Source of the DNA: a virus
Lineage: Duplodnaviria > Heunggongvirae > Uroviricota > Caudoviricetes
IMG/VR virus record: IMGVR_UViG_3300011399_000002
Location: 55,871-119,870 of that record
DNA: 64,000 bases
Reading direction: 5' to 3' (one strand)
Position numbers and translations under genes: made by a program. The notes under the pieces were generated by a model. The model saw only the letters and a program-made list of their open reading frames with translations. It had not been told where the DNA came from and did no database searches. Shown here in pieces: positions 1 through 64,000 of the stretch (within the stretch, counting starts at the first letter, position 1; every line of letters begins with the position of its first letter).

Positions 1-106
1 TGATAGGTGTTCCCCCTGAGTGGTATCCTGACCCGGTAGAAGCACAGAATTTCTGGCACAGGTTAGATAACCTTGTAGGAGTTGGCCTAGAGGAAGGACC
101 AGTGAA

Positions 107-346
107 TTGAAGATAAAATTTTGGGAGGAAAAACTCCCCAAGTTTTGTTATGTTCATGGCTGTGAGTTAATCATGAAAGAGGTTAAGTGGAGAAATCCAC
201 GCTTTGATAAAAATACAGGTCAGGGCTACGAAGAACGAGCAAACGTCCTATATTGTCCCATCTTAAAGAAGCATAACGAATACTATGACGAGGATATTCT
301 AGTAGGGAAGCCTTGGAAGGTCCCGGTAAAGGCGAATTGTGAATGA
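107..346 (+). CDS. hypothetical protein
   Basis: 79-aa ORF with CxxC..H spacing; no recognisable family. Confidence 0.35.
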   Translation: MKIKFWEEKLPKFCYVHGCELIMKEVKWRNPRFDKNTGQGYEERANVLYCPILKKHNEYYDEDILVGKPWKVPVKANCE

Positions 347-543
347 GAACACCTATAGCACACACAGAAACATACCCTGATGCTGCCACGTTAAAGGTAG
401 GACTGTCAGAGAAGTATCCAGATAAGGTATTTCAGGTACGTAAGCGCAAGAATGGTTTTACCATAGTTGAGCGTACATTTCCGGCAAACAAGCCAGAAGT
501 TACTGAACGTCGAAGGAGCAAAAAGCGTGGCATATCTTTCTAA
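343..543 (+). CDS. hypothetical basic protein
   Basis: 66-aa ORF, ATGA-type overlap with upstream ORF, Lys/Arg-rich C-terminus. Confidence 0.3.
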   Translation: MRTPIAHTETYPDAATLKVGLSEKYPDKVFQVRKRKNGFTIVERTFPANKPEVTERRRSKKRGISF

Positions 544-823
544 CACTACTTATAACCGTATTGCAAAGACCCCTGAGCGCGCTAAGTTAATTCTTATCAA
601 TAGCAAAGGTGAATCTTCCACCGCAGGGGCTTTGATTAAACTGACCAAGACCAAGGGCAAGATTCATACTCGTTGGGAAACACTAGAGTCCAAGAACATT
701 CATCCCTTCACTCATGTTGCTCTGGTCATTAACAATGTGAGCCAAGTTATCTCTGGCATCAAGCCGATCCAGAACGCTGAGTTTGGCTTCATTGATATTG
801 ATTACGAAGGTGACAATGAGTAG
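467..823 (+). CDS. hypothetical protein
   Basis: 118-aa ORF; 5-prime end overlaps previous ORF so true start uncertain. Confidence 0.3.
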   Translation: MSVHFRQTSQKLLNVEGAKSVAYLSNTTYNRIAKTPERAKLILINSKGESSTAGALIKLTKTKGKIHTRWETLESKNIHPFTHVALVINNVSQVISGIKPIQNAEFGFIDIDYEGDNE

Positions 824-1040
824 TAAATGGGGAGAAGAGCAGTACGAATTAGTACAGCTTGACTGGAAAGAAATACTCTGGCACGTTAACTTTTTAAAGG
901 ACTCTGCCATTAGATTTGAACCTAACAACACCGATGTTAGGACCTATGATGCATTATTAAAACAGGCATTAACAATAGTCAGTGTAATTATTCACGGCAA
1001 GGTTGATGCGGAGGTTTTACAATCGATTAGAAAGGCGTGA
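783..1040 (+). CDS. hypothetical protein
   Basis: 85-aa ORF in compact plus-strand run. Confidence 0.3.
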   Translation: MASLILITKVTMSSKWGEEQYELVQLDWKEILWHVNFLKDSAIRFEPNNTDVRTYDALLKQALTIVSVIIHGKVDAEVLQSIRKA

Positions 1041-1851
1041 TTATTTGATTAAGCATATCTCCTATAGTTATCTCCATCTTCTAGCCTGTCCCTTTGCTGC
1101 GTTCCTACGGTACGAAGCAGGGATCAAGGCTCCGATGAATGAGTACCTAGCACTAGGAAATGCTCTTCACAAGGCGTTAGAGGATGGACATAAGGCCGCT
1201 TCATTTGAGGGGTCTTATGTCCATTCTGTCTTTACGAAAGAGTTTAACAGGATCATCACAGATGACGAGGTATTTGTAGGCTACCCACAGAAAAAGAAAC
1301 TAGAGGCAGCGGGAGCAGCCATGCTTGCTCTCTATACTGGACAGATTAAATCAGGCTCTATCTCCTCTACTCCATACAAGATAGAGGAAGGGTTTAAGAT
1401 ACCCTATAAGAACATTGTAATTGTTGGCCGCATAGATAAGGTAGAGTTTGATCAGGCAAGAGGCTACGATATCATTGACTATAAGTCAGGTAGCAGAGAA
1501 CCTGATCCTTGGTTTCTACGTCACAACCTACAGTTAACAGCGTATGCATGGGCCTGTCAGGAATTATATGGGGAGTTACCCCGCAAGGTTATCTGGCATC
1601 ACCTACGAAATGGTAAGAGACTAGAGACAGACAGAACCCAACAAGATATCGATCAACTAAAGAAGATGATCGATGCTGCTCTAAAGATGGAGCAACATAA
1701 GATACGCTACCGTGTCTTCCATGAAAAGATATGCGAATGGTGTGACTATGCTGGCGAAGGTAAAGAATGCGAAGACTATGACATTGAAGAGAGAATACTA
1801 AATGCTAAGAAGCCAAGAGCAGTGGGAGTTGATTCCGATAGAAAGGATTGA
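1003..1851 (+). CDS. PD-(D/E)XK nuclease, Cas4/RecB-like exonuclease
   Basis: DIIDYKSG core with upstream acidic residue, QxxxY, and C-terminal CEWCDYAGEGKEC cysteine cluster typical of Cas4/AddB-type nucleases. Confidence 0.5.
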   Translation: MMRRFYNRLERRDYLIKHISYSYLHLLACPFAAFLRYEAGIKAPMNEYLALGNALHKALEDGHKAASFEGSYVHSVFTKEFNRIITDDEVFVGYPQKKKLEAAGAAMLALYTGQIKSGSISSTPYKIEEGFKIPYKNIVIVGRIDKVEFDQARGYDIIDYKSGSREPDPWFLRHNLQLTAYAWACQELYGELPRKVIWHHLRNGKRLETDRTQQDIDQLKKMIDAALKMEQHKIRYRVFHEKICEWCDYAGEGKECEDYDIEERILNAKKPRAVGVDSDRKD

Positions 1852-2314
1852 ACCCTACTATAAGATAGCCCTAAAGGCGGCTAAGGAATCACCTTGTACA
1901 CGTAGAAAGTATGGCGCGGTGATTGGATATGACTCTGATCCTATCATGGTTACTGGTACTAATGCTAGAGTTAGTGGGTGCTGCGATGGTTACTGTGTTC
2001 GTGATCGTGCTGGCGTCGTTAATGGTTCGCGTACTGAATTGGGCGCAGAAGTACACGCAGAACAAGCAGCCCTAATCAATGCCCCTAAGAGGGGAGAAGT
2101 ATTTGTACTTGCTGGATGGCAGGTACAGAATGGCTTTGAGTTAACAGAGTTGAAAGGCACGGCTGTATATCCTTGTCTTGTATGTGCCCGCATGATTAAG
2201 TATGCAGGATATAGATGGGTACACATGAAGAATTTTGCAGGTAATCTAGATGTTTTTCACATTGATGATATCATTACAGCAAGGGAAATGGAGTTAGGTC
2301 CCCACTATGAATAA
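1802..2314 (+). CDS. deoxycytidylate (dCMP) deaminase
   Basis: CDA-fold zinc motifs HAEQAAL ... PCLVCARMI, N-terminal CTRRKYGAVIG as in dCMP deaminases. Confidence 0.7.
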   Translation: MLRSQEQWELIPIERIEPYYKIALKAAKESPCTRRKYGAVIGYDSDPIMVTGTNARVSGCCDGYCVRDRAGVVNGSRTELGAEVHAEQAALINAPKRGEVFVLAGWQVQNGFELTELKGTAVYPCLVCARMIKYAGYRWVHMKNFAGNLDVFHIDDIITAREMELGPHYE

Positions 2315-2522
2315 CTTTGCAGACATTATCCCTGACCTTGGGATACAGTTAGGTATCTCTGACATTACCTATTTAGATGTAGCAATCAATCAATCGAGGT
2401 ACTATGGCTACGAAGAAACAGCGGAGTGGTTCGAATACTGGAAGGAAAGGTTTGCACGATCCATCAGGGAGGAGTGGTATGTCGTGGGCGATCCCGAAGC
2501 TACCTTCGATCCCAACGGGTAA
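2307..2522 (+). CDS. hypothetical protein
   Basis: 71-aa ORF, ATGA overlap with deaminase stop. Confidence 0.3.
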   Translation: MNNFADIIPDLGIQLGISDITYLDVAINQSRYYGYEETAEWFEYWKERFARSIREEWYVVGDPEATFDPNG

Positions 2523-3042
2523 TCGAATTGCTTTCTTTGGTCCAATGGCATCAGGTAAAACTTACTGCGCTGACTATCTTGAATCCCAGTATGGGTACCA
2601 CAAGTTTACACTAGCAAGTAAGTTAAAGTCTATATGCTACGAGTTATATGGGATTCAAAGCAAGGACGGCGATGGCAGGAGAATGTACCAAGAAGTAGGT
2701 GATGCGTTAAGATCATTTGATAACGACGTATTCACCAAGTACACTCTGTCCTCTATCAATCAACGTTACTCTACTGAGAAGGTTGTTATTGATGACCTAA
2801 GATTACCAGCAGAGGCTACTTTGCTCAAAGAAGCAGGGTTTATTCTGGTGGGTATAAATACACCGTTTGATGTACGGCAGGAGAGGATCGACCGGCTCTA
2901 TCCAAGCGTCCCACAAGGCCGACAGAGCCACGCTACGGAGGTTTCTTGGGAAGCGATACCGATGGACACCTCCGTCAATTCCTCTGGCCCAGCGGACCTC
3001 ACAGATTTAGATGATTTAATGGCGTTCTATGACACAGATTAA
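2479..3042 (+). CDS. P-loop kinase (dNMP kinase / polynucleotide kinase-like)
   Basis: Walker A FFGPMASGKTY; start placed at ATG 2479 after GGGAGGAG RBS; T4 gp1-like small kinase size. Confidence 0.55.
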   Translation: MSWAIPKLPSIPTGNRIAFFGPMASGKTYCADYLESQYGYHKFTLASKLKSICYELYGIQSKDGDGRRMYQEVGDALRSFDNDVFTKYTLSSINQRYSTEKVVIDDLRLPAEATLLKEAGFILVGINTPFDVRQERIDRLYPSVPQGRQSHATEVSWEAIPMDTSVNSSGPADLTDLDDLMAFYDTD

Positions 3043-3586
3043 GATTGTTTTAGTAGGCAGCAATTCCATTGCTCGTCAGCGTGTTGCACGCTACCTAATG
3101 TACGAGGGCTTCACTCGTATGCATATGCTAGAGGGAGCCAAGCGAGCATTCAAATTGTTCTATGGCCCATCGTTTAGAACTAACACAGTTGCACCACAGA
3201 AGAAGGTGGACCTCTATGATGCTGTGTACAAGGTACTACCCGATGCATTTTTAGAGTACCTAAATTACCGTGTAATAAGAAGCGGGAAGAATATTGTAGT
3301 ACCAGATGCACGGTACGTTGATGAGGTTACATACCTTCATGATGAGTTAGGTTTTTGTATCGTAAGAGTCACTAGTGACTACAAGATGGTACGTCCGGGT
3401 AATGCTGTACGTGATGCGGGACCGGGAACAACTGTTCTTTATGAATCCTTTCTTCCATCCTTTAATGCTGCTAGTTACATGTACACACCTTACTACAGTG
3501 TCCATTGGTACGGAGACAAGGAAAAGGACAGGACAAGGGCCGCAGTAAAGCAAATGATAGACACCTTGAACCTCGGCTGGAAGTAG
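3029..3586 (+). CDS. hypothetical protein
   Basis: 185-aa ORF, ATGA overlap with kinase; no clear motif. Confidence 0.4.
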   Translation: MTQIKIVLVGSNSIARQRVARYLMYEGFTRMHMLEGAKRAFKLFYGPSFRTNTVAPQKKVDLYDAVYKVLPDAFLEYLNYRVIRSGKNIVVPDARYVDEVTYLHDELGFCIVRVTSDYKMVRPGNAVRDAGPGTTVLYESFLPSFNAASYMYTPYYSVHWYGDKEKDRTRAAVKQMIDTLNLGWK

Positions 3587-3598
3587 CGTACAATATTT

Positions 3599-4096
3599 GT
3601 GAACCCCATTCATTGGAGGTTCATCATGAGTAAAAGAAGTGCACACCTAACAAGGTTAACGATAGAAGGGATCAGCAGCTTCTCAGCATATAAAGGCGGG
3701 AGGCTTAACTATATCAGGGACTATGATCCTGACCCGACAATCAACGTTGACCTAACAGCAAAGATGGACGTAGAGCGGGCCATAAAAATCCTCTATGAAA
3801 GAGGGGAGTTAACCAAACAAGAAGTACAGATGCTTTTCTATGTAATGCTAGATGGTCGTCTATCAAGGCGGGATATAAGCAAAATGATCCAAGACCATGA
3901 AGGCTACTACGTAGACCAAAGAACCATCAGTAGAAGACTTGACTCAGCATACGGCAAGATATCAAAGTTTCTTGGCTATGAATACTCTGATGGCAGGGTC
4001 TTTAAGATGGTAGCAAAAGCATGGGGCAGACCTCATCCCTATATACTATCTGATGAGGAGATTGATAAGGTACAGACAGTTATGGAGCGTGTGTAA
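3599..4096 (+). CDS. putative HTH / sigma-region-4-like regulatory protein
   Basis: C-terminal RTISRRLDSAYGKISKFLGY resembles sigma region 4 HTH; weak. Confidence 0.35.
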   Translation: MNPIHWRFIMSKRSAHLTRLTIEGISSFSAYKGGRLNYIRDYDPDPTINVDLTAKMDVERAIKILYERGELTKQEVQMLFYVMLDGRLSRRDISKMIQDHEGYYVDQRTISRRLDSAYGKISKFLGYEYSDGRVFKMVAKAWGRPHPYILSDEEIDKVQTVMERV

Positions 4097-4290
4097 TGCC
4101 TAGGGGACGGCCTAGAAAGTATCCTGTTGTAGAAGAGGAACAACCAAAGACAATTCAATGGCTCATAGCAGAGGTAGCGCACGAATACTGTGGCATACCC
4201 GGATGCACAACTAAGTTACACTTACAGGAAGCATCACAGATAATGGACACCCTAAAGGATAATGGGTTTCAGATAAAGGAGAATGGTTAA
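4096..4290 (+). CDS. hypothetical protein
   Basis: 64-aa ORF, TAATG overlap. Confidence 0.3.
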   Translation: MPRGRPRKYPVVEEEQPKTIQWLIAEVAHEYCGIPGCTTKLHLQEASQIMDTLKDNGFQIKENG

Positions 4291-4516
4291 TTTGGCACGC
4301 TGCGTAGTATGCGAGCGAGTTACTAGTGGTTCGCTAGAGTTTTGTAGAAAGCACTATAACGATTTCAAGGACGACATTGCTGATAAGAAGCCTTGGGTCC
4401 GTGTATTAAAGAATGAATCCCAAAGAGAGCGAAGACGAAACAATAAAGAGTACGATAACACATCATTAGATGCAATCATTGACGGAGAATATATGTCTTA
4501 CCGGGATCGCTATTAA
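4283..4516 (+). CDS. hypothetical zinc-ribbon protein
   Basis: CVVC...FCRKH motif, 77 aa. Confidence 0.3.
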   Translation: MVNLARCVVCERVTSGSLEFCRKHYNDFKDDIADKKPWVRVLKNESQRERRRNNKEYDNTSLDAIIDGEYMSYRDRY

Positions 4517-4533
4517 GAAGGGGAGATATTTAG

Positions 4534-5571
4534 TTGGAAGATTTCATACGTTGGAGCCAGTATCCAGAGATACTTAACCGACTACTAGAGTTAGATGCCT
4601 CGCGGTATACGCAAGGTGAAATGTCAAGCATTATTAGAAGTGAATATCCTGAGGAAGTCAAGAGACTACCAAGCAGGGACCAGATAAAGAATGCCCTAGC
4701 CTATGCACGGGGACGAGCAGAATACATTGGCAATCGCCCTCGCGCACAGATCATGCCTTACTATGACAAGTATAGATTAGAAATCGAGGGAGTGAATGTA
4801 GTTGAGAAGGATTATGCCCTTTTACAATCGATTCTTGAAAAGCCAAAGCGCAAGGTACTCGTACTATCAGACCTACACGTACCATTCACAAATGAATCGA
4901 AACTACAGAAGGCCATAGACCTTAACCGCTCCGCTGATATTGTTGTTATCGGTGGAGACTTTTTAGATATGTATGGGTGTTCAAGGCACCGAAAGAGGAC
5001 CAATGTTCCACATGAAATTGAAGTTGATAACGGCATTCGCGTACTTGAATATCTCTCAGATGTGTTTCCTTGGGTGCGCATCATACGAGGCAATCATGAT
5101 GCTCGCGCGATGAAGAAGGTACAAGATGTTGTACCCGCTGAGTTGCTATACCTATTTGATAACGAACCCCTAGACCTAATGGTCAAGCCATTCTCCAACG
5201 TGGAGTATCTTGGTAACTGGTGGACACAACTAGGTGATACAATCGTAGCACATGCAGAAAGAAGTAGCACAATAGAAGGTAGACCGGCAGTATTACTTGG
5301 TAATTATTTTGAAGAGAAGGGCTGGGCCAAGAGATTAAAGCTACCTGAGATACGTGTCTATGTACAGGCTCATACGCACCAAGTATCCGCTGTCTATAGA
5401 GAAGACAAAAAATACTTTGAGTGCGGAGCATTAGTAGACGACCAATCCACTGCCGCAGAATATGTGACAGACTCTACCGCTTTCATGCGACCACCCCTTC
5501 ATGGTTGCGTGTCCTTGACACAGGTTAATGGTAGGACGGACTTCAACCAGAGCAGGGAGTATATCTTATAG
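4534..5571 (+). CDS. calcineurin-like metallophosphoesterase
   Basis: DLHVP, GGDFLD, GNHD, AHTH motif series of the metallophosphatase fold. Confidence 0.65.
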   Translation: MEDFIRWSQYPEILNRLLELDASRYTQGEMSSIIRSEYPEEVKRLPSRDQIKNALAYARGRAEYIGNRPRAQIMPYYDKYRLEIEGVNVVEKDYALLQSILEKPKRKVLVLSDLHVPFTNESKLQKAIDLNRSADIVVIGGDFLDMYGCSRHRKRTNVPHEIEVDNGIRVLEYLSDVFPWVRIIRGNHDARAMKKVQDVVPAELLYLFDNEPLDLMVKPFSNVEYLGNWWTQLGDTIVAHAERSSTIEGRPAVLLGNYFEEKGWAKRLKLPEIRVYVQAHTHQVSAVYREDKKYFECGALVDDQSTAAEYVTDSTAFMRPPLHGCVSLTQVNGRTDFNQSREYIL

Positions 5572-5927
5572 TGGAGACATTCTTATTACTCATCGTGCTT
5601 GTGGGTGTAGTAATCCTATGGGCCTATGACAAGTACAAGTTAAGACAATACACCGACGAGTACAACCATTTCAGTGAAGTGTTTGAGCTGGTCATGGACG
5701 GACAGGAAGATGTGGTCAGGGTAGTGAACGTAAATGCGTCCTCCCTACGCAGCCTACAGGCCACCGTAGACAGGCAGGACAAGAACGTTGCGATCCTGAG
5801 TACCCTCGTAGAGTTACATGCTGAGACACTAAAGGTAGGGGCAGACTTACGAAGTAAGTTAGAGTCAACAGCAATTCTTGATCTGCCTGTAGAGGAATTA
5901 GTTGATGAAGATGTTAACGAAGATTGA
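5571..5927 (+). CDS. hypothetical membrane-anchored protein
   Basis: N-terminal hydrophobic segment FLLLIVLVGVVILWAY; ATGG overlap. Confidence 0.35.
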   Translation: METFLLLIVLVGVVILWAYDKYKLRQYTDEYNHFSEVFELVMDGQEDVVRVVNVNASSLRSLQATVDRQDKNVAILSTLVELHAETLKVGADLRSKLESTAILDLPVEELVDEDVNED

Positions 5928-6132
5928 AGACGAGAAGATACTTAAATTAGCACTACGATTAGGACAAAAAATAGCGCCTCTAGATGCAAACCTAGAGGCG
6001 CAGGTAATAGAGATCGTTGAGGTGCTTAGAGAAGCATTCGACATAGGCTACTGGTCAGGGTTTAATGAAGGTGATCGTGACGGATATGATCGTGGCTATA
6101 ATGATGGACACGAAGACGGGTCTAGACAGTAG
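5902..6132 (+). CDS. hypothetical protein
   Basis: 76-aa ORF ending immediately before terminator. Confidence 0.3.
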   Translation: MMKMLTKIEDEKILKLALRLGQKIAPLDANLEAQVIEIVEVLREAFDIGYWSGFNEGDRDGYDRGYNDGHEDGSRQ

Positions 6133-6135
6133 GAA

Positions 6136-6170
6136 GGGGAGCAATCAAACGATTGCTCCCCTCTTTTTTA
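6136..6170. terminator. bidirectional rho-independent terminator
   Basis: GGGGAGCAATC-aaac-GATTGCTCCCC stem followed by TCTTTTTTATTT; sits between convergent plus and minus gene blocks. Confidence 0.6.
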
Positions 6171-6171
6171 T

Positions 6172-6795
6172 TTACCCTGAGATTGCTAACGGGATTCCTG
6201 TTTCCCGTGAGGCAATTGCTACCTCAATAGTTTCATCGAAGAATGGCTCTAGGACTTCATAAGCCATCTTTGCTACGTCTTTATATGTTTCTAGTACATA
6301 GACAGGGACTTGGATTTCCTCACCATCAATCATCTTAGACTCGTACTTACGAGTACCATTCTCATTGACTGCTCGTAGGTCATTCCAAGCGATAATCACT
6401 TGGCCTATCCCCTCGCCCATGCGATCACCGGCAGGTCCCCGTAGCCAAGGACTATCAGGAGCCTCATCTTCAAGGTCAAACCTATTAAGTTGTGACTCTA
6501 GAGAATTGTAATCATCATAAGAGGTTCTATCGGCTACGTCACCATAGCCCGCATTATATAGGAAGTTGGTAATCAAACCATTGTTAGCGGCTACACCTAG
6601 ATTGAATGCAGTTTGTGCTAGGATACAACCAGCCTTTGGTTGAAACTTATCCTCGATGTAGACGTTCTCCCCGAACCAAGTTTCACGAAGATGCTCAAAA
6701 CCATTCTTCTCTAGAGCAGCATAGACCTCACGTAGGGTGATGGTCTTAGTCTCTAGTTTGATATCGTTCTCGGGATCAATAATAATCGAAGGCAT
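6172..6795 (-). CDS. hypothetical protein, paralog family A
   Basis: Shares REVYxALxxNGFxHLR...GCILAQxAxNL block with ORFs 7131-7727 and 26733-27083. Confidence 0.5.
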   Translation of the reverse strand: MPSIIIDPENDIKLETKTITLREVYAALEKNGFEHLRETWFGENVYIEDKFQPKAGCILAQTAFNLGVAANNGLITNFLYNAGYGDVADRTSYDDYNSLESQLNRFDLEDEAPDSPWLRGPAGDRMGEGIGQVIIAWNDLRAVNENGTRKYESKMIDGEEIQVPVYVLETYKDVAKMAYEVLEPFFDETIEVAIASRETGIPLAISG

Positions 6796-6873
6796 TTACT
6801 TATCTCCTTTAAATATTATAAGATACATTATCCACATGATCAAACCTAATATCAATATCTCCATACGATCATC

Positions 6874-7134
6874 CTAAAATTTTGGGGGAGGAATTTCTCC
6901 AACTTTTTCCAAAGACATTGCTGCATCTATTAGGGCAGCATACCAAACAACGCGGGTAGGAAATAGCCCACGTTCATACTTGCTAACAGTAGATAGAGAA
7001 ACACCAGCCATGTTAGCGAATTCTTGCTGGCTCATCCCATTTAAAAGGCGCGTACTCTTTAGTACGCTCATTGTATAGTTAAGGCTCTCTAATCCTGCGG
7101 CTTGGTGGTAGTTGGTTAGATCAAGTTTCCTCAA
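6874..7134 (-). CDS. XRE-family helix-turn-helix transcriptional regulator
   Basis: LLNGMSQQEFANMAGVSLSTVSKYERG HTH. Confidence 0.6.
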   Translation of the reverse strand: MRKLDLTNYHQAAGLESLNYTMSVLKSTRLLNGMSQQEFANMAGVSLSTVSKYERGLFPTRVVWYAALIDAAMSLEKVGEIPPPKF

Positions 7135-7727
7135 AAAGCACCAACCTCTGCTAGTTGCTCATCAATCTTCATGGAATCATACTCAGCAGATATGACGTAG
7201 ATTACCTTCTTAAAATGGGGCTTCAAAACATCATAGGCCATATCTAGTACGTCTTTGTAAGTAGGAAGGGCATAGTTTCCATTTTCATCCCCCTTATCAT
7301 TCCAATGAATGATAGTTTGAGCGCAGTTTCCAAACGTATGCCATTTACTGTCGGGAGGAACACCAAAGCGATTTAGCTGGTGGGATAGAGTATACTCATT
7401 AAGTCTTTCTATAAGCACATCGGAGTTATTGCTGGTACGGTAGATATGGGTGAGGACAGGGACTTCTTTGGCCTCAGTCTCTATATCCCACTCTGGTAGG
7501 AGATTGAGGTTGAGTGCTGCTTGCCCCAAAATACAAGCACCTACAATCTTACCCTTGGCTTTGCTACTATAATCCTGTAATAGCCACTCGCCCCGAAGGT
7601 GGGTGAAGCCATTCTCTTTAAGGGCTTCATAAACCTCCCTAACTGTTAGTTTGGTTAGGGAAGCCTCGTATACGTATACACCTTTACCATCGTAGCCGTA
7701 CTTGATCTTCTTAGTAACCGTTTCCAT
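7131..7727 (-). CDS. hypothetical protein, paralog family A
   Basis: Paralog of 6172-6795 (VREVYEALKENGFTHLRGEW...GACILGQAALNL). Confidence 0.5.
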   Translation of the reverse strand: METVTKKIKYGYDGKGVYVYEASLTKLTVREVYEALKENGFTHLRGEWLLQDYSSKAKGKIVGACILGQAALNLNLLPEWDIETEAKEVPVLTHIYRTSNNSDVLIERLNEYTLSHQLNRFGVPPDSKWHTFGNCAQTIIHWNDKGDENGNYALPTYKDVLDMAYDVLKPHFKKVIYVISAEYDSMKIDEQLAEVGAF

Positions 7728-7735
7728 ATCAACTC

Positions 7736-7996
7736 CTATTGTAGTAGACGGACTTTTTTATTATCCGTGACAAACACTTTGAAAAACTTTACCATGCCAT
7801 CTGTAACTTCACCAAAGCAAACAACATGGAATCTCCACGGTGGCATTGGATCAGGTGGCATGACAATTATATGTTCAGGATCATCGTAGATGCTAATATT
7901 GTCTTTACATTTTACACAGGTAACATAAGCCGGTGTAGTGATAAGTTGTATCTGAAACTGGTCATGTTCCCGAGTCATCAAATGTCCTAGTAGCAA
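7736..7996 (-). CDS. hypothetical protein
   Basis: 86-aa ORF, Cys pairs (CVKCKD ... VVCFGE). Confidence 0.3.
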   Translation of the reverse strand: MLLGHLMTREHDQFQIQLITTPAYVTCVKCKDNISIYDDPEHIIVMPPDPMPPWRFHVVCFGEVTDGMVKFFKVFVTDNKKVRLLQ

Positions 7997-8561
7997 GGCG
8001 CGTCTTATACGTTTCTGCGTTCTGGCGCTCTGCCTCTAGATCATTTTTGAGAAGGAGATTTTCTCGGTTTCTTTCCGTTAGTGCCTGTAATAATTGTATC
8101 GCCTCCTCGCCTAGGGGATTAGGTGTAAAGGACATAACCTCCTCTGGATTCATGTTGGCTTCCATAACAGCAGCCCTAGCCTTCTCGATTGCTAGACGCT
8201 GATTTATATACTCTAGTACATGGGGCACTGTCATAGACATTTTACGAGCATCCTGTGAAATCTTAGTTTCTACTAGGCGATCTTCATTACGGGCTGAAAT
8301 ACCAGAGATTGGTGCCATACGTAGTAGTTTTACACCTACTACCGGACTTCTCTGAGCAGATTCATCTTCTCTTATTAATTCAATTTCACCAAGACGCTCC
8401 AAACGATAGAGTGTCTGGTATACTTGTGAATAATTAAGACCCGTTTTACCTATTAGTTGATCAACTGTGATATTTACCTCTCTTTCCCCCGGAGACAGCA
8501 GAATTTCTCGTACCCTATCCTGCATTGCTCCCCGTAGAGAGTCCTTTGTAACCATAACCAT
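7962..8561 (-). CDS. hypothetical DNA-binding protein
   Basis: 199 aa, wHTH-like YQTLYRLERLGEIELI, coiled-coil C-terminus; translationally coupled to AAA+ ATPase. Confidence 0.4.
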   Translation of the reverse strand: MVMVTKDSLRGAMQDRVREILLSPGEREVNITVDQLIGKTGLNYSQVYQTLYRLERLGEIELIREDESAQRSPVVGVKLLRMAPISGISARNEDRLVETKISQDARKMSMTVPHVLEYINQRLAIEKARAAVMEANMNPEEVMSFTPNPLGEEAIQLLQALTERNRENLLLKNDLEAERQNAETYKTRLATRTFDDSGT

Positions 8562-9400
8562 TAGAGTTCCTTCAATTTGACTCTTCCTCTAGGCATTCGA
8601 TCAATCCGCCCTGTCTGTAGGAGATAGGGCTCAATTTCACTCTCAATTGTCTTGGCATCGATACCAGTGACAGATGAGAGATAGTGAATTCCTACTGGAC
8701 GATCAACTGGTAATGCTTCCATGTATTGATAATCACGGGTTGTAAATCCGTTTTTATCCACACCTAACGTATCAAATGCCTCCTGTGCTACTCTCATAGG
8801 CACGGTGGATAAACCACGCACTACTACGAAGTCAAAGACGAAGGCTAGATTGTTTAGTGCTACCCGTGGGTTAAGGCGGGAGCGTATCGCTAATTGGGTG
8901 ACAACGCTAGTATCAATGGCAACACCTTTACGTTGTGCTGCCATAATAATGATTTGTTTGATTTCTCCGATAGTGTAACGCTCTAGATTGATAGCCCTAA
9001 AGCGTGATCGGAATGGAGCAGGTAAAGCACCCGGATTAGTGGTACAAGCAATAATCTTTGCCTTACCTGCATCCATTATGATATTGAGTGAGTCTGCTAC
9101 CTGTGGGTCTAGGTTATGAGCCTCATCAATGATGATGGGCTTGTTAAAGTTAGGGAGGTTCTTGTTTATTGCCGCAGCATCATAAACGAGGGCTTTCTCT
9201 CCTGTTTCATAGCGTAGAATCTTTCCAAGAGAGGATTTACCTGTACCATACACACCACTGATGAGTATGTTTGGTAGCGAACGATTCTCGATGCGGGCAG
9301 CATTTACCATAACTAAGGCGATTTTCTTTGCCTTAGGTTGACCTATGTATTCGGAAAAATTTTGGGGACTGAAAATCTGCAAGTTTCCAGATGGAGACAC
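8561..9400 (-). CDS. RuvB-like AAA+ ATPase
   Basis: Walker A GVYGTGKSSLGK, Walker B IIIDEAH, sensor-1 TTNPGALPAPFRSRF, sensor-2 AIRSRLNPRVALNNL matching RuvB pattern. Confidence 0.6.
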   Translation of the reverse strand: MSPSGNLQIFSPQNFSEYIGQPKAKKIALVMVNAARIENRSLPNILISGVYGTGKSSLGKILRYETGEKALVYDAAAINKNLPNFNKPIIIDEAHNLDPQVADSLNIIMDAGKAKIIACTTNPGALPAPFRSRFRAINLERYTIGEIKQIIIMAAQRKGVAIDTSVVTQLAIRSRLNPRVALNNLAFVFDFVVVRGLSTVPMRVAQEAFDTLGVDKNGFTTRDYQYMEALPVDRPVGIHYLSSVTGIDAKTIESEIEPYLLQTGRIDRMPRGRVKLKEL

Positions 9401-9404
9401 GCAT

Positions 9405-9602
9405 CTACTCCTTTATAATGGAGATAATCGTATCCCCATGCTCCTCTCGTATACAAAGATCACGCACAGAAACATCTTCACCCGTTAGATGTACTTTGTA
9501 GCCACCATCCTTTTTACACTTCCCCATATAAAAGCCTAGTTTGTACCCTACAAAGTTATCTGGAGAAGATACCTTTACAGGGGTATTTTCTTTTATGTTC
9601 AA
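9405..9602 (-). CDS. hypothetical protein
   Basis: 65-aa ORF in tight minus-strand operon. Confidence 0.3.
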   Translation of the reverse strand: MNIKENTPVKVSSPDNFVGYKLGFYMGKCKKDGGYKVHLTGEDVSVRDLCIREEHGDTIISIIKE

Positions 9603-9868
9603 TTGATTGATGGGCTGATAACGTTTACTTCGATATGATGCACAATAGCCATAAATGACTTTATGTCAAAATCGAGTGTAGCCTCTGTAGGATCAACCTT
9701 ATTAACTTCCTTAACGAGCATAATTGCCCGTACATCAGTATCGTTGGTAAATATGCTAGACTCGATAACATTGATACCCGTAGGATCAACACTATCGGCT
9801 AGAGGATTTTTAGTCTTAGCAAGAAACTTTTGAAGGTCGGTTCCGTAAATTACGGCAGCGGATTCCAC
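9599..9868 (-). CDS. hypothetical protein
   Basis: 89-aa ORF, ATGA overlap. Confidence 0.3.
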   Translation of the reverse strand: MESAAVIYGTDLQKFLAKTKNPLADSVDPTGINVIESSIFTNDTDVRAIMLVKEVNKVDPTEATLDFDIKSFMAIVHHIEVNVISPSIN

Positions 9869-9917
9869 AGTTTAGTCTCCTTCGATGGAATGATGATAAC
9901 AGATTCGGGCGCAAAAG

Positions 9918-10109
9918 TCAACCGGAGATATTAACCTCTATAAGACGAAGTATATCCTCCTCTTCGGTACACTGGAATAGATCAACGTAGACCATTGTCT
10001 TTGCTAGAGCGATAACGTCCTCGACTCTCACATTGTTGAAAGCAGGATCGTCCTCGTTGATTTCATAGCGGAATTCTGGCGAGTTAAATTTCGCCGTAAT
10101 TGTCTTCAT
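9918..10109 (-). CDS. hypothetical protein
   Basis: 63-aa acidic ORF. Confidence 0.3.
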   Translation of the reverse strand: MKTITAKFNSPEFRYEINEDDPAFNNVRVEDVIALAKTMVYVDLFQCTEEEDILRLIEVNISG

Positions 10110-10473
10110 TATCCCTCCCCCGTAATACTATGACGGGTATATTTTGCTTTCTAGCGCGTGTAACCATATCTTTTGTTCCAACGCTTGACTCTAGATCAGG
10201 GTGGAACGCGATAACTACGTCAGGATGACCTTCATCGATCATTTGTTGATTTCTAATAGGTCCAGCACCCTTTCCGTAGATGTTCCATTTGGCAGGAAAT
10301 GACAAAAGAGAGACTTTGCGGGAAATAGCCCAATTACGAGCAAATGAATCCGCGCCTTTAGCCTCTCCCTCTATGATGACTGATATTAGCGAATTTTTGT
10401 GTAATTCGTCTAAAATTGACTCAATATACTTAAAATCTCGCCAATTCCTATCGCCAGAGACTAGGACCCTCAT
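10084..10473 (-). CDS. SLOG-superfamily (DUF2493/YspA-like) protein
   Basis: VLVSGDRNW ... VIIEGEAKGADSFARNWA ... WNIYGKGAGPIRNQQM ... VVIAFH, the GAD/Rossmann pattern of phage SLOG proteins. Confidence 0.5.
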   Translation of the reverse strand: MRVLVSGDRNWRDFKYIESILDELHKNSLISVIIEGEAKGADSFARNWAISRKVSLLSFPAKWNIYGKGAGPIRNQQMIDEGHPDVVIAFHPDLESSVGTKDMVTRARKQNIPVIVLRGRDNEDNYGEI

Positions 10474-10682
10474 TTAGCAATGCCAAGTGCTTTAATCTCT
10501 TCCTTATGAGGGGTACAGACTAGCCACGTAGTCCGTGTTTCAGTATCCTCTATCAGCCAAGAGAAGTCATTATCGCACCCGTCAGCCTTAAAATAAGGCA
10601 GAAGGCTACTATCTACCTCACAAGGAGTGGCCTCATCTTCATCCTCGTCCTGAAAGTAAATCCTTTTCATTTTATTCTCCAA
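10470..10682 (-). CDS. hypothetical acidic protein
   Basis: 70-aa ORF, ATGA overlap. Confidence 0.3.
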   Translation of the reverse strand: MENKMKRIYFQDEDEDEATPCEVDSSLLPYFKADGCDNDFSWLIEDTETRTTWLVCTPHKEEIKALGIAK

Positions 10683-11006
10683 CTAAATCTTTGGAGCCCA
10701 CTTAGCAGCTTCCTCAGGTAATCCTGCTTTTGTTAGGTCCCTATATAAATTTGCCTTCCATTTAGGATCGATATCTACTGCGAATGACGGAATGTCCACG
10801 CATACATCAGTATACCTACAATTTTCACATGGACCTTTACTTTTAAATGCTGCATATGCAAATTGCTTTTTATCTTTAATACAACCTTGACACACAAACA
10901 CAGAAAACTCCAATAGGGGAGAGCCGAAGCCCTCCCCTATCAATTGATACCTACTTGGACTTGCAACCAAGATAGGCGATATAGACGTTGATTGCCTCAC
11001 GCTCAA
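10683..11006 (-). CDS. hypothetical Cys-rich protein (start probably internal GTG near 10887)
   Basis: CQGC...CENCRYTDVC; annotated ATG start overlaps a GGGGAG...CTCCCC hairpin (10918-10940) and the upstream gene, GGAG-N6-GTG lies just after the hairpin. Confidence 0.35.
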   Translation of the reverse strand: MSVRQSTSISPILVASPSRYQLIGEGFGSPLLEFSVFVCQGCIKDKKQFAYAAFKSKGPCENCRYTDVCVDIPSFAVDIDPKWKANLYRDLTKAGLPEEAAKWAPKI

Positions 11007-11811
11007 AGTCAGAGAGTGTCATTCTCTCTTCTAGCATGATTGACAGGTCTTCCTGACCCGCTTCTGCTAGCATCTTTGATGCATTCTCCATCACTTGAAC
11101 CTTGTGGATCAGTTTAGTGATGAGGGGGAATTGCTTGATGGAAACCGCTAGGGAATCCTCCACAACAGCGGAGAACGGCTCAGGAGCGGCGATAACCTCA
11201 GGAGTGGACTCAACCACTACCTCAGGAATTTCCTTCTCCTTAACGACCATTGATGCTCCCTTGGCGAGTTTGATCCCATAAGGAATCTTGTCGTTGGTTG
11301 AGCCTGTGCTAAAGGTGATCCTATTCTCCCTCTTTAGCGAGTGGAGAACATGGGTGAGATTGTGTGTGTCAGTAGAAGGCCATCCATTAGCCTTTAGTGC
11401 ACGCGCAATGTCATTGGGAGATTGCCACACACTACCATCGGAAAGAAGAACCATAATCCTCTTCTTTAGCGATAGCTCTGCGATCATTCCCTTCTGATAC
11501 TCTACGAAGAGCCTCTGAGCATCGACTAGGGGAACCTTTAGCGTGTAGTAAGCAGTACGACCAATGACACCGTTCTCACGGTACTCAATGCGCCTCGATA
11601 GGATTCCCTTATCTTCAAGGATTCCGATGACCCTTGTAATAATGGAATAGGTAGTGTTTAGTTCATCTGCGAGTTTGTGTGCAGATGTAACAAACTCTAC
11701 GCCCTGAGGATACTTCTTGTAAAGACCCTCGATGATACGAGCCTGATTCTCTGCCGCATCAAAGAAGTTCTTCTTTGGAAGAAACTCATCCGTGTGGGCC
11801 ATAGCAACCAT
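10951..11811 (-). CDS. winged-helix DNA-binding protein
   Basis: Two MarR/wHTH-like segments (YSIITRVIGILEDKGILSRR; ARALKANGWPS). Confidence 0.45.
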   Translation of the reverse strand: MVAMAHTDEFLPKKNFFDAAENQARIIEGLYKKYPQGVEFVTSAHKLADELNTTYSIITRVIGILEDKGILSRRIEYRENGVIGRTAYYTLKVPLVDAQRLFVEYQKGMIAELSLKKRIMVLLSDGSVWQSPNDIARALKANGWPSTDTHNLTHVLHSLKRENRITFSTGSTNDKIPYGIKLAKGASMVVKEKEIPEVVVESTPEVIAAPEPFSAVVEDSLAVSIKQFPLITKLIHKVQVMENASKMLAEAGQEDLSIMLEERMTLSDFEREAINVYIAYLGCKSK

Positions 11812-12002
11812 TACTTCTTCTTCTCCACTATTAGGTGGTGCCCATTTCTACAGTAACTACAAAGGGTTGAAACACTAAACTTGGATAGCACCTCACTACA
11901 CTTAGGAACACATTTGTCACAAGGACATTTAGTTGTTGTTTGCTTAGCCCAAACACCCATCGTAATAAGTATCTTGTGCCTTTCCAGTGTAGAAAAAATC
12001 AA
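11811..12002 (-). CDS. hypothetical Cys-rich protein
   Basis: 63 aa, CPCDKCVPKC ... CSYC. Confidence 0.3.
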   Translation of the reverse strand: MIFSTLERHKILITMGVWAKQTTTKCPCDKCVPKCSEVLSKFSVSTLCSYCRNGHHLIVEKKK

Positions 12003-12225
12003 AAAGGTCGGGACTTGACTTCTCTAAATTGCCGCATACATTACATAGGGCAATACGATTAGTCAGGTCTACGACCGTTTTTGCATCGACTGGATTGATC
12101 TTGATACAGTTTGAGCATACAGGAATCTTTGCGCCGTCATCCTCCGTGTAAAGGGCATTTGATACATGCCCGCATTTCATGGTGGGTTTACTTACCCGAA
12201 AATATCCCGAGTCATGCGTCTGCAT
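11944..12225 (-). CDS. hypothetical Cys-rich protein, paralog family C
   Basis: MKCGHV ... PVCSNCI ... TYYDGCLG shared with ORF 24435-24824. Confidence 0.4.
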   Translation of the reverse strand: MQTHDSGYFRVSKPTMKCGHVSNALYTEDDGAKIPVCSNCIKINPVDAKTVVDLTNRIALCNVCGNLEKSSPDLFDFFYTGKAQDTYYDGCLG

Positions 12226-12249
12226 GGCGCAAGTGTACCACGGATGGGA

Positions 12250-12576
12250 CTACTCGTCAAGCGCAGAGTTTCTTAGACGACCCCGGATCGTCAAGATGAG
12301 CGTTTCTAGGCCCATTTCTTCGACGCCAGCCCGCTCCGCATCAAGGATAATTGATCTTAGCAGGGTATTAGGGATTTTAATTGCCTCCAATGAACCGTCA
12401 TAAGGTTTATTCTCAGCAATAGCTTCCACAAGTGCTGAAAATCCATGCGCCATAAGGCGCATAACTTGTCCTAGTTGCTGCTCACCGACTGGAATACTTT
12501 GGGTATTATTCCATCCGTATATATCAGCAAGGGCTTCTGCGGCAGCAATTTGTCTACGTGCTTCGCTTAAACTCAT
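12250..12576 (-). CDS. hypothetical protein
   Basis: 108-aa ORF with good RBS context. Confidence 0.4.
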   Translation of the reverse strand: MSLSEARRQIAAAEALADIYGWNNTQSIPVGEQQLGQVMRLMAHGFSALVEAIAENKPYDGSLEAIKIPNTLLRSIILDAERAGVEEMGLETLILTIRGRLRNSALDE

Positions 12577-12748
12577 AAAGCATATTCCTTACGATCTAGG
12601 CCATCATGCTTACCTGTCTCACAACGTAAGCATAAAGATGATTGCCTCTTTGTACCTCTAAAACATAAGCAAGTTTTACAGATACAATCTACAGCATGAA
12701 GTTTCAATTTCTTAGCCAATACTACCACTATTTTAGGTATCCTTTTAG

Positions 12749-12798
12749 CGAAATAAAAAAGGGACCACCCACCTCTCCCGTCACGCAAGAAGTGGATG
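12749..12798 (-). terminator. rho-independent terminator (minus strand)
   Basis: On minus strand GGGATCATCCAC...GTGGGTGGTCCC imperfect 12-bp stem followed by TTTTTTATTT, just downstream of CDS 12848-13474. Confidence 0.45.
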
Positions 12799-12847
12799 AT
12801 CCCTTAGGTTTAATCAACTGATATAGTTAAGAGAGAGGTTAATCTGG

Positions 12848-13474
12848 TTAAGCGGTAACTGCCGCCTCAGTATTAGGGGTTGCATCCTCGTTAGAGGTAC
12901 TACCCTCCCCGGTAGTATTCGCGGCAGAAGCCATTGCAGTCTCAATTGCACTCTTGAGTTTAGCAAGTTCCACCGGGTCAATACCGGATAGGGTTTCAGG
13001 GTTAATCTCAGAAAGATTATCCACACGGAAAATCTTCTTGCGGGGACCGCGCCGCTTCGCAAAGCCCTGATCCATCTTGTAAGATGCAGTAGCGTCACGA
13101 ACATACTTCGGAGTACGCGAAGAATTCTCCTCGACAGCACCACGAAGGAATTGCACGGCCCAAGCCGTAATCTGCTTGGCATCAGTATAAGGCTCTGGAG
13201 CCTGACCCTGAACCCAAGGATAAACGTCTAGGAAATCTAGACGCCGATTACGATGAGAAATGTCCTCAACGATCTGGTTAGGATCGTAGGGGGCAAGAAC
13301 AGAGAAATTCTCTGCAATTACACCTTCCGATGTAACTACAAAGTTAGCCTGTCCACCGAAGAGGTTATAAACCCCCTGCCAAGCGGCAAGTAGAGCGTTA
13401 CCACGCCCATCCTCAGTAGATACAGTAATTGACTCAGAACGCTCAGGAGCGGTCTGAACAGGAGTCTTAGCCAT
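12848..13474 (-). CDS. hypothetical protein (possible ssDNA-binding/annealing protein)
   Basis: 208 aa, strong AGGAAAGGAACC RBS, acidic disordered C-tail (EGSTSNEDATPNTEAAVTA) as in SSB/SSAP proteins; first gene of minus block. Confidence 0.45.
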   Translation of the reverse strand: MAKTPVQTAPERSESITVSTEDGRGNALLAAWQGVYNLFGGQANFVVTSEGVIAENFSVLAPYDPNQIVEDISHRNRRLDFLDVYPWVQGQAPEPYTDAKQITAWAVQFLRGAVEENSSRTPKYVRDATASYKMDQGFAKRRGPRKKIFRVDNLSEINPETLSGIDPVELAKLKSAIETAMASAANTTGEGSTSNEDATPNTEAAVTA

Positions 13475-13831
13475 TTAATAAGGTTCCTTTCCTTTAGGCT
13501 AGACTAACCTATCTCTCTCAATCTATATTCAGTTGTTAAGGTGCGGAGTGTTTTAGCCACTCCCCGCGTCCCGGTGTCAGATTTTGTGACTGATTACTCA
13601 ACCAATTCTCTGACCCGTGGTCCCTGTCCGCGAGGGGTCAGGGTTCGACCGCTAGGAGCATCCTAGGGCATAGGCGGCGAAGAGTCAACATCTATTTTCA
13701 AATCACGTTTATTGGTCAGCGTTTCTTTAAGGAATTTCATAACTCCAGATTTAGGTGCCATTGTTCACGCAATTCCTCCATCGAATTTCAATCGGGGCGC
13801 TGTTACCTAACGGCAATGGGGACAATATTAC

Positions 13832-13915
13832 CACGTAATATACATTCTTTTGCTGCGCCGCGTAAATCATCCTAATTCATCGCGTAATATGAGGTGCAAT
13901 GCACCGCGTAAGAAG
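13832..13915. repeat. iteron-like direct repeats C(G/A)CGTAA x4
   Basis: ccACGTAATAta, gcCGCGTAAAtc, atCGCGTAATAtga, acCGCGTAAGaa spaced 22-26 bp in the divergent intergenic region. Confidence 0.4.
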
Positions 13916-13955
13916 GGCGATTCTTGCAATCATTCTTGCTATTTCATCTTTTCGC

Positions 13956-13985
13956 TTGACAAGTCAGACGATCCGTGCTACGCGC
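13956..13985 (+). promoter_or_regulatory. promoter-like TTGACAAGT element, weak -10
   Basis: ttcgcTTGACAagtcagacgATCCGTGctacgcg; duplicate of the 14088 element but -10 is poor. Confidence 0.3.
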
Positions 13986-14087
13986 GGGGGCCTTATTAGG
14001 GGCTCACAGGGGCCATTTTATGCGGTAATATGCCCGAGCAATTTATGAGGCGTTTCTTACGATCTGCAAACCTGTGCCATTTTTTGC

Positions 14088-14117
14088 TTGACAAGTTACG
14101 GCGATCCGTGAGATAAT
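14088..14117 (+). promoter_or_regulatory. sigma70-type promoter for plus-strand small-ORF operon
   Basis: TTGACA-18 nt-GATAAT, 55 bp upstream of TTG-initiated ORF 14175 with GGAG RBS. Confidence 0.55.
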
Positions 14118-14174
14118 ACGAGTGTCGGAAACGCACGGGCAAATGACCCGGCAAAGAAAGAAATGGAGTAGAAA

Positions 14175-14720
14175 TTGAATTCTCTGATCATCAATAGCAA
14201 CCAGATCAAGTCCCGTCGCTATAATCTTGTTATTGATGGCAAGATTGTCGAGGAAATGCTGACGGCTAGGGAAGCCAATCTCTATCGGGATGAATATCGG
14301 GCAGAGGGATTTGCTGTAGATAAGGTCGAGGTCTTTAGCGTCACTAAGGGCATCGAAATTGTCGGTGAGAATGCGGTGGTCAATAGGGATGAGGTTGCTA
14401 CAAGGGCAATCGGAACCCCTGAGGCTACTCCTAACAAAATCAATTACGATAGGTCCCGGCAGCGGGCTAAGAATAACGGAGCCAATAAGAAGCGTCATAC
14501 CGATGGAATTCGGTACACCTCTTATGGTAGGGATAAGAATTCCACCCTCCATGCTGAATATCTTGCCAATCTTCGCAAGAATGGCTTTAGGGTCCACAAT
14601 CTCCTGACCGATGAGGTTTGGATTGGCCTCCAGAAAGAAATCGTCCCTCGTATCGTCAATTACGTGAAGTTTGGCGGCAAGGTTGACGATCTGAATATCA
14701 AGTTCCTTGGAGCAGAGTAA
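14175..14720 (+). CDS. hypothetical protein
   Basis: 181-aa ORF, TTG start 6 nt after GGAG. Confidence 0.45.
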   Translation: MNSLIINSNQIKSRRYNLVIDGKIVEEMLTAREANLYRDEYRAEGFAVDKVEVFSVTKGIEIVGENAVVNRDEVATRAIGTPEATPNKINYDRSRQRAKNNGANKKRHTDGIRYTSYGRDKNSTLHAEYLANLRKNGFRVHNLLTDEVWIGLQKEIVPRIVNYVKFGGKVDDLNIKFLGAE

Positions 14721-14928
14721 AATGGATGATCTGGATTTCTCCTATCTTACCGAAGAATTTCATCACTTTAGGGTTGGTCCCAGCAGCACTTGGATTGTTG
14801 AGGGATTGGTTGCAGATTGGTGCAAGAATAATCCAATCCCTGAGAATTTCGATGAGAATGACTCTTGGCATTGGTCCATTGCAGAGATGCATAACCTCCA
14901 CAATCAGTTGAAGGAAAGGAACAAGTAG
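14707..14928 (+). CDS. hypothetical protein
   Basis: 73-aa ORF, Trp-rich. Confidence 0.35.
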   Translation: MEQSKMDDLDFSYLTEEFHHFRVGPSSTWIVEGLVADWCKNNPIPENFDENDSWHWSIAEMHNLHNQLKERNK

Positions 14929-15119
14929 TGGAAGGGTTTTGGGTAAAGCAACTGAATATCAGAAACCTTCATCTGGCTATTGCTTGTAATGATAACGTTG
15001 CAGAAGCCATGATGAAGAGAAGCAAGAAGAAGTGGAGTATCAATTTCGATAGCCTTAGCGGTCAATTCTTCTTTACCCTTAGGATCAAGACAATTTTCAT
15101 CAATGTGGATTGGACGTAG
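14928..15119 (+). CDS. hypothetical protein
   Basis: 63-aa ORF. Confidence 0.25.
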   Translation: MEGFWVKQLNIRNLHLAIACNDNVAEAMMKRSKKKWSINFDSLSGQFFFTLRIKTIFINVDWT

Positions 15120-15496
15120 AAATGGCAACTCGTCGTGGTGATAATATTCCTGATGTGAGCGAATACGCTCATTGGAATGAAGAGGCTTATTCCATGTGGT
15201 ATGCGGAAAACCGCTACGATATGGAACACGCTGATGAAATCATTGAAGATGATTGGGATGATCAGGATCGTAATTACTACGAGCCTGAGCCCGATATCGA
15301 GATGGAGTTTGATACAGAAGAAGAAGCCCAAGCATTCTTTGATCGTCCTCAGGATTGGGGTTACTCAATTCCTGTGCATTCAATGTCAATGAGGTACTAC
15401 GAATACAAGAATAAGTGGGAAGTCGAAGGCTTTACCAAAGAACTTGGTGAGAAGGCAGTCGAAATCAATAGAAAGAGAAGGATGCGCGATGGATAA
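15110..15496 (+). CDS. hypothetical acidic protein
   Basis: 128 aa, Asp/Glu/Trp-rich. Confidence 0.4.
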   Translation: MDVEMATRRGDNIPDVSEYAHWNEEAYSMWYAENRYDMEHADEIIEDDWDDQDRNYYEPEPDIEMEFDTEEEAQAFFDRPQDWGYSIPVHSMSMRYYEYKNKWEVEGFTKELGEKAVEINRKRRMRDG

Positions 15497-15671
15497 TTGC
15501 AATGCCTATTTCGATGGCATGTTTGCTGGTTTCATGTGCATGAGAAAGAAAGAGCATGGTGGTAAGTTTCATCTTTGGTTTATCAAGGGGCAGGGAAACA
15601 ACAGCCACAATAGAATTTACTGGACTGACGAGAAAAACTCTTGGAAGTCAATGTACAGAAAGGCTAAGTAA
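15444..15671 (+). CDS. hypothetical protein
   Basis: 75-aa ORF. Confidence 0.35.
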   Translation: MVRRQSKSIEREGCAMDNCNAYFDGMFAGFMCMRKKEHGGKFHLWFIKGQGNNSHNRIYWTDEKNSWKSMYRKAK

Positions 15672-15672
15672 A

Positions 15673-15936
15673 ATGGCTACCATGCCGGAATACCTCAATG
15701 TTGAGAAGTACGTTGCAGAAATTCTCAACTATGAGCATGTTATCGAAGCAACCCGTGAATTGATCACGGTCATCAATCAAGATACGGAGGAAAATCTCCC
15801 CATCAAAGAAATTAAGTCCCTTCGTAATAAGTACGGAACTGGTTGGACAGTTTGGGCTATTATGGATAATGGCAATCCCTATAAGTATGCAATGTATATC
15901 ACCGAAGATGGTCAGATCATTGCGGATGGGTTTTAA
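15673..15936 (+). CDS. hypothetical protein
   Basis: Start moved to ATG 15673 (MATMPEYL) after stop of upstream ORF. Confidence 0.4.
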   Translation: MATMPEYLNVEKYVAEILNYEHVIEATRELITVINQDTEENLPIKEIKSLRNKYGTGWTVWAIMDNGNPYKYAMYITEDGQIIADGF

Positions 15937-15938
15937 AG

Positions 15939-16169
15939 ATGGATTTGGATACAGATCACAGAAGCACTTGGAGTCATCAAATTCAAGCAACTAGTTATGG
16001 AGCGGCTGTAGATACAGCAATTCTTGTACTAGGCAAGCAACTAAATAAGCATATTGTACCTGATGAGGTTTGTGCTGTTGGTCCTTTTCCTATCACAATG
16101 CGCGAGGGCGCAGTAAATCGCTATAACAATTTCGATGGTGTTTGGGACGTTACAATTAGGTGGTATTAG
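15939..16169 (+). CDS. hypothetical protein
   Basis: 76-aa ORF. Confidence 0.35.
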   Translation: MDLDTDHRSTWSHQIQATSYGAAVDTAILVLGKQLNKHIVPDEVCAVGPFPITMREGAVNRYNNFDGVWDVTIRWY

Positions 16170-16406
16170 ATGTTGGATAAGAAAGACGTTCTCACTACAA
16201 TCCATCGTACACTTAGGGATCACACCCCTCGTCCACAATTCCCTGAGTTTTCCCAACACTTTGCAGAGGGTTCTGAAAGTAGTTTCATCACAATTCTTTG
16301 TAATTGCAGCGATATGGAGGATATGCATCCAGACGTTTATCGTGAGCATCTAGCAGCAGAATTGTTCCGGGCAATGGATGAATTGGAGCAGGATACAAAT
16401 GAGTAA
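16170..16406 (+). CDS. hypothetical protein
   Basis: 78-aa ORF, TAGATG junction. Confidence 0.4.
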   Translation: MLDKKDVLTTIHRTLRDHTPRPQFPEFSQHFAEGSESSFITILCNCSDMEDMHPDVYREHLAAELFRAMDELEQDTNE

Positions 16407-16737
16407 CATTAGCCAAGAGCATTGGGAAGACGTTATCCCTGATCCTAATGAGGATGGGGTTGAGGCTTATCTGAGTTTTTACGATAGGCTCCATAAATTC
16501 ACCCCCGGTGAGCGTATCGATAGTAGATACGGTTCATATTATCAGTGCACATACACTCTACATAGAAGGGATGGAACGCCATACGTTTGTAATGGCTCTA
16601 GTCACGACTCAATGCATGAGCCTATGGATTGCTGTCATTGTAAGCATGGAGTTTATCTTCATACTTCTTATGATATTCCATGTGGAAGATGTGAAATGGA
16701 GTCGTCTTTTGACGGGCCTTGGGATGACGACGAGTAA
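16399..16737 (+). CDS. hypothetical Cys-rich protein
   Basis: CNGSSHDSMHEPMDCCHCKHG ... CGRCE; start set at internal ATG 16399. Confidence 0.4.
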   Translation: MSNISQEHWEDVIPDPNEDGVEAYLSFYDRLHKFTPGERIDSRYGSYYQCTYTLHRRDGTPYVCNGSSHDSMHEPMDCCHCKHGVYLHTSYDIPCGRCEMESSFDGPWDDDE

Positions 16738-16738
16738 T

Positions 16739-16879
16739 ATGCCCCAACTTATCAAAGAGTGGGAAAAGAAACTAAAGGGGTTAGATGAAGAAGAATTCCT
16801 AGCAGCCCTAGTTGCTTTTGAAGTCGAGAAAGCCCGCAGGATGCGGGAATTGATGGAGGAAACGAAAAATGCCGAGTAA
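16739..16879 (+). CDS. hypothetical small protein
   Basis: 46 aa MPQLIKEWEKK..., starts 2 nt after previous stop. Confidence 0.3.
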   Translation: MPQLIKEWEKKLKGLDEEEFLAALVAFEVEKARRMRELMEETKNAE

Positions 16880-17111
16880 TACGGTTGCTGATCTAGAGTT
16901 GGCTCTGTCTGGTAAGGGATATCACTGGATTAAAACATACGATCAAGAGAAGGGTATCTGTGTTGTAAAAGCAACGCGCGATATTGGGGGATCAACAATC
17001 GTTTCAAAGAATTCTTCTAGGTCAAGTCTTTGGTCCGCTTATAAGAGGGCTCTAGAGTTGACTTTGGAGCAACTAAATGACTACGAGAAAGCCGCAGGAA
17101 AGACCTTCTGA
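16869..17111 (+). CDS. hypothetical protein
   Basis: 80-aa ORF. Confidence 0.4.
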   Translation: MPSNTVADLELALSGKGYHWIKTYDQEKGICVVKATRDIGGSTIVSKNSSRSSLWSAYKRALELTLEQLNDYEKAAGKTF

Positions 17112-17489
17112 AATGGCTGGTGAAGATAGTCACCTAGAGTCTGATTACGAAGATAGGTTTATCGCTGATACAGATATTGACGAGGAGATTGATGAAGATA
17201 TCGACTGGGATGGTGGTCCAGTAGATTTCACCGAAGAGTGGTTTTAGTTAGTTCCTAAGTTCATCCATAGCACACTTCACAAATATTTGCTTTATCCTAG
17301 TGAAGTGTGCTAAAATGAGGCTAGGAACCTCAGGTGGAAAAAAAGAGAGCAGTGTGATATCGCACGTTTTTCCATCTAAGTAACATGATGATTGCGGCTA
17401 TAAAAGGGGCGATACTTTTATAGTACCTATATCGTCCATATCATGTTATCCTCCGTGACGGCTCCGGTTATCCGTCGCTAAAATTCTAT

Positions 17490-17565
17490 GGCCCCTTAGC
17501 TCAATGGTTAGAGCATTTGTCTTATACACAAACGGTTCTAGGTTCGAATCCTAGAGGGGCTACCA
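17490..17565 (+). tRNA. tRNA-Ile (anticodon UAU)
   Basis: Manual cloverleaf: acceptor GGCCCCT/AGGGGCT, D GCTC/GAGC, anticodon stem TTTGT/ACAAA loop CTTATAC, T-arm CTAGG-TTCGAAT-CCTAG, encoded CCA. Confidence 0.7.
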
Positions 17566-17675
17566 AATAAATTGGGACTGTGTATCGGTTATTGCTGGGG
17601 CAATAACCTTCGGGACCTCCCGTCCGCTCCAACAAAGAGTCACAGATAAGTTGTGAGCATCCGAAAGAAAATGGA

Positions 17676-17873
17676 GTGATAATCTTGGCAAACTTCAAGA
17701 GAAAGAAGAAGAAGCAATACTGGCATGTAACTTGTTGCCGTGGTGAAGCAACAAGAATGGGAGGAAACTCGCGGGATAGGTTCCCTGATAAGATGTACCG
17801 TCAACCTCAAATGTATGTTTACAATGAACGTGACCCTGAGAGATACATTCATCAGAAAGTGAAGTACGAATGA
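17676..17873 (+). CDS. hypothetical basic protein
   Basis: 65 aa, KRKKKKQY. Confidence 0.3.
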   Translation: MIILANFKRKKKKQYWHVTCCRGEATRMGGNSRDRFPDKMYRQPQMYVYNERDPERYIHQKVKYE

Positions 17874-18271
17874 AATTCAAAGTCTCTGATATCAATGATG
17901 ACGATCCTGAGATTTGGGTAAGTGTATTCGGGCGCAAGATAAAGACTGCTGCCGATGCATTTGAATTTCTCTATGAGCATCCAAACGCTTATGATCACGA
18001 TGATCAAAATGAATGGGATAAACTCACACTAAAGGATCGCTGGTCTGAGTCTCATGGTCAATTCATTGAACACATGACTCTTAGTGTAAGTAAAAAGGGT
18101 GTTTGGCTAGAGACTGGTCCTATCTATTGGGAAGATCAATTCCCTGATATGTACAAGCCTAGATGGCACACCAATATGCACGATATCCGTCTTGATGTTG
18201 GTGCAAAGACCTTTGAGAAGGCTCTCATTAAACTGGCAAAGAAAGTGAGAAAGTATTACGGTGACTATTAA
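17870..18271 (+). CDS. hypothetical protein
   Basis: 133-aa ORF, ATGA overlap. Confidence 0.45.
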   Translation: MKFKVSDINDDDPEIWVSVFGRKIKTAADAFEFLYEHPNAYDHDDQNEWDKLTLKDRWSESHGQFIEHMTLSVSKKGVWLETGPIYWEDQFPDMYKPRWHTNMHDIRLDVGAKTFEKALIKLAKKVRKYYGDY

Positions 18272-18962
18272 ATATTACAAAGTCGGTGGCGCAGTAAGAG
18301 ATGAAATCCTTGGTGTTAGGTCCAAGGATATTGATTTCGCAGTCGAGGCAGATAGTTACGAGGAAATGCGTGACGATCTTCTCAGTAAGGGCTCAATCAT
18401 TTGGCAGGAGCGCCCTGAATTCTTTGCAATCAGGGCTAAGCATCCAGATTTTGGCCCGGTAGATTTTACCCTATGCAGAAAGGAAGGGTTCTACTCCGAT
18501 AATAGGCATCCCGATAGCGTTGAGATTGGTACGATCTATGATGATCTTGCCCGTCGTGACTTTACAGTCAATGCTATTGCTCTGGATTTTACTGAGACTT
18601 CCTCAACAACATTGATTGATCCTCATGGTGGCGTAATCGACATTTCTAAGAATTTGCTTAGGTGTGTTGGTTCTCCTGAGGAAAGATTTACTGAGGACCC
18701 TCTAAGAATTCTACGTGCAGTTAGATTTCATATTGTGCGCGGGTTTGATCTGGACTTTGATCTAGAGGTAAGTCTTAGTTCTTTCCCTCTAATTGATGGC
18801 TTGAAGAAAATCCCTCTAGAGAGAATTTACGAGGAACTAAACAAGTGCTTTGCTCATGATACTTGGAACACGCTAATGTTCCTTGATAAGCATGAGTACC
18901 TGAAAGATGTAATCTTCCTAGAAATGGGTCTGAAACTGGCCCCAAGAATTAATGGTGACTAA
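18261..18962 (+). CDS. tRNA nucleotidyltransferase (CCA-adding enzyme) head-domain protein
   Basis: Class II polymerase-beta NTase signature GGAVRDEILGVRSKDIDFAV at N-terminus, RDFTVNA; 233 aa. Confidence 0.7.
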   Translation: MTIKYYKVGGAVRDEILGVRSKDIDFAVEADSYEEMRDDLLSKGSIIWQERPEFFAIRAKHPDFGPVDFTLCRKEGFYSDNRHPDSVEIGTIYDDLARRDFTVNAIALDFTETSSTTLIDPHGGVIDISKNLLRCVGSPEERFTEDPLRILRAVRFHIVRGFDLDFDLEVSLSSFPLIDGLKKIPLERIYEELNKCFAHDTWNTLMFLDKHEYLKDVIFLEMGLKLAPRINGD

Positions 18963-19162
18963 TGGTACACGTAGCATTTAGATCAGCAGAAACAGGTCGC
19001 TATCTATTCCATGTAAAATGGCCCGAAGATGAATGGGCTAAGATCGAAGCAGCAGCAGCAGTTATGGGTATCTCTGTTGAAGAGTTTGTCCATCAGGCTA
19101 TTGATGCGTATGCAAAGAAAGTTTTAGGTGACAGTTGGCAACTAGAAACTCCGTCTACCTAA
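18962..19162 (+). CDS. hypothetical protein
   Basis: 66-aa ORF, TAATG overlap. Confidence 0.35.
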   Translation: MVHVAFRSAETGRYLFHVKWPEDEWAKIEAAAAVMGISVEEFVHQAIDAYAKKVLGDSWQLETPST

Positions 19163-19566
19163 AGAACATCAAATCTGATATTGCTATACAGGCAAGAGTA
19201 AAAGCTACTCTGCCTAAAGCAGTAGCAGAGGCAACTGGTATCCCTGAACATAGTCCTGACTCCCATAAGGGTGTCAATATGACAGGGAGTGGTGCAAGAG
19301 CATTCACTGGTGGTATCTGTGATCGTTGCGGGTACCAGTCTAAGAAGTGGATCAAGAATGATCGTTGTATGTCCAAAGTGGATTGCATGTATCGTTCTAC
19401 CCATCCTGAGACTAATGTGCTACCTTACTGGTATCAGTACGGGGAACACATTCCGATGATGCTTGCAGAGAAGATGGAAGAGTCTAATAAATCTCAGGCT
19501 TGGACAGCCGAAGAGATTGACAATCAGATCGAGTACATCACAGAAAGGTTTGATCTAAATGGATGA
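19135..19566 (+). CDS. hypothetical Cys-containing protein
   Basis: CDRCGYQSKKW...CMSKVDC. Confidence 0.4.
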   Translation: MATRNSVYLKNIKSDIAIQARVKATLPKAVAEATGIPEHSPDSHKGVNMTGSGARAFTGGICDRCGYQSKKWIKNDRCMSKVDCMYRSTHPETNVLPYWYQYGEHIPMMLAEKMEESNKSQAWTAEEIDNQIEYITERFDLNG

Positions 19567-19707
19567 AGAAATCTGCACCCATGATGGTATCGAGGATGCA
19601 AGTGATTGTCCTCATGCAACACAAGTAGAGTTTGCATTGGAGGATGCTGATATTAGTAATCCTCCTGATGAGGTAACTTGGTATCCAATCAATGATCCTA
19701 GTGCTAG

Positions 19708-19920
19708 TTGGAACCTACCGAAATGAAAGAGAAATTTAAACTAGCCACCTATCAAATCTCAATTACTGCCCCTATCTCTTGGAATGATGAGCAAGCAGAG
19801 CATATTCTCAATCAACTAGAGGCTAGGGCCATAGATGAGCAAATCGAAAGTCTACTAGTAGCTACAATCAATGATCTTGATGGTGGCGATATGCTAGAAG
19901 TTATGTGGTCTGCTTCATGA
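19708..19920 (+). CDS. hypothetical protein
   Basis: 70-aa ORF. Confidence 0.35.
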   Translation: MEPTEMKEKFKLATYQISITAPISWNDEQAEHILNQLEARAIDEQIESLLVATINDLDGGDMLEVMWSAS

Positions 19921-20318
19921 GTAGGTACCGCGATCCGTTTGATGTTGCGAAGAAGATAGCGGGTAAGACTGATCCTCAGGTTACTCGTTATCTTCATAGC
20001 AGCGTTATTCTAGACAGAAATGGGAGAATTATTGGAACTGGTGTAAATCATTATGATGGCAAGGTAATCACAGCAGATGATACTGGCTTGCCCCTTGATA
20101 AAAGCATCCATAGTGAAGTCCATGCACTAACAAAGGTAGGTGTAAGGAAGCTACAGGGCGCAACAATCATCAACTATAGTAAGACAAACGTAGCAAGTAA
20201 TCTATCGTATCCTTGCCCAAACTGCTATGCAGTATTGAAGAAGTTGGGCTTTAGGAAACTATTCTATTCGATCCGTAGTGATCTAAACAACACAGTATGG
20301 AATGAGGAAAAATTCTAA
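19905..20318 (+). CDS. CDA-fold deaminase (second deaminase-like gene)
   Basis: HSEVHAL ... PCPNCYAVL zinc motifs, 137 aa. Confidence 0.55.
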   Translation: MVCFMSRYRDPFDVAKKIAGKTDPQVTRYLHSSVILDRNGRIIGTGVNHYDGKVITADDTGLPLDKSIHSEVHALTKVGVRKLQGATIINYSKTNVASNLSYPCPNCYAVLKKLGFRKLFYSIRSDLNNTVWNEEKF

Positions 20319-20457
20319 TGGCTAATCCGTGTGGTACGTCTTTCGGTCACGATGGTTGTGGCTTTACCTTTACTGATAGCAATAAGGGTAAGGAATTCCG
20401 CAAGGAAGTCCCCAACAGCAAGGATAAGAAGGAAGAGAAGAAGGAAGAGAAGAAGTA

Positions 20458-20664
20458 ATGACTGACACAGATGTAATGGACAGCCTAGAGGGTATGTCCA
20501 AGTATCTCGTAGTTTTGGATAATGGTCAGTCCAATATTTATTGGGCAGATCATTATATCCACGCTATGGAACAGTCAGATAATGCAAATCCAGATAACGC
20601 AGTAGTTGGAGTCTACGTTCTAACTCTGGTTTATCCCTACCCAGCAGCCGCAGGAAGGCAGTAA
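20458..20664 (+). CDS. hypothetical protein
   Basis: 68-aa ORF. Confidence 0.35.
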   Translation: MTDTDVMDSLEGMSKYLVVLDNGQSNIYWADHYIHAMEQSDNANPDNAVVGVYVLTLVYPYPAAAGRQ

Positions 20665-20666
20665 CA

Positions 20667-21203
20667 ATGGAAGACCTTCATATCGTTAGGTATTGCGCAG
20701 AGGAGTGCGTTAGGCAGGGAAAGTCTGATCCTATGTCTACGTATGATATGTGTAATGCTTGGGATTACGCTCAGAAGATTAGTCAGCATTGTGTGAATTG
20801 TCTGCCATTTGCAGAGCCGCATGATGTGAAGTACGAGAAGATTAATCTGGATTTTATCGAGCATCTTGGTTCTCTGGTTGAGCCTAAGATGAATAAGAAG
20901 GGATTTCGTACTATCCCAATTGGTATCCGTAGTGGATATGGTTGGATTGAGAAGGCCGCTTGGGAAAGGGTTCCTGAGTTGCTTACTGAACTTATTGCAG
21001 CATACTACGAGGACAGGCTGATGAATATGCAGACCAATCCTCTTAGTAAGAATGCTAATGATGAGTTCTATTTTCACTATGAGGAAATCCATCCATTTCG
21101 GGATGGAAATGGTAGAACTGGAAAGATTTTGTACAATTATCTGAATGGTACGCTAGACAATCCTATCATGCCTCCGAATTTTTGGGGAAGTAGTAATCCC
21201 TGA
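20667..21203 (+). CDS. Fic/Doc family protein
   Basis: Fic core HPFRDGNGRTGK. Confidence 0.7.
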   Translation: MEDLHIVRYCAEECVRQGKSDPMSTYDMCNAWDYAQKISQHCVNCLPFAEPHDVKYEKINLDFIEHLGSLVEPKMNKKGFRTIPIGIRSGYGWIEKAAWERVPELLTELIAAYYEDRLMNMQTNPLSKNANDEFYFHYEEIHPFRDGNGRTGKILYNYLNGTLDNPIMPPNFWGSSNP

Positions 21204-21215
21204 AAGGATAATCTA

Positions 21216-21620
21216 TTGACAATTTCACTACAACAGTTGATGAAACGTGATAAGCAAATATGTCACGTATGCGAGAAACGAGTAGAAAGACTATCCGAAG
21301 CCTCGCGTGATCATAAAACCCCAAAGAAGTATGGGGGCACCAATAATCCTGAAAATCTAGCACTAGCACATAAATGGTGTAACAAAGAAAAGGGTCATAA
21401 GATATTCCGTGCAGAACAGCATGGAACAGGATGGGTTGTAGTATCCCCTGATGGAGATATAGCATCAGATGAATATGAAACACACGTAGAAGCATTTGAA
21501 ATTGCACAAGCCATGAACGGAGATAAGATGTACATGGATGACAATTACGGAAGTAAGGGAGCCTATGAGCAGGGATCGGATATTATCATCATCCGTAGAG
21601 CATCGGATAATCCAATGTAG
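21216..21620 (+). CDS. HNH endonuclease
   Basis: CHVCEKR ... DHKTPKKYGGTNNPENLALAHKWCNKEKG HNH motif. Confidence 0.7.
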   Translation: MTISLQQLMKRDKQICHVCEKRVERLSEASRDHKTPKKYGGTNNPENLALAHKWCNKEKGHKIFRAEQHGTGWVVVSPDGDIASDEYETHVEAFEIAQAMNGDKMYMDDNYGSKGAYEQGSDIIIIRRASDNPM

Positions 21621-21845
21621 GAGCGTTTACGGTAAGAAAGAGGAGTGTAATCAGATAGATGGGTCCGCAAGAATAAAAGAGGCCCGTGGTCTACAAAAGA
21701 TGCACTTCAATAGCCACCTAGAAATGCTCTATCATCACGAAATGTATGAGTTGTGGAGTGAGTGGGAAGTCTTTGAGGATGAGTTTACCCTTCTTGGGTA
21801 TGATAGTGATCATAATATTATCTATAGTTACAAGGTAATTATGGA

Positions 21846-21971
21846 ATGAGTGCACTCACAATTGTACTCTTTGTAATTGCTATCACTCTTTCAGTATATC
21901 TAGCAGCCATATACTTTGATGGATACATGGAGAGAAGGCGCGCAAGAAAGAGGAACCCTAAAAGGTGGTAG
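21846..21971 (+). CDS. small transmembrane peptide
   Basis: 41 aa, one TM helix then RRRARKR. Confidence 0.3.
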   Translation: MSALTIVLFVIAITLSVYLAAIYFDGYMERRRARKRNPKRW

Positions 21972-22095
21972 ACAAACACGCAGACAGTAGAGATAAGAAG
22001 AAGCACAAAGAACGCTACGGTATGCAGGTAAGCAATCGTAGCATCAAAACAGTGATCCTAGTAGAGTTAGGCAAGAAGAAGAAAAGGAAGAAGAA

Positions 22096-22380
22096 GTGAA
22101 TTGTGCATCTTGTGGAACAGAATTGAAACTTGTATTCGATGCTCATATGCGTCGTAGGGATGATTATACAACGCAATATGAGAACGCTCTAGCCGTCCAA
22201 TTTACAGGCGGCTATGGAATGTTCGATGATCCGGTAGAAAAAATCTTTGGCGACCCGTTTTATGAACGGAATCAAACATTGATTCTGTGCCATGATTGTG
22301 CACACAATCTTGTGGAGAATAATCCTTGGATTCGTAAAGTTGTAAACGATAAGCAGAGTCATACTCATTTTGAGGATTGA
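22096..22380 (+). CDS. hypothetical zinc-ribbon protein
   Basis: GTG start; CASCG ... CHDCAHN. Confidence 0.4.
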   Translation: MNCASCGTELKLVFDAHMRRRDDYTTQYENALAVQFTGGYGMFDDPVEKIFGDPFYERNQTLILCHDCAHNLVENNPWIRKVVNDKQSHTHFED

Positions 22381-22452
22381 ATTACGATTTGATCGCAGTT
22401 ACATAAGCACCTAGTCAATTGTATCCTATTCAATAAAGGTAAGGAAATATAC

Positions 22453-23565
22453 ATGGGTACCAGTCACTACGCAGTCGCAGATCATTTTGCAAGGCGTTCC
22501 TCCTCTAATGATAAGAAGGGAAACAACGTCTATACTGGTCGTGAAAACACACACATTTATTCCTACGGTCCTCACTTTGTAATGGCCTACGCTGATGATG
22601 AGCGTAAACTGGTCATTGTGAATGGGGATCGGTACGGAGTTACTACGTCCCGTCATCAATCAATTACCCGCAGCGCACTTCGTACCTATCTCCCGAAGGA
22701 TTACCGTGAGATTACGGTACCGTATAGTGTCCTACGTTCAGCAGGAGTTGAGTATCAGTCTGTTGATCCTGTTGCAGTAGACGTTGATTTTGAGGATGCT
22801 CGTTGTATTAAGCATAATGAAGTCTTTTACTCTGATGAGTGGGATACTGCATATGTTCGTATGAATGAGCATATCCGTGAGAATGGCTACACTAATTGTG
22901 AAACCAAGTATGAGCATAGGCTTGGTGGTAGTGTATTCCGTGCCAAGATGCCTAAGTATCATGGGTCTATTCTTGGTACAGCGGATAAGAATGGTTGGGT
23001 GTATTTCCTGAGTGCATTCGATGACACTCATAACAGGAATACCGATGGCTATTTCGTATCTCAACTGCGTCGTCCAGTAAAGACTGTTGCAGAAGCATTT
23101 GATAGTCTAAAGCCTCTAGAGGTTCGTAAGGCTATTGCCGCTGGTCTAGATGTAAAGCGTCAGGGTGATGCATTCGCTATCCCTGTTGCTGATCTAAAGG
23201 TTCGCAAGATGGCCCGTAGTAAGGCTACTCTTGAAGATCATTATGCTAACGCATACTTTGATGAGAACGATAAGGTTGTAACTGGTCGTTATGCTTGGCA
23301 TGGTGGTACTTGGAAGTATGGTCTAGTAGGTAAGACTCTAGATGTTCCAATGTTTCCGAATTGGCCCAGTAATAGGCAGTCTCATGGTGCAAGTGAAATT
23401 GCTGTAGATAGGTTCAATAGGGTTTATGCAAGGGGTTCGATGTATCATCGCCCCCAGTTTAGGAACCCTGAGCATATCCGTATCTCTCTAGGCAAAGTTT
23501 GGCATAGAATTGTTCAGAATACAGCAGTTGCTTCTTGGCAAGCAACTACTGCGAGGGTTGACTAA
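22453..23565 (+). CDS. hypothetical protein (largest ORF of the small-gene region)
   Basis: 370 aa, good RBS AAGGTAAGGA; no recognised motif. Confidence 0.55.
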   Translation: MGTSHYAVADHFARRSSSNDKKGNNVYTGRENTHIYSYGPHFVMAYADDERKLVIVNGDRYGVTTSRHQSITRSALRTYLPKDYREITVPYSVLRSAGVEYQSVDPVAVDVDFEDARCIKHNEVFYSDEWDTAYVRMNEHIRENGYTNCETKYEHRLGGSVFRAKMPKYHGSILGTADKNGWVYFLSAFDDTHNRNTDGYFVSQLRRPVKTVAEAFDSLKPLEVRKAIAAGLDVKRQGDAFAIPVADLKVRKMARSKATLEDHYANAYFDENDKVVTGRYAWHGGTWKYGLVGKTLDVPMFPNWPSNRQSHGASEIAVDRFNRVYARGSMYHRPQFRNPEHIRISLGKVWHRIVQNTAVASWQATTARVD

Positions 23566-23594
23566 AAGAATCCCCATACTAAAGGTCCCAGCCT

Positions 23595-24257
23595 ATGAAC
23601 ACCCCAAACATTATCCAGTACGCACCACTATTTGATGCTGCTGGCGCAAAGATTAATCTCGTAACTTCTAATCTATCCTGTGAGATAGCAGAGTATCCAA
23701 AGAATAAGAAAACCGTTATTGACAATGCAGTATCAGATATATCGAGGTTTCTAGACACACGTACATATGTTGACGGTATGGCAATTTGGGCTATTGCTGA
23801 TAGCATCGATGGCATTGATAATCCTCTTAGTAGGGATAGTAGAAATGCTATCCTTACCGCACTAGGGTTAGTCAAAGAAGGTAAGTATATTTATCAGGTA
23901 CTAGCAACAGCTAAGATCAATAAATCTTGGCATACAAGCGAAGAACCCAATGAATGTACATACTTCGGTGAAATGTGTACACATAGAGGTAGCGTAGATG
24001 TGAAGGGTAAACGTGGTAGGAAGGCTACACGTTTACCTAACGAGTATCATCCAGAGAAGAGTAATGGCATAATAAATCGGGAGCAACTAACAACCCCGTC
24101 TATTGAGGCTCTATGGCATTCAATTCCAGATGGTACACTAGTTGCTGCATCTAAACCTAAGACTACATTTAGACTAGATGAGATTGCTTCTCTAAAGCCT
24201 GAGGAACTAGCAGAACTAATGGATCGTATCAATAAGGTGCAAGCAAGTGCAACTTGA
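23595..24257 (+). CDS. hypothetical protein
   Basis: 220-aa ORF. Confidence 0.5.
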   Translation: MNTPNIIQYAPLFDAAGAKINLVTSNLSCEIAEYPKNKKTVIDNAVSDISRFLDTRTYVDGMAIWAIADSIDGIDNPLSRDSRNAILTALGLVKEGKYIYQVLATAKINKSWHTSEEPNECTYFGEMCTHRGSVDVKGKRGRKATRLPNEYHPEKSNGIINREQLTTPSIEALWHSIPDGTLVAASKPKTTFRLDEIASLKPEELAELMDRINKVQASAT

Positions 24258-24438
24258 TCTTAGACTCACAGTCATTGAAATGGATAAACGTGGGAAAGAG
24301 ATAAAAGACTTTGACTCTGATAAATCTTTGGAAGATGATCTAACCTCTGATATCCTCTATTATTTGGAGGAATATCAAACAGAGGTTGATGGTCGTAAGT
24401 TTTGTATACTAGTTAGTTGGGAACAACCAGTAAAATGA
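24247..24438 (+). CDS. hypothetical protein
   Basis: 63-aa ORF. Confidence 0.35.
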   Translation: MQLDLRLTVIEMDKRGKEIKDFDSDKSLEDDLTSDILYYLEEYQTEVDGRKFCILVSWEQPVK

Positions 24439-24824
24439 TTACTCACCCGCTTATGAAATGTGGTCATGTTGCACAAGGGCATGATCAGGATAAAAACCCT
24501 GTCTGTGTAATCTGTATTGGTCTAACAACTGATGCAGAAATTGTAGCAGAGCAAATCTCACTAGATGGTAGATTTGCTAGATGTGCATATATACATGATG
24601 AAGAGCAGGTTGGTATTCCTTCCTCATATGATCTAGCATTCTTTGAGTATCGGGGACCGGGATCACCTTATGCTACTACTATGTGTACTTGTGGATATAC
24701 CGAAGGTGCACATATCAAAGTAGCATCAGGAGAGATTAGGAATATGAACGTGTGTGCAAATTTTACACCAAGAGGCCCAGCAGAATTCGACACCTACTAC
24801 GATGGTTGTCGGGGATGGGATTGA
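24435..24824 (+). CDS. hypothetical Cys-rich protein, paralog family C
   Basis: MKCGHV ... PVCVICI ... TYYDGCRG shared with minus-strand ORF 11944-12225. Confidence 0.45.
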   Translation: MITHPLMKCGHVAQGHDQDKNPVCVICIGLTTDAEIVAEQISLDGRFARCAYIHDEEQVGIPSSYDLAFFEYRGPGSPYATTMCTCGYTEGAHIKVASGEIRNMNVCANFTPRGPAEFDTYYDGCRGWD

Positions 24825-24828
24825 TGTA

Positions 24829-25035
24829 ATGGATAGTCTACCTAAGACCACATACTTTGTAACCTGTATCATCGAACTAGATGATGAGGTTGAGGCTATC
24901 TCAGAGCATGATGCAGGAGAGACTGCCATTAGATCATTCATCGATACAATCAATACACTAGATAATGCTGGTGATCTTCATAAGTACGTTCAGTGTATGG
25001 TAACAGAAGTAGAGCAGCCCTTTGACGAAATTTAA
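24829..25035 (+). CDS. hypothetical acidic protein
   Basis: Start moved to ATG 24829 just after upstream stop. Confidence 0.4.
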   Translation: MDSLPKTTYFVTCIIELDDEVEAISEHDAGETAIRSFIDTINTLDNAGDLHKYVQCMVTEVEQPFDEI

Positions 25036-25158
25036 GCACATTCTAGGAGTAATACTATATCTGGAGATTGTATTCCTTCTAGCACCACAACTATATAGTA
25101 TTCTATGGGACTTGTTCCCCATGATAATCGAAGCATATAGAATGAAAGGAATTCTACC

Positions 25159-25410
25159 GTGACTCAGGGTATCTTTCTAAAGGATTATACTCGCCCCAAG
25201 TTTGGTAAGACAGCAATTGAGGCAATCAAAGAGGACCCATCAACAGTTTATCTAGAGGCTACCTCATTCTTTGGTAATGAGTATGAGGGACCAGTTAGCG
25301 AGATGCCAGAGAATAAGACCGTCTATGTAGTTGGTCCTGATCCTGAGCGCAAGCGCAATTGGTATATCAATATTACAAGGATCGGAGATAAGTATGTCTT
25401 CAACAAGTGA
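25159..25410 (+). CDS. hypothetical protein
   Basis: 83-aa ORF. Confidence 0.4.
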   Translation: MTQGIFLKDYTRPKFGKTAIEAIKEDPSTVYLEATSFFGNEYEGPVSEMPENKTVYVVGPDPERKRNWYINITRIGDKYVFNK

Positions 25411-25411
25411 A

Positions 25412-25699
25412 ATGATCGATCTTGGGGACGATGGTATTACCACCTTCCATGAGGTCCCGCTAACCGATGTAGATATCACAACTATGGAGGTTTCGCATAA
25501 CCGTCCCATTTGGCTCCTGACCCGTGTAGGATCGATTGAGACAGGCGTTTATGCTGGAAGTGAGGTTTGGGTACCCGGTAAGGTAATTGCATTCGATATG
25601 TTCAAGGAAGGTGAGTTCATTGGTAGTGCTACTATTGAACTATCTGAACTAGTCAAGTTTGCACTTGCTGCAATTGAGAGGGCACCTAAGCATGAGTGA
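25412..25699 (+). CDS. hypothetical protein
   Basis: Start moved to ATG 25412 immediately after upstream TGA. Confidence 0.4.
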   Translation: MIDLGDDGITTFHEVPLTDVDITTMEVSHNRPIWLLTRVGSIETGVYAGSEVWVPGKVIAFDMFKEGEFIGSATIELSELVKFALAAIERAPKHE

Positions 25700-25916
25700 T
25701 AATATCGTCTTTAGTAAGTTGGATGAGACTGGTGGTGTCACAGAAGTTAGGGTACTAACTTTAGACACCATTAGTAAATGTCCTACTCTTGTATTTCTTC
25801 CCGATCATTATCGGGAAGATGGCACCTGTAGGCATGATGAACCTAATTGTGAAGAAGACAACTGCACAAATCTAAAGTATGAGGAAGAGATTTTCTGTGA
25901 GCAGCACTGCTATTGA
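25692..25916 (+). CDS. hypothetical Cys-rich protein
   Basis: ATGAGTGA overlap; CRHDEPNCEEDNC...CEQHC. Confidence 0.4.
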   Translation: MSDNIVFSKLDETGGVTEVRVLTLDTISKCPTLVFLPDHYREDGTCRHDEPNCEEDNCTNLKYEEEIFCEQHCY

Positions 25917-26481
25917 AACTGTAGGTAAGTATCCTACACAAGAACTACTGGACATTTTATCTACTGGTGTAGAGTGGTCAGCATCTAACTTTTGGGCGCA
26001 AATCGAAAAGTATAAGTGGTACTGGTGGTATGTATGTGATGAGAAGGGAGAGCCGCTTTATCCAGATAAAATTAATCCAGAACTAACTCCTGATACCGTA
26101 CTACTAAGGGTGCGGGAGCATGAGTACGATACTGGTAGAGATATCTATTTTCTACAGAAAGTAGATGATCAACTAGTAGCAATGCAGCATCGTAGTGAAG
26201 ATGGGTCTGTAACTACCATCTGTGGTCTAGATTGTAAGGGTGATGATTGGGACTACACTAGTTATAATGCAATTGCAGAGGAGTGTACTACCTGTATCAA
26301 GTGGGTTGATATCACTCTAGCCAACCTAGCAGATGCTACTGATTGGGCGCTAGAAAACTACAATCATCTATTTTCATATAGTGTAAATAACAAGGGTATC
26401 AGGGATGAGATTGATTATGATGTAATTGGTGCAGATGTAATCATTCAGAAGATTGTGCTTGGTGAAGTAACGTATGGATAA
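25879..26481 (+). CDS. hypothetical protein
   Basis: 200-aa ORF. Confidence 0.45.
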   Translation: MRKRFSVSSTAIETVGKYPTQELLDILSTGVEWSASNFWAQIEKYKWYWWYVCDEKGEPLYPDKINPELTPDTVLLRVREHEYDTGRDIYFLQKVDDQLVAMQHRSEDGSVTTICGLDCKGDDWDYTSYNAIAEECTTCIKWVDITLANLADATDWALENYNHLFSYSVNNKGIRDEIDYDVIGADVIIQKIVLGEVTYG

Positions 26482-26644
26482 ATACCTAGTACAAATCGGG
26501 CGCAACAAAAGCGCATACAAAACAAAATGGTCATTCGATAAAGAAGGCCAAGCCTATATGTGGTATACAGGACTAAACGTAGGTAATGGATATAAGAAGC
26601 GCCTAGTCCTTAATGGTAAGACACTAGCAAGAGAGATAACATAA
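26474..26644 (+). CDS. hypothetical small protein
   Basis: 57 aa MDKYLVQIGRNKSAYK..., below ORF-track cutoff, ATGGATAA overlap. Confidence 0.35.
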   Translation: MDKYLVQIGRNKSAYKTKWSFDKEGQAYMWYTGLNVGNGYKKRLVLNGKTLAREIT

Positions 26645-26732
26645 TGGATTACACAGTTATGATTGGTGTAGGGGTAGCATTTGTGCTACTTTGTCTAGCA
26701 ATATTTCTAATTGAGAGTGAGGTTCGGGACTA

Positions 26733-27083
26733 ATGCCTAGGTTCAAGACTCTAACTATGGATGACATTATCAAAGCCGCAGAGATGAATGGCTTTGAATG
26801 GACAAAGAAGAAATATTATAATGGTCGTGGCCCTATCACAGAAGCATGTGTACTAGGACAGATTGCACTAAATACAAAAATTAATCCTAATGACCTTCTA
26901 AGTGCGCTTAATATGGCTATAGGTTACGGTGACTCTGCCAAGATTTGGCACTACAATGACTTTGAGGCTACCTCTTACGAAGACTCTGTTGCTAATCTAA
27001 AGAAGGTTCTTAGTAGTCATCAGGGTAAAGAGATTACAGTAAAGACTCTAACCACAAAGCGCGAAATCATTCGCAAGGGTTGA
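26733..27083 (+). CDS. hypothetical protein, paralog family A (short form)
   Basis: DDIIKAAEMNGFEW ... EACVLGQIALN matches 6172-6795 and 7131-7727. Confidence 0.5.
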   Translation: MPRFKTLTMDDIIKAAEMNGFEWTKKKYYNGRGPITEACVLGQIALNTKINPNDLLSALNMAIGYGDSAKIWHYNDFEATSYEDSVANLKKVLSSHQGKEITVKTLTTKREIIRKG

Positions 27084-27099
27084 ACTTTAGACAGATGAA

Positions 27100-27315
27100 A
27101 TGGTACCTTTGATACCGACAGTCGGGACACCTGAAAAAGATATGACACTACTTGAATTTCTTACAGAGTTTGGAATTGGCTTTGATACTCAAAGTGATAA
27201 CATTGAGTATGAAGTGGTTGCTGAATGGTACGGTGAGGAACAACTAGTTGTAGTTGGTCTTAGATTTGATCATCAGGAAAAGAGGATTATCATTGAGGTA
27301 GAGGATGCTACGTAA
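27100..27315 (+). CDS. hypothetical acidic protein
   Basis: 71-aa ORF. Confidence 0.35.
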   Translation: MVPLIPTVGTPEKDMTLLEFLTEFGIGFDTQSDNIEYEVVAEWYGEEQLVVVGLRFDHQEKRIIIEVEDAT

Positions 27316-27559
27316 GAAATACACAATCACGTTTGATCCTTGGGTAGGTAGGAATTCTACTATTGTAGAGACTAGATCAATTCCTTGGATTATCTGGCTC
27401 ATTGATAAGTGGTTCCTTTGGGCGCATGAATGGCCTTGGTTAATCAATAAAGACTGGTTCATTAAGAGCCGTTGGGCTAAGGTATTCTGTACTCCATATA
27501 CATACGTTTCTAACTGGTCCTTTGGATTTGAGAGGATAGATAAGAGTGAAGTACATTAA
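27305..27559 (+). CDS. hypothetical Trp-rich protein
   Basis: 84 aa, unusually W-rich. Confidence 0.3.
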   Translation: MLRKKYTITFDPWVGRNSTIVETRSIPWIIWLIDKWFLWAHEWPWLINKDWFIKSRWAKVFCTPYTYVSNWSFGFERIDKSEVH

Positions 27560-27809
27560 TATTGAAGTTAGACCTGAGGATGCTGTAGGTGCTATTCCCT
27601 ATAACTCTCAGTATTGTCCTGTTGCTAGAGCATTGAAGCGTACATATCCTCTAGTATCTTTAGATGATATCCATGTGGGTACTAGGCAATTGGTACTCAA
27701 AGAGAGAAAGTATTTGCACTCTCATAAGTTGAGTGAGGTTATCGCAACATATGATGAGACTGGTGAATTTCACTATGCTACATATAGGGCATTTCTAATA
27801 GATGAGTAA
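27546..27809 (+). CDS. hypothetical protein
   Basis: 87-aa ORF. Confidence 0.4.
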   Translation: MKYINIEVRPEDAVGAIPYNSQYCPVARALKRTYPLVSLDDIHVGTRQLVLKERKYLHSHKLSEVIATYDETGEFHYATYRAFLIDE

Positions 27810-28005
27810 GAAGCAGTACAAGATATCCCAAGCAGAATATTGGGTACGTGATTACTTCATTATGGCAGAATCTAAAAAGGAAGCCCGTATTATCTATGAC
27901 AGATATCTAATTAATGGTAATATGGATAAGATCGATAGGGTTAGCGATCCTGATTTCCTAAACGATATTCAGGGTGACGTTGAGGTTACTGAACATGCAT
28001 CCTGA
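27802..28005 (+). CDS. hypothetical protein
   Basis: 67-aa ORF. Confidence 0.35.
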   Translation: MSKKQYKISQAEYWVRDYFIMAESKKEARIIYDRYLINGNMDKIDRVSDPDFLNDIQGDVEVTEHAS

Positions 28006-28228
28006 CGCTATTGAAGCCTATGCCATTGGTTATTACTACGGTAGAACCATTGGCTCTGATGAAGATGGCCGCATAGAACTAGAAACCAGATTCTCTAGTT
28101 TCACTACATATGAACAGATGAAATCTGGATTTAAACATGGTTATGAGCGTGGTGTATCAGACTACGTTGACTTTGATGAAATACATGAAGGAACCTTAAC
28201 AGATAAGATTAATAGGGAGTTTGGATGA
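27995..28228 (+). CDS. hypothetical protein
   Basis: Start at ATG 27995 (MHPDAIEAYAIGYYYG). Confidence 0.4.
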   Translation: MHPDAIEAYAIGYYYGRTIGSDEDGRIELETRFSSFTTYEQMKSGFKHGYERGVSDYVDFDEIHEGTLTDKINREFG

Positions 28229-28431
28229 GTGCATACTATGAACTCATTAGAACTGAGTTTATCAACTTTGAGTATTCAGGTGAGAGTATTCAAGTTTGTC
28301 TAAATTGTGGTATAGAGATACAGGATGGTGAACGTATTCTAAGAGAAGTATTTAGAGTTATGGGGCATGATGATCATCTAGTATCTCTATGGCATATTCC
28401 TTGTTGGTATAGTGTGGAGACTGTAGAGTGA
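28225..28431 (+). CDS. hypothetical protein
   Basis: 68 aa, ATGA overlap. Confidence 0.4.
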   Translation: MSAYYELIRTEFINFEYSGESIQVCLNCGIEIQDGERILREVFRVMGHDDHLVSLWHIPCWYSVETVE

Positions 28432-29090
28432 AAGAATATCACAAGATTGACTCAGTATATAAGAGAGATGAAAGAGGAAAGTTTCTACTTGGTGAATTCT
28501 CTCGTCCTGAGTTTGAGTATCTAAAAGACCTTCCTTGGCTATGGACAGAGAAGATTGATGGTACTAATATCAGGGTAATGTGGAAGCCTGATGCTGCTTT
28601 TCCTGATGAGCCCTATATTAGTTTTGGAGGTAAGACTGAAAATGCTCAAATTCCCACTAAACTATATAGCCATCTAGCAACAACGTTTGCTCCATTGATG
28701 AATCAACTAATTGATACATTTGGAGAGACAGAAGTTTGTCTTTATGGTGAGGGATATGGAGCAGGAATTCAGAAGGGTGGAGGAAACTACTCTCCTGATC
28801 AAAAATTCATTCTCTTTGATGTAAAGATCGGAGATTGGTGGTTGACTAGGGAGAACGTAGAGGATATTGGGCGTAAGTTAAATATTCCTGTTGTACAACT
28901 AGGTCCACGCTATACTCTTTCTGAGATGATTGAGTATGTTGAACAAACTGCTAGGCTTCTAGAAGGAGCCCCATTTTCTAATATTGGAACAGCAAAAATT
29001 GAGGGTTGGGTAGGAACACCTGCTATTCCTCTATTTGCACGTAATGGTGATCGTATTATTACCAAGGTTAAGTATAGGGACTTTAAGTAA
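28428..29090 (+). CDS. RNA ligase-like nucleotidyltransferase (Rnl2-type)
   Basis: Motif I WTEKIDGTNIRV (KxDGxN), downstream YGEGYGAGIQKGG; size of an Rnl2 adenylyltransferase domain. Confidence 0.55.
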   Translation: MKEYHKIDSVYKRDERGKFLLGEFSRPEFEYLKDLPWLWTEKIDGTNIRVMWKPDAAFPDEPYISFGGKTENAQIPTKLYSHLATTFAPLMNQLIDTFGETEVCLYGEGYGAGIQKGGGNYSPDQKFILFDVKIGDWWLTRENVEDIGRKLNIPVVQLGPRYTLSEMIEYVEQTARLLEGAPFSNIGTAKIEGWVGTPAIPLFARNGDRIITKVKYRDFK

Positions 29091-29332
29091 TGACTGAGTT
29101 TGATGAGAAGATGCTACCTGAAATCCTAGCAGACAGGATAGGTGAGCGCTTTGAGTGGACTAATGCCCATGTACTACGCTTTCTAGATAAGATGTTTGCA
29201 AAGGGCGCAGTAGAACTTCCTCAACTATGGAAAATATATCCACAGCAAATGACTGCACTCATGATGCACTATGGATGGAGTCTAAAGTCTATGGAAGATA
29301 CTATCTCTCATTGGAGTAGAAGTGGACGCTGA
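29090..29332 (+). CDS. hypothetical protein
   Basis: 80 aa. Confidence 0.4.
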   Translation: MTEFDEKMLPEILADRIGERFEWTNAHVLRFLDKMFAKGAVELPQLWKIYPQQMTALMMHYGWSLKSMEDTISHWSRSGR

Positions 29333-29666
29333 TGATATTGCTGAGTTTCTAGAGACTCTTGCACAGCGACTAACACCAACTGCTAATCACGTAGTTGAGT
29401 TAGTACAACGGCAACTACTCATTGAAGCAATACTAGGGGCAATTGTACTTGGTATTGCTCTCATAGCAATACTGATACTTTGGCTTCTAACTATCCGTTC
29501 ATATCGGGGTAGAGGACGTAACGCGGATACTATGTTCATTGTGTCTGCATTTGTATCAGGAACTACAGCATTTATAATGCTATTCTGTATTCCTGAGATT
29601 GCAACTCGTATCTTCAATCCTGAATGGGCAGTCATTCAGTATCTACTCAATCAGGTAGGTGGTTAG
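29322..29666 (+). CDS. hypothetical membrane protein
   Basis: Two predicted TM helices. Confidence 0.4.
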   Translation: MDADDIAEFLETLAQRLTPTANHVVELVQRQLLIEAILGAIVLGIALIAILILWLLTIRSYRGRGRNADTMFIVSAFVSGTTAFIMLFCIPEIATRIFNPEWAVIQYLLNQVGG

Positions 29667-29689
29667 TGAAATTAAAACCTCTAAGATGT

Positions 29690-29845
29690 ATGGTCTGTAA
29701 TAATGACATAGTTGTAGGACAATTCGCTAATATCGTGGTTGAGGATAATACTATTATTGGTGTTGTTCATACACGTAGAGGCGATAAGAGAGGAAAGACC
29801 TGCGCTGATGTAGTAATAGATCAGTATTCGGGGGCAAGTAAATAA
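29690..29845 (+). CDS. hypothetical small protein
   Basis: MVCNNDIVVGQF..., start after upstream stop. Confidence 0.3.
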   Translation: MVCNNDIVVGQFANIVVEDNTIIGVVHTRRGDKRGKTCADVVIDQYSGASK

Positions 29846-29867
29846 CTAATGGGTATGAATACATACT

Positions 29868-30314
29868 ATGGATACTAGATACTACTGGCATATCCACCAT
29901 GAAGAACTAGTAGAACCATTAATGGTTGGTCAGAATATAGATAAGCGGGTATACTACATAAATTGGGGCAAACCAGTAGACCAAAGACCATTAAGACTAC
30001 ATCTTATGAGGCCAGCATATATACCTGAGGATATACAAGGGAAGATAAGACGTAATGGTCTAGGTACCATTCTATATGACCCTGATTATAGTAGTGTGCG
30101 CACAGAGATAAATGATCTTCATGCCAAACAGTGTGATCCTCTTTGTCCTTTTGCTCTAGAAGATGAAAGATATCCAGATGATCCAGAAACGATATTCCAT
30201 TACCGTGATCTAGATGGTAATTGGTGTCTATCTGGTAGAGAGAACAGTAGAACATCAGACTGGGCGCAAGAGAATACATATAAAGAACCTATAAGAGAGA
30301 GTATAGAGACATAA
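29868..30314 (+). CDS. hypothetical protein
   Basis: 148-aa ORF, last gene before cassette array. Confidence 0.45.
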   Translation: MDTRYYWHIHHEELVEPLMVGQNIDKRVYYINWGKPVDQRPLRLHLMRPAYIPEDIQGKIRRNGLGTILYDPDYSSVRTEINDLHAKQCDPLCPFALEDERYPDDPETIFHYRDLDGNWCLSGRENSRTSDWAQENTYKEPIRESIET

Positions 30315-30520
30315 TAAGGGAGATAGGGGTAGTATCTGTATAGAAGGTACTGTCAGTGAAACTGTTGCCGATATAAAAAGCGCACAGTTACGCACAAAAT
30401 TAGCCAAATGAATAAAAACAAAGCCATTTATGACACAAAATCGTGCATAAATGGCTTTTTTATTGCATTATGTGTGCAATCCCTATTTCATTGTATATTC
30501 CCTTCCATATCCATATCCGT

Positions 30521-30540
30521 GAGCCAATGGAGCGTGGGTT
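30521..30540 (+). repeat. GAGCCAATGGAG cassette motif copy 1
   Basis: GAGCCAATGGAG-cgtgggtt-ATATAA-GGTACTA; downstream 8-bp hairpin ATATAAGG/CCTTATAT. Confidence 0.6.
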
Positions 30541-30591
30541 ATATAAGGTACTACCTTATATTCACCATATTTTGATCCATATCCTTATTTT

Positions 30592-30610
30592 GAGCCAATG
30601 GAGAGAGGGC
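30592..30610 (+). repeat. GAGCCAATGGAG cassette motif copy 2 (divergent 3-prime half)
   Basis: TGAGCCAATGGAG-agagggca-TTTAGC. Confidence 0.5.
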
Positions 30611-30837
30611 ATTTAGCAAGGGCTGGGTATAAATTCGTGCACAAATCTCATAAAAAGTGTCATTTTACTGTATATGCCGATACAAAATAAAAATCGAATT
30701 AGAATGGAGTCCAGTTACGTAGAGTATATACAAAAAAGAACCATATCCATATACTATGGTATATACCTGCACCTTCATCTGTTGAGATTAACCCTGGCCC
30801 ATTCTTGCTGACATTAGTGCTTTCAATAAAGAAGCAT

Positions 30838-30866
30838 TTGACACCATATTCGACCTGTGATATAAT
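30838..30866 (+). promoter_or_regulatory. consensus sigma70 promoter for cassette-1 gene
   Basis: TTGACA-17 nt-TATAAT, followed by ~100-nt leader with GTACCGC...GCGGTAC hairpin. Confidence 0.65.
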
Positions 30867-30971
30867 CAGGGTACCGCAGATGCGACAGGGCGGTACTTAA
30901 CAACTGAATAGGGTCAGGAATTAGTGGGACTGATTGAACCTGTGATTTCACAAAGAAAGGTTCAACCTGAA

Positions 30972-31268
30972 ATGACCACCTACACTATCGCCAAGATTCG
31001 CGTCGTTACTCCCACCGAAACCATGCGCGAGAAGCATCCAGATCGTGCATTCACTGTCTTCGGTCAATTCTTCAATGAGAAGGGTGACAAGTTGTCGATC
31101 ACTAATAAGGTGATCACAACGGAAGACATTCTGCATCCTGAATTCAACATCGATGTTGCAAAGGGATTGCTCACAATTCATTCTGGCGAAAGGGGACGCA
31201 AAGCAGCGGCTTCAATCACACAGAATGACGTTAACGACATTCTCACTGCAATCCGCAAGTCCAAGTAA
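30972..31268 (+). CDS. cassette-1 small protein, paralog family B
   Basis: Start at MTTYTIAK aligns with MALVTYFV of ORF 31756; shared GERGRKA and LTI blocks. Confidence 0.5.
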   Translation: MTTYTIAKIRVVTPTETMREKHPDRAFTVFGQFFNEKGDKLSITNKVITTEDILHPEFNIDVAKGLLTIHSGERGRKAAASITQNDVNDILTAIRKSK

Positions 31269-31378
31269 ATTCAATTAGTTTCACTTCTCCTGATCCTATT
31301 TAGTTGTTAATCATTCAGTTTCAATTAAGTAATTTAATAAAGTAAATTAAATTAAATTTCAATTTATTTACATAAGCC

Positions 31379-31398
31379 GAGCCAATGGAGTGGGTTCC
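31379..31398 (+). repeat. GAGCCAATGGAG cassette motif copy 3
   Basis: GAGCCAATGGAG-tgggttcc-ATATTG-GGATACTA. Confidence 0.6.
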
Positions 31399-31592
31399 AT
31401 ATTGGGATACTACATTGAAATTCATATCCTGTTCCATAAAATGAATTAGATTTGGTCGCGTTTACATAAACGAATTACAATTCGGATGCGGTTACATATC
31501 CATATCCATATCCATGCACCAATTGGTGAGTGCCAATCTTTCTCCGATTGATGATGCCGCGAAGGTTGCGAAGCCCTCCCAGCGGTGTAACC

Positions 31593-31629
31593 GAACCGCA
31601 ACCTTACCGCTACCCTACCGCAATTGACG
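31593..31629 (+). promoter_or_regulatory. ACCGCAA direct-repeat / TTGAC element (cassette 2)
   Basis: gaACCGCAACCttACCGCtaccctACCGCAATTGACg ~125 bp upstream of ORF 31756. Confidence 0.4.
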
Positions 31630-31755
31630 CGAGAGGCACAATCCGCGAAGATACACCTATCACCAACGAGGAACGCTCCTCCCGGTGAGAACCTTAACAA
31701 GAGAATAGGAACAGGGGACCTACCCGCCGAACAGGCAGAAAGGTAAGGTCCACCA

Positions 31756-32124
31756 ATGGCGCTCGTTACGTATTTCGTTGACAAGATGCGCGCGGTTCCC
31801 CCGACTGGTAAGGTCGCGGAGAATAACCCCGAGCGTGTCCTCACCGTCAATGGCGTTTTCTACAGCACCAAGATTGACGAGAACGGCAATCGGGTTCGCA
31901 ATGAGAAGATGTCCTACACTACCAAAGCCGTCGATATCGAAGATGTCCTCGCAGGGGCGGAAGTCGATCTAGACGCCGGTACGCTCACCATTCCCGCAGG
32001 GGAGCGGGGACGCAAAGCCGATCCGGGGCTGGACGCTAATAGCGTCACGTCGCTACTCAATTCCATCCGCAATCCAATTCCTGAGCCCGAGCCGACACCG
32101 GCACCGGCCACCAAGAGCAAGTAA
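31756..32124 (+). CDS. cassette-2 small protein, paralog family B (GC-rich copy)
   Basis: Paralog of 30972-31268; AGGTAAGG RBS; C-terminal PEPEPTPAPA tail. Confidence 0.5.
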   Translation: MALVTYFVDKMRAVPPTGKVAENNPERVLTVNGVFYSTKIDENGNRVRNEKMSYTTKAVDIEDVLAGAEVDLDAGTLTIPAGERGRKADPGLDANSVTSLLNSIRNPIPEPEPTPAPATKSK

Positions 32125-32250
32125 CTAATTGGTCCCCTGTTCCTATCTCTCACCTAATCCTATTCTGTAACGTAATTGTAACGTAATTGCAACCATTACA
32201 AATACATTACAATTTCATTACAAAATCGAATTAGAACAGGCGTTCGTTAC

Positions 32251-32270
32251 AGCCAATGGAGTGAGGACCC
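32251..32270 (+). repeat. GAGCCAATGGAG cassette motif copy 4
   Basis: cAGCCAATGGAG-tgaggacc-CTGTAA-GGGGACTA. Confidence 0.55.
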
Positions 32271-32325
32271 TGTAAGGGGACTATGATCATCAGAATGATG
32301 AGAATAGGCCAATCCTTCGGATAGT

Positions 32326-32370
32326 CCGCAACCTTATCGCAACCATATCGATACCGAACCGCAATTGACA
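32326..32370 (+). promoter_or_regulatory. ACCGCAA direct-repeat / TTGACA element (cassette 3)
   Basis: CCGCAACCttatCGCAACCatatcgatACCGaACCGCAATTGACA. Confidence 0.4.
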
Positions 32371-32439
32371 TAGGGAACAGGAACAGGCATAGTACGCATA
32401 TCAGGTAAGTCACCTGAGCCACGGAGAAAGTAACAGAAT

Positions 32440-32697
32440 ATGGCAAGATATACGGAACCTGAAATCTCTACCGATCGTATCCATGATGACGGACCGTCAT
32501 TCGATATCACCCGGACAGAGATTGTCGGAACGGTTCACCTCTCCACAATGGGGAAGGATAGTCCCGTTAGCGTAGCGTTCGGGATCATCGCATCCTATCT
32601 CAATGAGAACCTTCGTTGGGACGGCGATACCGAAATCTCATTCACGGTTCCTGAGGGTCATACCTTCACAATCAACGCTACTCCCGCTCGTCAATAG
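32440..32697 (+). CDS. cassette-3 small protein
   Basis: 85-aa ORF after AGGTAAGT...GGAGAAAG RBS region. Confidence 0.45.
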   Translation: MARYTEPEISTDRIHDDGPSFDITRTEIVGTVHLSTMGKDSPVSVAFGIIASYLNENLRWDGDTEISFTVPEGHTFTINATPARQ

Positions 32698-32802
32698 CCT
32701 GTAGGATCAACGTTCCTGCGCCTATCTCCCCGATGCAATCTACAAAGTAAATTGTTGATTGAAACGAGAGATTGCATCAAATGGGCGCAGGAATAAATCC
32801 TA
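32698..32802 (+). terminator. long imperfect hairpin (terminator-like) after cassette-3 ORF
   Basis: Nested inverted repeats TGTAGGAT/ATCCTACA, TTCCTGCGCC/GGCGCAGGAA, GATGCAATCT/AGATTGCATC. Confidence 0.35.
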
Positions 32803-32995
32803 CACAATGTCTTAAAGATAGACGAAAGGTAGGGTGATTAATATCCGACGATAGATATAGAGTACGCTAGGTAAATGTACTGGAAATGCGTACACTGGTA
32901 GTCAAAAACCTGATACTACCATCCGAATAAGTAAATGCATACTAATACAAATGAATAACTATTCATAAAAATGAATAAATATACATAATTGAATT

Positions 32996-33015
32996 GAGCC
33001 AATGGAGTAGGAACC
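32996..33015 (+). repeat. GAGCCAATGGAG cassette motif copy 5
   Basis: GAGCCAATGGAG-taggaacc-TATATG-AGGTACT, flanked by AATTGAGCC/GGCTCAATT inverted repeat. Confidence 0.6.
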
Positions 33016-33216
33016 TATATGAGGTACTGGCTCAATTGTTGAGCCTGAGATTGAAAGCGCTCAATTGAATTACAAATTGAATTGCGTTCAGGTTCGAATT
33101 CGAATTGAATTGCATTCTTGTTCTGTTCTATACGCACAGGCGCCACGCGCACGCACGCGCACGGACCTATAGGATGCGCCCCGGAGAAAGGTTGCGATAG
33201 GCGAAATCGTTAGCTA

Positions 33217-33256
33217 CCGAACCGCAACCATTTCGTAACCGTACCGCAATAGACAA
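33217..33256 (+). promoter_or_regulatory. ACCGCAA direct-repeat element (cassette 4)
   Basis: ACCGaACCGCAACCatttcgtAACCGtACCGCAATAGACA. Confidence 0.35.
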
Positions 33257-33343
33257 TCCTCTCGCAGAGGAGCATGATGTGCACATCAGATCGATACCCG
33301 ATCTGAGCCGGGAGGCAGGAAAGCCTCACAGTCAACAGAAAGG

Positions 33344-33649
33344 TTGGCACATAGGATGGGCGTCTTTCTCGATCAGGCGGTTCTGGTTCTGGAACTGGCA
33401 CCGGACGATACGCTGGCCGCGTGGACTGAGGACTACCTCAATCGCGCTCCGGCATTCTTCTCCCCCGACGCCGATCCGTCGCAGGTGATGGCAGACTCTC
33501 TGCTGGGCAACCTGTTGGAGAACGAGAACCGGCAGCGCGGGAACGCTGCTACGGCTCGCAAGGTCTTCGCCGTCGTGAATGACGCGATTGGCACCGGCTA
33601 CGCCTCCTATGAGGATTACCTCGCGTCGATCCTCGACAACGGCTTCTAG
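33344..33649 (+). CDS. cassette-4 small protein
   Basis: 101-aa ORF, GC-rich. Confidence 0.4.
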   Translation: MAHRMGVFLDQAVLVLELAPDDTLAAWTEDYLNRAPAFFSPDADPSQVMADSLLGNLLENENRQRGNAATARKVFAVVNDAIGTGYASYEDYLASILDNGF

Positions 33650-33657
33650 CCTAGCCT

Positions 33658-33688
33658 AGGGGAGAGGGATGCATAATCCCTCTCCCCT
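33658..33688 (+). terminator. strong hairpin terminator after cassette-4 ORF
   Basis: AGGGGAGAGGGAT-gcata-ATCCCTCTCCCCT, 13-bp perfect stem. Confidence 0.5.
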
Positions 33689-33781
33689 ATACAATGCATA
33701 TACAATGCATATGTATACTGTATAATCATACATGCATGAATATGCATGATGATGAATAATTATGCATCGAACATTTGTTCT

Positions 33782-33800
33782 GAGCCAATGGAATGAGAAC
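33782..33800 (+). repeat. GAGCCAATGGAG cassette motif copy 6
   Basis: GAGCCAATGGAa-tgagaacc-ATGATG-AGGGACTA. Confidence 0.55.
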
Positions 33801-33964
33801 CATGATGAGGGACTATGGATGAATTGAACAAGCGTTCGAATTCGAATTCGAATTGGATTTCGTTCTTGTTCCCGTTCTAGTGCATGGCTATGGATGGGTA
33901 GCATGGATTGGATGAGCATGGATGAGCCATGACCCCATGAGGGTAGGGCTCATCTATGAGAATG

Positions 33965-33998
33965 TAACCCAATCGCAACCTTTCTGCTACTTGACAAT
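33965..33998 (+). promoter_or_regulatory. CGCAACC / TTGACA element (cassette 5)
   Basis: aaCCCAATCGCAACCtttctgctacTTGACAatg. Confidence 0.35.
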
Positions 33999-34068
33999 GA
34001 CGCATGGTGCGGTACGATGGGCGTAGCCCATCGAGGTTCGATGGTAGATGGTAGAAAGGGTTAGATAG

Positions 34069-34401
34069 ATGATCTACTTTGAGAATGCGAAGCGTACAAT
34101 CGATGCGACAAACGTGCCGTTTCTCAACGGATCGAACGTCGGACCCGGCTTTATGATCGATGACGCCTATACGATGGAAAGTGAGCGCGCACGGTACAGC
34201 GAAGCGCACGATACCTTGACGCTTTGGGTCCAGCGCAAGGAATTCGCAGGATCGTACGCGAAGCGCAACATGCATGATCTGCTCTACGTGTTGGGTGACG
34301 AATTCGACCGCAACGAATTCGAAGCGTTCCTCGCCTATGAGAATGAGACAGATATGATGGTGACAGCCTACCGTCATGAGATGACAGTCGCGGGGTTCTA
34401 G
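34069..34401 (+). CDS. cassette-5 small protein
   Basis: 110-aa ORF, RBS GAAAGGGTTAGATAGATG; preferred over antisense ORF 33877-34407. Confidence 0.45.
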   Translation: MIYFENAKRTIDATNVPFLNGSNVGPGFMIDDAYTMESERARYSEAHDTLTLWVQRKEFAGSYAKRNMHDLLYVLGDEFDRNEFEAFLAYENETDMMVTAYRHEMTVAGF

Positions 34402-34439
34402 CCTCACCAGTCAAGGTGAGGGATGAGCAATCATCCCTC
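34402..34439 (+). terminator. tandem hairpins after cassette-5 ORF
   Basis: CCTCACC-agtcaa-GGTGAGG and GAGGGATGA-gcaa-TCATCCCTC. Confidence 0.4.
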
Positions 34440-34473
34440 ACCCATCCATCCTCACATGAAAGGTGAGAATAAG

Positions 34474-34560
34474 ATGATCGATTACACCATTCCGATCCTA
34501 TTGGTTGCGATGCTCGCGCTAGCCGCGCTATGGAGTAGCGCGCGAGCCTATCGCGGGTAA
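34474..34560 (+). CDS. small hydrophobic peptide
   Basis: 28 aa MIDYTIPILLVAMLALAALWSSARAYRG with GGTGAG RBS; below ORF-track cutoff. Confidence 0.3.
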   Translation: MIDYTIPILLVAMLALAALWSSARAYRG

Positions 34561-34570
34561 TCAGGAACAG

Positions 34571-34605
34571 CTAGGGGATTGTATATCTATACAGTCCCCT
34601 AGTAT
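34571..34605 (+). terminator. hairpin CTAGGGGA...TCCCCTAG
   Basis: 8-bp stem, 16-nt loop, ends the cassette array. Confidence 0.35.
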
Positions 34606-34609
34606 TCAA

Positions 34610-35440
34610 ATGAATACTTATGCATAATATGACTTTGCCCGACTGTTACAGTCTACAAATAGTGGAACCAAAATCTGCAACTTTTTAGATAACTCTATTC
34701 CCATCATAAATGATGGTAACGCTCTAAATTTACATGGTAATATCGACCAAGGCAAAAGAAAAGCCCTACTAGGGATCAAAAGAGTCCGGGGGGAAACTCT
34801 CAATCAACCTAGTAGGGCTTTCCTGTGTAGGGCTAAAAATTGATCAGCCGTGAGACAGAAGTCTTTAGCACTACACAGGATCAGCGTCACAATTGGACGC
34901 CCATATTAAGTTAGGTGACTGTCGTTTATGACAGCCGCTATCCGTTAGGATAGTTAGGTGGGGAGTGGGATTCAAGTTTACCCACATGACTCGACAGGAC
35001 TACTTTTCTCAAAGAAGTATTTACGAGTCAACCAACCGTTAGCCTTGACGCGAATTCATTCTCTTTGATGCTATCGTAAAGTTTGAATTCAGGCAACGCT
35101 TCGGCTCCGGTCAAAGAGCCTCCGTCATACTTTTACCTACTGCACTACTTGTTTAAGGTAATGTGTTTAGGTTTGACTAATCTCAGAAGTTTTACCCTTG
35201 ATTAGCCGACGTTATCTGCGTCCGATTGTACGTTACGCGACTGACCCTGTGGCAGTCACTTTCCGTCATCCCCCTGCAACCGCCGCTAAGCGGCTGCATT
35301 GGTTGTACTATAGGGCACCTGAGCGATCCCGTCAAGTTAAGGTTCCTTAACCGAGTTTCAGGAGCGTGTAAGTTTGAGTAAAATTGCGCTTGACCGCAGA
35401 ATAGACCCGTGGTAGGATAGTAGGACGTACCCGGTATGGG
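34610..35440. other. ORF-poor structured non-coding region
   Basis: No credible ORF; 14-bp hairpin AAAGCCCTACTAGG...CCTAGTAGGGCTTT (34762-34821), CCGCCGCTAAGCGGC palindrome, many shorter stems. Confidence 0.3.
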
Positions 35441-35659
35441 TTGAGAGGGGAGGAGGGGAACAGGGCCAAATTGTCGCATGAAAAACGCTGTTCTCGTTGT
35501 AGGAAAGACTTTCCCCAAACAGAATCCTTCTTCTACGTCAGCCGTCAAGGACGTAAAAAGGCTCCCGGCTTCCAGTCTTATTGTATCCCTTGCACTAAGA
35601 CTGTGAATGCGGAAAACAAACTCCGAAGAAAGATAGTACAGTACAAAAGAGGGGTTTAA
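35441..35659 (+). CDS. hypothetical basic zinc-ribbon protein
   Basis: CSRC...CIPC, Lys/Arg-rich, 72 aa. Confidence 0.35.
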   Translation: MRGEEGNRAKLSHEKRCSRCRKDFPQTESFFYVSRQGRKKAPGFQSYCIPCTKTVNAENKLRRKIVQYKRGV

Positions 35660-35735
35660 GCCGTGCAGACGGTTAAGTGTTCTGTTAGAACAGTTACTCG
35701 CGCCACTCCTCATCTTTGTAACTATAGAACGTCCC

Positions 35736-36062
35736 TTGCTTCCTGTGTCAGTTGTAGACAAGTGTTCTGCACTCGACACAGGAACAAGCACCGTGATTGA
35801 TGAAATCTTTGCCCTTCCCGGTATATCTTGGTATTACGAGAAGGGTGAGAAGGTAATCGTTAAGGCTCTTGATGATGATATGGAGCCAATCGGTGAAGCT
35901 CTTATGATCTATTCGGGCCAGAATGTAAACGTTGCTGTCAATGAACTAGAGCAAGTCACAATACCCTACTTCATTGATGTTAACGGCTCTCTTATGGGAA
36001 TTGACTATCCCTATCAGGAGATTATTCAGATATCTCGCCAACAGGAACACAACCCCACTTAG
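35736..36062 (+). CDS. hypothetical protein
   Basis: 108-aa ORF. Confidence 0.4.
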   Translation: MLPVSVVDKCSALDTGTSTVIDEIFALPGISWYYEKGEKVIVKALDDDMEPIGEALMIYSGQNVNVAVNELEQVTIPYFIDVNGSLMGIDYPYQEIIQISRQQEHNPT

Positions 36063-36282
36063 GGATATTAGATTTAGACAATGTAGCCACATGACCGATT
36101 TGTGGTGAATGATAGTCCGTTTCTACTACGCTGCTGACACTGGTATCACAGGTCTTGCAGTAACCAACTAAATAGATTTCATCGTGCAAGGGCATGAATG
36201 AGTACATCCAATTGTGCTTCATTTGTGCCCTTTCTTTTTGCCCTAAAGCATCTATTAATTCCTTTGGTAATTCTCCTTCCAT
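36022..36282 (-). CDS. hypothetical protein
   Basis: 86 aa, GGAGG RBS upstream on minus strand. Confidence 0.4.
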   Translation of the reverse strand: MEGELPKELIDALGQKERAQMKHNWMYSFMPLHDEIYLVGYCKTCDTSVSSVVETDYHSPQIGHVATLSKSNIPKWGCVPVGEISE

Positions 36283-36315
36283 ATTTCCTCCTAATATTTA
36301 GTCCTATCTAAGTGT

Positions 36316-36969
36316 TCAGATTTCATATTTCTCTGTCTCCCACACGATCACTCTCTGTGTAACATTGTGCCTTTCTTTGCCCTCGCCCTTTTCTACCCTG
36401 TCTTCTCCTTCCATGTAGTACCAAGTATTTAGTTTCCAAGGAAGTTTAGTGTTGTTGAAATGTTCTTGTAGGATGGCTGGGGTGAATCCTGTTTTGTGGT
36501 ACTCACCCTCATGCTTTTGATGACCATAAATGATCGCCATATCCCATTTGGTAGTCTGATGCTCCAGCCACCAACGACAGGCCCATTCCAGATCGGGCAC
36601 AACGACCTGCAAGCGGCCACCACGCCTCAGTAATCGGTGCCACTCCCTTAGGGTCGGCACGACTTCAAACCTGCCTACGTGTTCAAGGGCATTCGATGAG
36701 AAGATTGCTTCTACACTACCATCGGGTAGCGGAATATCCCACATCGTTGCTTTGATATCAGCGTTTGTGTGCAAGTCTACTGCTGTAAACTTATCATCAG
36801 AGGATAAGCCACCCGCACCTATATCAAGCATTAGTGGTTGCTTGAATTGAGATGGGTCTAATGTCTTGTGTACAGGTTCAGGGTTTCCATCACTTCCTAT
36901 ATGATAACCGGGGTTGTATTTTGGATCACAGCAATCCTCACAGGTTATGTATCTAGGCTTATCAGCCAT
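36316..36969 (-). CDS. class I SAM-dependent methyltransferase
   Basis: Motif I LMLDIGAGG, motif post-I AVDLHTN, LRRGGRLQVVVPD. Confidence 0.65.
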   Translation of the reverse strand: MADKPRYITCEDCCDPKYNPGYHIGSDGNPEPVHKTLDPSQFKQPLMLDIGAGGLSSDDKFTAVDLHTNADIKATMWDIPLPDGSVEAIFSSNALEHVGRFEVVPTLREWHRLLRRGGRLQVVVPDLEWACRWWLEHQTTKWDMAIIYGHQKHEGEYHKTGFTPAILQEHFNNTKLPWKLNTWYYMEGEDRVEKGEGKERHNVTQRVIVWETEKYEI

Positions 36970-37478
36970 GCCTCAAACTCCTTATTGAAGAGGACTTCTT
37001 CATGACGATTCTTGCGCAGTAAGTGTATGGCATCACGGGCAGTCATTCCCTGCTTCATCAGCGTTCGAACAACAACAAGTGAAGAGCGGTTCATCCCCGC
37101 CTGACAGTGTACCAAAACGTCAAGATTAAGGTCAAGTGCTGCCTTTACCATATCAGAGGCTTCTTCTACGGCTTCTACATTGACATTTGGGCCATCGTAT
37201 AGCCGATATTCCTGTAGGATTGTTCCTGCGGTCGTTTTATAGCGCCCCCAAGGGTAAAGTGACACTACAAGATCGAAGTTATCCCCAAGGTGCAGATTCT
37301 CCACGTATCCTCCATGCCAGAGATTTCCTCTTACATGGGTGATGATTGGAACCGTCGTTGATCGATCACTATTCTCATAATAGAACGTAATGTAGTGATT
37401 AAACGGGTCAGCACCATCTGGTGCGATCCATCCCTCCGTTTTATTGACTGTATTCTCGCCTTGATCTAGTTTAGGCAT
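36945..37478 (-). CDS. CX5R phosphatase (PTP/dual-specificity family)
   Basis: Signature VLVHCQAGMNRSSLVV (HCxxGxxRS P-loop). Confidence 0.6.
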   Translation of the reverse strand: MPKLDQGENTVNKTEGWIAPDGADPFNHYITFYYENSDRSTTVPIITHVRGNLWHGGYVENLHLGDNFDLVVSLYPWGRYKTTAGTILQEYRLYDGPNVNVEAVEEASDMVKAALDLNLDVLVHCQAGMNRSSLVVVRTLMKQGMTARDAIHLLRKNRHEEVLFNKEFEAWLISLDT

Positions 37479-38319
37479 GGGCTTTCTCCCTTATTGCATC
37501 CATCTTTGCTCTCCACTCCGTTGATCGGTCTGTTTTGATATCTTTTAATGGAACGATAACTAACTTTTCATAGCCCCGGTTATTGTCTATGATCGAGTCT
37601 GTTGTCATTACCCAATTGATGTACGTACTGCCTGAGAAAATCTTACCCTCAAATATTGTATTCTCACAGTGGGCGACAACCAGTACGATATTCCTAAAGC
37701 CTAGATCGTGCAGTTTCTCAGCGGCTAGAACGAACGTTCCACCCTTTGAACACAAGTCATCAACAATGATGACCGTATCGCTGGTCTTATTGCCTAGAAT
37801 CTCCAAACTAAGGATTCTACCTGTCGCAAAATCACGCTTTTTGAACCCAACTAGCGAATCAGGCGATTCTAGGCTTTCATAGCGCTTCTGTGCCCCAGCA
37901 TCGGGGAAAAATATCTGCGAACCCGGAAGATGCAGATATTCCTTGAAAAGATGCTCTGTTACGTTCACAACTTGGCATTTGTTGAGAAGGGCAGGAGTTA
38001 CGTCGGAATGAGGCTCGTAAACGACGACCTTGTTCCACTCCATCAAATTGATCAATTTCGTGATCGATTTGAGCGTGAAAATATACTCATCTGAATTACG
38101 ATCCATACGCGAGTAAGGAAAGTAAGTGATGTGTAAATCGGCTGGGAACCAAAGAGCCTTCCTGACTAGAAAAAGTCGGAGTAAATCTTCGTCCCCCTCG
38201 TACTTTAGCGTTACCTTATTTATTGCTTGTTTATGTTCAGAAAAGAAGGGTTTTGGTATATTTACCTCCCCATTGGGGAAATGACCGAATTTTATCTCTT
38301 GATCGTTGAATAGGATCAT
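37471..38319 (-). CDS. ribose-phosphate pyrophosphokinase (PRPP synthetase)-like protein
   Basis: PRTase-type motif VIIVDDLCSKGGTF and Prs N-domain; 282 aa. Confidence 0.75.
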   Translation of the reverse strand: MILFNDQEIKFGHFPNGEVNIPKPFFSEHKQAINKVTLKYEGDEDLLRLFLVRKALWFPADLHITYFPYSRMDRNSDEYIFTLKSITKLINLMEWNKVVVYEPHSDVTPALLNKCQVVNVTEHLFKEYLHLPGSQIFFPDAGAQKRYESLESPDSLVGFKKRDFATGRILSLEILGNKTSDTVIIVDDLCSKGGTFVLAAEKLHDLGFRNIVLVVAHCENTIFEGKIFSGSTYINWVMTTDSIIDNNRGYEKLVIVPLKDIKTDRSTEWRAKMDAIREKAHA

Positions 38320-39800
38320 ATCCGAGCCCTAATTTCCGCTAGTGTGTCTTCACGAACGAGTTTACCGTCAACAAAGAGGTCTTGTAGCAGATCATCCTCT
38401 ACTGCATCGCGCTCTACTTCGGTTAGCCCATCGCGGAAGCCAATTCCCCAAGGGGTCTTCCAAACAGTTACCATGCCTGTTTGGGACTTCTTGATGCCAT
38501 TGTCAGTGATAGGGTCTTTGAATAGGAATTTCTCTTCGCCCGCAATACGAGCGTATGTTGACTTTAGAGCAAAGGAGAAGGTATCGCGTGTGTTGTACTG
38601 ATAGGTGAAGCTACCAATACCGTATACCATGTTCGTTGATGCGAAGCCTTTTGTCTCTAATTGACGGCAAATCTCATCACAACGCTCTAGAGTAATGGCA
38701 TCACCGTAAATAACACCGATATGTGGGTCCAATTCCTTGTAACCCTTCTCATTGACCGTGCCGCCGAAGATATCCCAAAGGATTTCAACAACACCACGAA
38801 CAGCGTCAGGGTTGTCAGAAAGGGGATCGCCACAGATGATCTTGATAGGATCGCCTGAATCTGGTCGAATAACAACCTTACCATCGCGGGCAAGAATGTC
38901 AGGCTTTAGTGTGGCAATTACCCCATTTAGGACTTTCCACAGGTCCCAAGTGTCAGAAACGATGGAAACGTACCCGTTTGGATACACATTTGTTATAATG
39001 TTACGATAAGAGTCTAATTCGTTCTGTCCATATGCGCACATAACAGAATGCTCTGTGGCAGGGATGGAAGTACCGACTAACTCTTCTTCGATATTTGCCC
39101 CATAGAATTCCTCTAGGAACAGGATACCGGGAATAGAGTCGGTACCAACGAATGAGAGCAGGTGTCCTGCTGCACTGTACTTTGCAGTTTGCAGGGAACC
39201 CATTCCACGCATTGAGAAATCATGGCCTTGGAACGGGACAAAATCCTTTGATCCACCAGTCTTAAAAGCCCAGCCCAAAAGAAGGCTCTTAAAACGCTTT
39301 GCCAGTGTCGCACTTGTGCACATTTGCCAAAGCGAACACGACATAAGCGTTTCTATGTAGTTTGTAACCCAAAAGAATTCAGGAAGTGTGTTCTCAACAG
39401 TGAGAAGAGGAGTACGAATTTTAACGCTGGTTCCTTCGGGTACTGCCTTAATTCTGAGGGGCAGGTACCCTAACCTGTGGAGTGCTGCAATGTGATCAGA
39501 GTAAGGCTCTTCAACACCTAACGTTGATCGTATAACCCGCTCATACTCTTCAAGAACGTCCCTTTCAGGACGAGAGAAGAAGTTGTCATTAAAGTAGTCA
39601 ATTAGGTACTCTTTTACAAAGGCTTGGAAGCCGAAGGCAACAACAGAGTCTATATTGGGAATTCGTGAAGCCCTTGGTGTCCAAGTAGAGTATACCTTCT
39701 CTGTACCTTGCGGATATTGCTCCCTGTGTGAAACCTTGTAAAAATCACACAGCAAGGTTGCTGGGTATATATACTTCTCAGTTGTTCTTTGTAGCGTCAT
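38316..39800 (-). CDS. nicotinamide phosphoribosyltransferase (NAMPT/NadV)-like protein
   Basis: 494 aa, NAPRTase-family size and conserved blocks (GSKDFVPFQGHDFSMRGM, PDSGDP). Confidence 0.7.
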   Translation of the reverse strand: MTLQRTTEKYIYPATLLCDFYKVSHREQYPQGTEKVYSTWTPRASRIPNIDSVVAFGFQAFVKEYLIDYFNDNFFSRPERDVLEEYERVIRSTLGVEEPYSDHIAALHRLGYLPLRIKAVPEGTSVKIRTPLLTVENTLPEFFWVTNYIETLMSCSLWQMCTSATLAKRFKSLLLGWAFKTGGSKDFVPFQGHDFSMRGMGSLQTAKYSAAGHLLSFVGTDSIPGILFLEEFYGANIEEELVGTSIPATEHSVMCAYGQNELDSYRNIITNVYPNGYVSIVSDTWDLWKVLNGVIATLKPDILARDGKVVIRPDSGDPIKIICGDPLSDNPDAVRGVVEILWDIFGGTVNEKGYKELDPHIGVIYGDAITLERCDEICRQLETKGFASTNMVYGIGSFTYQYNTRDTFSFALKSTYARIAGEEKFLFKDPITDNGIKKSQTGMVTVWKTPWGIGFRDGLTEVERDAVEDDLLQDLFVDGKLVREDTLAEIRARI

Positions 39801-40126
39801 CGCTTCACCTTCCTTAGTGCTTCATCTGCTTGATTGATTACTGATTCTGATGTGGGGCCATAAAAAGCCAGACCCATTGCCCAAGGCCACTGTATATTGC
39901 TATCGTCTTCAAAATGCTCTAAGGCTGGAGTAGCCTCTAGGGAGTAACGTTCCTCAGGATTTGCAGTAGCAGCCCTGTAAAGGAATAGGTCAGTAAACTC
40001 AGGAAACCGGGGCGCAAGGTCATCAATAGTCAAAGATACTGACTCTTCACCCGTTATATACACCTTTATAACTTCATCACTCACAGTTTTAATTTCTCTA
40101 GTGTATCCATTACAGACTTTGCACAC
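39797..40126 (-). CDS. hypothetical protein
   Basis: 109 aa, ATGA overlap. Confidence 0.4.
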   Translation of the reverse strand: MCKVCNGYTREIKTVSDEVIKVYITGEESVSLTIDDLAPRFPEFTDLFLYRAATANPEERYSLEATPALEHFEDDSNIQWPWAMGLAFYGPTSESVINQADEALRKVKR

Positions 40127-40341
40127 TACTTTACCCCTACTTCGCTTAGACAGTAGACACCGACTTTTACTTCTGCCACCCCTGAACTTCTAACTTCGAT
40201 ACAATCGGGCGCAAAGGTCCAAGGATAGGCTACAACAGAAGTAGGGGGTGGTCTAAAAAACGTAAGTAGCGCAAGCACAATAAAAATAATAACCCCAACG
40301 AGTATAACTACTAGGCAACCCCACAGGCCATCGTCACTCAT
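40126..40341 (-). CDS. small membrane protein
   Basis: LWGCLVVILVGVIIFIVLALLTFF TM helix. Confidence 0.35.
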   Translation of the reverse strand: MSDDGLWGCLVVILVGVIIFIVLALLTFFRPPPTSVVAYPWTFAPDCIEVRSSGVAEVKVGVYCLSEVGVK

Positions 40342-41390
40342 ATATACTCATTTACTCTTGTATGATTCTCAGAGGCAGTTGATGGACTTATACGTATGAA
40401 CTCAGCCCTATCACGTAATTCGGATAAGTTTTCTGCTCCGACGTAAGACATTCCACTTCGTAAGCCTCCCATAAGTTGTTTAAGTACCGCCGATACTGGT
40501 CCTTTGTAATCCACGAATCCAGATATGCCCTCCCTAGTAAAGAGTGCATCATTTGTACCAAATATAGACTGTCCTTGATAACGCTTGACTCTTCGTCCAC
40601 GTCCAGTATCAATAACCTCTCCGGGGGCTTCGTCAGTCCCGGCCAAAAGACTACCTAGCATTACAAGGTCAGCACCGGCTGCTAATGCTTTTACGATATC
40701 TCCTGCGCTTCTTATGCCTCCATCCGCGATAATAGGTATATGGTACTTTCTAGACTCCTGATAGCATTCCGCAATAGCAGATAGTTGCGGTACTCCGATC
40801 CCTGTAACAATTCTTGTTGTGCAGACTGATCCCGGTCCAATTCCGATTTTAATAGCATCCGCTCCTGCTGCAATAAGGTCAACTGTGCCTTCTGCTGTTG
40901 CAACATTACCAGCAACCACTCTGGCTGATGGGAAAAGGTCTTTAACTCTTTTGACAAGATCAATTACCTTTCTATGGTGTCCATGTGCTACATCAACGCA
41001 GACAATATAGGGGGCAAGATTACAGGAACCATCTATATGCCTGATAAAGTCTAGGCTTTCTTTCTGATCCCTTGTACCAACAGAGAATGCTACAGGGTAG
41101 CCCTCTGAGTAAAGGGTCTTAATATCACCTATTTGATCTGCTGGGGGCATGAAACGATTTAATATTCCTAAACCCCCTGCGTTGTGCATGGCGATTGCCA
41201 TTTCACGGCCAGTAACAAAATCCATGTTAGCACTGATGACAGGAATGGACAGATTCAGTCCTAAAAAGTCCTGAGACAGATCGATATCCTGTCTTGACTC
41301 TATTTCTGAATATGCTGGACGTATGAGTACATCATCGAATGTGAAGTAATCTTTCAATTCTAAATCCCTTCTGTTTTTGCATCCATGCAA
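40338..41390 (-). CDS. GMP reductase / IMP dehydrogenase-family enzyme (no CBS insert)
   Basis: Catalytic loop [14 protein letters not shown], 350 aa like GuaC. Confidence 0.75.
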
Positions 41391-41652
41391 TCAAATTTGG
41401 CAAAGGTTGACCAACGAATTTCTTCGCTATTGGGGCAACCTCAATAATCTTACCTTGCTGTGTTGTTACCTCGATTGTCATCTTTTCTGAGGACAACCAC
41501 CATGCCATCGTTTCTGTCATACGTTAGAAATCTCCATAGAGCAGAAGGACGATCAGGACAATTTGCATTAGGCGGATCATGCTCCCCACACGCATTGCAA
41601 AATCGATGGTTGGTTTGTTGCTCAGTAAACCATGTATGTTTGTGGTCAACCA

Positions 41653-42219
41653 CTAATACCACCCCACCCTATTGTGAAACGTTAACGCTCTGCAAGCAGA
41701 GCCATATCTTGAATTCACGTAACGAATTCCCCACCTTACCTGTGTAACAGGGTTAGTACGCCAATCACTACCGGCACTTTTCATCTTGCTACCGGGGAGT
41801 GCCTGAGGAATTCCGTAGGCTCCACTACTCTTATTGTGTGCCCAATATCTCCAAGAACTCTCTCGCTCCCATAGCGCTTCAATACAAGAGAACTGTGAGG
41901 CTCCTAGACGGTCCAGAGCGTACCTTTTTGCTAGGGCCTTACTTCCACCCCCTTTTATAGTTACCGGGGCTCTCCGTGGCTCCTGTGGCGTCACAGAGGG
42001 TTGTGGCTTTGGTTGCTTGACCCGAATCTTAGGTCTGGTGGGTTCCGGTGTCTCTACGACCGTAATATACGGCTCCGTGTCTTCTGTTGTACGATTAATT
42101 TGTGTGAATGTAACACTTGGCAGAGGTTCCCACTTCTCTGTGGGTTGTTTACCGCTAGCCTCAGTACAGGCAACAAATAAAACTGCCAACGTGGCAGTTC
42201 CTAAGGTTCTTACTCTCAA
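41653..42219 (-). CDS. secreted lipoprotein with transglycosylase-like domain
   Basis: Signal peptide + LFVAC lipobox-like, Pro-rich linker, C-terminal ERESSW...SGAYGIPQALPGSKM. Confidence 0.5.
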   Translation of the reverse strand: MRVRTLGTATLAVLFVACTEASGKQPTEKWEPLPSVTFTQINRTTEDTEPYITVVETPEPTRPKIRVKQPKPQPSVTPQEPRRAPVTIKGGGSKALAKRYALDRLGASQFSCIEALWERESSWRYWAHNKSSGAYGIPQALPGSKMKSAGSDWRTNPVTQVRWGIRYVNSRYGSACRALTFHNRVGWY

Positions 42220-42284
42220 ATTTATCTCCTCCTCACAACGGAATCCGCTGCTAGGACCATTGTATCACAGTCAAGACCTGAGGG

Positions 42285-42476
42285 TCAACCCAAATCTGAA
42301 AAAGGACCCTTTCCGCGTTGAACTTCCGACCCGTCTTTTGGTACAATGTCTATATCCCGACCAGCACACTTCGTACAGACCCAAATGTTGATGGTCTTGT
42401 TCAGTTGCTTAATCTTCTTTCTTCCGAGTTTGATCGGAGCGAAACAGCACTTGCTTCGATAACCGTAGTCTAGCAA
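42285..42476 (-). CDS. hypothetical zinc-ribbon protein
   Basis: KCCFAP ... CTKCAGR, 63 aa. Confidence 0.35.
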   Translation of the reverse strand: MLDYGYRSKCCFAPIKLGRKKIKQLNKTINIWVCTKCAGRDIDIVPKDGSEVQRGKGPFSDLG

Positions 42477-42566
42477 ATTCTCCTCCTGTAGAGATAGCTA
42501 CGCTATCTCTATTTTTATTTCTATTTTTACTACTGAGTATACAGTAACTAATACAGCTAAGTATGG

Positions 42567-42580
42567 AGCTGTATACAGCT
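42567..42580. promoter_or_regulatory. perfect 14-bp palindrome AGCTGTATACAGCT (operator-like)
   Basis: In divergent intergenic region with two further GTATACAG half-sites. Confidence 0.4.
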
Positions 42581-42688
42581 CAGTATATATAGCTATTATA
42601 TATATCTCCCCCTCCTCCCTCAGTTCTTAGTCTAGCGTTTAAGGTATAGGAAGTTCAAGGGAAGGAATTAAAATTATCCATAACAAAG

Positions 42689-43198
42689 TTGATCCATGAG
42701 GCCCACATAACCCATGAGCAAGAGGTTTATAAACTATCCCCTATGAAAAAAGACAAAATTATTGACTATTACATATTGGTCTACAAGCCCAGCCATCCAG
42801 CAGTGGTAGGTGACGGATATGTACCAGAGCAGATATTAGTAGCAGAGAGCGAATTAGGACGCTTCCTCTATCCTGATGAATCAGTAAGGCATAAAAACGG
42901 CGATCCCCAAGATAACAGGCCCTCAAACTTAGAGGTTGTATCCGCTAGTCACGGATACAGGTTAGTTAACCTTGGTGACGAGCATATTGAGCCACGCAAG
43001 TCCGCTGGTAAAACTTTTATGCCTTGCAAATTTCAAAAACCGTGCTGGAAAGAAGTTAGAGCGCCTATAGCCCGTGAGCATAAGGTGTATCTTCCGTACA
43101 TATGCAGTTATCAGGAAGGTGGGGACGTTTACAAGTGTTCGCGCTTTTGGAGTTATGTAGATAAAACATTAGTAGAGCAAGGGAGCGATGAAAATTGA
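42689..43198 (+). CDS. HNH homing-endonuclease-like protein
   Basis: RHKNGDPQDNRPSNLEVVSASHG HNH motif; immediately upstream of RNR. Confidence 0.6.
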   Translation: MIHEAHITHEQEVYKLSPMKKDKIIDYYILVYKPSHPAVVGDGYVPEQILVAESELGRFLYPDESVRHKNGDPQDNRPSNLEVVSASHGYRLVNLGDEHIEPRKSAGKTFMPCKFQKPCWKEVRAPIAREHKVYLPYICSYQEGGDVYKCSRFWSYVDKTLVEQGSDEN

Positions 43199-45018
43199 CT
43201 TATAGACCAGAAGGATTAGCGGAGACTATCTTTAAGGAAAGATATACAATCCATCCAGAGGAAACATGGGATGGTGCTAGCCATCGATTAGCAAAACACG
43301 TAGCAAGTGCAGAATTGGACGGTGACAAGGAAAGATACGAAGAACATTTCTATGAAGAGATTGTAACCAACCGATTTATGCCCGGAGGGAGAATATGGTA
43401 TGGAAGTGGTCGTCCTCGCGCTCAGTTGCTTAATTGTTTTGTTGTTCCCACCTCCGATTCTAGAGAAGGCTGGGGAAAGACCATTCATGATGTTATTGTT
43501 GTGTCTGGTATGGGTGGTGGCGTCGGCATTAACTGCTCACCTATCAGACCCCGTGGTAGCCGCATCACTGGGACTGGTGGCGTGGCTACGGGCGCTGTAT
43601 CACTAATGGAAATGATCAATGCTGTGGGTGATGTTCTCGTTGCCGGTGGTGGCAGACGACTAGCACTCATGCTTGATCTAAATATCAGTCACCCTGATAT
43701 GCCAGAGTTTATTGATGCAAAGTTGAACAAGAATAAACTGACCAACGCTAACGTTTCTGTCATCATTGACAAGAAGATTAATTCAGACACTTTCGTTAAT
43801 GCAGTAAAGAATGGGAGCAATCTTCCGCTACAGTTTGGTGGATCAACTCACAAGAACGTAAATGCGAAGGAACTATGGGGTAATATTGTTAACAATGCAT
43901 GGGCATCAGGAGAACCGGGAGTATTAAACGGGGATTTAGCGAACAAAGAGTCTAATATCTGGTATCATAAGCCTCTTATTTCTACTAACCCTTGTGGTGA
44001 AATTTGGTTGGAAGAATACGGTAGTTGTGACCTTGGGGCATTAGTGCTTCCTAGATTTGTCAACGCTTTGGGGCAACTAGATTACGTAGCACTCGCTAAG
44101 ACAATACGTACAGCAGTAAGATTCCTCGATAACGTACTTTCAGTAAATGAGTACCCTCTTCCAGAGATTAGAGAGAACAACGTAAACGTGCGGCGAATCG
44201 GTCTAGGCATCATGGGACTGCATTCCATGTTGATCCAGATGGGATATCGCTACTCATCACAGGCATCTATTAATTTCGTTGATGACCTCATGAATTTCAT
44301 AAAGTATCAAGCCTATCTTGCTTCGATTGACCTAGCAAGAGAGAAGGGATCATTCCCAGCGTTCGACGCTGATCTATTCCTCCAGTCGGGCTTCGTAAAG
44401 CGTGCACTAAACGACGAGATAAAGAACAGCATCAAAGCATTTGGTATTCGTAACTGCGCTCTTCTTACTATTGCCCCAACAGGCACTACTGGAATGGTCA
44501 GTAACGTATCTACTGGTATTGAGCCCTTATTCTCTGCGGCATATTGGCGCAGATTCTACCGACCTACACCGGATGGTAGCAGACAACTAGATAAAGAGTT
44601 GGTTGTTGATCCACTGTGGGATCAAGTTACTGACAAGTCCCTATTGGAAGGTGCATATGATGTTGCTCCTGACTATCATTTTGATATGCAAGTCGCTTGC
44701 CAGAAGCACATCGATAACGCTACTTCAAAGACGATTAACCTGCCCCAATCTTACTCAGTTGAAGTTCTGTCAGACCTATGGCTAGAGTATCTTCCACAGG
44801 TCAAGGGCACGACGTTCTATCGAGCAGGATCAAGGGGAGAGGAACCTCTAGAGGCTATCCCTCTTGAAGAAGCAAAGAGACTTATGAGCGTTAAGAACGC
44901 AGCAAAGCAAGCAACGATTGCTGAACAGAACATGATGGACTGCGTTGGAGATTCTTGTGGCATTCCAGAAGATTTGAAGCCCAAGATAACTGAACAGGTG
45001 ATACAATTTATAAGTTAG
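43195..45018 (+). CDS. ribonucleotide reductase, large monomeric (class II-like) catalytic subunit
   Basis: 607 aa, active-site block STNPCGEIWL, no adjacent beta subunit. Confidence 0.8.
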   Translation: MTYRPEGLAETIFKERYTIHPEETWDGASHRLAKHVASAELDGDKERYEEHFYEEIVTNRFMPGGRIWYGSGRPRAQLLNCFVVPTSDSREGWGKTIHDVIVVSGMGGGVGINCSPIRPRGSRITGTGGVATGAVSLMEMINAVGDVLVAGGGRRLALMLDLNISHPDMPEFIDAKLNKNKLTNANVSVIIDKKINSDTFVNAVKNGSNLPLQFGGSTHKNVNAKELWGNIVNNAWASGEPGVLNGDLANKESNIWYHKPLISTNPCGEIWLEEYGSCDLGALVLPRFVNALGQLDYVALAKTIRTAVRFLDNVLSVNEYPLPEIRENNVNVRRIGLGIMGLHSMLIQMGYRYSSQASINFVDDLMNFIKYQAYLASIDLAREKGSFPAFDADLFLQSGFVKRALNDEIKNSIKAFGIRNCALLTIAPTGTTGMVSNVSTGIEPLFSAAYWRRFYRPTPDGSRQLDKELVVDPLWDQVTDKSLLEGAYDVAPDYHFDMQVACQKHIDNATSKTINLPQSYSVEVLSDLWLEYLPQVKGTTFYRAGSRGEEPLEAIPLEEAKRLMSVKNAAKQATIAEQNMMDCVGDSCGIPEDLKPKITEQVIQFIS

Positions 45019-45023
45019 TTTAG

Positions 45024-45236
45024 GTGATTTATGTGGATATATGGGAGAACGAAGGTGGAAGGGTGCTAGAAACAGAAGTCGGGGTAGAGGAACCTAAGCC
45101 TTTTATACTGCCAGAAGCGATTGAAATTGTCAGGATGCTCTATGATTACTTTGCCCCACTTTCTGATGCACAATCGCGCAGGGTTGATGCCCTATTAGAA
45201 AGGTACGAGAGGGAGTATGTCAAAAAGTCTACTTGA
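45024..45236 (+). CDS. hypothetical protein
   Basis: 70 aa. Confidence 0.35.
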   Translation: MIYVDIWENEGGRVLETEVGVEEPKPFILPEAIEIVRMLYDYFAPLSDAQSRRVDALLERYEREYVKKST

Positions 45237-46278
45237 AGTCTTGCCCGAACAGGGCATACAGATCATGGAGAGTAGCAATGGTAGGTGGGTTGCGGTTTGT
45301 CCGTTGCATGACGGCGACCACGACCCATCTTTTACCATTTATACTCACAATGATACATATTTCTGCTTCGGGTGTAGTGCTTGGGGCGATCCAGTCAAAT
45401 TCCTTTGTGACTACAAAGGATGGGACACAAAACAAGCCCAAGAGTACGTAGGAGTAGACTATGAGTACAAGAAAGCAGAAAAAGCACGAATCATCAAGAC
45501 CCGTGATGCTCTACGTACATGGGGATTTCTCAGTTATGTTACCGGAATCTATCATGATAACCTTTTACGAACAACTGGTGCGAGGGATTATCTCCGCAGG
45601 AGAGGACTCAGTGATGACACAATACGAATACAGAGAATGGGGTACACTGACGGAAGAGTTTTACGAATTGAATTCGCTAACGATTACAGTATCGCCCACG
45701 AATGCGGACTAATAAACGCGCAGGGTTACGAGGTAATGAGTCACAGAATCACAATTCCAAACTTCTGTGACCCCTTACGTGAGCGTGTAGACTTCATCAT
45801 GGGTAGAACGGTCACAAATGACCGCATTAAGTACCTTGGAACAAGGATGCCTAAGCCTATCTTTGGATTCTACGAGTTTGCAAAGTCTCCTATTCTGCTT
45901 ATAGCGGAAGGTCAGTTTGATTGGCTAATGTTGAAGCAATGGGGCTTTCCTGCTACGGTTTTATCTGGTACGAATCTTCCCAAGTACCATCATGCACTTC
46001 TTAGGGATAAATTCGTAGTAATTGTACCCGACAATGATGCTGCTGGCAAACTGTCTGCGGTAAAGTTGCACTCAGCACTGCGGAATAGTGTCATTCTTGA
46101 TTATTCCTCTCTTGGAGTCAAGGACGTTGGGGAGTTGGGGGCAAAAGAAGATGGACAAGAGAGTTTCTTACAAATCATACAGGAGCAAGAATGGTACAAG
46201 GATATACTTTTGTCGAAGGCTCATTGGATGAAGTGGTTGCCCACTTCTCTACAGATAACATCATTGGACTTGACCTAG
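45217..46278 (+). CDS. DnaG-type DNA primase
   Basis: CHC2 zinc finger CPLHDGDHDPSFTIY..CFGCSAWGD, TOPRIM LIAEGQFD ... PDNDAAG. Confidence 0.75.
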   Translation: MSKSLLEVLPEQGIQIMESSNGRWVAVCPLHDGDHDPSFTIYTHNDTYFCFGCSAWGDPVKFLCDYKGWDTKQAQEYVGVDYEYKKAEKARIIKTRDALRTWGFLSYVTGIYHDNLLRTTGARDYLRRRGLSDDTIRIQRMGYTDGRVLRIEFANDYSIAHECGLINAQGYEVMSHRITIPNFCDPLRERVDFIMGRTVTNDRIKYLGTRMPKPIFGFYEFAKSPILLIAEGQFDWLMLKQWGFPATVLSGTNLPKYHHALLRDKFVVIVPDNDAAGKLSAVKLHSALRNSVILDYSSLGVKDVGELGAKEDGQESFLQIIQEQEWYKDILLSKAHWMKWLPTSLQITSLDLT

Positions 46279-47984
46279 AGACTACGGGATTAAGCCCGAT
46301 TGATTCTAAGATCATTCTGTGTCAGATAGGATTCAGGGATCATACATACGTTATTGACACTAGCAAGGTAGACATTGCTCCCCTTCTACCTTTCTTTACA
46401 AGTAACAGGTGGAAGAAGATCATCCAGAGAAGCGAGTTTGAACGCAAGTTCATCAAAAAGCATCATGGAGTAAAGATCAACAACGTATTTGATACGTGGT
46501 TGGCAGAGAAACTGATTACAACGGATACCAAGGCTCCATCATCGCTTGCATTCTTAGCTAAGAAGTATGCGGATATGGACTTAAACAAGGCTGTACGTAT
46601 GGGCTTCACAGAGGCTAGAGCAGTCTCTATGTTCACAGAAGAGGAGTTACAATACGCAGCAGACGACGTTATCTGTTTGTTTCCCATCTATGATGGGCAG
46701 TCCAAGATCATTAGGGAGAAAAGCCTAGACTATATTGCAGAGGTTGAGTTTGAGTGTGCACAGGTTGTCGCTAACATGGAGTTGGTAGGAGTACCAATTC
46801 TCATAGACAAGTGGCATAGTATCATCGAGGAGACTCGTCGGGAGCATGAGGAATCTCGATTGAGGATGAACGGATATCTATTTGATAGTGGGGATAATCA
46901 GGAACAGATTGGAATGTTTGTTCGTGATAGTATAAATCTAAATTCACCTAAGCAGATAACAGCAGCATTTGCTAACCTAGGCATAAATGTCACAAGTACA
47001 GCAGAGCGAGAGATTGCACTAATTGATCATCCAGCAGCAAAGGAGTTATTGAAGTATCGTGGTTTACAAAAGATTCTATCCTCATACGGAGAGTCATTCC
47101 TTGGTCATATCCATCCCTTCACCGGAAGAATACACGCTGACTTTCTCCAACTTGGTACTGAAACTGGAAGATTTTCTTGCAAGGAACCCAACCTACAGCA
47201 AATGCCAGATAACTTCCGTCAATGTGTCGGAGGTTCCGGGTACTCGATCATCGCGGCAGATTATTCTCAAATTGAGTTACGAATCCTCGCAGAATTAAGT
47301 GGTGATCCTAACTTCCTAAAGGCTTTCACTTCTGGTGAAGACCTGCACAAGTCAACCGCTGCTACAATGTTCAACATCGACCTCGATAAGGTCACTAAGG
47401 AACAACGCTTCATTGCCAAGACCATTAACTTCGGTCTAGCGTATGGAATGGGCAGCAATAAACTCATGGATATCCTGAACGCAGAGGCAGAGAAGAACGG
47501 GAGCAAGAAATATACACAATTCCAGACCAAGGCACTTGTCTCCAAGTACAGAACAGCATATCGTAAGGTTATTGACTGGCTAGATGAGGCTGGACAAACT
47601 GCGATACGAAAGGGCTACTCTGAAACCATGCTGGGGCGCAAGAGATTCTTCTCCCGTCCTGCACAAGGTATATCAGAGGGAGAATTTGATATGCAGATGG
47701 CAGGGATCAGACGGCAGGGAGCAAATGCCCCAATTCAAGGAACAAACGCAGACATTACCAAACTGGCTATGATAGAGATAGACACAGAGTTAGCAAAGTA
47801 TGGATTTTCTGGTGATATCATTATTCAGGTTCATGATGAAATCGTTGTACTAGCCCGTAAAGACCAAGCAGAGAATATTAAGATAATTGTAGTGGATGCA
47901 ATGATTGCAGCCGGTGAGAAAGTGCTTAAAACGGTCCCCGTTAAGGTGGAAGCGTATATCTCTGATGTTTGGAAAAAAGGATGA
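46191..47984 (+). CDS. family A DNA polymerase (PolA-like, with 3-prime-5-prime exonuclease domain)
   Basis: Exo I IGLDLETTGL, motif A DYSQIELR, motif B KTINFGLAYGMG, motif C QVHDEIV. Confidence 0.8.
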   Translation: MVQGYTFVEGSLDEVVAHFSTDNIIGLDLETTGLSPIDSKIILCQIGFRDHTYVIDTSKVDIAPLLPFFTSNRWKKIIQRSEFERKFIKKHHGVKINNVFDTWLAEKLITTDTKAPSSLAFLAKKYADMDLNKAVRMGFTEARAVSMFTEEELQYAADDVICLFPIYDGQSKIIREKSLDYIAEVEFECAQVVANMELVGVPILIDKWHSIIEETRREHEESRLRMNGYLFDSGDNQEQIGMFVRDSINLNSPKQITAAFANLGINVTSTAEREIALIDHPAAKELLKYRGLQKILSSYGESFLGHIHPFTGRIHADFLQLGTETGRFSCKEPNLQQMPDNFRQCVGGSGYSIIAADYSQIELRILAELSGDPNFLKAFTSGEDLHKSTAATMFNIDLDKVTKEQRFIAKTINFGLAYGMGSNKLMDILNAEAEKNGSKKYTQFQTKALVSKYRTAYRKVIDWLDEAGQTAIRKGYSETMLGRKRFFSRPAQGISEGEFDMQMAGIRRQGANAPIQGTNADITKLAMIEIDTELAKYGFSGDIIIQVHDEIVVLARKDQAENIKIIVVDAMIAAGEKVLKTVPVKVEAYISDVWKKG

Positions 47985-47990
47985 TGTTAC

Positions 47991-48275
47991 ATGAGCAAAG
48001 AACCTAACTGGGACCATATGTTTCAAGGGATAGACTTCTCTGCCCTTGACGCTGCCCCCAAAGAACCTGCACTAGTCGAGCAGGGAATTAAAATCGAGGA
48101 TAAGGTGTTTGTTCAAAAACTTACAACCGAGACTTGGATATTTACTGATCTATCGAATAACACATTTGGACAAAGCGTTATCCAAGATGTAACTATCATC
48201 GGTGAAATGACCAAGGAAGCATACGCTAAGATGGTCCAGCAGCGGAAGACGCGCAGACGAAAGAAATCAGACTAG
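47991..48275 (+). CDS. hypothetical protein
   Basis: 94 aa, basic C-tail. Confidence 0.4.
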   Translation: MSKEPNWDHMFQGIDFSALDAAPKEPALVEQGIKIEDKVFVQKLTTETWIFTDLSNNTFGQSVIQDVTIIGEMTKEAYAKMVQQRKTRRRKKSD

Positions 48276-48305
48276 TTGAAGTTCACCTAGGTAAGGTGAT
48301 ATATT

Positions 48306-48390
48306 GGAAGGTATCCGAACGGTGAGGAAGCTGTTTGCTAAACAGTCGGGCAGAAATGTCTTGCGGGTTCGACCCCCGTGCCTTCCGCCA
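48306..48390 (+). tRNA. tRNA-Ser (anticodon GCU)
   Basis: Acceptor GGAAGGT/GCCTTCC, anticodon stem GCTGT/ACAGT loop TTGCTAA, long variable arm, T-loop TTCGACC, CCA encoded; D-region atypical. Confidence 0.6.
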
Positions 48391-48462
48391 TTTTATCAGA
48401 GGTGCGCCCAAGATAAAAAGAGTATAGTAGGTTAATTAATCTAGGCTTATAGAGAGGAAAAT

Positions 48463-49461
48463 GTGTTAGGGTTTCTAGCGTTTCTAGTCGTAGTGCTTAT
48501 TTTTGGAGCGATTACGGCATTTTTTATCCTCAGACGCTTAAACTATGAGCGTAAGTGGGCAACACTAAATGAATACGGTAATAAAGAAAAGGTAGAGCGT
48601 GATCCGCCTAGCATTGTACCTGCGATTGTTTTTGCAGTCGTTGGGTTTGTCCTAATCATAGGAACAGGCGGAATCAGAGAGATTCCAGCGGGCCACGTAG
48701 GGGTTATTACTTCATTCGGTAGAGTTACCGAAGGAACATTACCATCGGGTCTAACATACGTTATGCCCGTCGTTAATCAGGTTGTCATTCTTGACACCCG
48801 TGTCCAGTCTTACGAATTTACTGACCTACAGGGCGCAACAAGCGATACTCAGGCAGTTACGCTTTCAGGTTCAGTTAACTACCGAATCGATGGAGCAACG
48901 GCTTGGAAGTTGTATCGTGATGTTGGTGAAGACTTTGCAGTCAGAGTTTTCCAGCGTCCAGCAGATACGGCACTAAAGACAATTACACCTAGATATACTG
49001 CTACTGATATCATCGGTAAGCGTGACGAAATTGCTTCATTAGCAACGCAACTTCTCCGTCCATCCGTTGAGCAGTACGGTATCTCTGTAGAGGCATTCTA
49101 TGTCTCTAACATTGGCCTAAATCAAGCATTCCTAAATGCAGTTGAAGCGAAGCAGATTGCTAATCAGCAAGTGCTAACTCAGAAGCAGATTACCGCGCAA
49201 AAGGAAGAGCAGAAGAAGCAAGCAAAGATTGATGCAGAAGGACGAGCAGATGCCGCTAGAGCAGCAGCAAATGGTGAAGCCGATGCAATTCGATCACTAG
49301 CAGATGCACAGGCAGATGCAAACAAGTTGCTAAATAACTCACTAACACCTGAGTTAATTCAGTATACATTGATCAACAAGTTAAGTCCTACGATTAAGAC
49401 TATGATTCTTCCTGATGGACAGAATTTCATCCTTGATCCTAAGGCACTTCTTGGTCAGTAA
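48463..49461 (+). CDS. SPFH/band-7 (stomatin/prohibitin-like) membrane protein
   Basis: N-terminal TM helix then band-7 core and Ala/Gln-rich coiled coil. Confidence 0.7.
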   Translation: MLGFLAFLVVVLIFGAITAFFILRRLNYERKWATLNEYGNKEKVERDPPSIVPAIVFAVVGFVLIIGTGGIREIPAGHVGVITSFGRVTEGTLPSGLTYVMPVVNQVVILDTRVQSYEFTDLQGATSDTQAVTLSGSVNYRIDGATAWKLYRDVGEDFAVRVFQRPADTALKTITPRYTATDIIGKRDEIASLATQLLRPSVEQYGISVEAFYVSNIGLNQAFLNAVEAKQIANQQVLTQKQITAQKEEQKKQAKIDAEGRADAARAAANGEADAIRSLADAQADANKLLNNSLTPELIQYTLINKLSPTIKTMILPDGQNFILDPKALLGQ

Positions 49462-49464
49462 TAG

Positions 49465-49552
49465 GGAAGGTTGGCTGAGTCTGGCTTAAAGCGATAGTCT
49501 TGAAAACTATTGGTGTAACAACCCGTGGGTTCAAATCCCACACCTTCCTCCA
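49465..49552 (+). tRNA. tRNA-Ser (anticodon UGA)
   Basis: Perfect acceptor GGAAGGT/ACCTTCC, anticodon stem ATAGT/ACTAT loop CTTGAAA, long variable arm, T-arm GTGGG-TTCAAAT-CCCAC, CCA. Confidence 0.75.
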
Positions 49553-49820
49553 TTTATTATGAAAGGGAAAACAATGGCTAACGTAACTGCGGACGATTTG
49601 GTTCCCACATTCTGTGGAGTGTGTGGTACTCGTTTGGTAGAGTTTAGAATTGCTTCGGTTTCGGGTTATGACATTTATACTGGAACGCCCCTCAGCAATG
49701 AGAGTGTTTCTCGATCTTGTCCAAACCCAACGATCACAAAGAGTGGTCGATTTAGCGCACCGTCAACTACCCAGCATCGAACCTATCGGTTTGAAAAGGA
49801 TAGTTGGGTCTAATTACAGT

Positions 49821-49894
49821 GGGGTTATCGTTCAACGGGAGGACGACTGCTTTGCACGCAGTAAATCAGGGTTCAATTCCCTGTAGCTCCACCA
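49821..49894 (+). tRNA. tRNA-Ala (anticodon UGC)
   Basis: Anticodon stem ACTGC/GCAGT loop TTTGCAC, T-arm CAGGG-TTCAATT-CCCTG, acceptor with two G-U pairs, CCA. Confidence 0.55.
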
Positions 49895-49901
49895 ATAAGT
49901 T

Positions 49902-50099
49902 ATGAAGATTGAGTTAATCACAAGAGAAGAATACGAGAAGCGTACCAAGTATTGGATTCGTAAGTACGAGTGGTTCTGTGGTGTATGCGGTAGATTAGAG
50001 GGTAAAGAGTGGACGAGAGTCTATGATGAACCTAGACCTGATGCATGGCACGAACGTAACGAGATAGACGAAAACCATATTTGTTACGGTTGTTACTAA
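49902..50099 (+). CDS. hypothetical zinc-ribbon protein
   Basis: CGVCG ... CYGCY, 65 aa, between two tRNAs. Confidence 0.35.
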   Translation: MKIELITREEYEKRTKYWIRKYEWFCGVCGRLEGKEWTRVYDEPRPDAWHERNEIDENHICYGCY

Positions 50100-50174
50100 G
50101 GCTCCGAACCTAAACGGACAAGGGTCTGTCTGCAAAACAGATTTTAGTGGGTTCGACTCCCACCGGAGTCTCCA
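50100..50174 (+). tRNA. tRNA-Cys (anticodon GCA)
   Basis: 75 nt, acceptor GGCTCCG/CGGAGTC, anticodon stem TCTGT/ACAGA loop CTGCAAA, T-arm GTGGG-TTCGACT-CCCAC, discriminator U, CCA. Confidence 0.65.
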
Positions 50175-50206
50175 TTACTTGAACCTCCTAGAAGCAAGGG
50201 AGTACA

Positions 50207-50372
50207 ATGGGAAGACCAAGGAAACCTAAGGTACTTGAAGAGGAAGGAATTGTTCTTCCTCCTAGGCCCAAGCCTCAAATATTGGATGGCAATTTTGGCT
50301 ATCCACGACCAGCACCTAAACCAAGTCAGACGAAAAAGGTGCGGTATAAGAAGGAAGAGTCTGAAAATTAAT
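50207..50372 (+). CDS. small basic protein
   Basis: 55 aa MGRPRKPKVLEEEG...; below ORF-track cutoff. Confidence 0.3.
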
Positions 50373-50407
50373 GTGACCTAAAAGGTCTACTAAAGGAAGG
50401 GAAAATT

Positions 50408-51937
50408 ATGGCAAGATTAAACGCAACTAAGCGAACAAGGGTTACAGAAACATTAGCAGAGGAAACTACAACTAACCTAGCAGGTGGGAAGGCTTTTAAG
50501 TTAACTCCCCATGCAAAGTTAATTGAACAGGTTGTAGGTGCGTTCTGGAACGAGGATTTGTACTACGCTAAGGGCTCTAAGACTTCCGCACAGATTGTGC
50601 AGGGTGTTAAGGACGTAGCAAAGGATGATCCTAGATTCCCACTACAGCTAGCAGCATACGCTAGAAACGTTCTCTATCTGCGAACAACCCCACAGGTTTT
50701 GCTTGTGGAAGCATCACGTATTGAAGCGTGCAAGCCATTCGTTCGTGAATATACTTCAAAGATTGTAAAGCGAGCAGACGAATTAACTGATATCGTTGCT
50801 TACTACACTTCTACATCAGGCTCACACAAGGGCTTCCCTAACTCTCTAAAGAGAGGACTGGCTGATGCATTCGTGAAGTTTGATGAATACCAGTTAAATA
50901 AGTATGACTCTTCAAAGTCAGTTGTAACACTTGGTCAGGTAGCACAGTTAGTGCACCCAGCGTTGGGTAAGGCTATGTACAACTTCCTCACAAAGGATGA
51001 AGTTGATGCAGAGGCTCTTCCTAAGATTGGGGCTCTAAAGGCTCTATTGGCTAAGGATAAGATTGATGCAGAGGCTATCGAGTTAATCGGTAAGTCAAAT
51101 GTAACTTGGGAAACCCTTATCTCAAAGTTTGGGGCATCCAAGGAAACTTGGGAATTAGTAATTCCTAATATGGGTTATATGGCACTTCTTAGAAACCTAA
51201 GAAACTTCGAACAGAAGGGTGTCAATCTAACTCCTGTATTAGCACGGATTGCAAATCCTGAGGAAGTAAAGCGCTCAAAGCAACTTCCATATCGGTTCTA
51301 TTCTGCTTACCTACAGGTATCAGAACAGAAGGTGCAGCGTGCAATCGCTCAGGCGTTTGAACACAGCATTTCAAATGTCCGACTTGAAGGTCGTACAGCC
51401 GTTATGGTAGACTTGTCTGGAAGCATGGGATCAGCACTATCGGATAAGTCAGCAATGTCCTATCGAAACGTGGGTACCGTGCTTGGAGCCATCGTTGTAA
51501 AGAAGTCAGAGGAATCTGTAGCAATTGGTTTCGGTGATACCGCGCAGATTGCAAAGATCAACCCTGATGACACAATGATGACAAATATTGATAAGATTGA
51601 TAAGTTACCAGTGGGTCACTCAACTAATGCCTATCGAGGCTTCCAAGTCTTGGGCAACAGAGTAGTTGATCGTGTGGTAGTTATCTCTGATATGCAGTGC
51701 TACGGTGGTAACGAATACTACGGTAGTGGCCTATCAAACGCTTGGGATGAATACGTGAAGAACGTAAATCCAAATGCAAGACTCTACTCGCTAGATGTTA
51801 GCGCATATGGATCAAAGCAATTCCCAAGCAGAAAGAACAACGTTGTAACTCTTAACGGCTGGTCAGACAAGATCATCGATATGATTGGTGTCTACGAACG
51901 TGAAGGTGCAATGCTTGATGAGGTTAGAAAGTGGTAG
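50408..51937 (+). CDS. rsr: Ro60 ortholog Rsr (TROVE domain + vWA domain)
   Basis: N-terminal NLAGGKAFKL...VVGAFWNEDLYY matches the Rsr/Ro60 signature (NPAGG...GSxxGTYY), C-terminal vWA with MIDAS VMVDLSGSMGS; 509 aa. Confidence 0.75.
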   Translation: MARLNATKRTRVTETLAEETTTNLAGGKAFKLTPHAKLIEQVVGAFWNEDLYYAKGSKTSAQIVQGVKDVAKDDPRFPLQLAAYARNVLYLRTTPQVLLVEASRIEACKPFVREYTSKIVKRADELTDIVAYYTSTSGSHKGFPNSLKRGLADAFVKFDEYQLNKYDSSKSVVTLGQVAQLVHPALGKAMYNFLTKDEVDAEALPKIGALKALLAKDKIDAEAIELIGKSNVTWETLISKFGASKETWELVIPNMGYMALLRNLRNFEQKGVNLTPVLARIANPEEVKRSKQLPYRFYSAYLQVSEQKVQRAIAQAFEHSISNVRLEGRTAVMVDLSGSMGSALSDKSAMSYRNVGTVLGAIVVKKSEESVAIGFGDTAQIAKINPDDTMMTNIDKIDKLPVGHSTNAYRGFQVLGNRVVDRVVVISDMQCYGGNEYYGSGLSNAWDEYVKNVNPNARLYSLDVSAYGSKQFPSRKNNVVTLNGWSDKIIDMIGVYEREGAMLDEVRKW

Positions 51938-52075
51938 AAATCATAGTCCTTGTCCTGCTCTTCGGAATAGGAACGTTCTTGATCGGATTTGGGTTTGGTC
52001 GTTGGGGGTTGGAAACAACTATCGATGACCAACAGGCCCAAATCGAAGCACTTACTGGCGATCAAAATATATCTT

Positions 52076-52135
52076 AGTAGTGTAGTTTACGGTTACTTCT
52101 TTGCTTGAAACGAAATTAACACCGTACACGTTTTA
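52076..52135 (+). ncRNA. conserved-motif hairpin (element A of TAGTGTAG family)
   Basis: TAGTGTAGtttACGGTTACTTC...; TACGGTTA/TAACaCCGTA stem; 17 nt upstream of tRNA-Glu. Confidence 0.3.
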
Positions 52136-52151
52136 ATCTCTAGGATTTAAT

Positions 52152-52226
52152 GGCCCTATCGTCTATCGGATAGGACACCAGACTTTCAATCTGATAAGCG
52201 GGGTTCGACTCCCCGTAGGGCTACCA
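52152..52226 (+). tRNA. tRNA-Glu (anticodon UUC)
   Basis: Acceptor GGCCCTA/TAGGGCT, loop CTTTCAA, T-arm CGGGG-TTCGACT-CCCCG, CCA. Confidence 0.65.
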
Positions 52227-52237
52227 AAGACAACTTA

Positions 52238-52390
52238 ATAATAGTCTAGTGTCGGAAACGGTTACTTCTACAAACTTTTTGTTTCACTAACAAACCATCT
52301 AGTCCGGGTAATGCGGATCAGGTTGTGTGCGAAGCATGATTGACTCTAAGGAAAGGACTTAGTGACGAATCGGAAGTAAGACGATAAAGC
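52238..52390 (+). ncRNA. element B of TAGTGTAG family (candidate Y-RNA-like RNA)
   Basis: CTAGTGTCggaaACGGTTACTTC; GTTACTTC can pair with GGAAGTAAG ~110 nt downstream; no ORF. Confidence 0.3.
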
Positions 52391-52557
52391 CTCCGTTCCA
52401 TTTAATCTGACTATTACAATCTTTGCCCATTCAGTAGCAATGGACGCCAAACAAGCAGTCACCGGGCCATGTGGACTATACTGGTAGGGATATGGCTGTT
52501 GAGGTAGGAATGGTCCACCATGTTTATTGCTACCGAATGCGCAAAGCGCAGAATTTA

Positions 52558-52700
52558 GGATAGTGTAGATAACAGTTACTTCTCTTTGGGCGACGTGATG
52601 TGGGTTCGAATCCTACTCTCCCAACAAAATCGATGGGAGATAGCTTAATGGTAAAGCGCGAAAATTTCTGTAGTCGCTTTAATCTTCCTAAAATAGTCAT
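52558..52700 (+). ncRNA. element C: Y-RNA-like RNA with tRNA-like module
   Basis: TAGTGTAGataACAGTTACTTC, then T-arm GTGGG-TTCGAAT-CCTAC, 7-bp loop-capped helix TCTCCCA/TGGGAGA, then D-arm GCTT-AATGGTA-AAGC. Confidence 0.4.
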
Positions 52701-52795
52701 CGCTCACCCAGTAGACGAATTCATACAAGGCAGAACGTAAGGGTTGCAACCGCCCGCCTATGAAATGGTCTACCGGATGCGCGACGGCGCATCAA

Positions 52796-52915
52796 TCTTT
52801 AGTGTAGTGTTTGTTACGGTTCCTTCGATAAATGTATATCAATTGACTTCAAATCAATCTTTGTAGGTTCAAGTCCTACAGGAATAATGTCCGTAGCGCC
52901 TCTATCCTCACTAAT
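52796..52915 (+). ncRNA. element D: Y-RNA-like RNA enclosing a tRNA-like cloverleaf (anticodon-position UCA)
   Basis: TTAGTGTAG pairs with CTA(tcct)CACTAA ~95 nt downstream; enclosed 52818-52887 folds as acceptor GGTTCCT/AGGAATA, D GATA/TATC, ATTGA-CTTCAAA-TCAAT, T-arm GTAGG-TTCAAGT-CCTAC, no CCA. Confidence 0.4.
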
Positions 52916-52922
52916 ATATCGC

Positions 52923-52999
52923 TCTCCTATGGTGTAACTAGGTAAGCATACCTGTCTGTTAAACAGTTGGTATAGGTTCGAATCCTGTTGGGAGAGCCA
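52923..52999 (+). tRNA. tRNA-Asn (anticodon GUU), tentative
   Basis: Acceptor TCTCCTA/TGGGAGA, loop CTGTTAA, T-arm ATAGG-TTCGAAT-CCTGT, CCA; U1-A72 start unusual. Confidence 0.5.
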
Positions 53000-53004
53000 A
53001 CTTT

Positions 53005-53202
53005 TTGAGGTGTTATATGGCAAACTTCAAGCGCAAGCACCCTAAGCACAGAATCCTACGGGATTGCAATGCTCATTGTAAATACGATGGAAGTCACTAT
53101 ACTAGTATAAATGGTAGGGAAAGATACCTACCGATGTATTGGAAGAAGGTGGGTGGAAGACACGCTTGGAGATACCTACATAAGAACGTAGACATTCGCT
53201 GA
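53005..53202 (+). CDS. hypothetical basic protein
   Basis: 65 aa, His/Lys/Arg-rich, between two tRNAs. Confidence 0.3.
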   Translation: MRCYMANFKRKHPKHRILRDCNAHCKYDGSHYTSINGRERYLPMYWKKVGGRHAWRYLHKNVDIR

Positions 53203-53273
53203 GGATTGGTGTAACGGCAGCACCGGAGATTTTGGTCCTCCTAGAAAGGGTTCGAATCCCTTATCCTCTGCCA
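53200..53273 (+). tRNA. tRNA, probably Gln (anticodon UUG)
   Basis: D-arm GGTG-TAACGGCAG-CACC, T-arm AAGGG-TTCGAAT-CCCTT, acceptor TGAGGAT/ATCCTCT, CCA; anticodon arm imperfect. Confidence 0.5.
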
Positions 53274-53381
53274 ACTTAGGAGATTAAATGCAGCACCAGA
53301 TCATTCGTGTCCTCAATGTACTTGGACTATACCGTTGTACTTGTGGGGCAACAGGCGATCTATCATGGGTAGCAGAACACG

Positions 53382-53981
53382 TTGTTAAGAATCAGTACGA
53401 GGTTAAACCTAATGTCCCTAGAGGAGAGTAGATTTACACCAGCAAGAGATTGGTGTATGCATCCTGAATATTGGCATTCTCCTGACTCAGAGGCTACCGA
53501 AATGGAAGTCACTGGGTTTTTAGGTGCTTTAGTGACAATGATACAGCCAGAGTATGTTGTTGAAACAGGAACATATCACGGGCATACGGCAGCAGCAATA
53601 GGTGCGGCACTTTATGTAAACGGTCATGGACGCTTGGTAAGCATTGAGAATAATGGTGAGCATTATGAGGAAGCTTTACATACTTTGGATGGATGGAATT
53701 ATCCAGTCAAACTCGTTCATGGCAATACGATGGATTTTGTCCCCGAACAAAACATCGATTTTGCTTTCTTTGATTCTTGGCAGGAAGGACGTATAGAAGA
53801 GTATACACGATTCTATTCTCTAGGTTTTTTGAAACCCGGAGCAATCGTAGCCTTCCATGATACCGCACCACATCATCAGGTACGAAAGACTATTCTACCC
53901 TTAGAAGGAATTGGTGAGGGCGAGTTAAGGATCATTGATTTCCGAACACCGCGAGGACTAATTTTGGGGCAAGTAAGATGA
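53382..53981 (+). CDS. class I SAM-dependent O-methyltransferase (family 3-like)
   Basis: VVETGTYHGHTAAAIGAAL motif I, FFDSW motif like catechol-type O-MTases. Confidence 0.6.
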   Translation: MLRISTRLNLMSLEESRFTPARDWCMHPEYWHSPDSEATEMEVTGFLGALVTMIQPEYVVETGTYHGHTAAAIGAALYVNGHGRLVSIENNGEHYEEALHTLDGWNYPVKLVHGNTMDFVPEQNIDFAFFDSWQEGRIEEYTRFYSLGFLKPGAIVAFHDTAPHHQVRKTILPLEGIGEGELRIIDFRTPRGLILGQVR

Positions 53982-54658
53982 CACTTACAATAGCTGTCCT
54001 ATCATGGGGATCACATAAGACACTAATAAACACATTAAACAGTTATGAAGAATACGGACTGTATAATCTAGCAGATGAACGAATCATATGGTTTCAGGAA
54101 TTCACCAAGCCTGACCTAGAGATAGCAAGAAGATACGGGTATCATGCCTACGGATCACCTACTAACATAGGGATATCCGGGGGATATAAAGGGCTTGTCC
54201 AATTAGCGACAAGCGATCTTTTTTTATTTTTAGAGAATGACTGGCTCCTAACTGAGGACCCAACACAACAGATAAAAGATGCTAAGGCTCTCATAGGATC
54301 AGGCTACGCTGACGTTGCAAGACTACGGAGCAGGAATAATCCCGGTCATCCCCTGTGGACTAAGCAGTTTGAGGGGAATGAGTTAAGCCGACCAGAGCAT
54401 CTTCTTGATTCAATCCACTGGACTAACCCGTCTAGATTCTACCAGATCAAGCCTGTACTTGGTACATGGTTTGAGACTATAGCACCATTTGCAAATTGGA
54501 CCAACAATCCAACCATGTTTAGACGTGAGTGGTTAATTGAAAACATTCTCCCTCGATTAGATGGTGATATTGAAAGAAGTATCCAGTCTTGGTGGGAGGA
54601 GCAAAGTTTCAAGGTTGTTCAAGGTGAAGGACTTTTCACTCATTGGAGATTAGATTGA
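53978..54658 (+). CDS. hypothetical protein (possible sugar-transfer enzyme)
   Basis: 226 aa, ATGA overlap, inside methyl/glycosyl-transfer cluster. Confidence 0.45.
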   Translation: MTLTIAVLSWGSHKTLINTLNSYEEYGLYNLADERIIWFQEFTKPDLEIARRYGYHAYGSPTNIGISGGYKGLVQLATSDLFLFLENDWLLTEDPTQQIKDAKALIGSGYADVARLRSRNNPGHPLWTKQFEGNELSRPEHLLDSIHWTNPSRFYQIKPVLGTWFETIAPFANWTNNPTMFRREWLIENILPRLDGDIERSIQSWWEEQSFKVVQGEGLFTHWRLD

Positions 54659-54927
54659 TGTGGATAAGGGGGAACCATAAAAACCGTTATACCAAACCTT
54701 CGTCATGGCATCTGTTTAAAGAGGCAGGACTGACTCCTAAATTCGTTAGAAGTTATCATGAAGACGGAAATACAAAATCCGTCTATGTAGCAGCAGATAC
54801 CATGAAATCAATAGATGGTTATACGTGGTGGGAAACAGAAGTACAACGAAGCGAGGAGTTACCCAAGAAAGGTAAAATCTGTGCTAGTTGCTTACAGAGG
54901 TATTTAAGTGAGAGTAGGATTCCTTAA
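54643..54927 (+). CDS. hypothetical protein
   Basis: 94 aa. Confidence 0.35.
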   Translation: MEIRLMWIRGNHKNRYTKPSSWHLFKEAGLTPKFVRSYHEDGNTKSVYVAADTMKSIDGYTWWETEVQRSEELPKKGKICASCLQRYLSESRIP

Positions 54928-55852
54928 CAACCAGATAGACAATCGGGGCACAGGCAATGCTCTGTATGACTATGCTCATTACAACGAAACTATCCTAGGT
55001 AACGAGAGTGTCATATTCACCCTGACCCACCAGAATGCAGATCAGGGAATGCAGGATAGGCTAGTAGATAGGTTTGGAGACATTTGGTCTGTTTGGGCAT
55101 TAGTAGAAAGAGAGTTAAACATAGACTTTATCTATCATATCAAGTACGGAAATATGGACGGGTTCCATATGGGCGAAACTCCCTATGGTGTCCATGCTGT
55201 CTTTGATGGTAGTCAGCCTCATGGAGACAGGTATGCAACAATCTCTGAGTATATGGGTAGGAAGTATAAGATTCCTTACGTTCCCCATATTGTAAGTCTA
55301 GCAGAACCAACACAGGACTTTAGAGCAAAGTACGATATACCGCAAGATGCTTACATATATGGAAGGCACGGTGGAGCGGATACTTTCGATATCCCGTGGG
55401 CATGGGATGCTATCAACGAGGCTATGTACTATGACGATAGCCTTTATTTCATGTTCATGAATACGGAGATACCAAATGTCAAATTCTTCGATCCAAGTAG
55501 ACTTACCTTCATCGCTAATTCAGCGAATCCAGCATTTAAAAGTTCGTTTATACATTCGACAGATGCAATGCTCCATGCTCGATCTAGAGGTGAAACTTTT
55601 GGAATTGCAGTTGGCGAATTTGCAATTGCAGGAAAGCCTGTCATCACTTACGGAGGCAGCGGAGAAAGGGCGCACCTAGATTACCTAGGTAGAAACGCTA
55701 TCAAGTATTGGACTAAGACAGACCTATACATAGAGTTGCTAAGAAAGCCCAAGCCATACATGAACGACTTAACAGACTATGCAAACTTCACACCGGAGAA
55801 CGTGATGAAAAAGTTTAAGGAGGTATTTCTAGATGAGGCAAATTCACCTTAG
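54908..55852 (+). CDS. hypothetical protein (cluster member)
   Basis: 314 aa. Confidence 0.45.
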   Translation: MRVGFLNNQIDNRGTGNALYDYAHYNETILGNESVIFTLTHQNADQGMQDRLVDRFGDIWSVWALVERELNIDFIYHIKYGNMDGFHMGETPYGVHAVFDGSQPHGDRYATISEYMGRKYKIPYVPHIVSLAEPTQDFRAKYDIPQDAYIYGRHGGADTFDIPWAWDAINEAMYYDDSLYFMFMNTEIPNVKFFDPSRLTFIANSANPAFKSSFIHSTDAMLHARSRGETFGIAVGEFAIAGKPVITYGGSGERAHLDYLGRNAIKYWTKTDLYIELLRKPKPYMNDLTDYANFTPENVMKKFKEVFLDEANSP

Positions 55853-56459
55853 AGGTATCCCCTTTTATCTGCATGACAGCGGTGATTTATTATCTGGCGC
55901 AATAGAGAGAAATGGAGACTTTTGGGAAGCAGATATCCTAGACTACATACGGGATAATCATCCAGAGCATATGTCAATATTGGACATAGGTGCTAACATA
56001 GGTAATCATTCTGTCTACTTTGCAAACTTTCTAAAGTATGCATCTATCATGTGCTTTGAGCCCGAAACTCTAAACTACGATGTTCTAACAAACAACATGA
56101 GTGGCTATTCTAATATAGGATTGGCTAAGTTTGCTGTATCTGATAAAACCGGAACGGCAGCGTTCATACGAAATGGGGATAATTTTGGGGCACATAGAAT
56201 TAACGATCAAGGTGATGAAATAGTAAAAACTATCTCTATCGATAAAATAGCGTTGGGCCATGTTACGCTGATGAAGATTGACGTTGAGGGCCACGAACCA
56301 GCGGTTCTAGATGGAGCAACAGATACCATCATACGATGCAAGCCGCTTATCCTGATAGAAGACTGGGATTTAGAGTATCATAGAATCCTTAGTCCTCTTG
56401 GATACGAGATAGAGAAAGATTGGGAGCATCATAAGACTTACCTTTGGAGGCCAGTATGA
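55833..56459 (+). CDS. FkbM-family methyltransferase
   Basis: ILDIGANIGNHSVYFA motif. Confidence 0.6.
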   Translation: MRQIHLRGIPFYLHDSGDLLSGAIERNGDFWEADILDYIRDNHPEHMSILDIGANIGNHSVYFANFLKYASIMCFEPETLNYDVLTNNMSGYSNIGLAKFAVSDKTGTAAFIRNGDNFGAHRINDQGDEIVKTISIDKIALGHVTLMKIDVEGHEPAVLDGATDTIIRCKPLILIEDWDLEYHRILSPLGYEIEKDWEHHKTYLWRPV

Positions 56460-57100
56460 TATATTTCATAGCAGCCGTATATAACGAAGAGCAAGAGATA
56501 CACGAATTAGTTGATCATGTTAGTCATCTTGTAGGTGGCTATCGTTTTGTCGATGATGGGTCTACAGACAACACTCTAGCCCTTTTAGCGGAAAATGAGT
56601 ACGCATATGACGGTGCATATGACTTTGATTATAAATCAATTCCTCATACGGGACTACCCGAAACCGTTAAGCACGAAGCAAAGGAAATGGTTCCAGACGG
56701 CGCGTGGATACTGATGCTGGACGCTGATGAAAGGCTCTCAGACGACGCACAAGCGGGCATAGAGGGCTTCTTTGGCTCAGGTGAGGCGGATGCCTACGAC
56801 TACGTTTACTTTAACCAGTACGAGATAATAGATGGGGTTCATGTTCGTGGATTCCAAAAGTGTAAACTCTTCCGAAAGGAGAGTATACAGTTTCCATTGA
56901 ATAATATTCATGCCGATGATCAATTCACTGGAAGGGGAACCTTCAAAGAGGATTGGGTGGTATTCCACCGCAAGACAACGTACAAGCAGATTAATCGGGA
57001 ACAAGAGTACCTAGAAACCTACAAGAAACTACTTGAAGATGGTCACATCGACCAAGGCAGGTACGACTGGCTTCGCGGACTACATCATTTTATTAGGTAG
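56444..57100 (+). CDS. family 2 glycosyltransferase
   Basis: YNEEQEI ... DDGSTDNT ... LDADERL (DXD). Confidence 0.6.
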   Translation: MEASMIYFIAAVYNEEQEIHELVDHVSHLVGGYRFVDDGSTDNTLALLAENEYAYDGAYDFDYKSIPHTGLPETVKHEAKEMVPDGAWILMLDADERLSDDAQAGIEGFFGSGEADAYDYVYFNQYEIIDGVHVRGFQKCKLFRKESIQFPLNNIHADDQFTGRGTFKEDWVVFHRKTTYKQINREQEYLETYKKLLEDGHIDQGRYDWLRGLHHFIR

Positions 57101-57112
57101 GTTGAACTTCAT

Positions 57113-57730
57113 ATGAACAACAAGGTAGAATTAATAGACTGCTATGGCTCGGATGAACGACACGCCCTAGCAGCGTGGACAAGTACATCACGGGACCTTA
57201 CACCGGAGAAGAGGGAAAGAATACCGGGCCTTTTAAAGATGCTAGCAGAGAACGACCATACGACTCCTTTTGAAAAGAGTTTCATTGGTTTTCTTGTTAC
57301 GTGTGATACAGCAAGTCACATTCATATCTTGAAGCACAGGATAGGTGTGTCTGTCAATGGAGAGTCTGCACGGTACAAGGAGTTAAAGGACGATAAGTTT
57401 TACGTCCCCGAAGACTGGCCCGCTGAGTTAAAAAATGATTTAAATACTGATATTATGTATGCGTTTGATAAGTATCATAACGCTTTGCATCTCCTTGATA
57501 AGGAAGGAATTCCTAGAAAGCGCGCAAAGGAGACAGCAAGATTCTATCTCCCTTATGCTAATCAGGTAACACTAGATGTTACATTTAACTTTAACTCATT
57601 CAAGCACTTCCTAAAGAAGCGCTATGAGCCAGATGCACAGAAAGAAATATACGATATCGCTGATGAAATGCTAAGACTCGTTAGAGCAACAGGTCAATTT
57701 GAACATTCACTTAATGCATGGGGATTGTGA
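57113..57730 (+). CDS. thyX: flavin-dependent thymidylate synthase ThyX-like protein
   Basis: ThyX signature KHRIGVSVNGESARY (RHRx7-8S...RY), 205 aa. Confidence 0.65.
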   Translation: MNNKVELIDCYGSDERHALAAWTSTSRDLTPEKRERIPGLLKMLAENDHTTPFEKSFIGFLVTCDTASHIHILKHRIGVSVNGESARYKELKDDKFYVPEDWPAELKNDLNTDIMYAFDKYHNALHLLDKEGIPRKRAKETARFYLPYANQVTLDVTFNFNSFKHFLKKRYEPDAQKEIYDIADEMLRLVRATGQFEHSLNAWGL

Positions 57731-58035
57731 TGGACGTAAGGTTTGGACTTCAAGTAGCCACTATGAAAATGTTTAATAGCATAAGTGAGGAGCAGGGTAA
57801 GAGAGAGATAGAAAGTTATCTTGCTTGGCTAGACTGCACGCCTAAGGAAGAAGCAATTTTATTGGGGCTTCCTACTGAGGTATTTACTCAACTTGGTAAA
57901 GCCAAGTTTTCAAATGCAGCGTTTGGCGTCTTTGAAACCAACTTCCAAACATACATGGAAAAGATGCTGACTGCTCTAAGAAACGGGGTCATAGAAGGCT
58001 TAGACTTTGATTCAGGAAATACAATAAATGGATAA
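57718..58035 (+). CDS. hypothetical protein
   Basis: 105 aa, ATGA-type overlap with thyX. Confidence 0.4.
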   Translation: MGIVMDVRFGLQVATMKMFNSISEEQGKREIESYLAWLDCTPKEEAILLGLPTEVFTQLGKAKFSNAAFGVFETNFQTYMEKMLTALRNGVIEGLDFDSGNTING

Positions 58036-58088
58036 AGAAGATTGCGGTTGTTGTGGGCCAGATTGTGAAATGTGCTTCATGACCGAGA

Positions 58089-58307
58089 ATGATAATTTTG
58101 AGGAAGATGATCCAGATGCTCAGGAAGATAACAACGAGGGTTAGAAATATCGCCCGAAAGGCTTTTATGTTGCCCGGTAGTATAGTGGTATCTAGATTAG
58201 AAGGTCGTATTGTGTCCATAAACGATGGACCAGAGTTAGGAGAATATAAAGAAGCTAAAGCAGATCAGGAGTATCCAGAGATATTCTATGATCCGCACCT
58301 AATGTAA
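58089..58307 (+). CDS. hypothetical protein
   Basis: 72 aa, ends 1 nt before tRNA. Confidence 0.3.
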   Translation: MIILRKMIQMLRKITTRVRNIARKAFMLPGSIVVSRLEGRIVSINDGPELGEYKEAKADQEYPEIFYDPHLM

Positions 58308-58382
58308 GCCCGATTCGTATAATGGCGATTATGCTTCCGTTACATGAAAGCGACGGCAGTTCGATTCTGTCATCGGGTACCA
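58308..58382 (+). tRNA. tRNA (tentatively Val, anticodon UAC)
   Basis: Acceptor GCCCGAT/ATCGGGT, T-arm GGCAG-TTCGATT-CTGTC, CCA; anticodon arm imperfect so isotype uncertain. Confidence 0.5.
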
Positions 58383-58395
58383 AGAATTAAATAAT

Positions 58396-58472
58396 GGCCC
58401 ACGATTCATCTGGTCGAGGAAGACGTTCTTATAAAGCGTTTGAGCAGAGTCCGATTCTCTGGTGGGCTACCA
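58396..58472 (+). tRNA. tRNA-Ile (anticodon UAU), second copy of this anticodon
   Basis: Acceptor GGCCCAC/GTGGGCT, anticodon stem ACGTT/AGCGT loop CTTATAA, T-arm CAGAG-TCCGATT-CTCTG, CCA. Confidence 0.55.
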
Positions 58473-58474
58473 TC

Positions 58475-58550
58475 GCCGCTGTAGTATAATGGCTCATTAC
58501 AAGTGTTTTGTACTCACTAAATGGGGGTTCGATTCCTCTCAGCGGCTCCA
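58475..58550 (+). tRNA. tRNA-Thr (anticodon UGU)
   Basis: Perfect acceptor GCCGCTG/CAGCGGC, anticodon loop TTTGTAC, T-arm GGGGG-TTCGATT-CCTCT, CCA. Confidence 0.6.
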
Positions 58551-58568
58551 ATAACTTGTCAGGAAATA

Positions 58569-58590
58569 GGACCCGAAAGGGTCTTTTTTT
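58569..58590 (+). terminator. rho-independent terminator after tRNA trio
   Basis: GGACCC-gaaa-GGGTC followed by TTTTTTT. Confidence 0.7.
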
Positions 58591-58659
58591 ATGTCCTAAG
58601 GAAGTAATACAATACTGCAAGGAGAATATTATCGAATAAAATACAAGGGAGGTCATTAA

Positions 58660-59250
58660 ATGCCAGCAACATTCTCATGGGTACAGTACACAGGTTCCTC
58701 AGGTAACTCAACAACACCAGCCGGTTCAGGTGTAACTGCAACATCATCATCTAACTCAATGTCTTGGGACTTTGAAGTAGCAGACAGCACAGGTACAGTA
58801 ACATATACAGCTAACCCAGTTAGTGCCGGTAGTGCTTCTTATCCACTATGGATAAAGGGTCTATGGACTAACTCAGTTGCCTATACTGTTTCTAACCTAA
58901 AGTTTTGGCAGTTCAACCCAGCAGCATCTTCTGCTAACACAGCATCATTTACAATCTTTGGTGCTACACAAACTGCCTATTCAATTGCTACAGGAACAGC
59001 AACAGGAGCAGTCTATGCTTCTAACGTAGCAGTACCAACAAGTACGTCAAGTACAGGATCACCGGGCGCTCCAGTTACAGGTCTAGGTTCTTACGCTACA
59101 TCAGGCGCAGGATCGGGAGTAAATGGAACAGGAGCATCAGGTATCGCAACTCCGGGCGGATGGCTTGGACTACAGTTAAGTGCCGCAGCAGCAGCACCGG
59201 CTGGAACAACAGGCTACTTTGGATTTACACTACAGTACGACGAACAATAA
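58660..59250 (+). CDS. Ser/Thr/Gly/Ala-rich protein (putative virion/surface protein)
   Basis: Strong RBS GGGAGG; 196 aa low-complexity S/T/G/A composition, aromatic C-terminus GYFGFTLQYDEQ. Confidence 0.5.
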   Translation: MPATFSWVQYTGSSGNSTTPAGSGVTATSSSNSMSWDFEVADSTGTVTYTANPVSAGSASYPLWIKGLWTNSVAYTVSNLKFWQFNPAASSANTASFTIFGATQTAYSIATGTATGAVYASNVAVPTSTSSTGSPGAPVTGLGSYATSGAGSGVNGTGASGIATPGGWLGLQLSAAAAAPAGTTGYFGFTLQYDEQ

Positions 59251-59306
59251 AGAGGTTGAACCTCTAGAGGGTGATCTGATATGATTAGATATCAGGTAGG
59301 GAGGAT

Positions 59307-59627
59307 ATGCGTATGGAAGTAATTTTAGCATTCATTGCCGCTGTATTTGCTCCCTTGTCATCCACATTAATCTTAGCCGTTATAATCGGCGGTTTATTTC
59401 ATGGTGCCTTATATAACTGGAAGTTAAATATTCCAAAGTCTTTCGTATCCCACCAATTAACAGCAGGTATAGCTTTCCTCTCAACCCTATTCATCTTTAG
59501 AAGTTTGACTGCGGTGTTTGAAGGTACTGCACTGGTTAGTCCTGCTGGATGGATAGGAATAGCTATACTGTGGTCTATATTCTGTTTATTTATATGGGTA
59601 GGGCACTCAGCAAGAAGAAGAAAATAG
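59307..59627 (+). CDS. integral membrane protein
   Basis: Three to four TM helices, basic C-end RRRK. Confidence 0.45.
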   Translation: MRMEVILAFIAAVFAPLSSTLILAVIIGGLFHGALYNWKLNIPKSFVSHQLTAGIAFLSTLFIFRSLTAVFEGTALVSPAGWIGIAILWSIFCLFIWVGHSARRRK

Positions 59628-59738
59628 GTCTACCAGATTAAATGTCTCACACCTATAAAGTCTGTATGAAGGAGTAGATAGTACAGGCATCATTGAAACG
59701 TTTGCTAGAATGCAATCTAGCGTAGTAAGGAGTAATAA

Positions 59739-61223
59739 ATGGGTAAGGTTCAGGGCGTAAATGTCGTTGTTGGTATTCCATCATTCGGCATGGTAAGTAC
59801 ATATTTTATGCAATCCCACTCAGCAATGGCATTCCCTCTTGTATCAAGTAAGATTGACAAGATCGTGTTAAACAAACCCATTGCAGAAGCGCGCAACGAA
59901 ATCGTTGAATTCGCACTCTCACAAGGAGCGCAGTATATATTTTGGTTGGATGATGATGTAGTATCACCGCCAGATAGTTTCATGAAGTTATATAGACATA
60001 ATAAGGACATTATCAATGGCGTTTATTGGTCAAAGTCTAACCCTCCCATGCCCCTTCTGTTCAGAGGGCACCTTGAAGGTCCCTATTGGAATTGGCACAT
60101 CGGGGACCTCATCGAAATCGATGCGGCTGGTTCTGGACTTACGCTCGTCAAAACTGATGTGTACAGAAAGATGCAGCAAGAATTGGGAGGCCCTTGGTAC
60201 TCAACTGAGTACGTATCCTTTGCTGGAATAGAAACTTCTGATAGTCCTCCTAATAATACGGAGGACTTGTATTTCTATGCTAAGGCCAAGAAAGCTGGCT
60301 ACAAGGTTTGGGCAGATACTAGTGTTCAGGCTTGGCATTATGATAAGCACTCACAAGCAATGTTTGGTATAACACCAAACTCTCCGCAAGCATTTCCTAG
60401 ATGGGCAGAGGTTAAGCCTGAGGGCAGTCTGCTCATTGCAGACCTTGGTAGCGGTCCTACAACACCCTACATGCGCGATGAAGGCGTCACAGTATCCTTT
60501 GATATACGTGAGGAAGTTAAGCCTGACGTAGTATGCGATCTTCGCTATATTCCTGTACCCGATCAAACATTTGATATCGTCTTTTCTTCCCACACACTTG
60601 AACACTTCGGCTGGACCGGAGTGGATAAGGTGCTAAAGGAATGGGCTAGAATATTGAAGGTTGGAGGGGAATTAAGAATTGTTGTTCCTAATATTCGCTG
60701 GTCAGCAAAGAGGCTCTATGAGGATAGAGCAACAGCACTAGACCTACAAGTATTATACGGGGAGCAAGACTACCCTAAAAACTTTCATGGTGTAGGATTT
60801 ACACCAAACATGCTAAAGGCTCTAGTAGAGTCCTTAGGAATCTTTGAGAATATCGAGACTCATGAGGGTGATCTAGAAGGTAATCCGGGTCCTGATAGTT
60901 GGAATCTTCTCTTGAAGGCAACTAAGAAAGAACACCCAATGATCGAGAACATCACACCAGATTACGTCGATCCTGCCCCAACAGCAGAGAATTGGTGGCC
61001 GATCATGCAGGATCAAGCATATGAAGTACGACCCATAACCGATGAAGAGATTGAAGCCGATTTTAAGGCTCAACTTCCAGCACCAAAGACACTAGAAACT
61101 AGAGCATTAAAGAAGGACATAATCGAACAAATTAAAACTAAGGGAGCATTTGACTTCTCAGTCTTTAATGCAACTACAGTAGCGGAACAGGAGAAGGCAG
61201 ATGGGCTGGATAGCGATAACTAA
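59739..61223 (+). CDS. bifunctional glycosyltransferase / SAM-methyltransferase fusion
   Basis: N-terminal GT-like region (VVGIPSFGM ... WLDDDV), C-terminal MTase motif I LIADLGSGPTTP and SHTLEHF. Confidence 0.55.
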   Translation: MGKVQGVNVVVGIPSFGMVSTYFMQSHSAMAFPLVSSKIDKIVLNKPIAEARNEIVEFALSQGAQYIFWLDDDVVSPPDSFMKLYRHNKDIINGVYWSKSNPPMPLLFRGHLEGPYWNWHIGDLIEIDAAGSGLTLVKTDVYRKMQQELGGPWYSTEYVSFAGIETSDSPPNNTEDLYFYAKAKKAGYKVWADTSVQAWHYDKHSQAMFGITPNSPQAFPRWAEVKPEGSLLIADLGSGPTTPYMRDEGVTVSFDIREEVKPDVVCDLRYIPVPDQTFDIVFSSHTLEHFGWTGVDKVLKEWARILKVGGELRIVVPNIRWSAKRLYEDRATALDLQVLYGEQDYPKNFHGVGFTPNMLKALVESLGIFENIETHEGDLEGNPGPDSWNLLLKATKKEHPMIENITPDYVDPAPTAENWWPIMQDQAYEVRPITDEEIEADFKAQLPAPKTLETRALKKDIIEQIKTKGAFDFSVFNATTVAEQEKADGLDSDN

Positions 61224-61722
61224 AGATTACGAGATACTACGAGAAGATGAAGGTATTCATGGTCGTCCTGTAGCAGCGGGTGAGGAGGGAAATCTCCTTG
61301 TCATCGCTCAGGAAGACTTCGGACATAATGTTGCTGTTGATTTAGTTAATGGTATCATTGCAATAGACTATAAAAGTCTAGGTGTTCAAAACAACACGAT
61401 TGAACTCGATGGTGGAGTCCTAAGATTTCTAATCTGCGATGAAACAAATATCGTAGGCCAGTTTAGACACCTAGAACAAAAACTTGAATACCTACGTGAC
61501 GATAATGGAAGAAGGATTATCGGGGAAGATGGGCGGTTCCAACAGGTTAGAACAGACATTCTTCACCCCTTGATCTGGCGTCCAATCTGGTTTACGAGAT
61601 TAACAAATGGTGTTCCCACGAAGGTTATCGGGGCGCAGGTAACATTGCCCCGTGATCAAGGTGGAAAGAACGTTAAGAAGATGGTAAGCCTATTTGTCGA
61701 TGGGCAAATAGGCATAGATTAA
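61201..61722 (+). CDS. hypothetical protein
   Basis: 173 aa, overlaps upstream stop. Confidence 0.45.
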   Translation: MGWIAITKDYEILREDEGIHGRPVAAGEEGNLLVIAQEDFGHNVAVDLVNGIIAIDYKSLGVQNNTIELDGGVLRFLICDETNIVGQFRHLEQKLEYLRDDNGRRIIGEDGRFQQVRTDILHPLIWRPIWFTRLTNGVPTKVIGAQVTLPRDQGGKNVKKMVSLFVDGQIGID

Positions 61723-61736
61723 AGGGGATGGAATGA

Positions 61737-63101
61737 TTGAGGTTTTTAGTAATATTACTAGCATTTCTAATACTAGTACCAGTAGGTGCAACAGCGTTTG
61801 CTGCTCCTCCTAATCCATGTATAAAGAATCCTAGTCATCCAAAGTGTCCTAAACCAACACCTACGGCAACAATTAGACCAACACCTACTGCAACTCCCGT
61901 AGTAACACCAACACCTGTTCCTACGATAGCACCAACGCCAACTCCGACACCAATTGCTACATCAACCCCAACAATTACTCCTACACCTACTGTGGCACCG
62001 ACTCCAACTCCTACAGTAACCCCTACGCCAATACCAACTATTGCACCAACACCAAGTCCTACAGCAACTCCAATACCGGCTGGTCCTTTTGCACCACCAG
62101 TAACAACTGGAACATTTACGCTTCCAGCAACGGCTGATACTGCATCAGAGATTAACTCATTTATTGCAGGTATTCCAAATGGTTCGATTGTTGAGTTTAG
62201 ACCTGAGGTTGCTTATTCCCTTGATACGGGACTGCTACTAGCAGGACGAAATAATCTTGTTCTTGATGGTAATAGCGCAACACTCACCATGAATGGTACA
62301 ACAGGTAATGATGAGGCTGACTCAACATTCCTGCTGCGTGGATCATCACATATTAGGATCGTTGATTTCACGGTTCATGGAGATTACGCAACCTTTCCCG
62401 GTCAGGCTGGAGAAGTAGCACACCTAATTGGATTATCTGGATGGTACGGAGGGGGACCTTCCAGTTATATAGAAATGTCTAATGTAACCGGGGATGGATT
62501 CTTTGGTGACTTTGCTTACCTAGAAGGCGAGAATGTAGGCACACAGCGCCCATCAACAAACGTTTGGATTCATCACAATAATCTAACCACCGTAGGTAGA
62601 AATGGTGTATCGCTGATTAACGTAACTGATGTTCTCATCGAGAACAATACGATGACTAGAGCAGCGTACCACATGATTGATTTTGAGCCTAACTTTGATG
62701 CAGAGGAAGTACGTAGAGTAGTTATTAGAGATAACACCTTTGGCTCTTACGCTCATAGATCAGGTTTAATCGGATTCTTTGTTTCATTCTATTCACCTAA
62801 CAACCCACAGGGCTCAGACTTCACCATCGAAAACAACACGGTGGCTGGAATTGCCGCAAATGGGTATGACGGAACAGCAAGATCGCTTAATTCATCCTTT
62901 GTAGGAAAGAGCGCAAACAAATTAGTCAATGTAGTATTCAAGAATAACAGTACATCACGTACCGTATCAGGCTATGGTATTCTCTACTTCAATTGGATAA
63001 CTGGAGTTACTGTAACTGGAAATACTCAACCAGTACAGTCAGGAAGTACCCTAGTAGTAGTGAGTAATTCAACGAATGTAGTATCATCACCAAACCCCTA
63101 G
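61737..63101 (+). CDS. secreted PT-linker / right-handed beta-helix protein (tailspike or depolymerase-like)
   Basis: Signal peptide, ~80-aa (P-T-P-T-x)n linker, then NxT/NN-rich beta-helix-like repeats ([27 protein letters not shown]). Confidence 0.55.
61845..62085 (+). repeat. PT-repeat coding microsatellite-like region
   Basis: Reiterated CCAACACCTACT / ACTCCTACA codons encoding TPTPT(V/I)APTPTP. Confidence 0.5.
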
Positions 63102-63112
63102 GGGAGATAGAT

Positions 63113-63736
63113 TTGAAAAGTATTTTCATTAGGTCGTTATTTATACTGTTAGCAATGCTTGCATTGGCTTTACCAATAAGCGCTGCCAAGCCGATAGGTT
63201 CTGGTGGCGACCCACTTACTATTGAGACAGATCGTAGATCAATTTCATGTAATGTTGAACAACAAACTATTCGTTGGTACGGATCATTTGATCCAATTGC
63301 TCCTTGTCCGGGTCCAAATGTTGTTAACAACTCTACTGGGTGTGGATGGGATATTGATGATAGTTGGTCTATGCGAGGTTCAGGACGAGCCAGCGATATT
63401 CATACTGCAAGTCTGTGCGTCGTGTCTGACGGGACACACAGAGCCCCTGTTGATGTTTCGGTTAGGGCTAAGAACGATCAACTTCTCGTAAGGCTTGATG
63501 CCTCTGATGGAAGATCGTGGTCTGCATCACCTATTCGTGATGGTAACGAATATCAGTATGTTGCTTGTGGAGATAATTTCATTAGTGCCCCGCACCCTGA
63601 AATTCTTGGGACTAATGGCGGGCACGGAACAATTGTAACCTATACCTTGACTATCGATGCTTCGGCGCGAGCCAGTAATGTGACTGCACTACTAAAGTAT
63701 GGAAACGGTATTTGGGTTGTCGAGGAATGTGAATAA
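63113..63736 (+). CDS. secreted hypothetical protein
   Basis: Signal peptide MKSIFIRSLFILLAMLALALPISAAKP, 4 Cys. Confidence 0.45.
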   Translation: MKSIFIRSLFILLAMLALALPISAAKPIGSGGDPLTIETDRRSISCNVEQQTIRWYGSFDPIAPCPGPNVVNNSTGCGWDIDDSWSMRGSGRASDIHTASLCVVSDGTHRAPVDVSVRAKNDQLLVRLDASDGRSWSASPIRDGNEYQYVACGDNFISAPHPEILGTNGGHGTIVTYTLTIDASARASNVTALLKYGNGIWVVEECE

Positions 63737-63813
63737 TAGAAAATAATACTTCTCAATACAATGAGAGATAGCCTAATTCAATAGGAGCGTGGTTTTAAAT
63801 GAACCTAATAGAA

Positions 63814-63861
63814 GCCAGAGCAAAGCCAGAAATGGTACTGCTCTGGCTTCTTTTTGCTTTT
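63814..63861 (+). terminator. rho-independent terminator
   Basis: GCCAGAGCA...TGCTCTGGC 9-bp stem followed by TTCTTTTTGCTTTT. Confidence 0.6.
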
Positions 63862-63881
63862 CACCTTGGGGGTGAGAAGTA

Positions 63882-64000
63882 ATGGCTACACAAGGACCGA
63901 ACTATCCCGCATCCGGCGCTACCCTAGCGAACGCCGGTACAAGTGAAAACGCCGAAGCATGGGTAAGCCCCGGTAACATCACGTCCGATAACGGCACGTC
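63882..64000 (+). CDS. hypothetical protein (3-prime truncated by window end)
   Basis: GGGGGTGAG RBS then ATG; MATQGPNYPASGATLANAGTSEN... Confidence 0.3.
   Translation, partial: MATQGPNYPASGATLANAGTSENAEAWVSPGNITSDNGT

Follow-up and report, generated by a model that had tools for sequence, protein, structure and literature searches.

Phased 11-bp repeat units at the promoters of four phage gene cassettes: candidate operators for a winged-helix regulator

Results

The window analyzed here, the whole 64,000-nt stretch taken from IMG/VR virus record IMGVR_UViG_3300011399_000002 (positions 55,871 to 119,870), belongs to a large phage that has not been cultured and carries a row of five small plus-strand cassettes. 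ORF1 (30972-31268, 98 aa) and ORF2 (31756-32124, 122 aa) are the first and second paralogue of a nameless protein family; ORF3 (32440-32697, 85 aa), ORF4 (33356-33649, 97 aa) and ORF5 (34069-34401, 110 aa) gave no family match, no match in a profile search with ORF1/2 and no detected relation to one another. Analysis of ORF1-5 with Pfam and PHROGs yielded nothing usable, the sole match being that of a 45-aa ORF to DUF5392 below threshold, and the predicted model of ORF1 showed neither an RHH nor an HTH fold, a comparison of limited sensitivity for small proteins. The spacers are 300-650 bp long, with very AT-rich stretches (17-30% GC) adjoining the repeats described below. Tandem repeats of other kinds, short and with a period of 5 to 20 bp, also fill them.

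With respect to the genome as a whole, no match was found among 50,697 phage records to either the array DNA or the ORF2 protein, and PolA was ~27-30% identical to the best-listed records. With no match at the DNA level and so low a PolA identity, the genome is not T4-like. Primase and PolA genes lie ~10 kb from the array, and the closest NAMPT homologues were those of Bacillus and Alicyclobacillus phages. Homologues of the upstream neighbour protein (29868-30314) were sought as a route to relatives and none were found. No OmpR-type, Trans_reg_C or Response_reg domain was detected in the 99 other window ORFs scanned, so that an OmpR-family binder, if there is one, has its gene outside the portion of the genome analyzed.

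Each of cassettes 2-5 was preceded by three or four head-to-tail units with a period of 11 bp, the last of which was fused to a TTGACA-like -35 hexamer. A unit comprised a 7-nt core, YGYWACC (mostly CGCAACC), followed by a 4-nt variable linker. On the plus strand, the cassette 2 element (31586-31629) consisted of the units TGTAACCGAAC, CGCAACCTTAC, CGCTACCCTAC and CGCAATTGACG, starting at 31586, 31597, 31608 and 31619; that of cassette 3 (32327-32370) of CGCAACCTTAT, CGCAACCATAT, CGATACCGAAC and CGCAATTGACA, starting at 32327, 32338, 32349 and 32360; and that of cassette 4 (33212-33255) of AGCTACCGAAC, CGCAACCATTT, CGTAACCGTAC and CGCAATAGACA, starting at 33212, 33223, 33234 and 33245. While these three elements were in exact 11-bp register, the cassette 5 element (33963-33996, plus strand) was a shortened variant with a 1-nt shift and three units, TGTAACCCAAT, CGCAACCTTTC and TGCTACTTGACA (starts 33963, 33974 and 33985; cores TGTAACC, CGCAACC and TGCTACT). 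Positions 1-7 of the unit were rich in information (0.63-1.53 bits) while positions 8-11 carried little (0.19-0.44 bits), and G2 and A5 were present in all 15 window units. The elements occupied about -73 to -30, the last unit covering the -35 box. The initial annotation had reported an ACCGCAA(C/T) direct repeat on cassettes 2-5. This repeat is real although its frame had been set two bases off, AC being the end of the linker and CGCAAY the core, and units do precede all four cassettes, but cassette 5 has no ACCGCAA. The exact 11-bp period of these 7 + 4 units suits a sequence-specific protein bound to one face of the helix.

Similarity among the elements of cassettes 2-5 was restricted to ~50 nt, with identity down to 60% (repeat family D2), which argues for selection on the sites rather than recent duplication. 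Cassettes 2 and 4 carried in addition an inverted unit (GGTTGCG), located at 31560-31570 (minus strand CGCAACCTTCG; PWM score 11.1) and 33186-33196 (minus strand CGCAACCTTTC; PWM score 12.9), respectively. In both cases its offset from the first direct unit was exactly 26 bp. The inverted unit of cassette 4 was the exact reverse complement of the second cassette 5 unit and belonged to inverted repeat I4 (17 nt, 94%). Separately, positions 32166-32193 read TGTAAC-N5-TGTAAC-N5-TGCAAC.

The -35 hexamers all lay on the plus strand inside the last unit and read TTGACG in cassette 2 (31624-31629, within CGCAATTGACG), TTGACA in cassette 3 (32365-32370), TAGACA in cassette 4 (33250-33255) and TTGACA in cassette 5 (33991-33996); fusion of the element to TTGACA, as first described, thus applies to cassettes 3 and 5, but not to cassettes 2 and 4. 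Candidate -10 hexamers on the same strand were found at a spacer of 17 for cassettes 2 (GAAGAT, 31647-31652, predicted start ~31659), 3 (CATAGT, 32388-32393, predicted start ~32400) and 4 (CATGAT, 33273-33278, predicted start ~33285), and at a spacer of 16 for cassette 5 (TACGAT, 34013-34018, predicted start ~34025). Those of cassettes 3, 4 and 5 scored 10/12, 9/12 and 10/12 in a sigma-70 consensus scan, so that -10 regions previously called poor are moderately poor but for the most part pass the scan. The cassette 2 promoter (TTGACG-17-GAAGAT), which scored 8/12 by hand count, was not among the sites listed by the scan. The distance from -35 to ATG was 132, 75, 106 and 78 bp for cassettes 2 to 5, which contradicts the uniform placement 110-130 bp upstream of the ORF given before. 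Cassette 1, as had been noted, lacks the element and has a TTGACA-17-TATAAT promoter (30838-30866, plus strand) with a TG, scoring 12/12, upstream of which units are absent. Sigma-70-like sites in the region numbered 11 against a shuffle expectation of 10.2, that is, without excess; since site number does not rise above that of shuffles, the case for promoters rests on position and conservation.

The repeats themselves exceeded chance expectation. ACCGCAAY was observed 9 times against 2.25 expected, a count reached by 0 of 100 shuffles, and CCGCAAY-N10-30-CGCAAT was observed 3 times against 0.03 expected. Chains of three or more loosely defined cores spaced exactly 11 bp apart occurred 3 times in the window and 0 times in 200 dinucleotide-preserving shuffles, and when the GC-rich stretch was shuffled locally such chains averaged 0.002. 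A period of 11 was reported independently by TRF at 31595-31623 and 32327-32350. Periods of 10-11 bp are common across the intergenic regions of the array, and phasing by itself is therefore not specific to the element. The further genomic sites for which the initial annotation had suggested a search were not found, there being no element copy besides those of cassettes 2-5 in the window or in the 7.2 kb past its right end (~71 kb together).

Related phages were found via the ORF1/ORF2 protein family and comprised five lineages (L064, L307, L305, L310 and L316), in which the ORF1/2 proteins were only 27-50% identical to ORF2. In all five the orthologous promoter, which lies before the second of two tandem paralogues, bore phased units, so that the promoter of the second paralogue is unit-bearing in every lineage examined; in the relatives this is a single copy ahead of one gene. 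When the nine promoters of the six lineages (cassettes 2-5 of the window and the five relatives) were aligned, AACC-N7-ACC, i.e., AACC and ACC motifs 11 bp apart, was invariant in 9/9. Together with the shuffles, this orthologous conservation in five other lineages bears out the view that the repeats are a genuine cis-element tied to sigma-70-type promoters.

The sequence of the unit varied among the lineages. Exact CTTAACC(T) units were present in L305, L310 and L316, and the orthologous units of L305 and L310, CTTAACCTttcCTTAACCT and CTTAACCTgtcCTTAACCT, have the form CTTAACCT-N3-CTTAACCT. In L316 CTTAACC and CGCAACC units stand 11 bp apart, immediately 5' of TTGACA, and in L305 an inverted GGTTGCG is paired with direct CTTAACC units; this co-occurrence indicates that the two unit types are versions of one site. 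Inverted units adjoined the direct units in L305, L307 and L310, with GGTTGCG or GGTTAAG at this place in the relatives. Between the window and L064, 7/28 positions differed in cores and 6/16 in linkers by hand count, the cores being only slightly better kept. At the position of cassette 1 a plain promoter was kept in L064, L307, L310 and L314, and in L305 two CCTTAAC units, one of them inverted and the other direct, were found before TTGACT.

The last unit started 27-29 bp before the -10 in cassettes 2-5, L064 and L316. A weak or missing -35 was accompanied by a TGn extended -10 in L064, L307 and L305, but not in L310, and promoters with a TTGACA-type -35 (cassettes 2-5 and L316) were without TGn. 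Such compensation suggests that basal strength is kept, to which a bound protein could add further activation or repression. Activator dependence, as deduced earlier from poor -10 regions, does not follow, as three of the four promoters pass the scan and the -35 hexamers are at or near consensus. As the promoters look able to fire alone, modulation is to be expected more than a strict need for an activator, and basal activity modulated in either direction appears the safer reading of these hexamers.

In IMG/VR the strict three-unit pattern had 0 matches and the GAGCCAATGGAG box had 61 single, chance-like matches, none of them similar to the array. In 11-periodic scans of metagenomes and genomes, the matches inspected and the lowest-GC matches listed proved to be tandem 11-bp repeats that include CGCAACC but are unrelated, and they were retrieved because the search pattern is itself periodic; the only related sequence among the matches listed was L165, an identical JGI fragment. 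Palindromic arrays of Bacteroidota (L116, L119, L187 and others) lie between chromosomal housekeeping genes, and their resemblance was deemed superficial.

Other site types were also considered and rejected. By eye, the second half of an NtcA site (GTA-N8-TAC) did not fit, nor did the spacing of a sigma-54 promoter (-24/-12) on the opposite strand, and HLR1/RpaB sites have a period of 10 bp rather than 11. Integron attC sites (RYYYAAC...GTTRRRY) accompany promoterless cassettes, whereas by eye the cassettes here have their own promoters and each ORF is preceded by direct repeats; CCGCAAC is moreover incompatible with RYYYAAC. Some copies of the GCCAATGGAG box have stops in every frame (by eye), which speaks against a coding role, and an RNA hairpin of inverted and direct units would leave a 2-nt loop in the L310 palindrome.

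Discussion

The architecture described above resembles that of PHO boxes, in which 6-8 conserved positions of each unit precede 3-5 that are poorly conserved (PMC4415409). The boxes of E. coli PhoB, B. subtilis PhoP and SphR have in common 11-nt direct units of ~7 conserved and 4 variable positions, with 2-4 units arranged head to tail and reaching the sigma-70 -35 region, as here (PMC4415409, PMC1906773). The SphR Pho-box consensus is CTTAACCT with 3-bp linkers, and the listed Anabaena pstS1 site is TTTAACCTttcGTTAACCT (PMC1906773), from which the L305 site differs at only 2/19 positions. The window core CGCAACCT agrees with CTTAACCT at 6/8 positions and has an invariant G where SphR has T. 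The window further differs from PHO boxes in its good -35 hexamer and in the extra inverted unit of cassettes 2 and 4. A second likeness is to the WalR/VicR box, TGTWAH-N5-TGTWAH, which admits TGTAAC as a half-site and whose footprinted sites include half-sites of the form CGTAAT (PMC4168254). Here too hexamer and 5-nt spacer add up to an 11-bp period, and the elements of cassettes 2 and 5 begin TGTAAC-N5-CGCAAC, but TGTWAH is fitted only partly, most window units having C at positions 1 and 3. WalR/VicR boxes moreover have two units against three to four in the window, and the host need not be a Firmicute.

We tentatively interpret the elements as transcriptional operators for a winged-helix regulator of the OmpR/PhoB family, probably encoded by the host. 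The sequences themselves show the repeats, their period, where they stand with respect to the consensus hexamers, and that they are conserved; binding by a protein, its family and the direction of regulation we infer. A sequence-specific protein would bind the units cooperatively on one helix face and so set the output of the cassette 2-5 promoters; the inverted unit of cassettes 2 and 4, ~2.5 turns upstream of the direct units, would be part of the operator, and cassette 1, whose promoter is perfect and free of units, would be constitutive. If the protein is a host response regulator, expression of these accessory cassettes would depend on a signal from the host. The promoter with the operator was probably at first that of the second ORF1/2 paralogue and has in this phage been re-used before three ORFs without detectable kinship to that family.

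An operator is favoured by the fixed register to the -10 and by conservation across nine promoters, and the OmpR/PhoB family by the exact 11-bp period with its profile of 7 conserved and 4 variable positions, by the identity of the L305 and L310 units to the SphR consensus and by the fit of TGTAAC-N5-YGYAAC units to the WalR/VicR scheme. Against an operator stand the barely better conservation of cores than of linkers between the window and L064 and the general frequency of 10-11 bp periods in these intergenic regions. The assignment to OmpR/PhoB is weakened by the invariant G2 of the window cores and the lack of an exact match to a regulator consensus; we know of no published regulator consensus that exactly matches the window core CGCAACC. 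It is weakened also by retention of the -35 hexamer, unlike classical PhoB-dependent promoters, and by the inverted unit, which is unusual in head-to-tail OmpR-family binding and common for RHH repressors. The likeness to SphR is cyanobacterial, but the NAMPT homologues point to Bacillus and Alicyclobacillus phages.

[quoted passage not shown] The likeness lies in accessory genes with boxes of host response-regulator type, putative in our case, in their promoters, through which expression follows the physiology of the host (PMC10976474). The cyanophage boxes are single and degenerate and stand before known metabolic genes, whereas here four near-identical operators precede an array of ORFs with no assigned function, and the window phage, unlike P-SSM2 and S-PM2d, is not a known cyanophage.

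The main alternative, though we consider it unlikely, is that the binder is a repressor or timing regulator of the phage itself, for example an RHH protein similar to ParR, omega or Arc, which would polymerise on the phased units, cover the -35 and silence the early cassettes after the first minutes of infection, cassette 1 escaping. In ParR-parC of R1 (11-bp iterons) and the omega heptads of pSM19035, a small repressor binds with cooperativity to phased direct and inverted repeats over a promoter, an arrangement that the one inverted and two to four direct units recall. The promoters look intrinsically active, -35/TGn compensation in most lineages suits repression over obligatory activation, confinement of the element to the array is what a dedicated phage regulator would predict, and the L310 palindrome AGGTTAAGGttCCTTAACCT with its 2-nt centre suits a dimer on double-stranded DNA over a hairpin. 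Candidate binders are present in the window: the minus strand at 6874-7131 codes for an XRE-type HTH protein, and a MarR-like protein and a TacA-like RHH protein were detected that were not placed among the ten ORFs tested. XRE and MarR proteins, however, usually bind palindromes, not three to four direct repeats, and the ParR and omega operators have more repeats than the window elements. Those operators also autoregulate the operon of their binder, whereas the Pfam and PHROGs searches with ORF1-5 and the ORF1 model revealed no recognisable DNA-binding gene, RHH or other, in or beside the array. A phage repressor would in addition leave unexplained why units of the relatives match a host Pho-box consensus.

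An improbable reading dispenses with a regulatory protein altogether, the conserved blocks being shared promoter-region homology at which crossovers shuffle the cassettes, or by-products of replication slippage in intergenic DNA prone to repeats. In T4-like phages PeSLs (promoter-early stem-loops), composite promoter/terminator motifs flanking variable ORFs, are documented mediators of such shuffling (PMC4122927). As in PeSL regions, the array holds small, mostly unrelated ORFs with their own early-type promoters and a re-used promoter module (PMC4122927); its run of small ORFs looks hyperplastic, cassettes 3-5 show no detectable relation, the long spacers are full of tandem repeats, and the operator promoter has evidently been copied before ORF3-5, none of them matched by the ORF1/2 profile. 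PeSLs, though, share no sequence similarity with the element and have no phased operator, and the window spacers are far more complex. PeSL membership was rejected for a genome that is not T4-like, the architecture being analogous only. Slippage would give identical neighbours, whereas cores are kept and linkers differ within and between lineages at a fixed register to the -10. Where the word changes from CTTAACC to CGCAACC, period, number and position are kept, which is predicted by constraint on a binding site rather than by crossover homology.

Structural DNA, bent or UP-element-like and stimulating RNA polymerase directly without a dedicated factor, is very unlikely. The region from -40 to -73, phased at about one helical turn, is where UP elements and curved DNA act, but the units are GC-rich and without A-tracts, unlike the A/T-rich UP elements and classical bends, and the conserved G2 and A5-C6-C7 form a base-specific pattern. 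Replication-origin iterons or a parC-like partition centromere, suggested by 11-bp phased direct repeats beside very AT-rich stretches and by primase and PolA ~10 kb away, are hardly credible given four separate copies, each at a set distance from its promoter and ORF, a single copy before one gene in the relatives, and no initiator or ParM/ParA-type gene found adjacent.

The element is a new example of a familiar promoter-proximal switch, not a new kind of system. It offers a precise bait with which to find its regulator and perhaps also the host, as well as a set of candidate promoters for the annotation of these phages, and the related loci form a comparative series for drift in operator specificity, from CTTAACC through the hybrid form to CGCAACC. 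It is doubtful, but worth stating, that the box may have been re-targeted in evolution, from CTTAACCT in the relatives to CGCAACC here with hybrids in L316 and L305, while wired to a host response regulator and spreading to three further cassettes. Were this so, the loci would represent a natural series of a phage operator moving between regulator specificities or hosts, and the spread to three cassettes a small phage regulon answering a host signal. If a host regulator binds the operators, orphan accessory genes would follow host physiology, such as phosphate or envelope stress, which would extend beyond marine cyanophages an idea shown for a few cyanophage genes.

Repeat units and candidate promoters of cassettes 2-5

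The repeat element on the promoters of cassettes 2-5 is real. It consists of three to four direct units with a period of exactly 11 bp, each made up of a 7-nt core, YGYWACC (most commonly CGCAACC), and four linker positions that carry little information. Units were located at 31586-31629 in cassette 2 (TGTAACCGAAC CGCAACCTTAC CGCTACCCTAC CGCAATTGACG), 32327-32370 in cassette 3 (CGCAACCTTAT CGCAACCATAT CGATACCGAAC CGCAATTGACA), 33212-33255 in cassette 4 (AGCTACCGAAC CGCAACCATTT CGTAACCGTAC CGCAATAGACA) and 33963-33996 in cassette 5 (TGTAACCCAAT CGCAACCTTTC TGCTACTTGACA). Position 2 was G and position 5 was A in 15/15 units. Cassettes 2 and 4 each carry one inverted unit, GGTTGCG, exactly 26 bp upstream of the first direct unit. 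The element is a probable promoter-proximal, phased direct-repeat operator of a kind already known; we know of no description elsewhere of the 11-bp unit of this operator.

ACCGCAAY was observed nine times against 2.25 expected, and the two-unit gapped pattern three times against 0.03 expected. The window contained three chains of at least three loose cores at the exact 11-bp period; 200 dinucleotide-preserving shuffles of it contained none, and 500 shuffles restricted to the GC-rich stretch averaged 0.002. Tandem Repeats Finder called period 11 at two element sites. The repeat element reported upstream of cassettes 2-5 in the initial annotation was borne out and refined; its repeat word, ACCGCAA, is this repeat in a frame two bases off the 11-bp unit. 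The annotation had also proposed a genome search for additional repeat sites; no other unit chain was found in the window or in the 7.2 kb past its right end. Similarity among cassettes 2-5 was confined to approximately 50 nt, with identity down to 60% (repeat family D2), which argues for units maintained by selection and not remnants of recent duplication.

The direct units occupy about -73 to -30 in the usual promoter numbering, with the -35 hexamer inside the last unit: TTGACG, TTGACA, TAGACA and TTGACA in cassettes 2, 3, 4 and 5, followed after 16-17 bp by the -10 boxes GAAGAT, CATAGT, CATGAT and TACGAT, respectively. A consensus promoter scan passed cassettes 3 (10/12), 5 (10/12) and 4 (9/12); cassette 2 was missing from the scan list and scored 8/12 by our own count. 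Given these scores the -10 boxes are mediocre, not absent, so that the -10 regions earlier called poor are indeed imperfect, yet three of the four were accepted by the scan. The promoter of cassette 1 scored 12/12 with TG. Promoter-like sites were not enriched in the region (11 versus 10.2 in shuffles), and the promoter status of cassettes 2-5 rests on their fixed relation to units and ORFs and on conservation.

Conservation in related phage loci

ORF1 (30972-31268) and ORF2 (31756-32124) are paralogues with 43% identity from a family without a name, comprising proteins of approximately 100 aa with the motif GTLT(I/L)PxGERGRK. The structure model was beta-rich with a C-terminal helix and matched no known fold. 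Among 1.84 billion representative proteins the family had 62 matches at E <=0.001, 42 of them at <=1e-10. The relatives compared were the contigs of six family members that could be read; comparable members were only 27-50% identical to ORF2.

A tandem paralogue pair was present in every locus where both genes were readable. The promoter of the first paralogue was plain and strong in L064, L307, L310 and L314, while in L305 a TTGACT box was preceded by two CCTTAAC units, one of them inverted and the other direct. Phased units were found upstream of the second paralogue in L064 (CGATACCGAAC CGCAACCTAAC CGTAACCTTCC CGCAACCATAG; spacer 16 nt, -10 TATTGT, TGg), L307 (GGTTGCGatgat TGCAACCTACGA TGTAACCGTGC TGCAACCTTCA GGGGTAGACAA; -10 TAAAGT, TGg), L305 (GGTTGCGgttc CTTAACCTTTC CTTAACCTAAA ATGAGTTGTTT; spacer 16 nt, -10 TATAGT, TGc), L310 (GGTTAAGgttc CTTAACCTGTC CTTAACCTCCC CTTGGTTGTAT; spacer 17 nt, -10 TATTCT) and L316 (CTTAACCAAAT CGCAACCTTCG GATGCTTGACA; spacer 17 nt, -10 TACTTT). 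When nine promoters were aligned, the sole invariant block was AACC and ACC 11 bp apart, at a constant distance to the -10 box. The whole spacer of the window aligned with that of L064 at approximately 76% per column, gaps counted. ORF3, ORF4 and ORF5, the genes of cassettes 3-5, did not match the ORF1/ORF2 family profile; the second-paralogue promoter with its operator has evidently been re-used before three other genes in this phage.

Phage genome and further features of the array

The source of the window is an uncultured large phage. Encoded are a class II ribonucleotide reductase (RNR), a family A DNA polymerase (PolA), a primase, NAMPT, PRPP-synthetase-like and IMPDH/GMP-reductase-like proteins, a Ro60/TROVE protein and 10 tRNAs. 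One tRNA, with anticodon TCA (52818-52887, plus strand; labelled SeC by ARAGORN), may be of the opal-suppressor type. No DNA match to the window was found in 50,697 phage records. The best-listed PolA matches were approximately 27-30% identical, NAMPT shared 60-65% identity with its counterpart in Bacillus and Alicyclobacillus phages, and RNR approximately 36% with the enzymes of Rhodobacter, Brevibacillus and Synechococcus phages. The window sequence is identical to ENA contig ERZ27267736:k141_281400 (119,888 bp), and mapping via two loci gave a record coordinate of 127606 minus the window coordinate. Window positions 1-7717 thus lie beyond the end of the contig, and the window must derive from another assembly or from a genome that is circularly permuted.

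The array (30.3-34.6 kb) holds five small ORFs and one ORF of 28-45 aa, with spacers of 300-650 bp. GC-rich segments (50-65% GC) begin 60-100 bp 5' of the element and end at the stop codon; the remaining spacer sequence is 17-40% GC. A second conserved box of approximately 35 nt, the GCCAATGGAG box, has two parts at a fixed spacing (GAGCCAATGGAG-N13-GRGGKACT) and occurs on the plus strand at 30521, 30592, 31379, 32250, 32996 and 33782. It precedes each TTGACA box by 110-250 bp and has no other copy in 71 kb; in relatives this position is taken by GCCAATGGA or GCCCATGGA. Possible roles are those of a phage-specific promoter and of a cassette boundary; a coding sequence was rejected, as stop codons interrupt every frame of some copies. 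Other conserved non-coding blocks in the spacers, GTCGCGTTTACATAAACGAATTACAATTCGGATGCGGTTACATATCC (approximately 90% identical in L064; it includes TTACA, which reverse-complements the TGTAA core, three times) and AAAATCGAATTAGAA, lie at 31446-31512, 30693-30708 and 32222-32237. Of 18 spacer tandem-repeat arrays (30300-34700), 11 had a period of 10, 11 or 20 bp, with a repeat word that differed per spacer (for example 32166-32224, 33688-33712 and 32945-32988). The array at 32166-32224 consists of TGTAACGTAAT x2.5, a perfect TGTAAC-N5-TGTAAC, and then its inverted counterpart CATTACAAATA x2.8.

Long inverted repeats, in which the 5' UTR pairs with the 3' flank, bracket ORF1 (30880-30939 with 31269-31324; -57.9 kcal/mol duplex, z -10 versus shuffles) and ORF2 (31701-31721 with 32130-32150; -41.7 kcal/mol duplex, z -3.8 versus shuffles). 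The bracket recurs with other sequences in L307, L310 and L314, and more weakly in L305 (z -1.4); being kept despite different sequences, it is compensatory, and suggests that the mRNA ends pair or that RNase III processes the transcript. Cassettes 3-5 have local 3' hairpins in its place. Beyond the array, approximately 850 nt (34600-35440) are without a convincing ORF and include a full-length but sub-threshold match to the manA RNA motif (RF01745) at 34955-35120 on the minus strand (34.2 bits versus gathering 55.2, E = 3.4e-6), where a structured RNA may be encoded.

Repeats of 11 bp were also seen in other sequences. Among the scan matches listed, Bacteroidota chromosomes (L116, L119, L121, L078, L187, L211, L234, L254 and L108) carried intergenic arrays in which 11-bp units form palindromes, GGGTTGCGATAGGGTT ... 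TAGGTnTACCTA ... AACCCTATCGCAACCC x3-4, with several copies between housekeeping genes in one MAG (CAIYOZ01); this family is probably unrelated to the phage element. A metagenomic contig of 31% GC (L068) has twelve intergenic tandem copies, at 2790-2910, of CTACCGCAACC, an 11-mer word that it shares with the window.

Discussion

The element is probably an operator bound by a sequence-specific protein. More tentatively, that protein could be a regulator of the OmpR/PhoB type, probably one from the host, a reading drawn from geometry, the SphR match, likeness to WalR/VicR and phage precedent. OmpR/PhoB-family operators share the 11-nt period, the seven conserved and four variable positions and the head-to-tail units running to the -35 box, and PHO boxes have been defined by this same geometry (PMC4415409). 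The SphR consensus equals the L305/L310 units (CTTAACCT, 3-nt linker, CTTAACCT), and the Anabaena pstS1 site (PMC1906773) differs from the L305 units at 2 of 19 positions. In L316 a CTTAACC unit adjoins a CGCAACC unit, and L305 combines inverted GGTTGCG with direct CTTAACC units, which indicates that the two words are variants of one site. TGTAAC-N5-YGYAAC among the units is also similar to the WalR/VicR scheme (PMC4168254). Control of phage genes through host PhoB boxes has precedent, with the caution that predicted boxes often fail (PMC10976474). Scans of 99 other ORFs of the window yielded no response-regulator or Trans_reg_C domain.

A repressor that binds as a dimer, for instance an RHH protein, would also suit the units, fitting both the inverted unit and a tight palindrome in L310, but no such gene was recognisable in the array and the ORF1 model lacks a transcription-factor fold. 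Outside the array, the window encodes an XRE-type HTH protein (6874-7131), a MarR-like protein and a TacA-like protein. Neither PeSL-type crossover homology nor slippage would explain why cores are conserved while linkers vary, why the register is fixed, or why the repeat word changes while the architecture is kept. Curved DNA or an UP element is unlikely because the units are GC-rich and lack A-tracts, and origin or centromere iterons are unlikely because each of the four copies is tied to a promoter and an ORF.

As to how a bound regulator would act, a weak -35 box was usually paired with a TGn extended -10 (L064, L307 and L305; L310 is the exception), and good -35 boxes stood without TGn (cassettes 2-5 of the window and L316). 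This compensation across lineages implies that intrinsic promoter strength is under selection. The activator-controlled promoters initially proposed are supported as to the operator, but dependence on an activator is not, given the good -35 boxes and the -35/TGn compensation. A bound protein would modulate an already active promoter, for which repression by covering the -35 box and further activation are equally plausible. Other conserved features of the array, namely the GCCAATGGAG box, the long complementary 5'/3' flanks of ORF1 and ORF2, which co-vary between lineages, and the widespread repeats of 10-11 bp period, may prove more unusual than the operator, and for the operator the related loci provide a useful comparative series.

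Follow-up and report, generated by a model that had tools for sequence, protein, structure and literature searches.

The window, a 64,000-nt stretch from an uncultured, metagenome-assembled phage genome of ~120 kb, carries on its minus strand four ORFs that overlap in sequence and encode a class I SAM-dependent methyltransferase (MTase), a CX5R dual-specificity phosphatase (DSP), a Prs-like enzyme and an NAMPT-like enzyme (Table 1). All four were found on that strand and at the positions given by the original prediction, an annotation of this DNA that had also named the gene identities and the context of NAD+ counter-defense rightly, and their domain matches lie far above chance. The gene order is SLT, a 70-aa ORF, the IMPDH-like gene, the 71-aa ORF, the 109-aa ORF, Namat, Adps, DSP and MTase. 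The stop codon of Namat and the start codon of Adps have one ATGA in common (4-nt overlap), which bears out the translational coupling of the two genes that had been proposed, and the stop codon of the 109-aa ORF and the start codon of Namat are joined in the same manner. The overlap between Adps and DSP measures 8 nt and that between DSP and MTase 25 nt; a Shine-Dalgarno sequence, GGGAGA, precedes DSP, and AAGGAG precedes MTase. Upstream, the chain of abutting or overlapping ORFs reaches past Namat to the 109-aa, 71-aa and IMPDH-like ORFs.

Table 1. Features of the minus-strand gene chain, with window coordinates
Feature	Position	Strand	Length	Remark
Class I SAM-dependent methyltransferase (MTase)	36316-36969	-	217 aa	PF08241
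CX5R dual-specificity phosphatase (DSP)	36945-37478	-	177 aa	PF00782; includes VLVHCQAGMNRS
Adps, Prs-like ADP-ribose pyrophosphokinase, putative NARP1 step 1	37471-38319	-	282 aa	includes VIIVDDLCSKGGTF
Namat, NAMPT-like nicotinamide ADP-ribose transferase, putative NARP1 step 2	38316-39800	-	494 aa	
109-aa ORF, coupled to Namat	39797-40126	-		no family match
71-aa hydrophobic ORF between IMPDH-like gene and 109-aa ORF	40126-40341	-		no family match
IMPDH-like enzyme without CBS subdomain, upstream end of gene chain	40338-41390	-		PF00478

Assignment of the NAMPT-like and Prs-like genes

NARP1 has been defined operationally as a Prs-like Adps gene close to an NAMPT-like Namat gene (Osterman et al.), and in the window the two genes are directly adjacent. 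The NAMPT-like protein matches NAPRTase (PF04095, 6e-43), NAMPT_N (1e-9) and phrog_448 (7.5e-191). Its top match in the PDB is the crystallized Namat of phage SPbetaL1 (9W5W/9W5X), with which it shares 64% identity and which scores 725 bits, while human and other NAMPTs score ~232 bits. The clamp that makes Namat selective for ADPR-PP has a published structural signature (PMC12774641); its stacking residue, the third of the loop, was taken to be Arg, Lys or Tyr (R40 in SPbetaL1), and the core to be R306 and the catalytic His. The SPbetaL1 residues R40, F392, Y396, R306 and H245 are all kept, as R46, F398, Y402, R312 and H251, so that the window protein has both the clamp-loop residue (R46) and the core (R312 and H251). 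Its SCH motif, GSFTYQYNTRD at residues 396-406, equals that of SPbetaL1 letter for letter and fits the pattern GSX-Phi-X-Phi-X-Phi-TRD, whereas the Nampt of the T4-like Aeromonas phage SW69-9, which served as the negative control, reads GGGLLQMVNRD at this position.

Among 50,697 phage records, the top match of the Prs-like protein is SPbetaL1 Adps (about 43-44% identity, 89% coverage), and phrog_619 is matched at 1.4e-62. Against TIGR01251, which represents canonical Prs, the protein reaches 58 bits where the cut-off is 113, none of the cut-offs of the PRK equivalogs (296-536 bits) is reached, the best Prs match in the PDB amounts to only 56 bits, and the Pfam search gave no match to Pribosyltran_N. 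The catalytic Lys and the ADPR-acceptor residues are all present: F18, R87, H121, D161, K185, D212, D213 and C215 of ICP1 Adps correspond to F14, R71, H104, D140, K160, D187, D188 and C190, and K160 is the counterpart of SPbetaL1 K162, which was mutated in the original NARP1 study. ICP1 D216 is replaced by Ser, as it also is in the active SPbetaL1 enzyme. The conserved Adps positions just listed and a C-terminal truncation, by which the alpha11-alpha12 module of canonical PRPS is absent, are published signatures of Adps (PMC13586617). In the window protein of 282 residues, TIGR01251 is matched up to position 276 of the 309 in the model, and phrog_619 as far as residue 253, beyond which follows a tail of 29 residues (254-282).

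Because of the published clamp and active-site residue signatures and the similarity to the biochemically tested enzymes of SPbetaL1, the pair is, as judged from sequence, NARP1 (Namat plus Adps) and not canonical Prs plus NadV. The original prediction had rightly posed these two alternatives but held that sequence alone could not tell them apart, a view that is now outdated since the signatures in PMC12774641 and PMC13586617, together with the similarity to SPbetaL1, decide for NARP1; the family comparison and active-site check it had proposed found the Namat and Adps signature residues kept and the canonical Prs cut-offs missed. We infer catalytic activity of the pair from homology and from residue conservation with the SPbetaL1 and ICP1 enzymes, whose chemistry has been measured. 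The NARP1 pathway is already described, and the window pair adds another member to it. Canonical salvage, in which a true PRPP synthetase and NadV/Nampt would make NMN for conversion into NAD+ by a host or phage NMNAT, as in NARP2-like logic, is highly improbable, for although both proteins have the generic Prs and NAMPT folds that the usual annotation follows, the cut-off of NCBIfam PRK09198 is passed at 561 bits and Namat enzymes keep some PRPP-dependent NMN synthesis in vitro, the window protein has the full selectivity clamp that is missing from the true Nampt of SW69-9, Namat structures score three-fold above NAMPT structures, the Prs-like protein reaches no Prs cut-off and has its best alignment with Adps, an enzyme that is inactive as Prs, and a Pfam scan of 59 window ORFs revealed no NMNAT, Nudix or Macro domain.

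In the pathway proposed for the NARP1 pair, a host NADase effector of the TIR, SIR2, DSR or SEFIR type would cleave NAD+ into ADP-ribose (ADPR) and nicotinamide. Adps would then move pyrophosphate from ATP to the 1'' position of ADPR to yield ADPR-PP, and Namat would swap this pyrophosphate for nicotinamide, giving NAD+ directly. Such rebuilding of NAD+ would defeat abortive-infection defenses that are based on its depletion.

The NARP1 of the Bacillus phage SPbetaL1 (Osterman et al. 2024) consists, like that of the window, of the same two enzymes encoded by adjacent, co-transcribed genes, and all of its tested catalytic and selectivity residues are kept in the window. The gene order, with Namat first, is inverted relative to SPbetaL1; of the 80 Namat loci in IMG/VR that are closest to it, 78 have a neighboring Adps gene, and the window order is shared by seven of those 78 and by all close relatives. 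Also unlike SPbetaL1, the window module is set in a longer overlapping chain with the IMPDH-like, DSP and MTase genes. NARP2 (Nampt and Nmnat, Vibrio phage KVP40) and NadV salvage resemble the window pair in using an NAMPT-fold enzyme that joins nicotinamide to an activated ribose, but they are characterized by a PRPP-preferring Nampt together with Nmnat, NadM or NadR, whereas the window enzyme has Adps as its partner and a Namat-type adenine clamp, with neither NMNAT nor Nudix in the ORFs scanned. In the RyDEP-type NARP1 locus of mycobacteriophage DyoEdafos (bioRxiv 10.64898/2026.05.28.727677), an accessory gene inside the locus feeds ADPR; the window differs in that no RyR-domain protein was detected in it, and the small ORFs upstream of Namat (109 aa and 71 aa) are those without a family match.

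The phosphatase beside NARP1

The DSP matches DSPc (PF00782) at 53.6 bits (2.6e-14, gathering cut-off 33.5) and phrog_10650 at 4e-29, and it has the active-site loop HCQAGMNRS at residues 124-132 and a general-acid Asp, D95. Across 38 homologs, D95, H124, C125, Q126, G128, N130, R131 and S132 are invariant. When the AF2 model (pLDDT 91.7) was compared with known structures, the nearest folds were those of DUSP22/JSP-1, VHR, poxvirus VH1 and Tk-PTP. The enzyme is like the atypical DUSPs (DUSP22/JSP-1 and VHR) and VH1 in fold (TM ~0.6), in the HCxxGxxR(S/T) loop and in the general-acid Asp, and differs from them in the invariant Asn before the Arg of its loop and in the location of its gene in a phage accessory island. 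It is predicted to be a catalytically complete atypical DUSP-like enzyme, whose substrate may be a phosphoprotein of host or phage, an RNA end or a small molecule. Actinophage homologs annotated as "PTPc tyrosine phosphatase" (phrog_10650) are 33-43% identical to it.

The DSP is almost certainly co-expressed with NARP1 because its gene lies inside the overlapping ORF chain. The closest NARP1 relatives, loci L042-L046, have no DSP, which is missing from the three closest NARP1 lineages: L042 has the order IMPDH, 95-aa ORF, 58-aa ORF, Namat, 72-aa ORF, 40-aa ORF, Adps and MTase; L046 has Namat, 94-aa ORF, Adps and IMPDH, also without MTase; and L044 and L045 have Namat and Adps alone. A DSP without NARP1 occurs in L031, L033 and L032, the last with the order SLT, 123-aa ORF, 108-aa ORF, IMPDH and DSP, and for the three closest DSP homologs, at 47-54% identity, the surrounding 7 kb are free of NARP1. 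NARP1 is found within the flank of one in 80 metagenomic DSP loci, and no DSP, IMPDH or MTase gene is adjacent to NARP1 at any of 80 IMG/VR NARP1 loci. The actinophage DSP homologs are not adjacent to NARP1 either. In two related Gordonia phages, DSP (PhinkBoden) and Adps-Namat (BrutonGaster) occur as alternatives in one slot after MazG, in the Rhodococcus phage NiceHouse NARP1 is far from DSP, and no DSP-bearing mycobacteriophage occurs in the 60 actinophage Namat records that were listed from a total of 136. By a rough estimate, accessory genes that cluster by chance could account for the co-localization counts, and the DSP is best read as a neighbor of NARP1, not a conserved partner.

The NARP1 module appears to lie within a variable accessory-gene island, whose transcription diverges from that of the genes for replication (HNH, class II RNR and PolA), and in related phages this island holds varying sets of the IMPDH-like gene, NARP1, DSP and MTase. 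Because its contents vary in this way, we read DSP and MTase as independent cargo genes that abut a NARP1 module in a shuffled accessory island, a joint reading to which we assign a probability of roughly 0.75.

A phosphatase does belong to one described form of the pathway. NARP1-AP, described in 2026 from Vibrio phage Gary, combines Adps and Namat with Adpp, a Macro-domain phosphatase of ADPR-1''P that is present in 15% of NARP1 operons (bioRxiv 10.64898/2026.01.28.702374). Its hallmark was taken to be a Macro-domain (Poa1p-like) Adpp encoded at most two genes away from NARP1; scans of the genes flanking NARP1 and of 59 window ORFs revealed no Macro domain, and the adjacent phosphatase is a DSPc (PF00782). 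The window resembles NARP1-AP in having a phosphatase gene inside the NARP1 transcription unit, but the enzyme is a CX5R cysteine phosphatase, its gene lies downstream of both core genes and, in contrast to the recurrent Adpp, it is not kept with NARP1 in relatives. The earlier statement that the phosphatase is not part of described pathways is therefore outdated as regards phosphatases, given Adpp; the DSP fold differs from that of Adpp. In the literature searched, we found no published link between the DSP fold and NARP1. The accompanying idea, that the DSP acts on ADP-ribose phosphates, finds no comparative-genomic support because DSP and NARP1 travel independently.

In its developed form, that idea would make the window an extended NARP1, in which the DSP acts as a non-Macro feeder phosphatase, a nonhomologous analog of Adpp that converts phosphorylated ADPR into ADPR for Adps. 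Candidate substrates would be ADPR-1''P, which aRES produces, and 2'-phospho-ADPR, which is released when NADP+ is cleaved. A third would be what ring opening yields from ADPR-cyclic-phosphate, a spontaneous by-product to which ADPR-PP is reported to decay. The tight overlap of DSP with Adps within one transcription unit agrees with such a role, and feeder enzymes do join NARP1 operons, as Adpp and RyDEP illustrate. In L051 a DSP homolog lies 1.5 kb upstream of an island that holds NARP1 and PnuC/NadR, in the NiceHouse lineage and L058 a Macro-domain gene is found directly upstream of the DSP homolog, and cysteine phosphatases of the rhodanese-phosphatase superfamily are predicted to process ADPr-linked phosphates (Iyer et al. 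2022, PMC9503650). We nevertheless consider the feeder role unlikely, given the absence of NARP1 near the three closest DSP homologs, the absence of DSP from the closest NARP1 lineages, the low co-localization counts, the mycobacteriophage records, the distance between the two in NiceHouse, and the fact that the fold neighbors of the DSP are protein phosphatases. If true, the role would represent a second, nonhomologous solution that extends NARP1-AP beyond Macro domains, and it would be the first function for the widespread actinophage "PTPc" phosphatases.

It is also quite improbable that the DSP is an RNA-end phosphatase in a toolkit for RNA repair and tRNA maintenance, functionally apart from NAD+. 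An Asn-Arg pair in the active-site loop, as in HCQAGMNRS, is also typical of the RNA 5'-phosphatases of this superfamily. However, the RNA triphosphatases of this fold are not known to have a general-acid Asp, whereas D95 is invariant among the DSP homologs, and the top 50 structural matches of the DSP consist of DUSPs, VH1 and PTPs, with BVP, PIR1 and Mce1 absent from them. DSP homologs of actinophages and L051 adjoin tRNA arrays, in Estes also an RtcB ligase and in NiceHouse a CCA-adding enzyme, and the window phage also encodes a CCA-adding-like enzyme, an RNA ligase, Ro60/TROVE and 10 tRNAs, but tRNA arrays are generic accessory regions, and the window tRNAs lie 11 kb from the DSP.

Other members of the gene chain

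Neither small ORF matched Pfam, PHROG or NCBIfam. No homolog of the 71-aa ORF was found in related loci, and the 109-aa ORF, for which no match was found in cultured phages, has a 50% identical counterpart in L042/L043 at the same place, between IMPDH and Namat. The IMPDH-like protein (PF00478, 6e-105) scores 287 bits against IMPDH (7xlo) and ~200 bits against GMP reductases, which puts it nearer to the former. Its homologs flank NARP1 in L042 and L046 (64-72% identity) and flank or lie near DSP in L032 and L031 (51-54% identity), and the gene recurs beside NARP1 in this phage clade.

The MTase matches Methyltransf_11 (PF08241) at 35.2 bits (2e-8, cut-off 21.2), has the Gly-rich motif I LDIGAGG and, in its AF2 model (pLDDT 86.4), a fold that matches generic class I MTases only, at TM ~0.5; score, motif and fold together place it among the class I SAM-dependent MTases. 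We found nothing that links it to NAD+ chemistry, and it is best read as a NARP1 neighbor, not a conserved partner. With the MTase domain in a glycosyltransferase-MTase fusion encoded at 59739-61223 it shares 33% identity. Homologs in L040/L041 are located apart from NARP1, in the neighborhood of large structural-type genes. In one relative (L042/L043) the MTase, at 59% identity, likewise lies downstream of Adps, which is a point against regarding the two genes as unrelated neighbors.

Identity of the NAMPT-like and Prs-like proteins

The four genes of the original prediction, which encode a class I SAM methyltransferase (MTase), a CX5R dual-specificity phosphatase (DSP), a Prs-like protein (Adps) and a NAMPT-like protein (Namat), lie on the minus strand where they had been placed, and their folds were highly significant in profile searches. 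Namat and Adps are translationally coupled, as had been claimed, through an ATGA common to the Namat stop and the Adps start. Adps and DSP overlap by 8 nt, with a GGGAGA Shine-Dalgarno sequence before DSP, and DSP and MTase overlap by 25 nt, with AAGGAG before MTase. The gene chain reaches further upstream than first proposed, through a 109-aa ORF, a 71-aa ORF and an IMPDH-like gene to a transglycosylase (SLT) gene. The window lies in a 119,888-bp metagenomic phage contig (ENA ERZ27267736 k141_281400), and its phage genes include those for class II RNR, PolA, ThyX, Ro60/TROVE, an RNA ligase and a CCA-adding-like enzyme, along with 10 tRNAs. A nucleotide search with the operon gave zero matches in 50,697 phage records; the phage is without a close cultured relative.

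The best PDB matches of the window Namat are the SPbetaL1 Namat structures 9W5W and 9W5X (Lan et al., PMC12774641), at 725 bits versus about 232 bits for human, rat and bacterial NAMPTs, and it shares 64% identity with the SPbetaL1 enzyme ("Nampt"), which prefers ADPR-PP and yields NAD+ directly (Osterman et al., bioRxiv 10.1101/2024.02.11.579819). The selectivity clamp defined from these structures comprises the loop residue R40 and the helix motif GSX-Phi-X-Phi-X-Phi-TRD with the adenine-stacking aromatics F392 and Y396, and its description includes R306 of the shared catalytic core (PMC12774641). In the alignment, R46, F398, Y402, R312 and H251 of the window Namat correspond to R40, F392, Y396, R306 and H245 of SPbetaL1, and the motif, GSFTYQYNTRD, is identical in the two proteins. 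The T4-like Aeromonas phage SW69-9 supplied the negative control: its Nampt, which has no adjacent Adps, carries GGGLLQMVNRD at the motif and a shorter clamp loop.

The SPbetaL1 "Prs" is an ADPR pyrophosphokinase (Adps) that is inactive as Prs (Osterman et al., bioRxiv 10.1101/2024.02.11.579819), and it was the top match of the window Adps among the 50,697 phage records, with 43% identity at 89% query coverage. The window protein matched phrog_619 at 1.4e-62 and scored 58 bits with TIGR01251 (cut-off 113) and 26-48 bits with the Prs equivalogs (cut-offs 296-536), and a PDB sequence search retrieved distant canonical Prs only (4twb, 56 bits). The structure of ICP1 Adps defined the acceptor residues R87, H121, D161, D212 and D213, the catalytic K185 and, as a family signature, a missing C-terminal alpha11-alpha12 module (Liu et al., PMC13586617). 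With the ICP1 gene from GenBank as the reference, F14, R71, H104, D140, K160, D187, D188 and C190 of the window Adps were found to correspond to F18, R87, H121, D161, K185, D212, D213 and C215, and ICP1 D216 is replaced by Ser, which is also present in the active SPbetaL1 enzyme. With regard to the C-terminal signature, a 29-residue tail (residues 254-282) of the window Adps extends beyond the conserved core.

Adps stands beside Namat in 78 of the 80 IMG/VR loci of the closest Namat relatives, with Adps first in 71 and Namat first, as in the window, in 7. NMNAT, Nudix and Macro domains were all absent by Pfam from 59 window ORFs, which outside the operon are mostly of about 110 aa or more. Given these results, together with the best matches of both proteins, the kept residues and the low Prs scores, the pair very probably constitutes NARP1, the NAD+ rebuilding pathway, at a probability of about 0.9. 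The original prediction held that sequence alone cannot tell this pathway from canonical Prs/NadV, which was not borne out: of the checks proposed with it, the family comparison matched one protein best to Namat structures and placed the other below all listed Prs cut-offs, and the active-site comparison found the Namat clamp and the Adps catalytic and acceptor residues kept. A canonical Prs/NadV pair is very unlikely given the clamp and both sets of scores, and the published structural signatures of Namat and Adps suffice to tell the two annotations apart.

The gene content and operon structure of the window pair, its homology, and its retention of functionally tested residues are direct observations. 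Judging from the characterized homologs, Adps would make ADPR-PP from ADPR and ATP, Namat would then join nicotinamide to form NAD+, and the module would counter NAD+ depletion of the TIR, SIR2, DSR and SEFIR types. NARP1 is present in about 4.3% of sequenced phages, and the window module is a further example of this known pathway, confidently assigned in an uncultured phage lineage of about 120 kb. Compared with the type examples, its gene order is inverted, a known minority arrangement, and its gene neighborhood differs. It is not NARP1-AP, since the scanned ORFs contain no Macro domain, nor is it NARP2, since they contain no Nmnat and the Namat clamp is present.

Coordinates of the gene chain, of further features in the window, and of related genes in other loci
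Feature	Location	Strand	Remark
MTase	window 36316-36969	-	217 aa
CX5R phosphatase (DSP)	window 36945-37478	-	177 aa; VLVHCQAGMNRS
Prs-like protein (Adps)	window 37471-38319	-	282 aa; VIIVDDLCSKGGTF
NAMPT-like protein (Namat)	window 38316-39800	-	494 aa
109-aa ORF	window 39797-40126	-	ATGA common to its stop and the Namat start
71-aa hydrophobic ORF	window 40126-40341	-	
IMPDH-like gene	window 40338-41390	-	CBS-less
Transglycosylase	window 41653-42219		promoter-like site ahead at 42288-42259
Calcineurin-like metallophosphoesterase	window 4534-5571	+	
YAcAr (YspA-related SLOG) domain protein	window 10084-10473	-	
CCA-adding/poly(A)-polymerase-head enzyme	window 18261-18962		
Fic/DOC-domain protein	window 20667-21203	+	
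RNA ligase	window 28428-29090		PF09414
Ro60/TROVE + vWA protein	window 50408-51937	+	embedded among tRNA genes, 48306-53273
tRNA, anticodon TCA	window 52818-52887	+	70 nt
Cluster of genes for modifying sugars or small molecules	window 53382-63101	+	
O-methyltransferase	window 53382-53981	+	
FkbM methyltransferase	window 55833-56459	+	
GT2 glycosyltransferase	window 56444-57100	+	
Anp1-like glycosyltransferase fused to MTase	window 59739-61223	+	paralog of operon MTase
Beta-helix protein	window 61737-63101	+	
IMPDH-like genes	L042:3019-4044; L046:7798-8793; L032:5945-6985		CBS-less
109-aa ORF homolog	L042:4058-4345		
YAcAr homolog	L046:9445-9840		
HNH/NUMOD4 homing endonuclease	L035:6659-7804		
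Macro-domain protein	L002:4302-4772 (NiceHouse gene 256); L058:7420-7908		annotated hypothetical; PF01661, 27 bits, cut-off 22
DSP homolog	L051:7887-8441		50% identity to window DSP
Two ORFs, then tRNA-Tyr and tRNA-Cys	L051, between DSP and Adps		
Adps	L051:9900-10781		
Namat	L051:10774-12252		
PnuC-like NMN_transporter	L051:12153-12998		
NadR-like AAA_28 protein	L051:13003-14046		

NARP1 and its neighbors in related phages

DSP is absent from the closest NARP1 lineages, L042/L043, L044/L045 and L046 (Namat 80-83%, Adps 58-61% identity). The gene order is IMPDH, a 95-aa homolog of the 109-aa ORF, a 58-aa ORF, Namat, two small ORFs, Adps, MTase and an orf86 homolog in L042/L043; Namat, a 94-aa ORF, Adps and IMPDH in L046; and Namat with Adps alone in L044/L045. 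No homolog of DSP, IMPDH or MTase adjoins NARP1 in the 80 IMG/VR loci (1.24 Mb), where a single weak DSP-like match (40 bits) lies 7 kb off. Neither Adps nor Namat was found within 7 kb of the closest DSP homologs on long contigs (L031, L032 and L033; 47-54% identity), and the actinophage DSP homologs (40 records; Reindeer, Estes, Wildcat and NiceHouse inspected) are not beside NARP1; in a check of the overlap of DSP-bearing and NARP1-bearing actinophages over 60 of 136 Namat records, DSP-bearing mycobacteriophages were not encountered. Among 80 DSP loci from metagenomes, at least 5 kb long in 28 cases, L051 alone has NARP1 in the flanking sequence. L032 is syntenic with the window, having PolA, DnaG, RNR and HNH and, divergently, SLT, two small ORFs, IMPDH and then directly DSP, so that, by comparison, an insertion of the 71-aa ORF, the 109-aa ORF, Namat and Adps separates IMPDH from DSP in the window. 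In the Gordonia phages PhinkBoden and BrutonGaster, DSP and Adps-Namat, respectively, are alternatives in one syntenic slot after MazG and before primase/helicase, which therefore looks like an accessory-gene hotspot.

The neighbors are thus independent of NARP1 across relatives. The simplest reading is that CBS-less IMPDH, NARP1, DSP and MTase are cassettes shuffled in a recombining accessory island of this lineage, of which the adjacency of DSP and MTase to NARP1 in the window would be a product; as the evidence stands, these two neighbors are incidental.

The IMPDH-like gene flanks NARP1 in the window, L042 and L046, and DSP in L032, and was not seen next to NARP1 in 80 other NARP1 loci. 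It scores 287 bits as IMPDH versus about 200 bits as GMP reductase, which places it nearer the former, though not decisively. IMPDH uses NAD+, so a functional link with NARP1 is conceivable. The 109-aa ORF, which has a 50%-identical homolog at the equivalent place in L042, the closest relative, has no family match and none in cultured phages, and could be a so far uncharacterized NARP1-associated gene.

Possible roles of the phosphatase

The window phosphatase is a complete DSP (PF00782), whose D95 and H124-C125-x5-R131-S132 are invariant among 38 homologs, and the structures nearest to its AF2 model (pLDDT 91.7) are DUSP22/JSP-1, VHR, poxvirus VH1 and archaeal Tk-PTP. The original prediction placed the phosphatase and methyltransferase outside the described pathways. 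This holds insofar as DSP is not a Macro protein, but a phosphatase as such is not foreign to NARP1, since the Macro-domain ADPR-1''P phosphatase Adpp occurs in 15% of NARP1 operons and NARP1-AP overcomes the defense aRES (bioRxiv 10.64898/2026.01.28.702374).

One possibility is that DSP, which as judged from the gene arrangement is almost certainly co-transcribed with NARP1, serves it as a feeder phosphatase, which would make it a new enzyme class supplying NAD+ reconstitution. NARP1 operons are indeed known to include accessory genes, namely those for Adpp and, in a mycobacteriophage NARP1 locus, for the cADPR glycosidase RyDEP (bioRxiv 10.64898/2026.05.28.727677). A computational prediction assigns the processing of ADPr-linked phosphates in conflict systems to cysteine phosphatases from the rhodanese-phosphatase superfamily (Iyer et al. 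2022, PMC9503650), and ADPR-PP is reported to decay to ADPR-cyclic-phosphate, possibly needing recycling (bioRxiv 10.1101/2024.02.11.579819). In L051, the DSP homolog lies 1.5 kb upstream of Adps-Namat, and the PnuC-like and NadR-like genes come directly after Namat, which joins NARP1 to a NARP3-like pair in a single island set among tRNA genes; the locus (L051:7887-14046; contig Ga0157369_10000083, 131 kb) contains 15 tRNAs. When 83 ORFs that flank DSP homologs across 40 loci were scanned for domains, a Macro-domain protein was detected directly upstream of DSP in two loci, NiceHouse and L058, which count as one lineage owing to the homology of their flanking ORFs. The Macro/DSP pair of NiceHouse is followed by a tRNA nucleotidyltransferase, and Namat is far from DSP in this phage, at 8599-10050 of the genome. 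Macro detection worked on these neighbors; the ORFs that separate Adps from Namat in two relatives were discarded as its positive control, being a homing endonuclease (L035, an IMG/VR phage) and a 142-aa ORF without annotation (L034).

The feeder role is at odds with the separate occurrence of DSP and NARP1 in their closest relatives, and the original suggestion that the phosphatase acts on ADP-ribose phosphates is unsupported by conservation. Two independent NAD- or ADPR-linked contexts in about 40 are, by a rough estimate, only marginally above accessory-gene clustering, and we therefore consider this role unlikely. It is quite unlikely that DSP is instead an RNA-end phosphatase: its homologs repeatedly lie near tRNA arrays, RtcB or CCA-adding enzymes, which suggests such a role, but the general-acid Asp is invariant and the fold neighbors are DUSP-like, which weakens it. 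In a literature search, no paper dealt with both NARP1 and phosphatases of the dual-specificity or tyrosine type. The main value of the analysis is the correct annotation of the pair, plus a testable, weakly supported lead on DSP-type phosphatases.

The methyltransferase and other genes in the window

MTase has no match in cultured phages. Its homolog after Adps in L042/L043 is 59% identical, and those in L040 (same contig as L032) and L041 lie beside large structural-type genes. A paralogous domain, 33% identical, is fused to a glycosyltransferase within a window cluster of glycosyltransferases and methyltransferases that may serve virion or cell-surface glycan modification. A fold search with the MTase model found generic class I MTases only, so no substrate is inferred.

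Taken together, the Ro60/TROVE protein, RNA ligase and CCA-adding enzyme resemble a toolkit for RNA repair or quality control. An Rfam scan of the window found tRNAs only, with no Y-RNA-like family at gathering thresholds. The tRNA with anticodon TCA (ARAGORN "tRNA-SeC"; Rfam tRNA, 49 bits) may be an opal suppressor, and two tRNA-Ile(TAT) occur at 17490 and 58396. The region at about 30300-36000 is ORF-poor and slightly higher in GC (0.47), with short, mutually overlapping ORFs on both strands, no tRNAs and no Rfam gathering-level matches. SLOG domains are predicted binders of nucleotides or ADPR derivatives, and a homolog of the window YAcAr protein is encoded three genes downstream of NARP1-IMPDH in L046. 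A host-manipulation or anti-defense function is possible for the Fic/DOC and calcineurin-like genes.

What the first reader, a model, noticed from the sequence alone, without database searches (positions are those of the whole stretch)
50408..52999. Ro60/Rsr ortholog followed by four ORF-free tRNA-like (Y-RNA-like) repeats inside the tRNA island
CDS 50408-51937 carries the Rsr/Ro60 N-terminal signature and a C-terminal vWA domain with a MIDAS motif. Bacterial and phage Rsr proteins are normally encoded next to Y RNAs (YrlA type) whose effector module mimics a tRNA. The 1 kb directly downstream has no ORFs. It contains four copies of TAGTGTAG-N5-7-AC(G/A)GTT(A/C)CTTC, at about 52088, 52248, 52563 and 52803, interleaved with real tRNAs. 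Copies C and D add T-arm hairpins with TTCGAAT/TTCAAGT loops and a D-arm-like GCTT-AATGGTA-AAGC hairpin. In copy D the 5-prime motif can pair with CTAtcctCACTAA about 95 nt downstream, so the tRNA-like module is closed by a terminal stem. That matches the YrlA layout. Phage Rsr/Y-RNA modules are known, but this is a multi-copy set embedded in a tRNA cluster, next to RNA-repair-type genes elsewhere in the window.
Basis: partly seen in the sequence, partly recalled or inferred. Interest (0 to 1): 0.85.

Follow-up and report, generated by a model that had tools for sequence, protein, structure and literature searches.

The report
Phage Ro60 gene with four Y-RNAs
A phage carries a Ro60 (Rsr) RNA-binding protein gene followed by four small structured RNAs that share one stem scaffold but have different tips (two tRNA-shaped); the same scaffold lies beside Ro60 genes in many other phages, including crAss-like gut phages, and no RNA database or paper I could search describes it.

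Summary
CDS 50408-51937 is a Ro60/Rsr protein: TROVE E 1.5e-35, a Ro60-type vWA domain, and Thermus phage phiLo Ro60 as the closest solved structure.

Downstream lie four complete RNA units, not just motif copies:
- A: 52072-52145
- B: 52241-52414
- C: 52555-52691
- D: 52799-52914

Each unit has an outer stem with a bulged U, an internal loop, an 8-bp inner stem, an invariant UUACUUC, and then a variable insert. The inserts are:
- A: a 22-nt loop.
- B: a 124-nt multi-hairpin.
- C: a permuted tRNA-like domain, as in YrlA.
- D: a whole cloverleaf with anticodon UCA, but no encoded CCA and no GG in the D loop.

Both stems covary across about 80 units from related loci. Decoy controls fail, and an unbiased RNAalifold run recovers the fold. 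The scaffold sits next to Ro60 genes on the same strand in diverse phages, including Arthrobacter phage Atuin and crAss001.

It lacks the canonical GNCGAA Ro-binding motif and fails Rfam's YrlA threshold (27 vs 69 bits). I therefore call it a new variant of the Y RNA kind. Rsr binding and function are inferred, not shown.

The parts
50408..51937 (+). Ro60/Rsr protein gene (509 aa): TROVE ring plus a C-terminal vWA domain with a MIDAS motif
   Evidence: Pfam TROVE 123.7 bits and vWA_Ro60 31.4 bits. MIDAS residues are invariant in 37 relatives. The best solved relative is Thermus phage phiLo Ro60 (9KOP/9L5Y), E 2.2e-32 over residues 20-495.
52072..52145 (+). Unit A, short-loop type (like YrlB/Yrn2). 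Outer stem 52072-77 pairs with 52140-45; bulged U at 52078; AG 52079-80 pairs with CU 52138-39; inner stem 52085-92 pairs with 52122-29; UUACUUC at 52093-99; 22-nt loop.
   Evidence: Python unit scan. The minimum-free-energy fold reproduces both stems. It is the top hit (14.9 bits, E 0.054 in 15 kb) of a model built without any window sequence.
52152..52226 (+). tRNA-Glu(UUC) with encoded CCA, lying between units A and B
   Evidence: ARAGORN; Rfam tRNA 55 bits.
52241..52414 (+). Unit B. Outer stem 52241-46 pairs with 52409-14; inner stem 52254-61 pairs with 52393-400; UUACUUC at 52262-68 can pair with GAAGUAA at about 52374-80. The 124-nt multi-hairpin insert has the conserved 3' half GACUCUAAGGAAAGGACUUAGUGACGAAUCGGAAGUAAGACGAUAAAGCCU.
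   Evidence: The same insert type occurs in L086 5934-6108 and L090 5566-5736, with compensatory changes in 14 of 41 pairs.
52428..52550 (+). X1: a conserved structured element of unknown role between units B and C. It has a long closing helix (CAUUCAGUAGCAAU... paired with ...AUUGCUACCGAAUG) followed by the hairpin GCGC-AAA-GCGC.
   Evidence: 18 of 20 positions pair. Homologous elements occur in L002, L008, L082 and L084, with covarying distal helices. No Rfam match.
52555..52691 (+). Unit C, YrlA type. Outer stem 52555-60 pairs with 52686-91; inner stem 52568-75 pairs with 52668-75; UUACUUC at 52576-82; T arm 52600-16; closed 7-bp acceptor stem 52617-23 paired with 52634-40; D arm 52643-57.
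   Evidence: Rfam YrlA partial hit, 27 bits, model positions 27-81. RNAalifold on 16 homologous units recovers every helix.
52695..52793 (+). X2: a second copy of the X element, directly after unit C. It has the leader AGUCAUCGCUCA, the helix CACCCAGUAGAC paired with GUCUACCGGAUG, and the hairpin GAUGCGC-GACG-GCGCAUC.
   Evidence: The hairpin was also flagged as terminator-like at 52776-52793.
52799..52914 (+). Unit D. Outer stem 52799-804 pairs with 52909-14; inner stem 52812-19 pairs with 52891-98; core variant UUCCUUC at 52820-26. The insert is a complete cloverleaf in normal tRNA topology (52818-52887, anticodon UCA). Its 5' acceptor strand is the scaffold's own core motif.
   Evidence: The fold has z -2.76 and shows the cloverleaf inside the two stems. 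Rfam tRNA 49.1 bits and ARAGORN 'SeC(tca)'. Related D-type units occur in L002, L082 and L084.
52923..52999 (+). tRNA-Asn(GUU) with encoded CCA, directly after unit D
   Evidence: ARAGORN; Rfam tRNA 56.5 bits.

Best explanation
The locus is a phage Ro60 (Rsr) ribonucleoprotein module: one Rsr gene plus four Y-RNA-like noncoding RNAs on the same strand, inside the phage's tRNA island.

Scaffold. Every RNA is built on one two-helix scaffold:
- a 6-bp outer stem;
- a bulged U;
- an A-G/C-U clamp;
- an internal loop (5' side UGUA, 3' side about GCUUUAAU);
- an 8-bp inner stem ending in YRG;
- the nearly invariant sequence (U/A)UACUUC.
This matches the helix / loop / helix / YUAY layout of bacterial YrlA, but with different conserved nucleotides.

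Proposed mechanism.
- I infer that this scaffold is the Rsr docking site.
- The variable tips would then decide what Rsr is tethered to or gated for. They are a short loop, a 124-nt multi-hairpin, a permuted tRNA-like domain and a whole tRNA-shaped domain. This is how known Y RNAs tether Ro60 to PNPase.
- I also infer that the RNAs are made from a polycistronic transcript with the neighbouring tRNAs and released by tRNA-processing enzymes.
- The tRNA-like tips may be substrates of RNase P and of the phage's own CCA-adding enzyme.

Shown here: the protein family, the RNA architecture, covariation, and genetic linkage to rsr across many phages.
Inferred: transcription, processing, Rsr binding and the downstream effect on RNA decay or tRNA metabolism.
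For: Protein: TROVE plus vWA_Ro60, and phiLo Ro60 structures at E 2e-32.

Repeats: four exact core motifs against 0.09 expected.

Complete units:
- A 3' partner scoring >=10 exists for 112 of 191 5' motifs in their true context, against 52 of 955 decoy contexts.
- There are 145 units on the rsr strand against 18 on the other strand.
- In 80 non-redundant units, 94.4% of cells pair, with 429 double-change cells against 130 +/- 14 in shuffles. Slid registers pair at only 35-48%.
- G-U pairs are common, so the pairing is strand-specific, as expected for RNA.

Unbiased check: MAFFT plus RNAalifold on 16 whole C-type units predicts the outer stem, inner stem, T arm, closed acceptor stem and D arm, with compensatory changes in 25 of 27 pairs.

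Linkage:
- 40 of 90 Rsr loci (30-68% identity) carry at least one unit on the rsr strand, against 4 on the other strand.
- In an IMG/VR motif scan, all 21 loci with a TROVE gene in reach also held complete units.
- Units flank Rsr in Arthrobacter phage Atuin and in crAss-like phages cr106_1 and crAss001.

Precedent:
- Bacterial Y RNAs occur as two or more per locus, one of them tRNA-like.
- D. radiodurans makes Yrn2-tRNAAsp-Yrn1 as one precursor.
- M. smegmatis YrlA is cut by RNase P and receives CCA (PMC4201824).
- Phage phiLo Ro60 binds two adjacent Y-like RNAs and forms complexes with host PNPase (PMC12135203).

The window also encodes a CCA-adding-type nucleotidyltransferase and an RNA ligase.
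Against: - There is no expression or binding data.
- The canonical Ro-binding motif GNCGAAN0-1G / CGAA is absent from the 5' strand of all four units.
- Rfam YrlA scores only 27 bits against a gathering score of 69. Relatives score 28-33 bits.
- Single-sequence folding energies of units A, B and C are not better than shuffles (z 0.02, -0.51, -1.43).
- In the 80-unit alignment the 3' partners were chosen by pairing, so that count is partly circular. The decoy test and one search are the independent controls.
- A covariance model of the spliced scaffold recovered only unit A, and weakly.
- The promoter and terminator scan is uninformative.
Confidence: 0.72

Rival explanations
1. Unit D is simply a functional opal-suppressor (or UGA-reading) tRNA gene with a base-paired leader and trailer. 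The other repeats would then be tRNA-operon processing or punctuation signals, for example nuclease or RNase P guide structures, with no relation to Rsr.
For: - The cloverleaf scores 49.1 bits with Rfam tRNA and ARAGORN calls it.
- Its anticodon loop CUUCAAA has U33 and A37, and its T loop UUCAAGU is canonical.
- The units sit between real tRNAs.
- Phages are known to carry suppressor tRNAs (my own knowledge).
Against: - All nine other tRNAs in the window encode CCA (ARAGORN ends 3 nt beyond the Rfam ends); unit D does not.
- It has a G1-A72 mismatch and lacks the G18G19 pair in the D loop (alignment).
- Its 5' acceptor strand is the family-wide scaffold motif.
- Orthologous D-type units in L002, L082 and L084 have 3-4-bp acceptor stems and CUU/UUU-type loops.
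- TGA ends 15 of 48 long ORFs, and reading TGA as sense merges no long ORFs.
- The scaffold follows rsr, not tRNAs. In crAss cr106_1 two units lie just downstream of the TROVE gene with no annotated tRNA nearby.
Confidence: 0.12
2. The units are tRNA-derived selfish or degenerate repeats (pseudo-tRNAs or a miniature mobile element) that accumulate in phage tRNA islands, and their nearness to rsr is incidental.
For: Many inserts contain T arms or tRNA fragments. The units are most numerous in tRNA-rich regions.
Against: - Scaffold sequence and structure are conserved beside Rsr genes that share only 25-37% identity.
- The units are strictly co-oriented with rsr.
- Compensatory changes maintain two helices.
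- No unit occurs at the other tRNA clusters of this window, at 17.5 kb and 58.4 kb.
- 120 motif hits in cellular genomes gave no TROVE-linked or convincing unit.
Confidence: 0.04
3. The scaffold is a structured RNA that binds a different conserved partner and is only co-regulated with Rsr. Candidates are a host exoribonuclease, a tRNA-modifying enzyme, or another protein encoded in the island such as the SPFH/Band 7 protein.
For: The canonical CGAA Ro-binding motif is absent (sequence). An SPFH/Band 7 gene recurs near rsr in the window, in L090 and in crAss001.
Against: TROVE is the only gene I checked for systematically, and it was present beside the units in every collection where a linked gene could be looked for; Band 7 is absent from most of the loci whose gene calls I saw. 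The two-helix-plus-YUAY layout mirrors YrlA position by position.
Confidence: 0.1

Closest known systems
YrlA (Rfam RF02553), the tRNA-like Y RNA of Salmonella, M. smegmatis and mycobacteriophages (Chen et al. 2014, PMC4201824)
   Same: - It lies beside rsr on the same strand.
- Its 5' and 3' ends form an outer helix, an asymmetric internal loop, an inner helix and then YUAY.
- The effector domain is a T arm, a closed acceptor stem and a D arm (unit C).
- A 7-bp acceptor stem whose loop starts with A-C(A/C)-A, as in the RNase P-cleaved M. smegmatis YrlA.
   Different: - The conserved Ro-site nucleotides differ: GG-U-AGUG-UA-G and (U/A)UACUUC in place of GNCGAAN0-1G.
- It fails the Rfam gathering score (27-33 bits against 69).
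- The same scaffold also carries non-tRNA inserts and tRNA modules in normal topology.
- Arrays reach 4-7 units per locus.
YrlB / Yrn2-type short Y RNAs, and the D. radiodurans Yrn2-tRNAAsp-Yrn1 polycistron (PMC4201824)
   Same: A second, short hairpin Y RNA with a small loop accompanies the tRNA-like one (unit A). Y RNAs and a tRNA lie in one same-strand cluster next to rsr.
   Different: Here there are four units with four insert classes, two tRNAs are interleaved, and two extra structured X elements are present. Co-transcription is inferred, not shown.
Thermus phage phiLo Ro60 with Yrl1/Yrl2 (PMC12135203; PDB 9KOP, 9L5Y)
   Same: A phage-encoded Ro60 with adjacent Y-like RNAs. Its protein is the closest solved relative of the window's protein (E 2.2e-32). 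It provides experimental precedent for phage Ro60-Y RNA-host PNPase complexes.
   Different: The phiLo RNAs use the CGAA motif and lie upstream of the gene. The phiLo locus contains no unit of the present scaffold.
Metazoan Y RNAs (Rfam RF00019)
   Same: A terminal stem with a bulged nucleotide and an internal loop serves as the Ro60 platform, with a variable apical module. There are several paralogous Y RNAs per genome.
   Different: There is no sequence relationship beyond a loose GGUAGUG resemblance, which I recall from memory and did not test. Metazoan Y RNAs have no tRNA-like module.

Membership tests
Ro60/Rsr (TROVE) proteins | TROVE (HEAT-repeat ring) domain | tested here: met
   PF05731, 123.7 bits against a cutoff of 23, E 1.5e-35.
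Ro60/Rsr (TROVE) proteins | C-terminal vWA domain with a MIDAS motif (DxSxS...T...D) | tested here: met
   PF25045, 31.4 bits against a cutoff of 27.7. D335, S337, S339, T406 and D428 are invariant in 37 relatives.
Ro60/Rsr (TROVE) proteins | Full-length similarity to a structurally solved Ro60 | tested here: met
   phiLo Ro60 (9KOP/9L5Y), E 2.2e-32 over residues 20-495; RO60 (9NEN), E 3.8e-6.
Ro60/Rsr (TROVE) proteins | Binds Y RNA and misfolded RNA | not testable with these tools
   Needs biochemistry.
YrlA (RF02553) | Reaches the Rfam gathering score (69 bits) | tested here: not met
   Unit C scores 27 bits, over model positions 27-81 only. Relatives score 20-33 bits. Units A, B and D have no hit.
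YrlA (RF02553) | GNCGAAN0-1G motif near the 5' end (proposed Rsr site) | tested here: not met
   The 5' strands read ..AG-U-AGUGUAG.. in all four units and in 80 relatives. CGAA occurs only inside inserts.
YrlA (RF02553) | Encoded within 4 kb of rsr on the same strand | tested here: met
   The units lie 135-977 nt downstream of the rsr stop codon, on the + strand.
YrlA (RF02553) | The 5' and 3' ends pair into a long stem interrupted by an internal loop, followed by YUAY | tested here: met
   The two helices are supported by covariation. UUAC (UUCC in unit D) follows the inner helix.
YrlA (RF02553) | tRNA-like domain in the order T arm, closed acceptor stem, D arm | tested here: met
   Unit C only: 52600-52657. 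Units A and B lack it. Unit D has the normal D, anticodon, T order.
YrlA (RF02553) | Bound by Rsr; carries tRNA modifications (pseudouridine 55, dihydrouridine) | not testable with these tools
   Experimental.
tRNA (cloverleaf inside unit D) | Cloverleaf scoring above the Rfam tRNA gathering score | tested here: met
   49.1 bits against 29. ARAGORN calls anticodon tca.
tRNA (cloverleaf inside unit D) | Paired 1-72 position and G18G19 in the D loop | tested here: not met
   G1-A72 is flagged as non-standard, and the D loop AAUGUA has a single G (alignment).
tRNA (cloverleaf inside unit D) | Encoded 3' CCA, as in every other tRNA gene of this window | tested here: not met
   For all nine other tRNAs the ARAGORN end is the Rfam end plus 3 nt. 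For unit D the two ends are equal, and the following sequence is AUGUCC.
tRNA (cloverleaf inside unit D) | A decoding need for a UGA reader (stop-codon recoding) | tested here: not met
   TGA terminates 15 of 48 long ORFs. No long ORFs merge when TGA is read as sense.

The most novel reading that the evidence does not exclude
Many phages, including crAss-like gut phages, T5-sized freshwater and sediment phages and actinophages, use their own class of Y RNA with a private Rsr recognition code. In this reading it works as a cassette system.

One constant Rsr-docking scaffold displays interchangeable tips. Some tips are tRNA-shaped modules, in both permuted and natural topology, whose anticodon-like loops are UCA, CUU or UUU. 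Early in infection these RNPs would act as adaptors or decoys. They could lure or report host anticodon nucleases and other tRNA-targeting defences. Alternatively they could redirect host PNPase or tRNA-processing enzymes, working with the phage's tRNA set, CCA-adding enzyme and RNA ligase.

The X elements would then be a second, still uncharacterised scaffold class in the same arrays.
Probability: 0.15. Interest if true: 0.85.

Novelty: new variant of a known kind. Interest (0 to 1): 0.6.

Why it matters
- **Family size.** Ro60-Y RNA particles are conserved from bacteria to humans, yet only a handful of bacterial and phage Y RNAs have been studied, and all are recognised through the GNCGAA/CGAA motif. 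This locus reveals a second conserved scaffold that current models miss. It recurs beside very divergent phage Ro60 genes, so the Y RNA family is larger and more phage-centred than annotated.
- **Natural experiment.** The modular design (one scaffold, many tips, up to seven units per locus) shows directly which part of a Y RNA is the protein platform and which part is the effector.
- **Testability.** The scaffold is present in cultured phages. In crAss001 the TROVE gene is reported as an early gene (PMC8375218). Arthrobacter phage Atuin also carries it. What phage Ro60 RNPs do therefore becomes directly testable.
- **Annotation.** tRNA finders will call some of these modules as odd tRNAs. Here, the result was a spurious 'tRNA-SeC'.

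Tried and rejected
- **Rfam, whole window at gathering threshold.** Only tRNAs were found.
- **Rfam, permissive thresholds.** The only relevant hit was the partial YrlA match. One Rfam search was wasted on a wrong E-value setting.
- **Rfam's full-length YrlA alignment of relatives.** It places the inner helix on the model's outer helix. I judged this a register error, because the units have two helices that map one-to-one onto YrlA's two helices.
- **Nucleotide search of GenBank phages.** Only tRNA-Glu matched, so there is no close cultured relative.
- **MAFFT on whole short units.** It misaligned the 3' halves. I used anchored, spliced sequences instead.
- **Covariance model of the spliced scaffold.** It recovered only unit A (E 0.054). 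The variable inserts are much longer than the 4-nt linker that stands for them in this 52-position model.
- **Motif scan of 185,579 cellular genomes.** It therefore neither shows nor excludes cellular carriers.
- **Promoter and terminator scan.** Counts were near chance and it located no transcription start.
- **TGA recoding as a reason for a tRNA(UCA).** No support.
- **Hammerhead-like reading of the X elements** (AGUC..., and CUGAUGA in L008/L082). I considered it, but the window copies lack CUGAUGA and Rfam gave no ribozyme hit, so I dropped it.


Full report
**The protein.** ORF 50408-51937 (+, 509 aa) matches Pfam TROVE (123.7 bits, E 1.5e-35) and the Ro60-specific vWA domain (31.4 bits against a cutoff of 27.7).
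- A search of 5.8 billion proteins finds about 68 relatives at 50-68% identity, on contigs up to 124 kb, and more than 1,500 at E <= 1e-20.
- In an alignment of 37 relatives, the MIDAS residues D335, S337, S339, T406 and D428 are invariant.
- The closest solved structure is the Ro60 of Thermus phage phiLo, E 2.2e-32 over residues 20-495.
- tblastn finds Ro60-like genes in 285 GenBank phage records, all below 35% identity.

So the gene is a new member of a family already known in phages. The surrounding window is a phage genome of roughly 120 kb. It encodes DnaG primase, family A DNA polymerase, ribonucleotide reductase, NAMPT, a CCA-adding-type nucleotidyltransferase and an RNA ligase.

**The repeats are real.**
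- ACRGTTMCTTC occurs exactly four times in 64 kb, all on the + strand within 740 nt downstream of rsr. Shuffles expect 0.09 copies.
- Each copy is preceded by TAGTGTMG.
- ARAGORN and Rfam place tRNA-Glu between copies A and B and tRNA-Asn after copy D. Both also call a cloverleaf with anticodon UCA that overlaps copy D.
- Rfam's YrlA model gives one sub-threshold partial hit, in copy C (52596-52657; 27 bits against a gathering score of 69; E 0.002-0.011). It covers exactly the T arm, closed acceptor stem and D arm.

**From repeats to complete units.** Comparison with the closest syntenic locus (L002, Rsr 66% identical) and 16 further close loci showed that each motif copy is the 5' half of a closed unit. 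In 5' to 3' order a unit has:
- a 6-nt outer strand;
- a bulged U;
- AG;
- about 4 unpaired nucleotides (UGUA);
- an 8-nt inner strand ending in YRG;
- (U/A)UACUUC;
- a variable insert;
- the complementary inner strand, beginning CYR;
- a loop of 6-9 nt (about GCUUUAAU);
- CU;
- the complementary outer strand.

The window holds four such units:

| Unit | Coordinates | Insert length |
|---|---|---|
| A | 52072-52145 | 22 nt |
| B | 52241-52414 | 124 nt |
| C | 52555-52691 | 85 nt |
| D | 52799-52914 | 64 nt |

No comparable unit occurs elsewhere in the window, including at the other tRNA clusters. The only other candidates are two weak, low-scoring matches, at 39407 on the + strand and one on the − strand. 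Minimum-free-energy folds of A, B and D reproduce both helices. For C only the outer helix is reproduced. Only D is thermodynamically exceptional (z -2.76).

**Is the pairing more than chance?**
- With the true downstream sequence, 112 of 191 5' motifs find a partner scoring >=10. With unrelated sequence, 52 of 955 do.
- Units are found 145 times on the rsr strand and 18 times on the other strand.
- In an ungapped alignment of 80 non-redundant spliced units, 94.4% of cells pair, and 14 of 16 pairs show changes on both sides.
- That alignment has 429 double-change cells, against 130 +/- 14 after shuffling. Sliding the partner by 1-3 columns drops pairing to 35-48%.
- The 3' partners in that alignment were selected by pairing, so I treat the decoy test and the next result as the independent evidence.
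- MAFFT plus RNAalifold on 16 whole, unspliced C-type units predicted, with no input from me, the outer stem, inner stem, T arm, 7-bp closed acceptor stem and D arm. Compensatory changes occur in 25 of 27 pairs.
- Frequent G-U pairs make the structure specific to the + strand, which argues for RNA rather than a DNA-level repeat.

**Link to Rsr.**
- The core motif lies on the rsr strand beside rsr in 22 of the first 81 loci, including loci whose Rsr is only 30-40% identical.
- Complete units occur in 40 of 90 loci on the rsr strand, against 4 on the other strand, with up to 7 per locus.
- A motif scan of IMG/VR returned 120 loci. Of these, 34 held complete units and 21 held a TROVE gene within the fetched stretch. 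All 21 also held units, with Rsr at 25-53% identity to the query.
It is uninformative rather than negative.
- Among 12 GenBank phage Rsr loci I fetched, units are present in Arthrobacter phage Atuin (two units flanking Rsr inside a large tRNA island) and in crAss-like cr106_1 (two units just downstream). The motif alone is present in csAssE-Sib.
- Units are absent from Thermus phiLo, Streptomyces Quantum, Vibrio phiKT1024, HGTV-1, Mx1, RsoM2USA and Gurke.
- crAss001, a cultured phage, has a 900-nt unannotated stretch after TROVE gp96. It holds two complete units plus two tRNA-shaped RNAs that carry the same core. Its TROVE gene is reported as an early gene, and no associated RNA is mentioned (PMC8375218).

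**Anatomy compared with YrlA.** The Rfam consensus reads cggCga-AUGCu-uggGgaa-CUAc ... uucCcca-aAaAcUuG-ucGccg. That is an outer helix, an asymmetric internal loop, an inner helix and then YUAY, which Chen et al. place at the start of the V loop (PMC4201824).
- The phage units map onto this element for element: outer helix with bulge, UGUA / GCUUUAAU loop, 8-bp inner helix, UUAC.
- The published Ro-site motif GNCGAAN0-1G (CGAA in phiLo, where mutating it weakens binding 3-4 fold; PMC12135203) is replaced by GG-U-AGUG-UA-G.
- I therefore regard cmscan's full-length alignments of relatives (28-33 bits) as out of register.
- The family is an architectural homologue or analogue of YrlA with a different recognition sequence.
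- None of the 24 related loci I scanned reaches the YrlA gathering score.

**The four tips.**
- **Unit A.** It has a short loop, like the 'long hairpin with a small loop' partners YrlB and Yrn2 (PMC4201824).
- **Unit B.** It carries a 124-nt multi-hairpin insert whose 3' half is nearly identical in L086 and L090. Its GAAGUAA can pair with the core UUACUUC.
- **Unit C.** This is the YrlA type. Its 7-bp acceptor stem and a loop beginning A-CAA recall M. smegmatis YrlA, which RNase P cleaves and which receives CCA (PMC4201824). Whether that happens here is inference.
- **Unit D.** It encloses a full cloverleaf in normal topology, and the core motif itself (here UUCCUUC) forms the 5' acceptor strand.

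I do not think the unit D cloverleaf is an ordinary tRNA gene, for these reasons:
- It alone among the ten tRNA calls lacks an encoded CCA.
- It has a G1-A72 mismatch and no G18G19.
- Orthologous units in L002, L082 and L084 have 3-4-bp acceptor stems plus an extra hairpin, and anticodon-like loops UCUUUAA or CUCUUAA.
- TGA is a normal stop codon in this window.

A suppressor function is not excluded.

**Mechanism.** I commit to the following.
- *Shown:* one Rsr gene, and four structured RNAs that share a covarying two-helix scaffold and are genetically coupled to Rsr across diverse phages.
- *Inferred from established Ro60 biology:* the scaffold docks Rsr, and the tips tether or gate it. PNPase is the known partner in D. 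radiodurans and Salmonella, and also for phiLo Ro60 with host PNPase (PMC4201824, PMC12135203).
- *Inferred from the same-strand arrangement among tRNAs and the D. radiodurans Yrn2-tRNAAsp-Yrn1 precedent:* the RNAs come from polycistronic transcripts processed by the tRNA machinery.

What the RNPs do for the phage is open. Candidates are reshaping host RNA decay, quality control of the phage tRNA set, or countering tRNA-targeting defences.

**What is and is not new.** Already published:
- phage Ro60 genes with adjacent Y RNAs;
- several Y RNAs per locus;
- one tRNA-like and one short hairpin Y RNA per species;
- co-transcription of Y RNAs with a tRNA.

I could not find the following in Rfam 15 or in full-text searches:
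- this scaffold sequence class;
- its use as a constant platform for at least four insert classes, including tRNA modules in natural topology;
- arrays of 4-7 units;
- its breadth in phages, including crAss-like gut phages.

I rate it a new variant of a known kind, of solid interest to specialists and readily testable.

**Caveats.**
- All functional statements are inferential.
- The unit detector is home-made. Its false-positive rate, judged from the opposite strand and from decoys, is roughly 5-12% at score >=10.
- Absence from the searchable literature is not proof that the family is unpublished.

Noticed in passing
window 52428-52550 and 52695-52793; also L002 3495-3628, L008 2997-3145, L082 6369-6512, L084 6299-6378: A second recurring structured element ('X') sits in the array. 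It has a leader AGUCAUCGCUCAYC. A 12-20-bp helix follows, CAUCCGGUAG... paired with ...CUACCGGAUG, with covarying distal pairs; window X1 has CAUUC/GAAUG instead. The interior is variable (28-97 nt), and a GCGC-GACG-GCGC hairpin ends the element. It usually follows a YrlA-type unit directly. It has no Rfam match and its function is unknown.
   Followed up: partly
window 51931-52077 (+): A 48-aa hydrophobic ORF starts at a GTG overlapping the rsr stop codon (GTGGTAG) and ends at the TAG inside unit A's outer stem. A similar ORF occupies the same place in L002. It has no Pfam match. The stretch downstream of rsr is therefore not entirely ORF-free.
   Followed up: partly
window 53005-53202 (+); L002 3976-4160: A conserved 65-aa, very basic ORF (MANFKRK...) is wedged between tRNA-Asn and tRNA-Gln. 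It has no Pfam match.
   Followed up: no
window 50100-50171 (+): Rfam calls a tRNA here (50.5 bits, anticodon loop CUGCAAA, i.e. GCA/Cys) that ARAGORN misses. Relatives carry a tRNA-Cys(GCA) at the same position, just upstream of rsr.
   Followed up: no
window 48463-49461 (+); L090 1817-2722; crAss001 gp91 (L343 4681-5610): An SPFH/Band 7 gene (Pfam E 8e-35) lies inside the tRNA island near rsr. A Band 7 gene also neighbours the TROVE gene in L090 and in crAss001. This may be a recurrent association.
   Followed up: no
window 18261-18962 (+) and 28428-29090 (+): The phage encodes a CCA-adding-type tRNA nucleotidyltransferase (PHROG E 2e-49; Pfam PolyA_pol head domain) and an RNA ligase. This tRNA repair and maturation kit could also act on the tRNA-like Y RNA tips.
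   Followed up: partly
L343 (Bacteroides phage crAss001, MH675552) locus 2410-3320: The unannotated 900 nt after TROVE gp96 holds two complete units (2507-2588 and 3080-3223). It also holds two tRNA-shaped RNAs with a normal acceptor stem and T arm whose middle section carries the GGU(A)GUG...GAGUUACUUC core. That is the inverse arrangement to YrlA.
   Followed up: partly
L042 2458-2723; L067 755-1158: An archaeal-type RNase P RNA (172 bits) sits in a dense tRNA array beside an rsr gene in the GC-rich locus L042. A tmRNA lies beside rsr in L067, and cr106_1 also has a tmRNA near its TROVE gene. Rsr genes seem to sit regularly among RNA genes.
   Followed up: no
L334 (Arthrobacter phage Atuin, OK040794) locus 2929-8444: The closest GenBank Rsr (32% identity) is also embedded in a large same-strand tRNA island of 20 or more tRNAs. 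Two units of the new scaffold lie in gaps between annotated tRNAs, at 3167-3272 and 5311-5452.
   Followed up: partly
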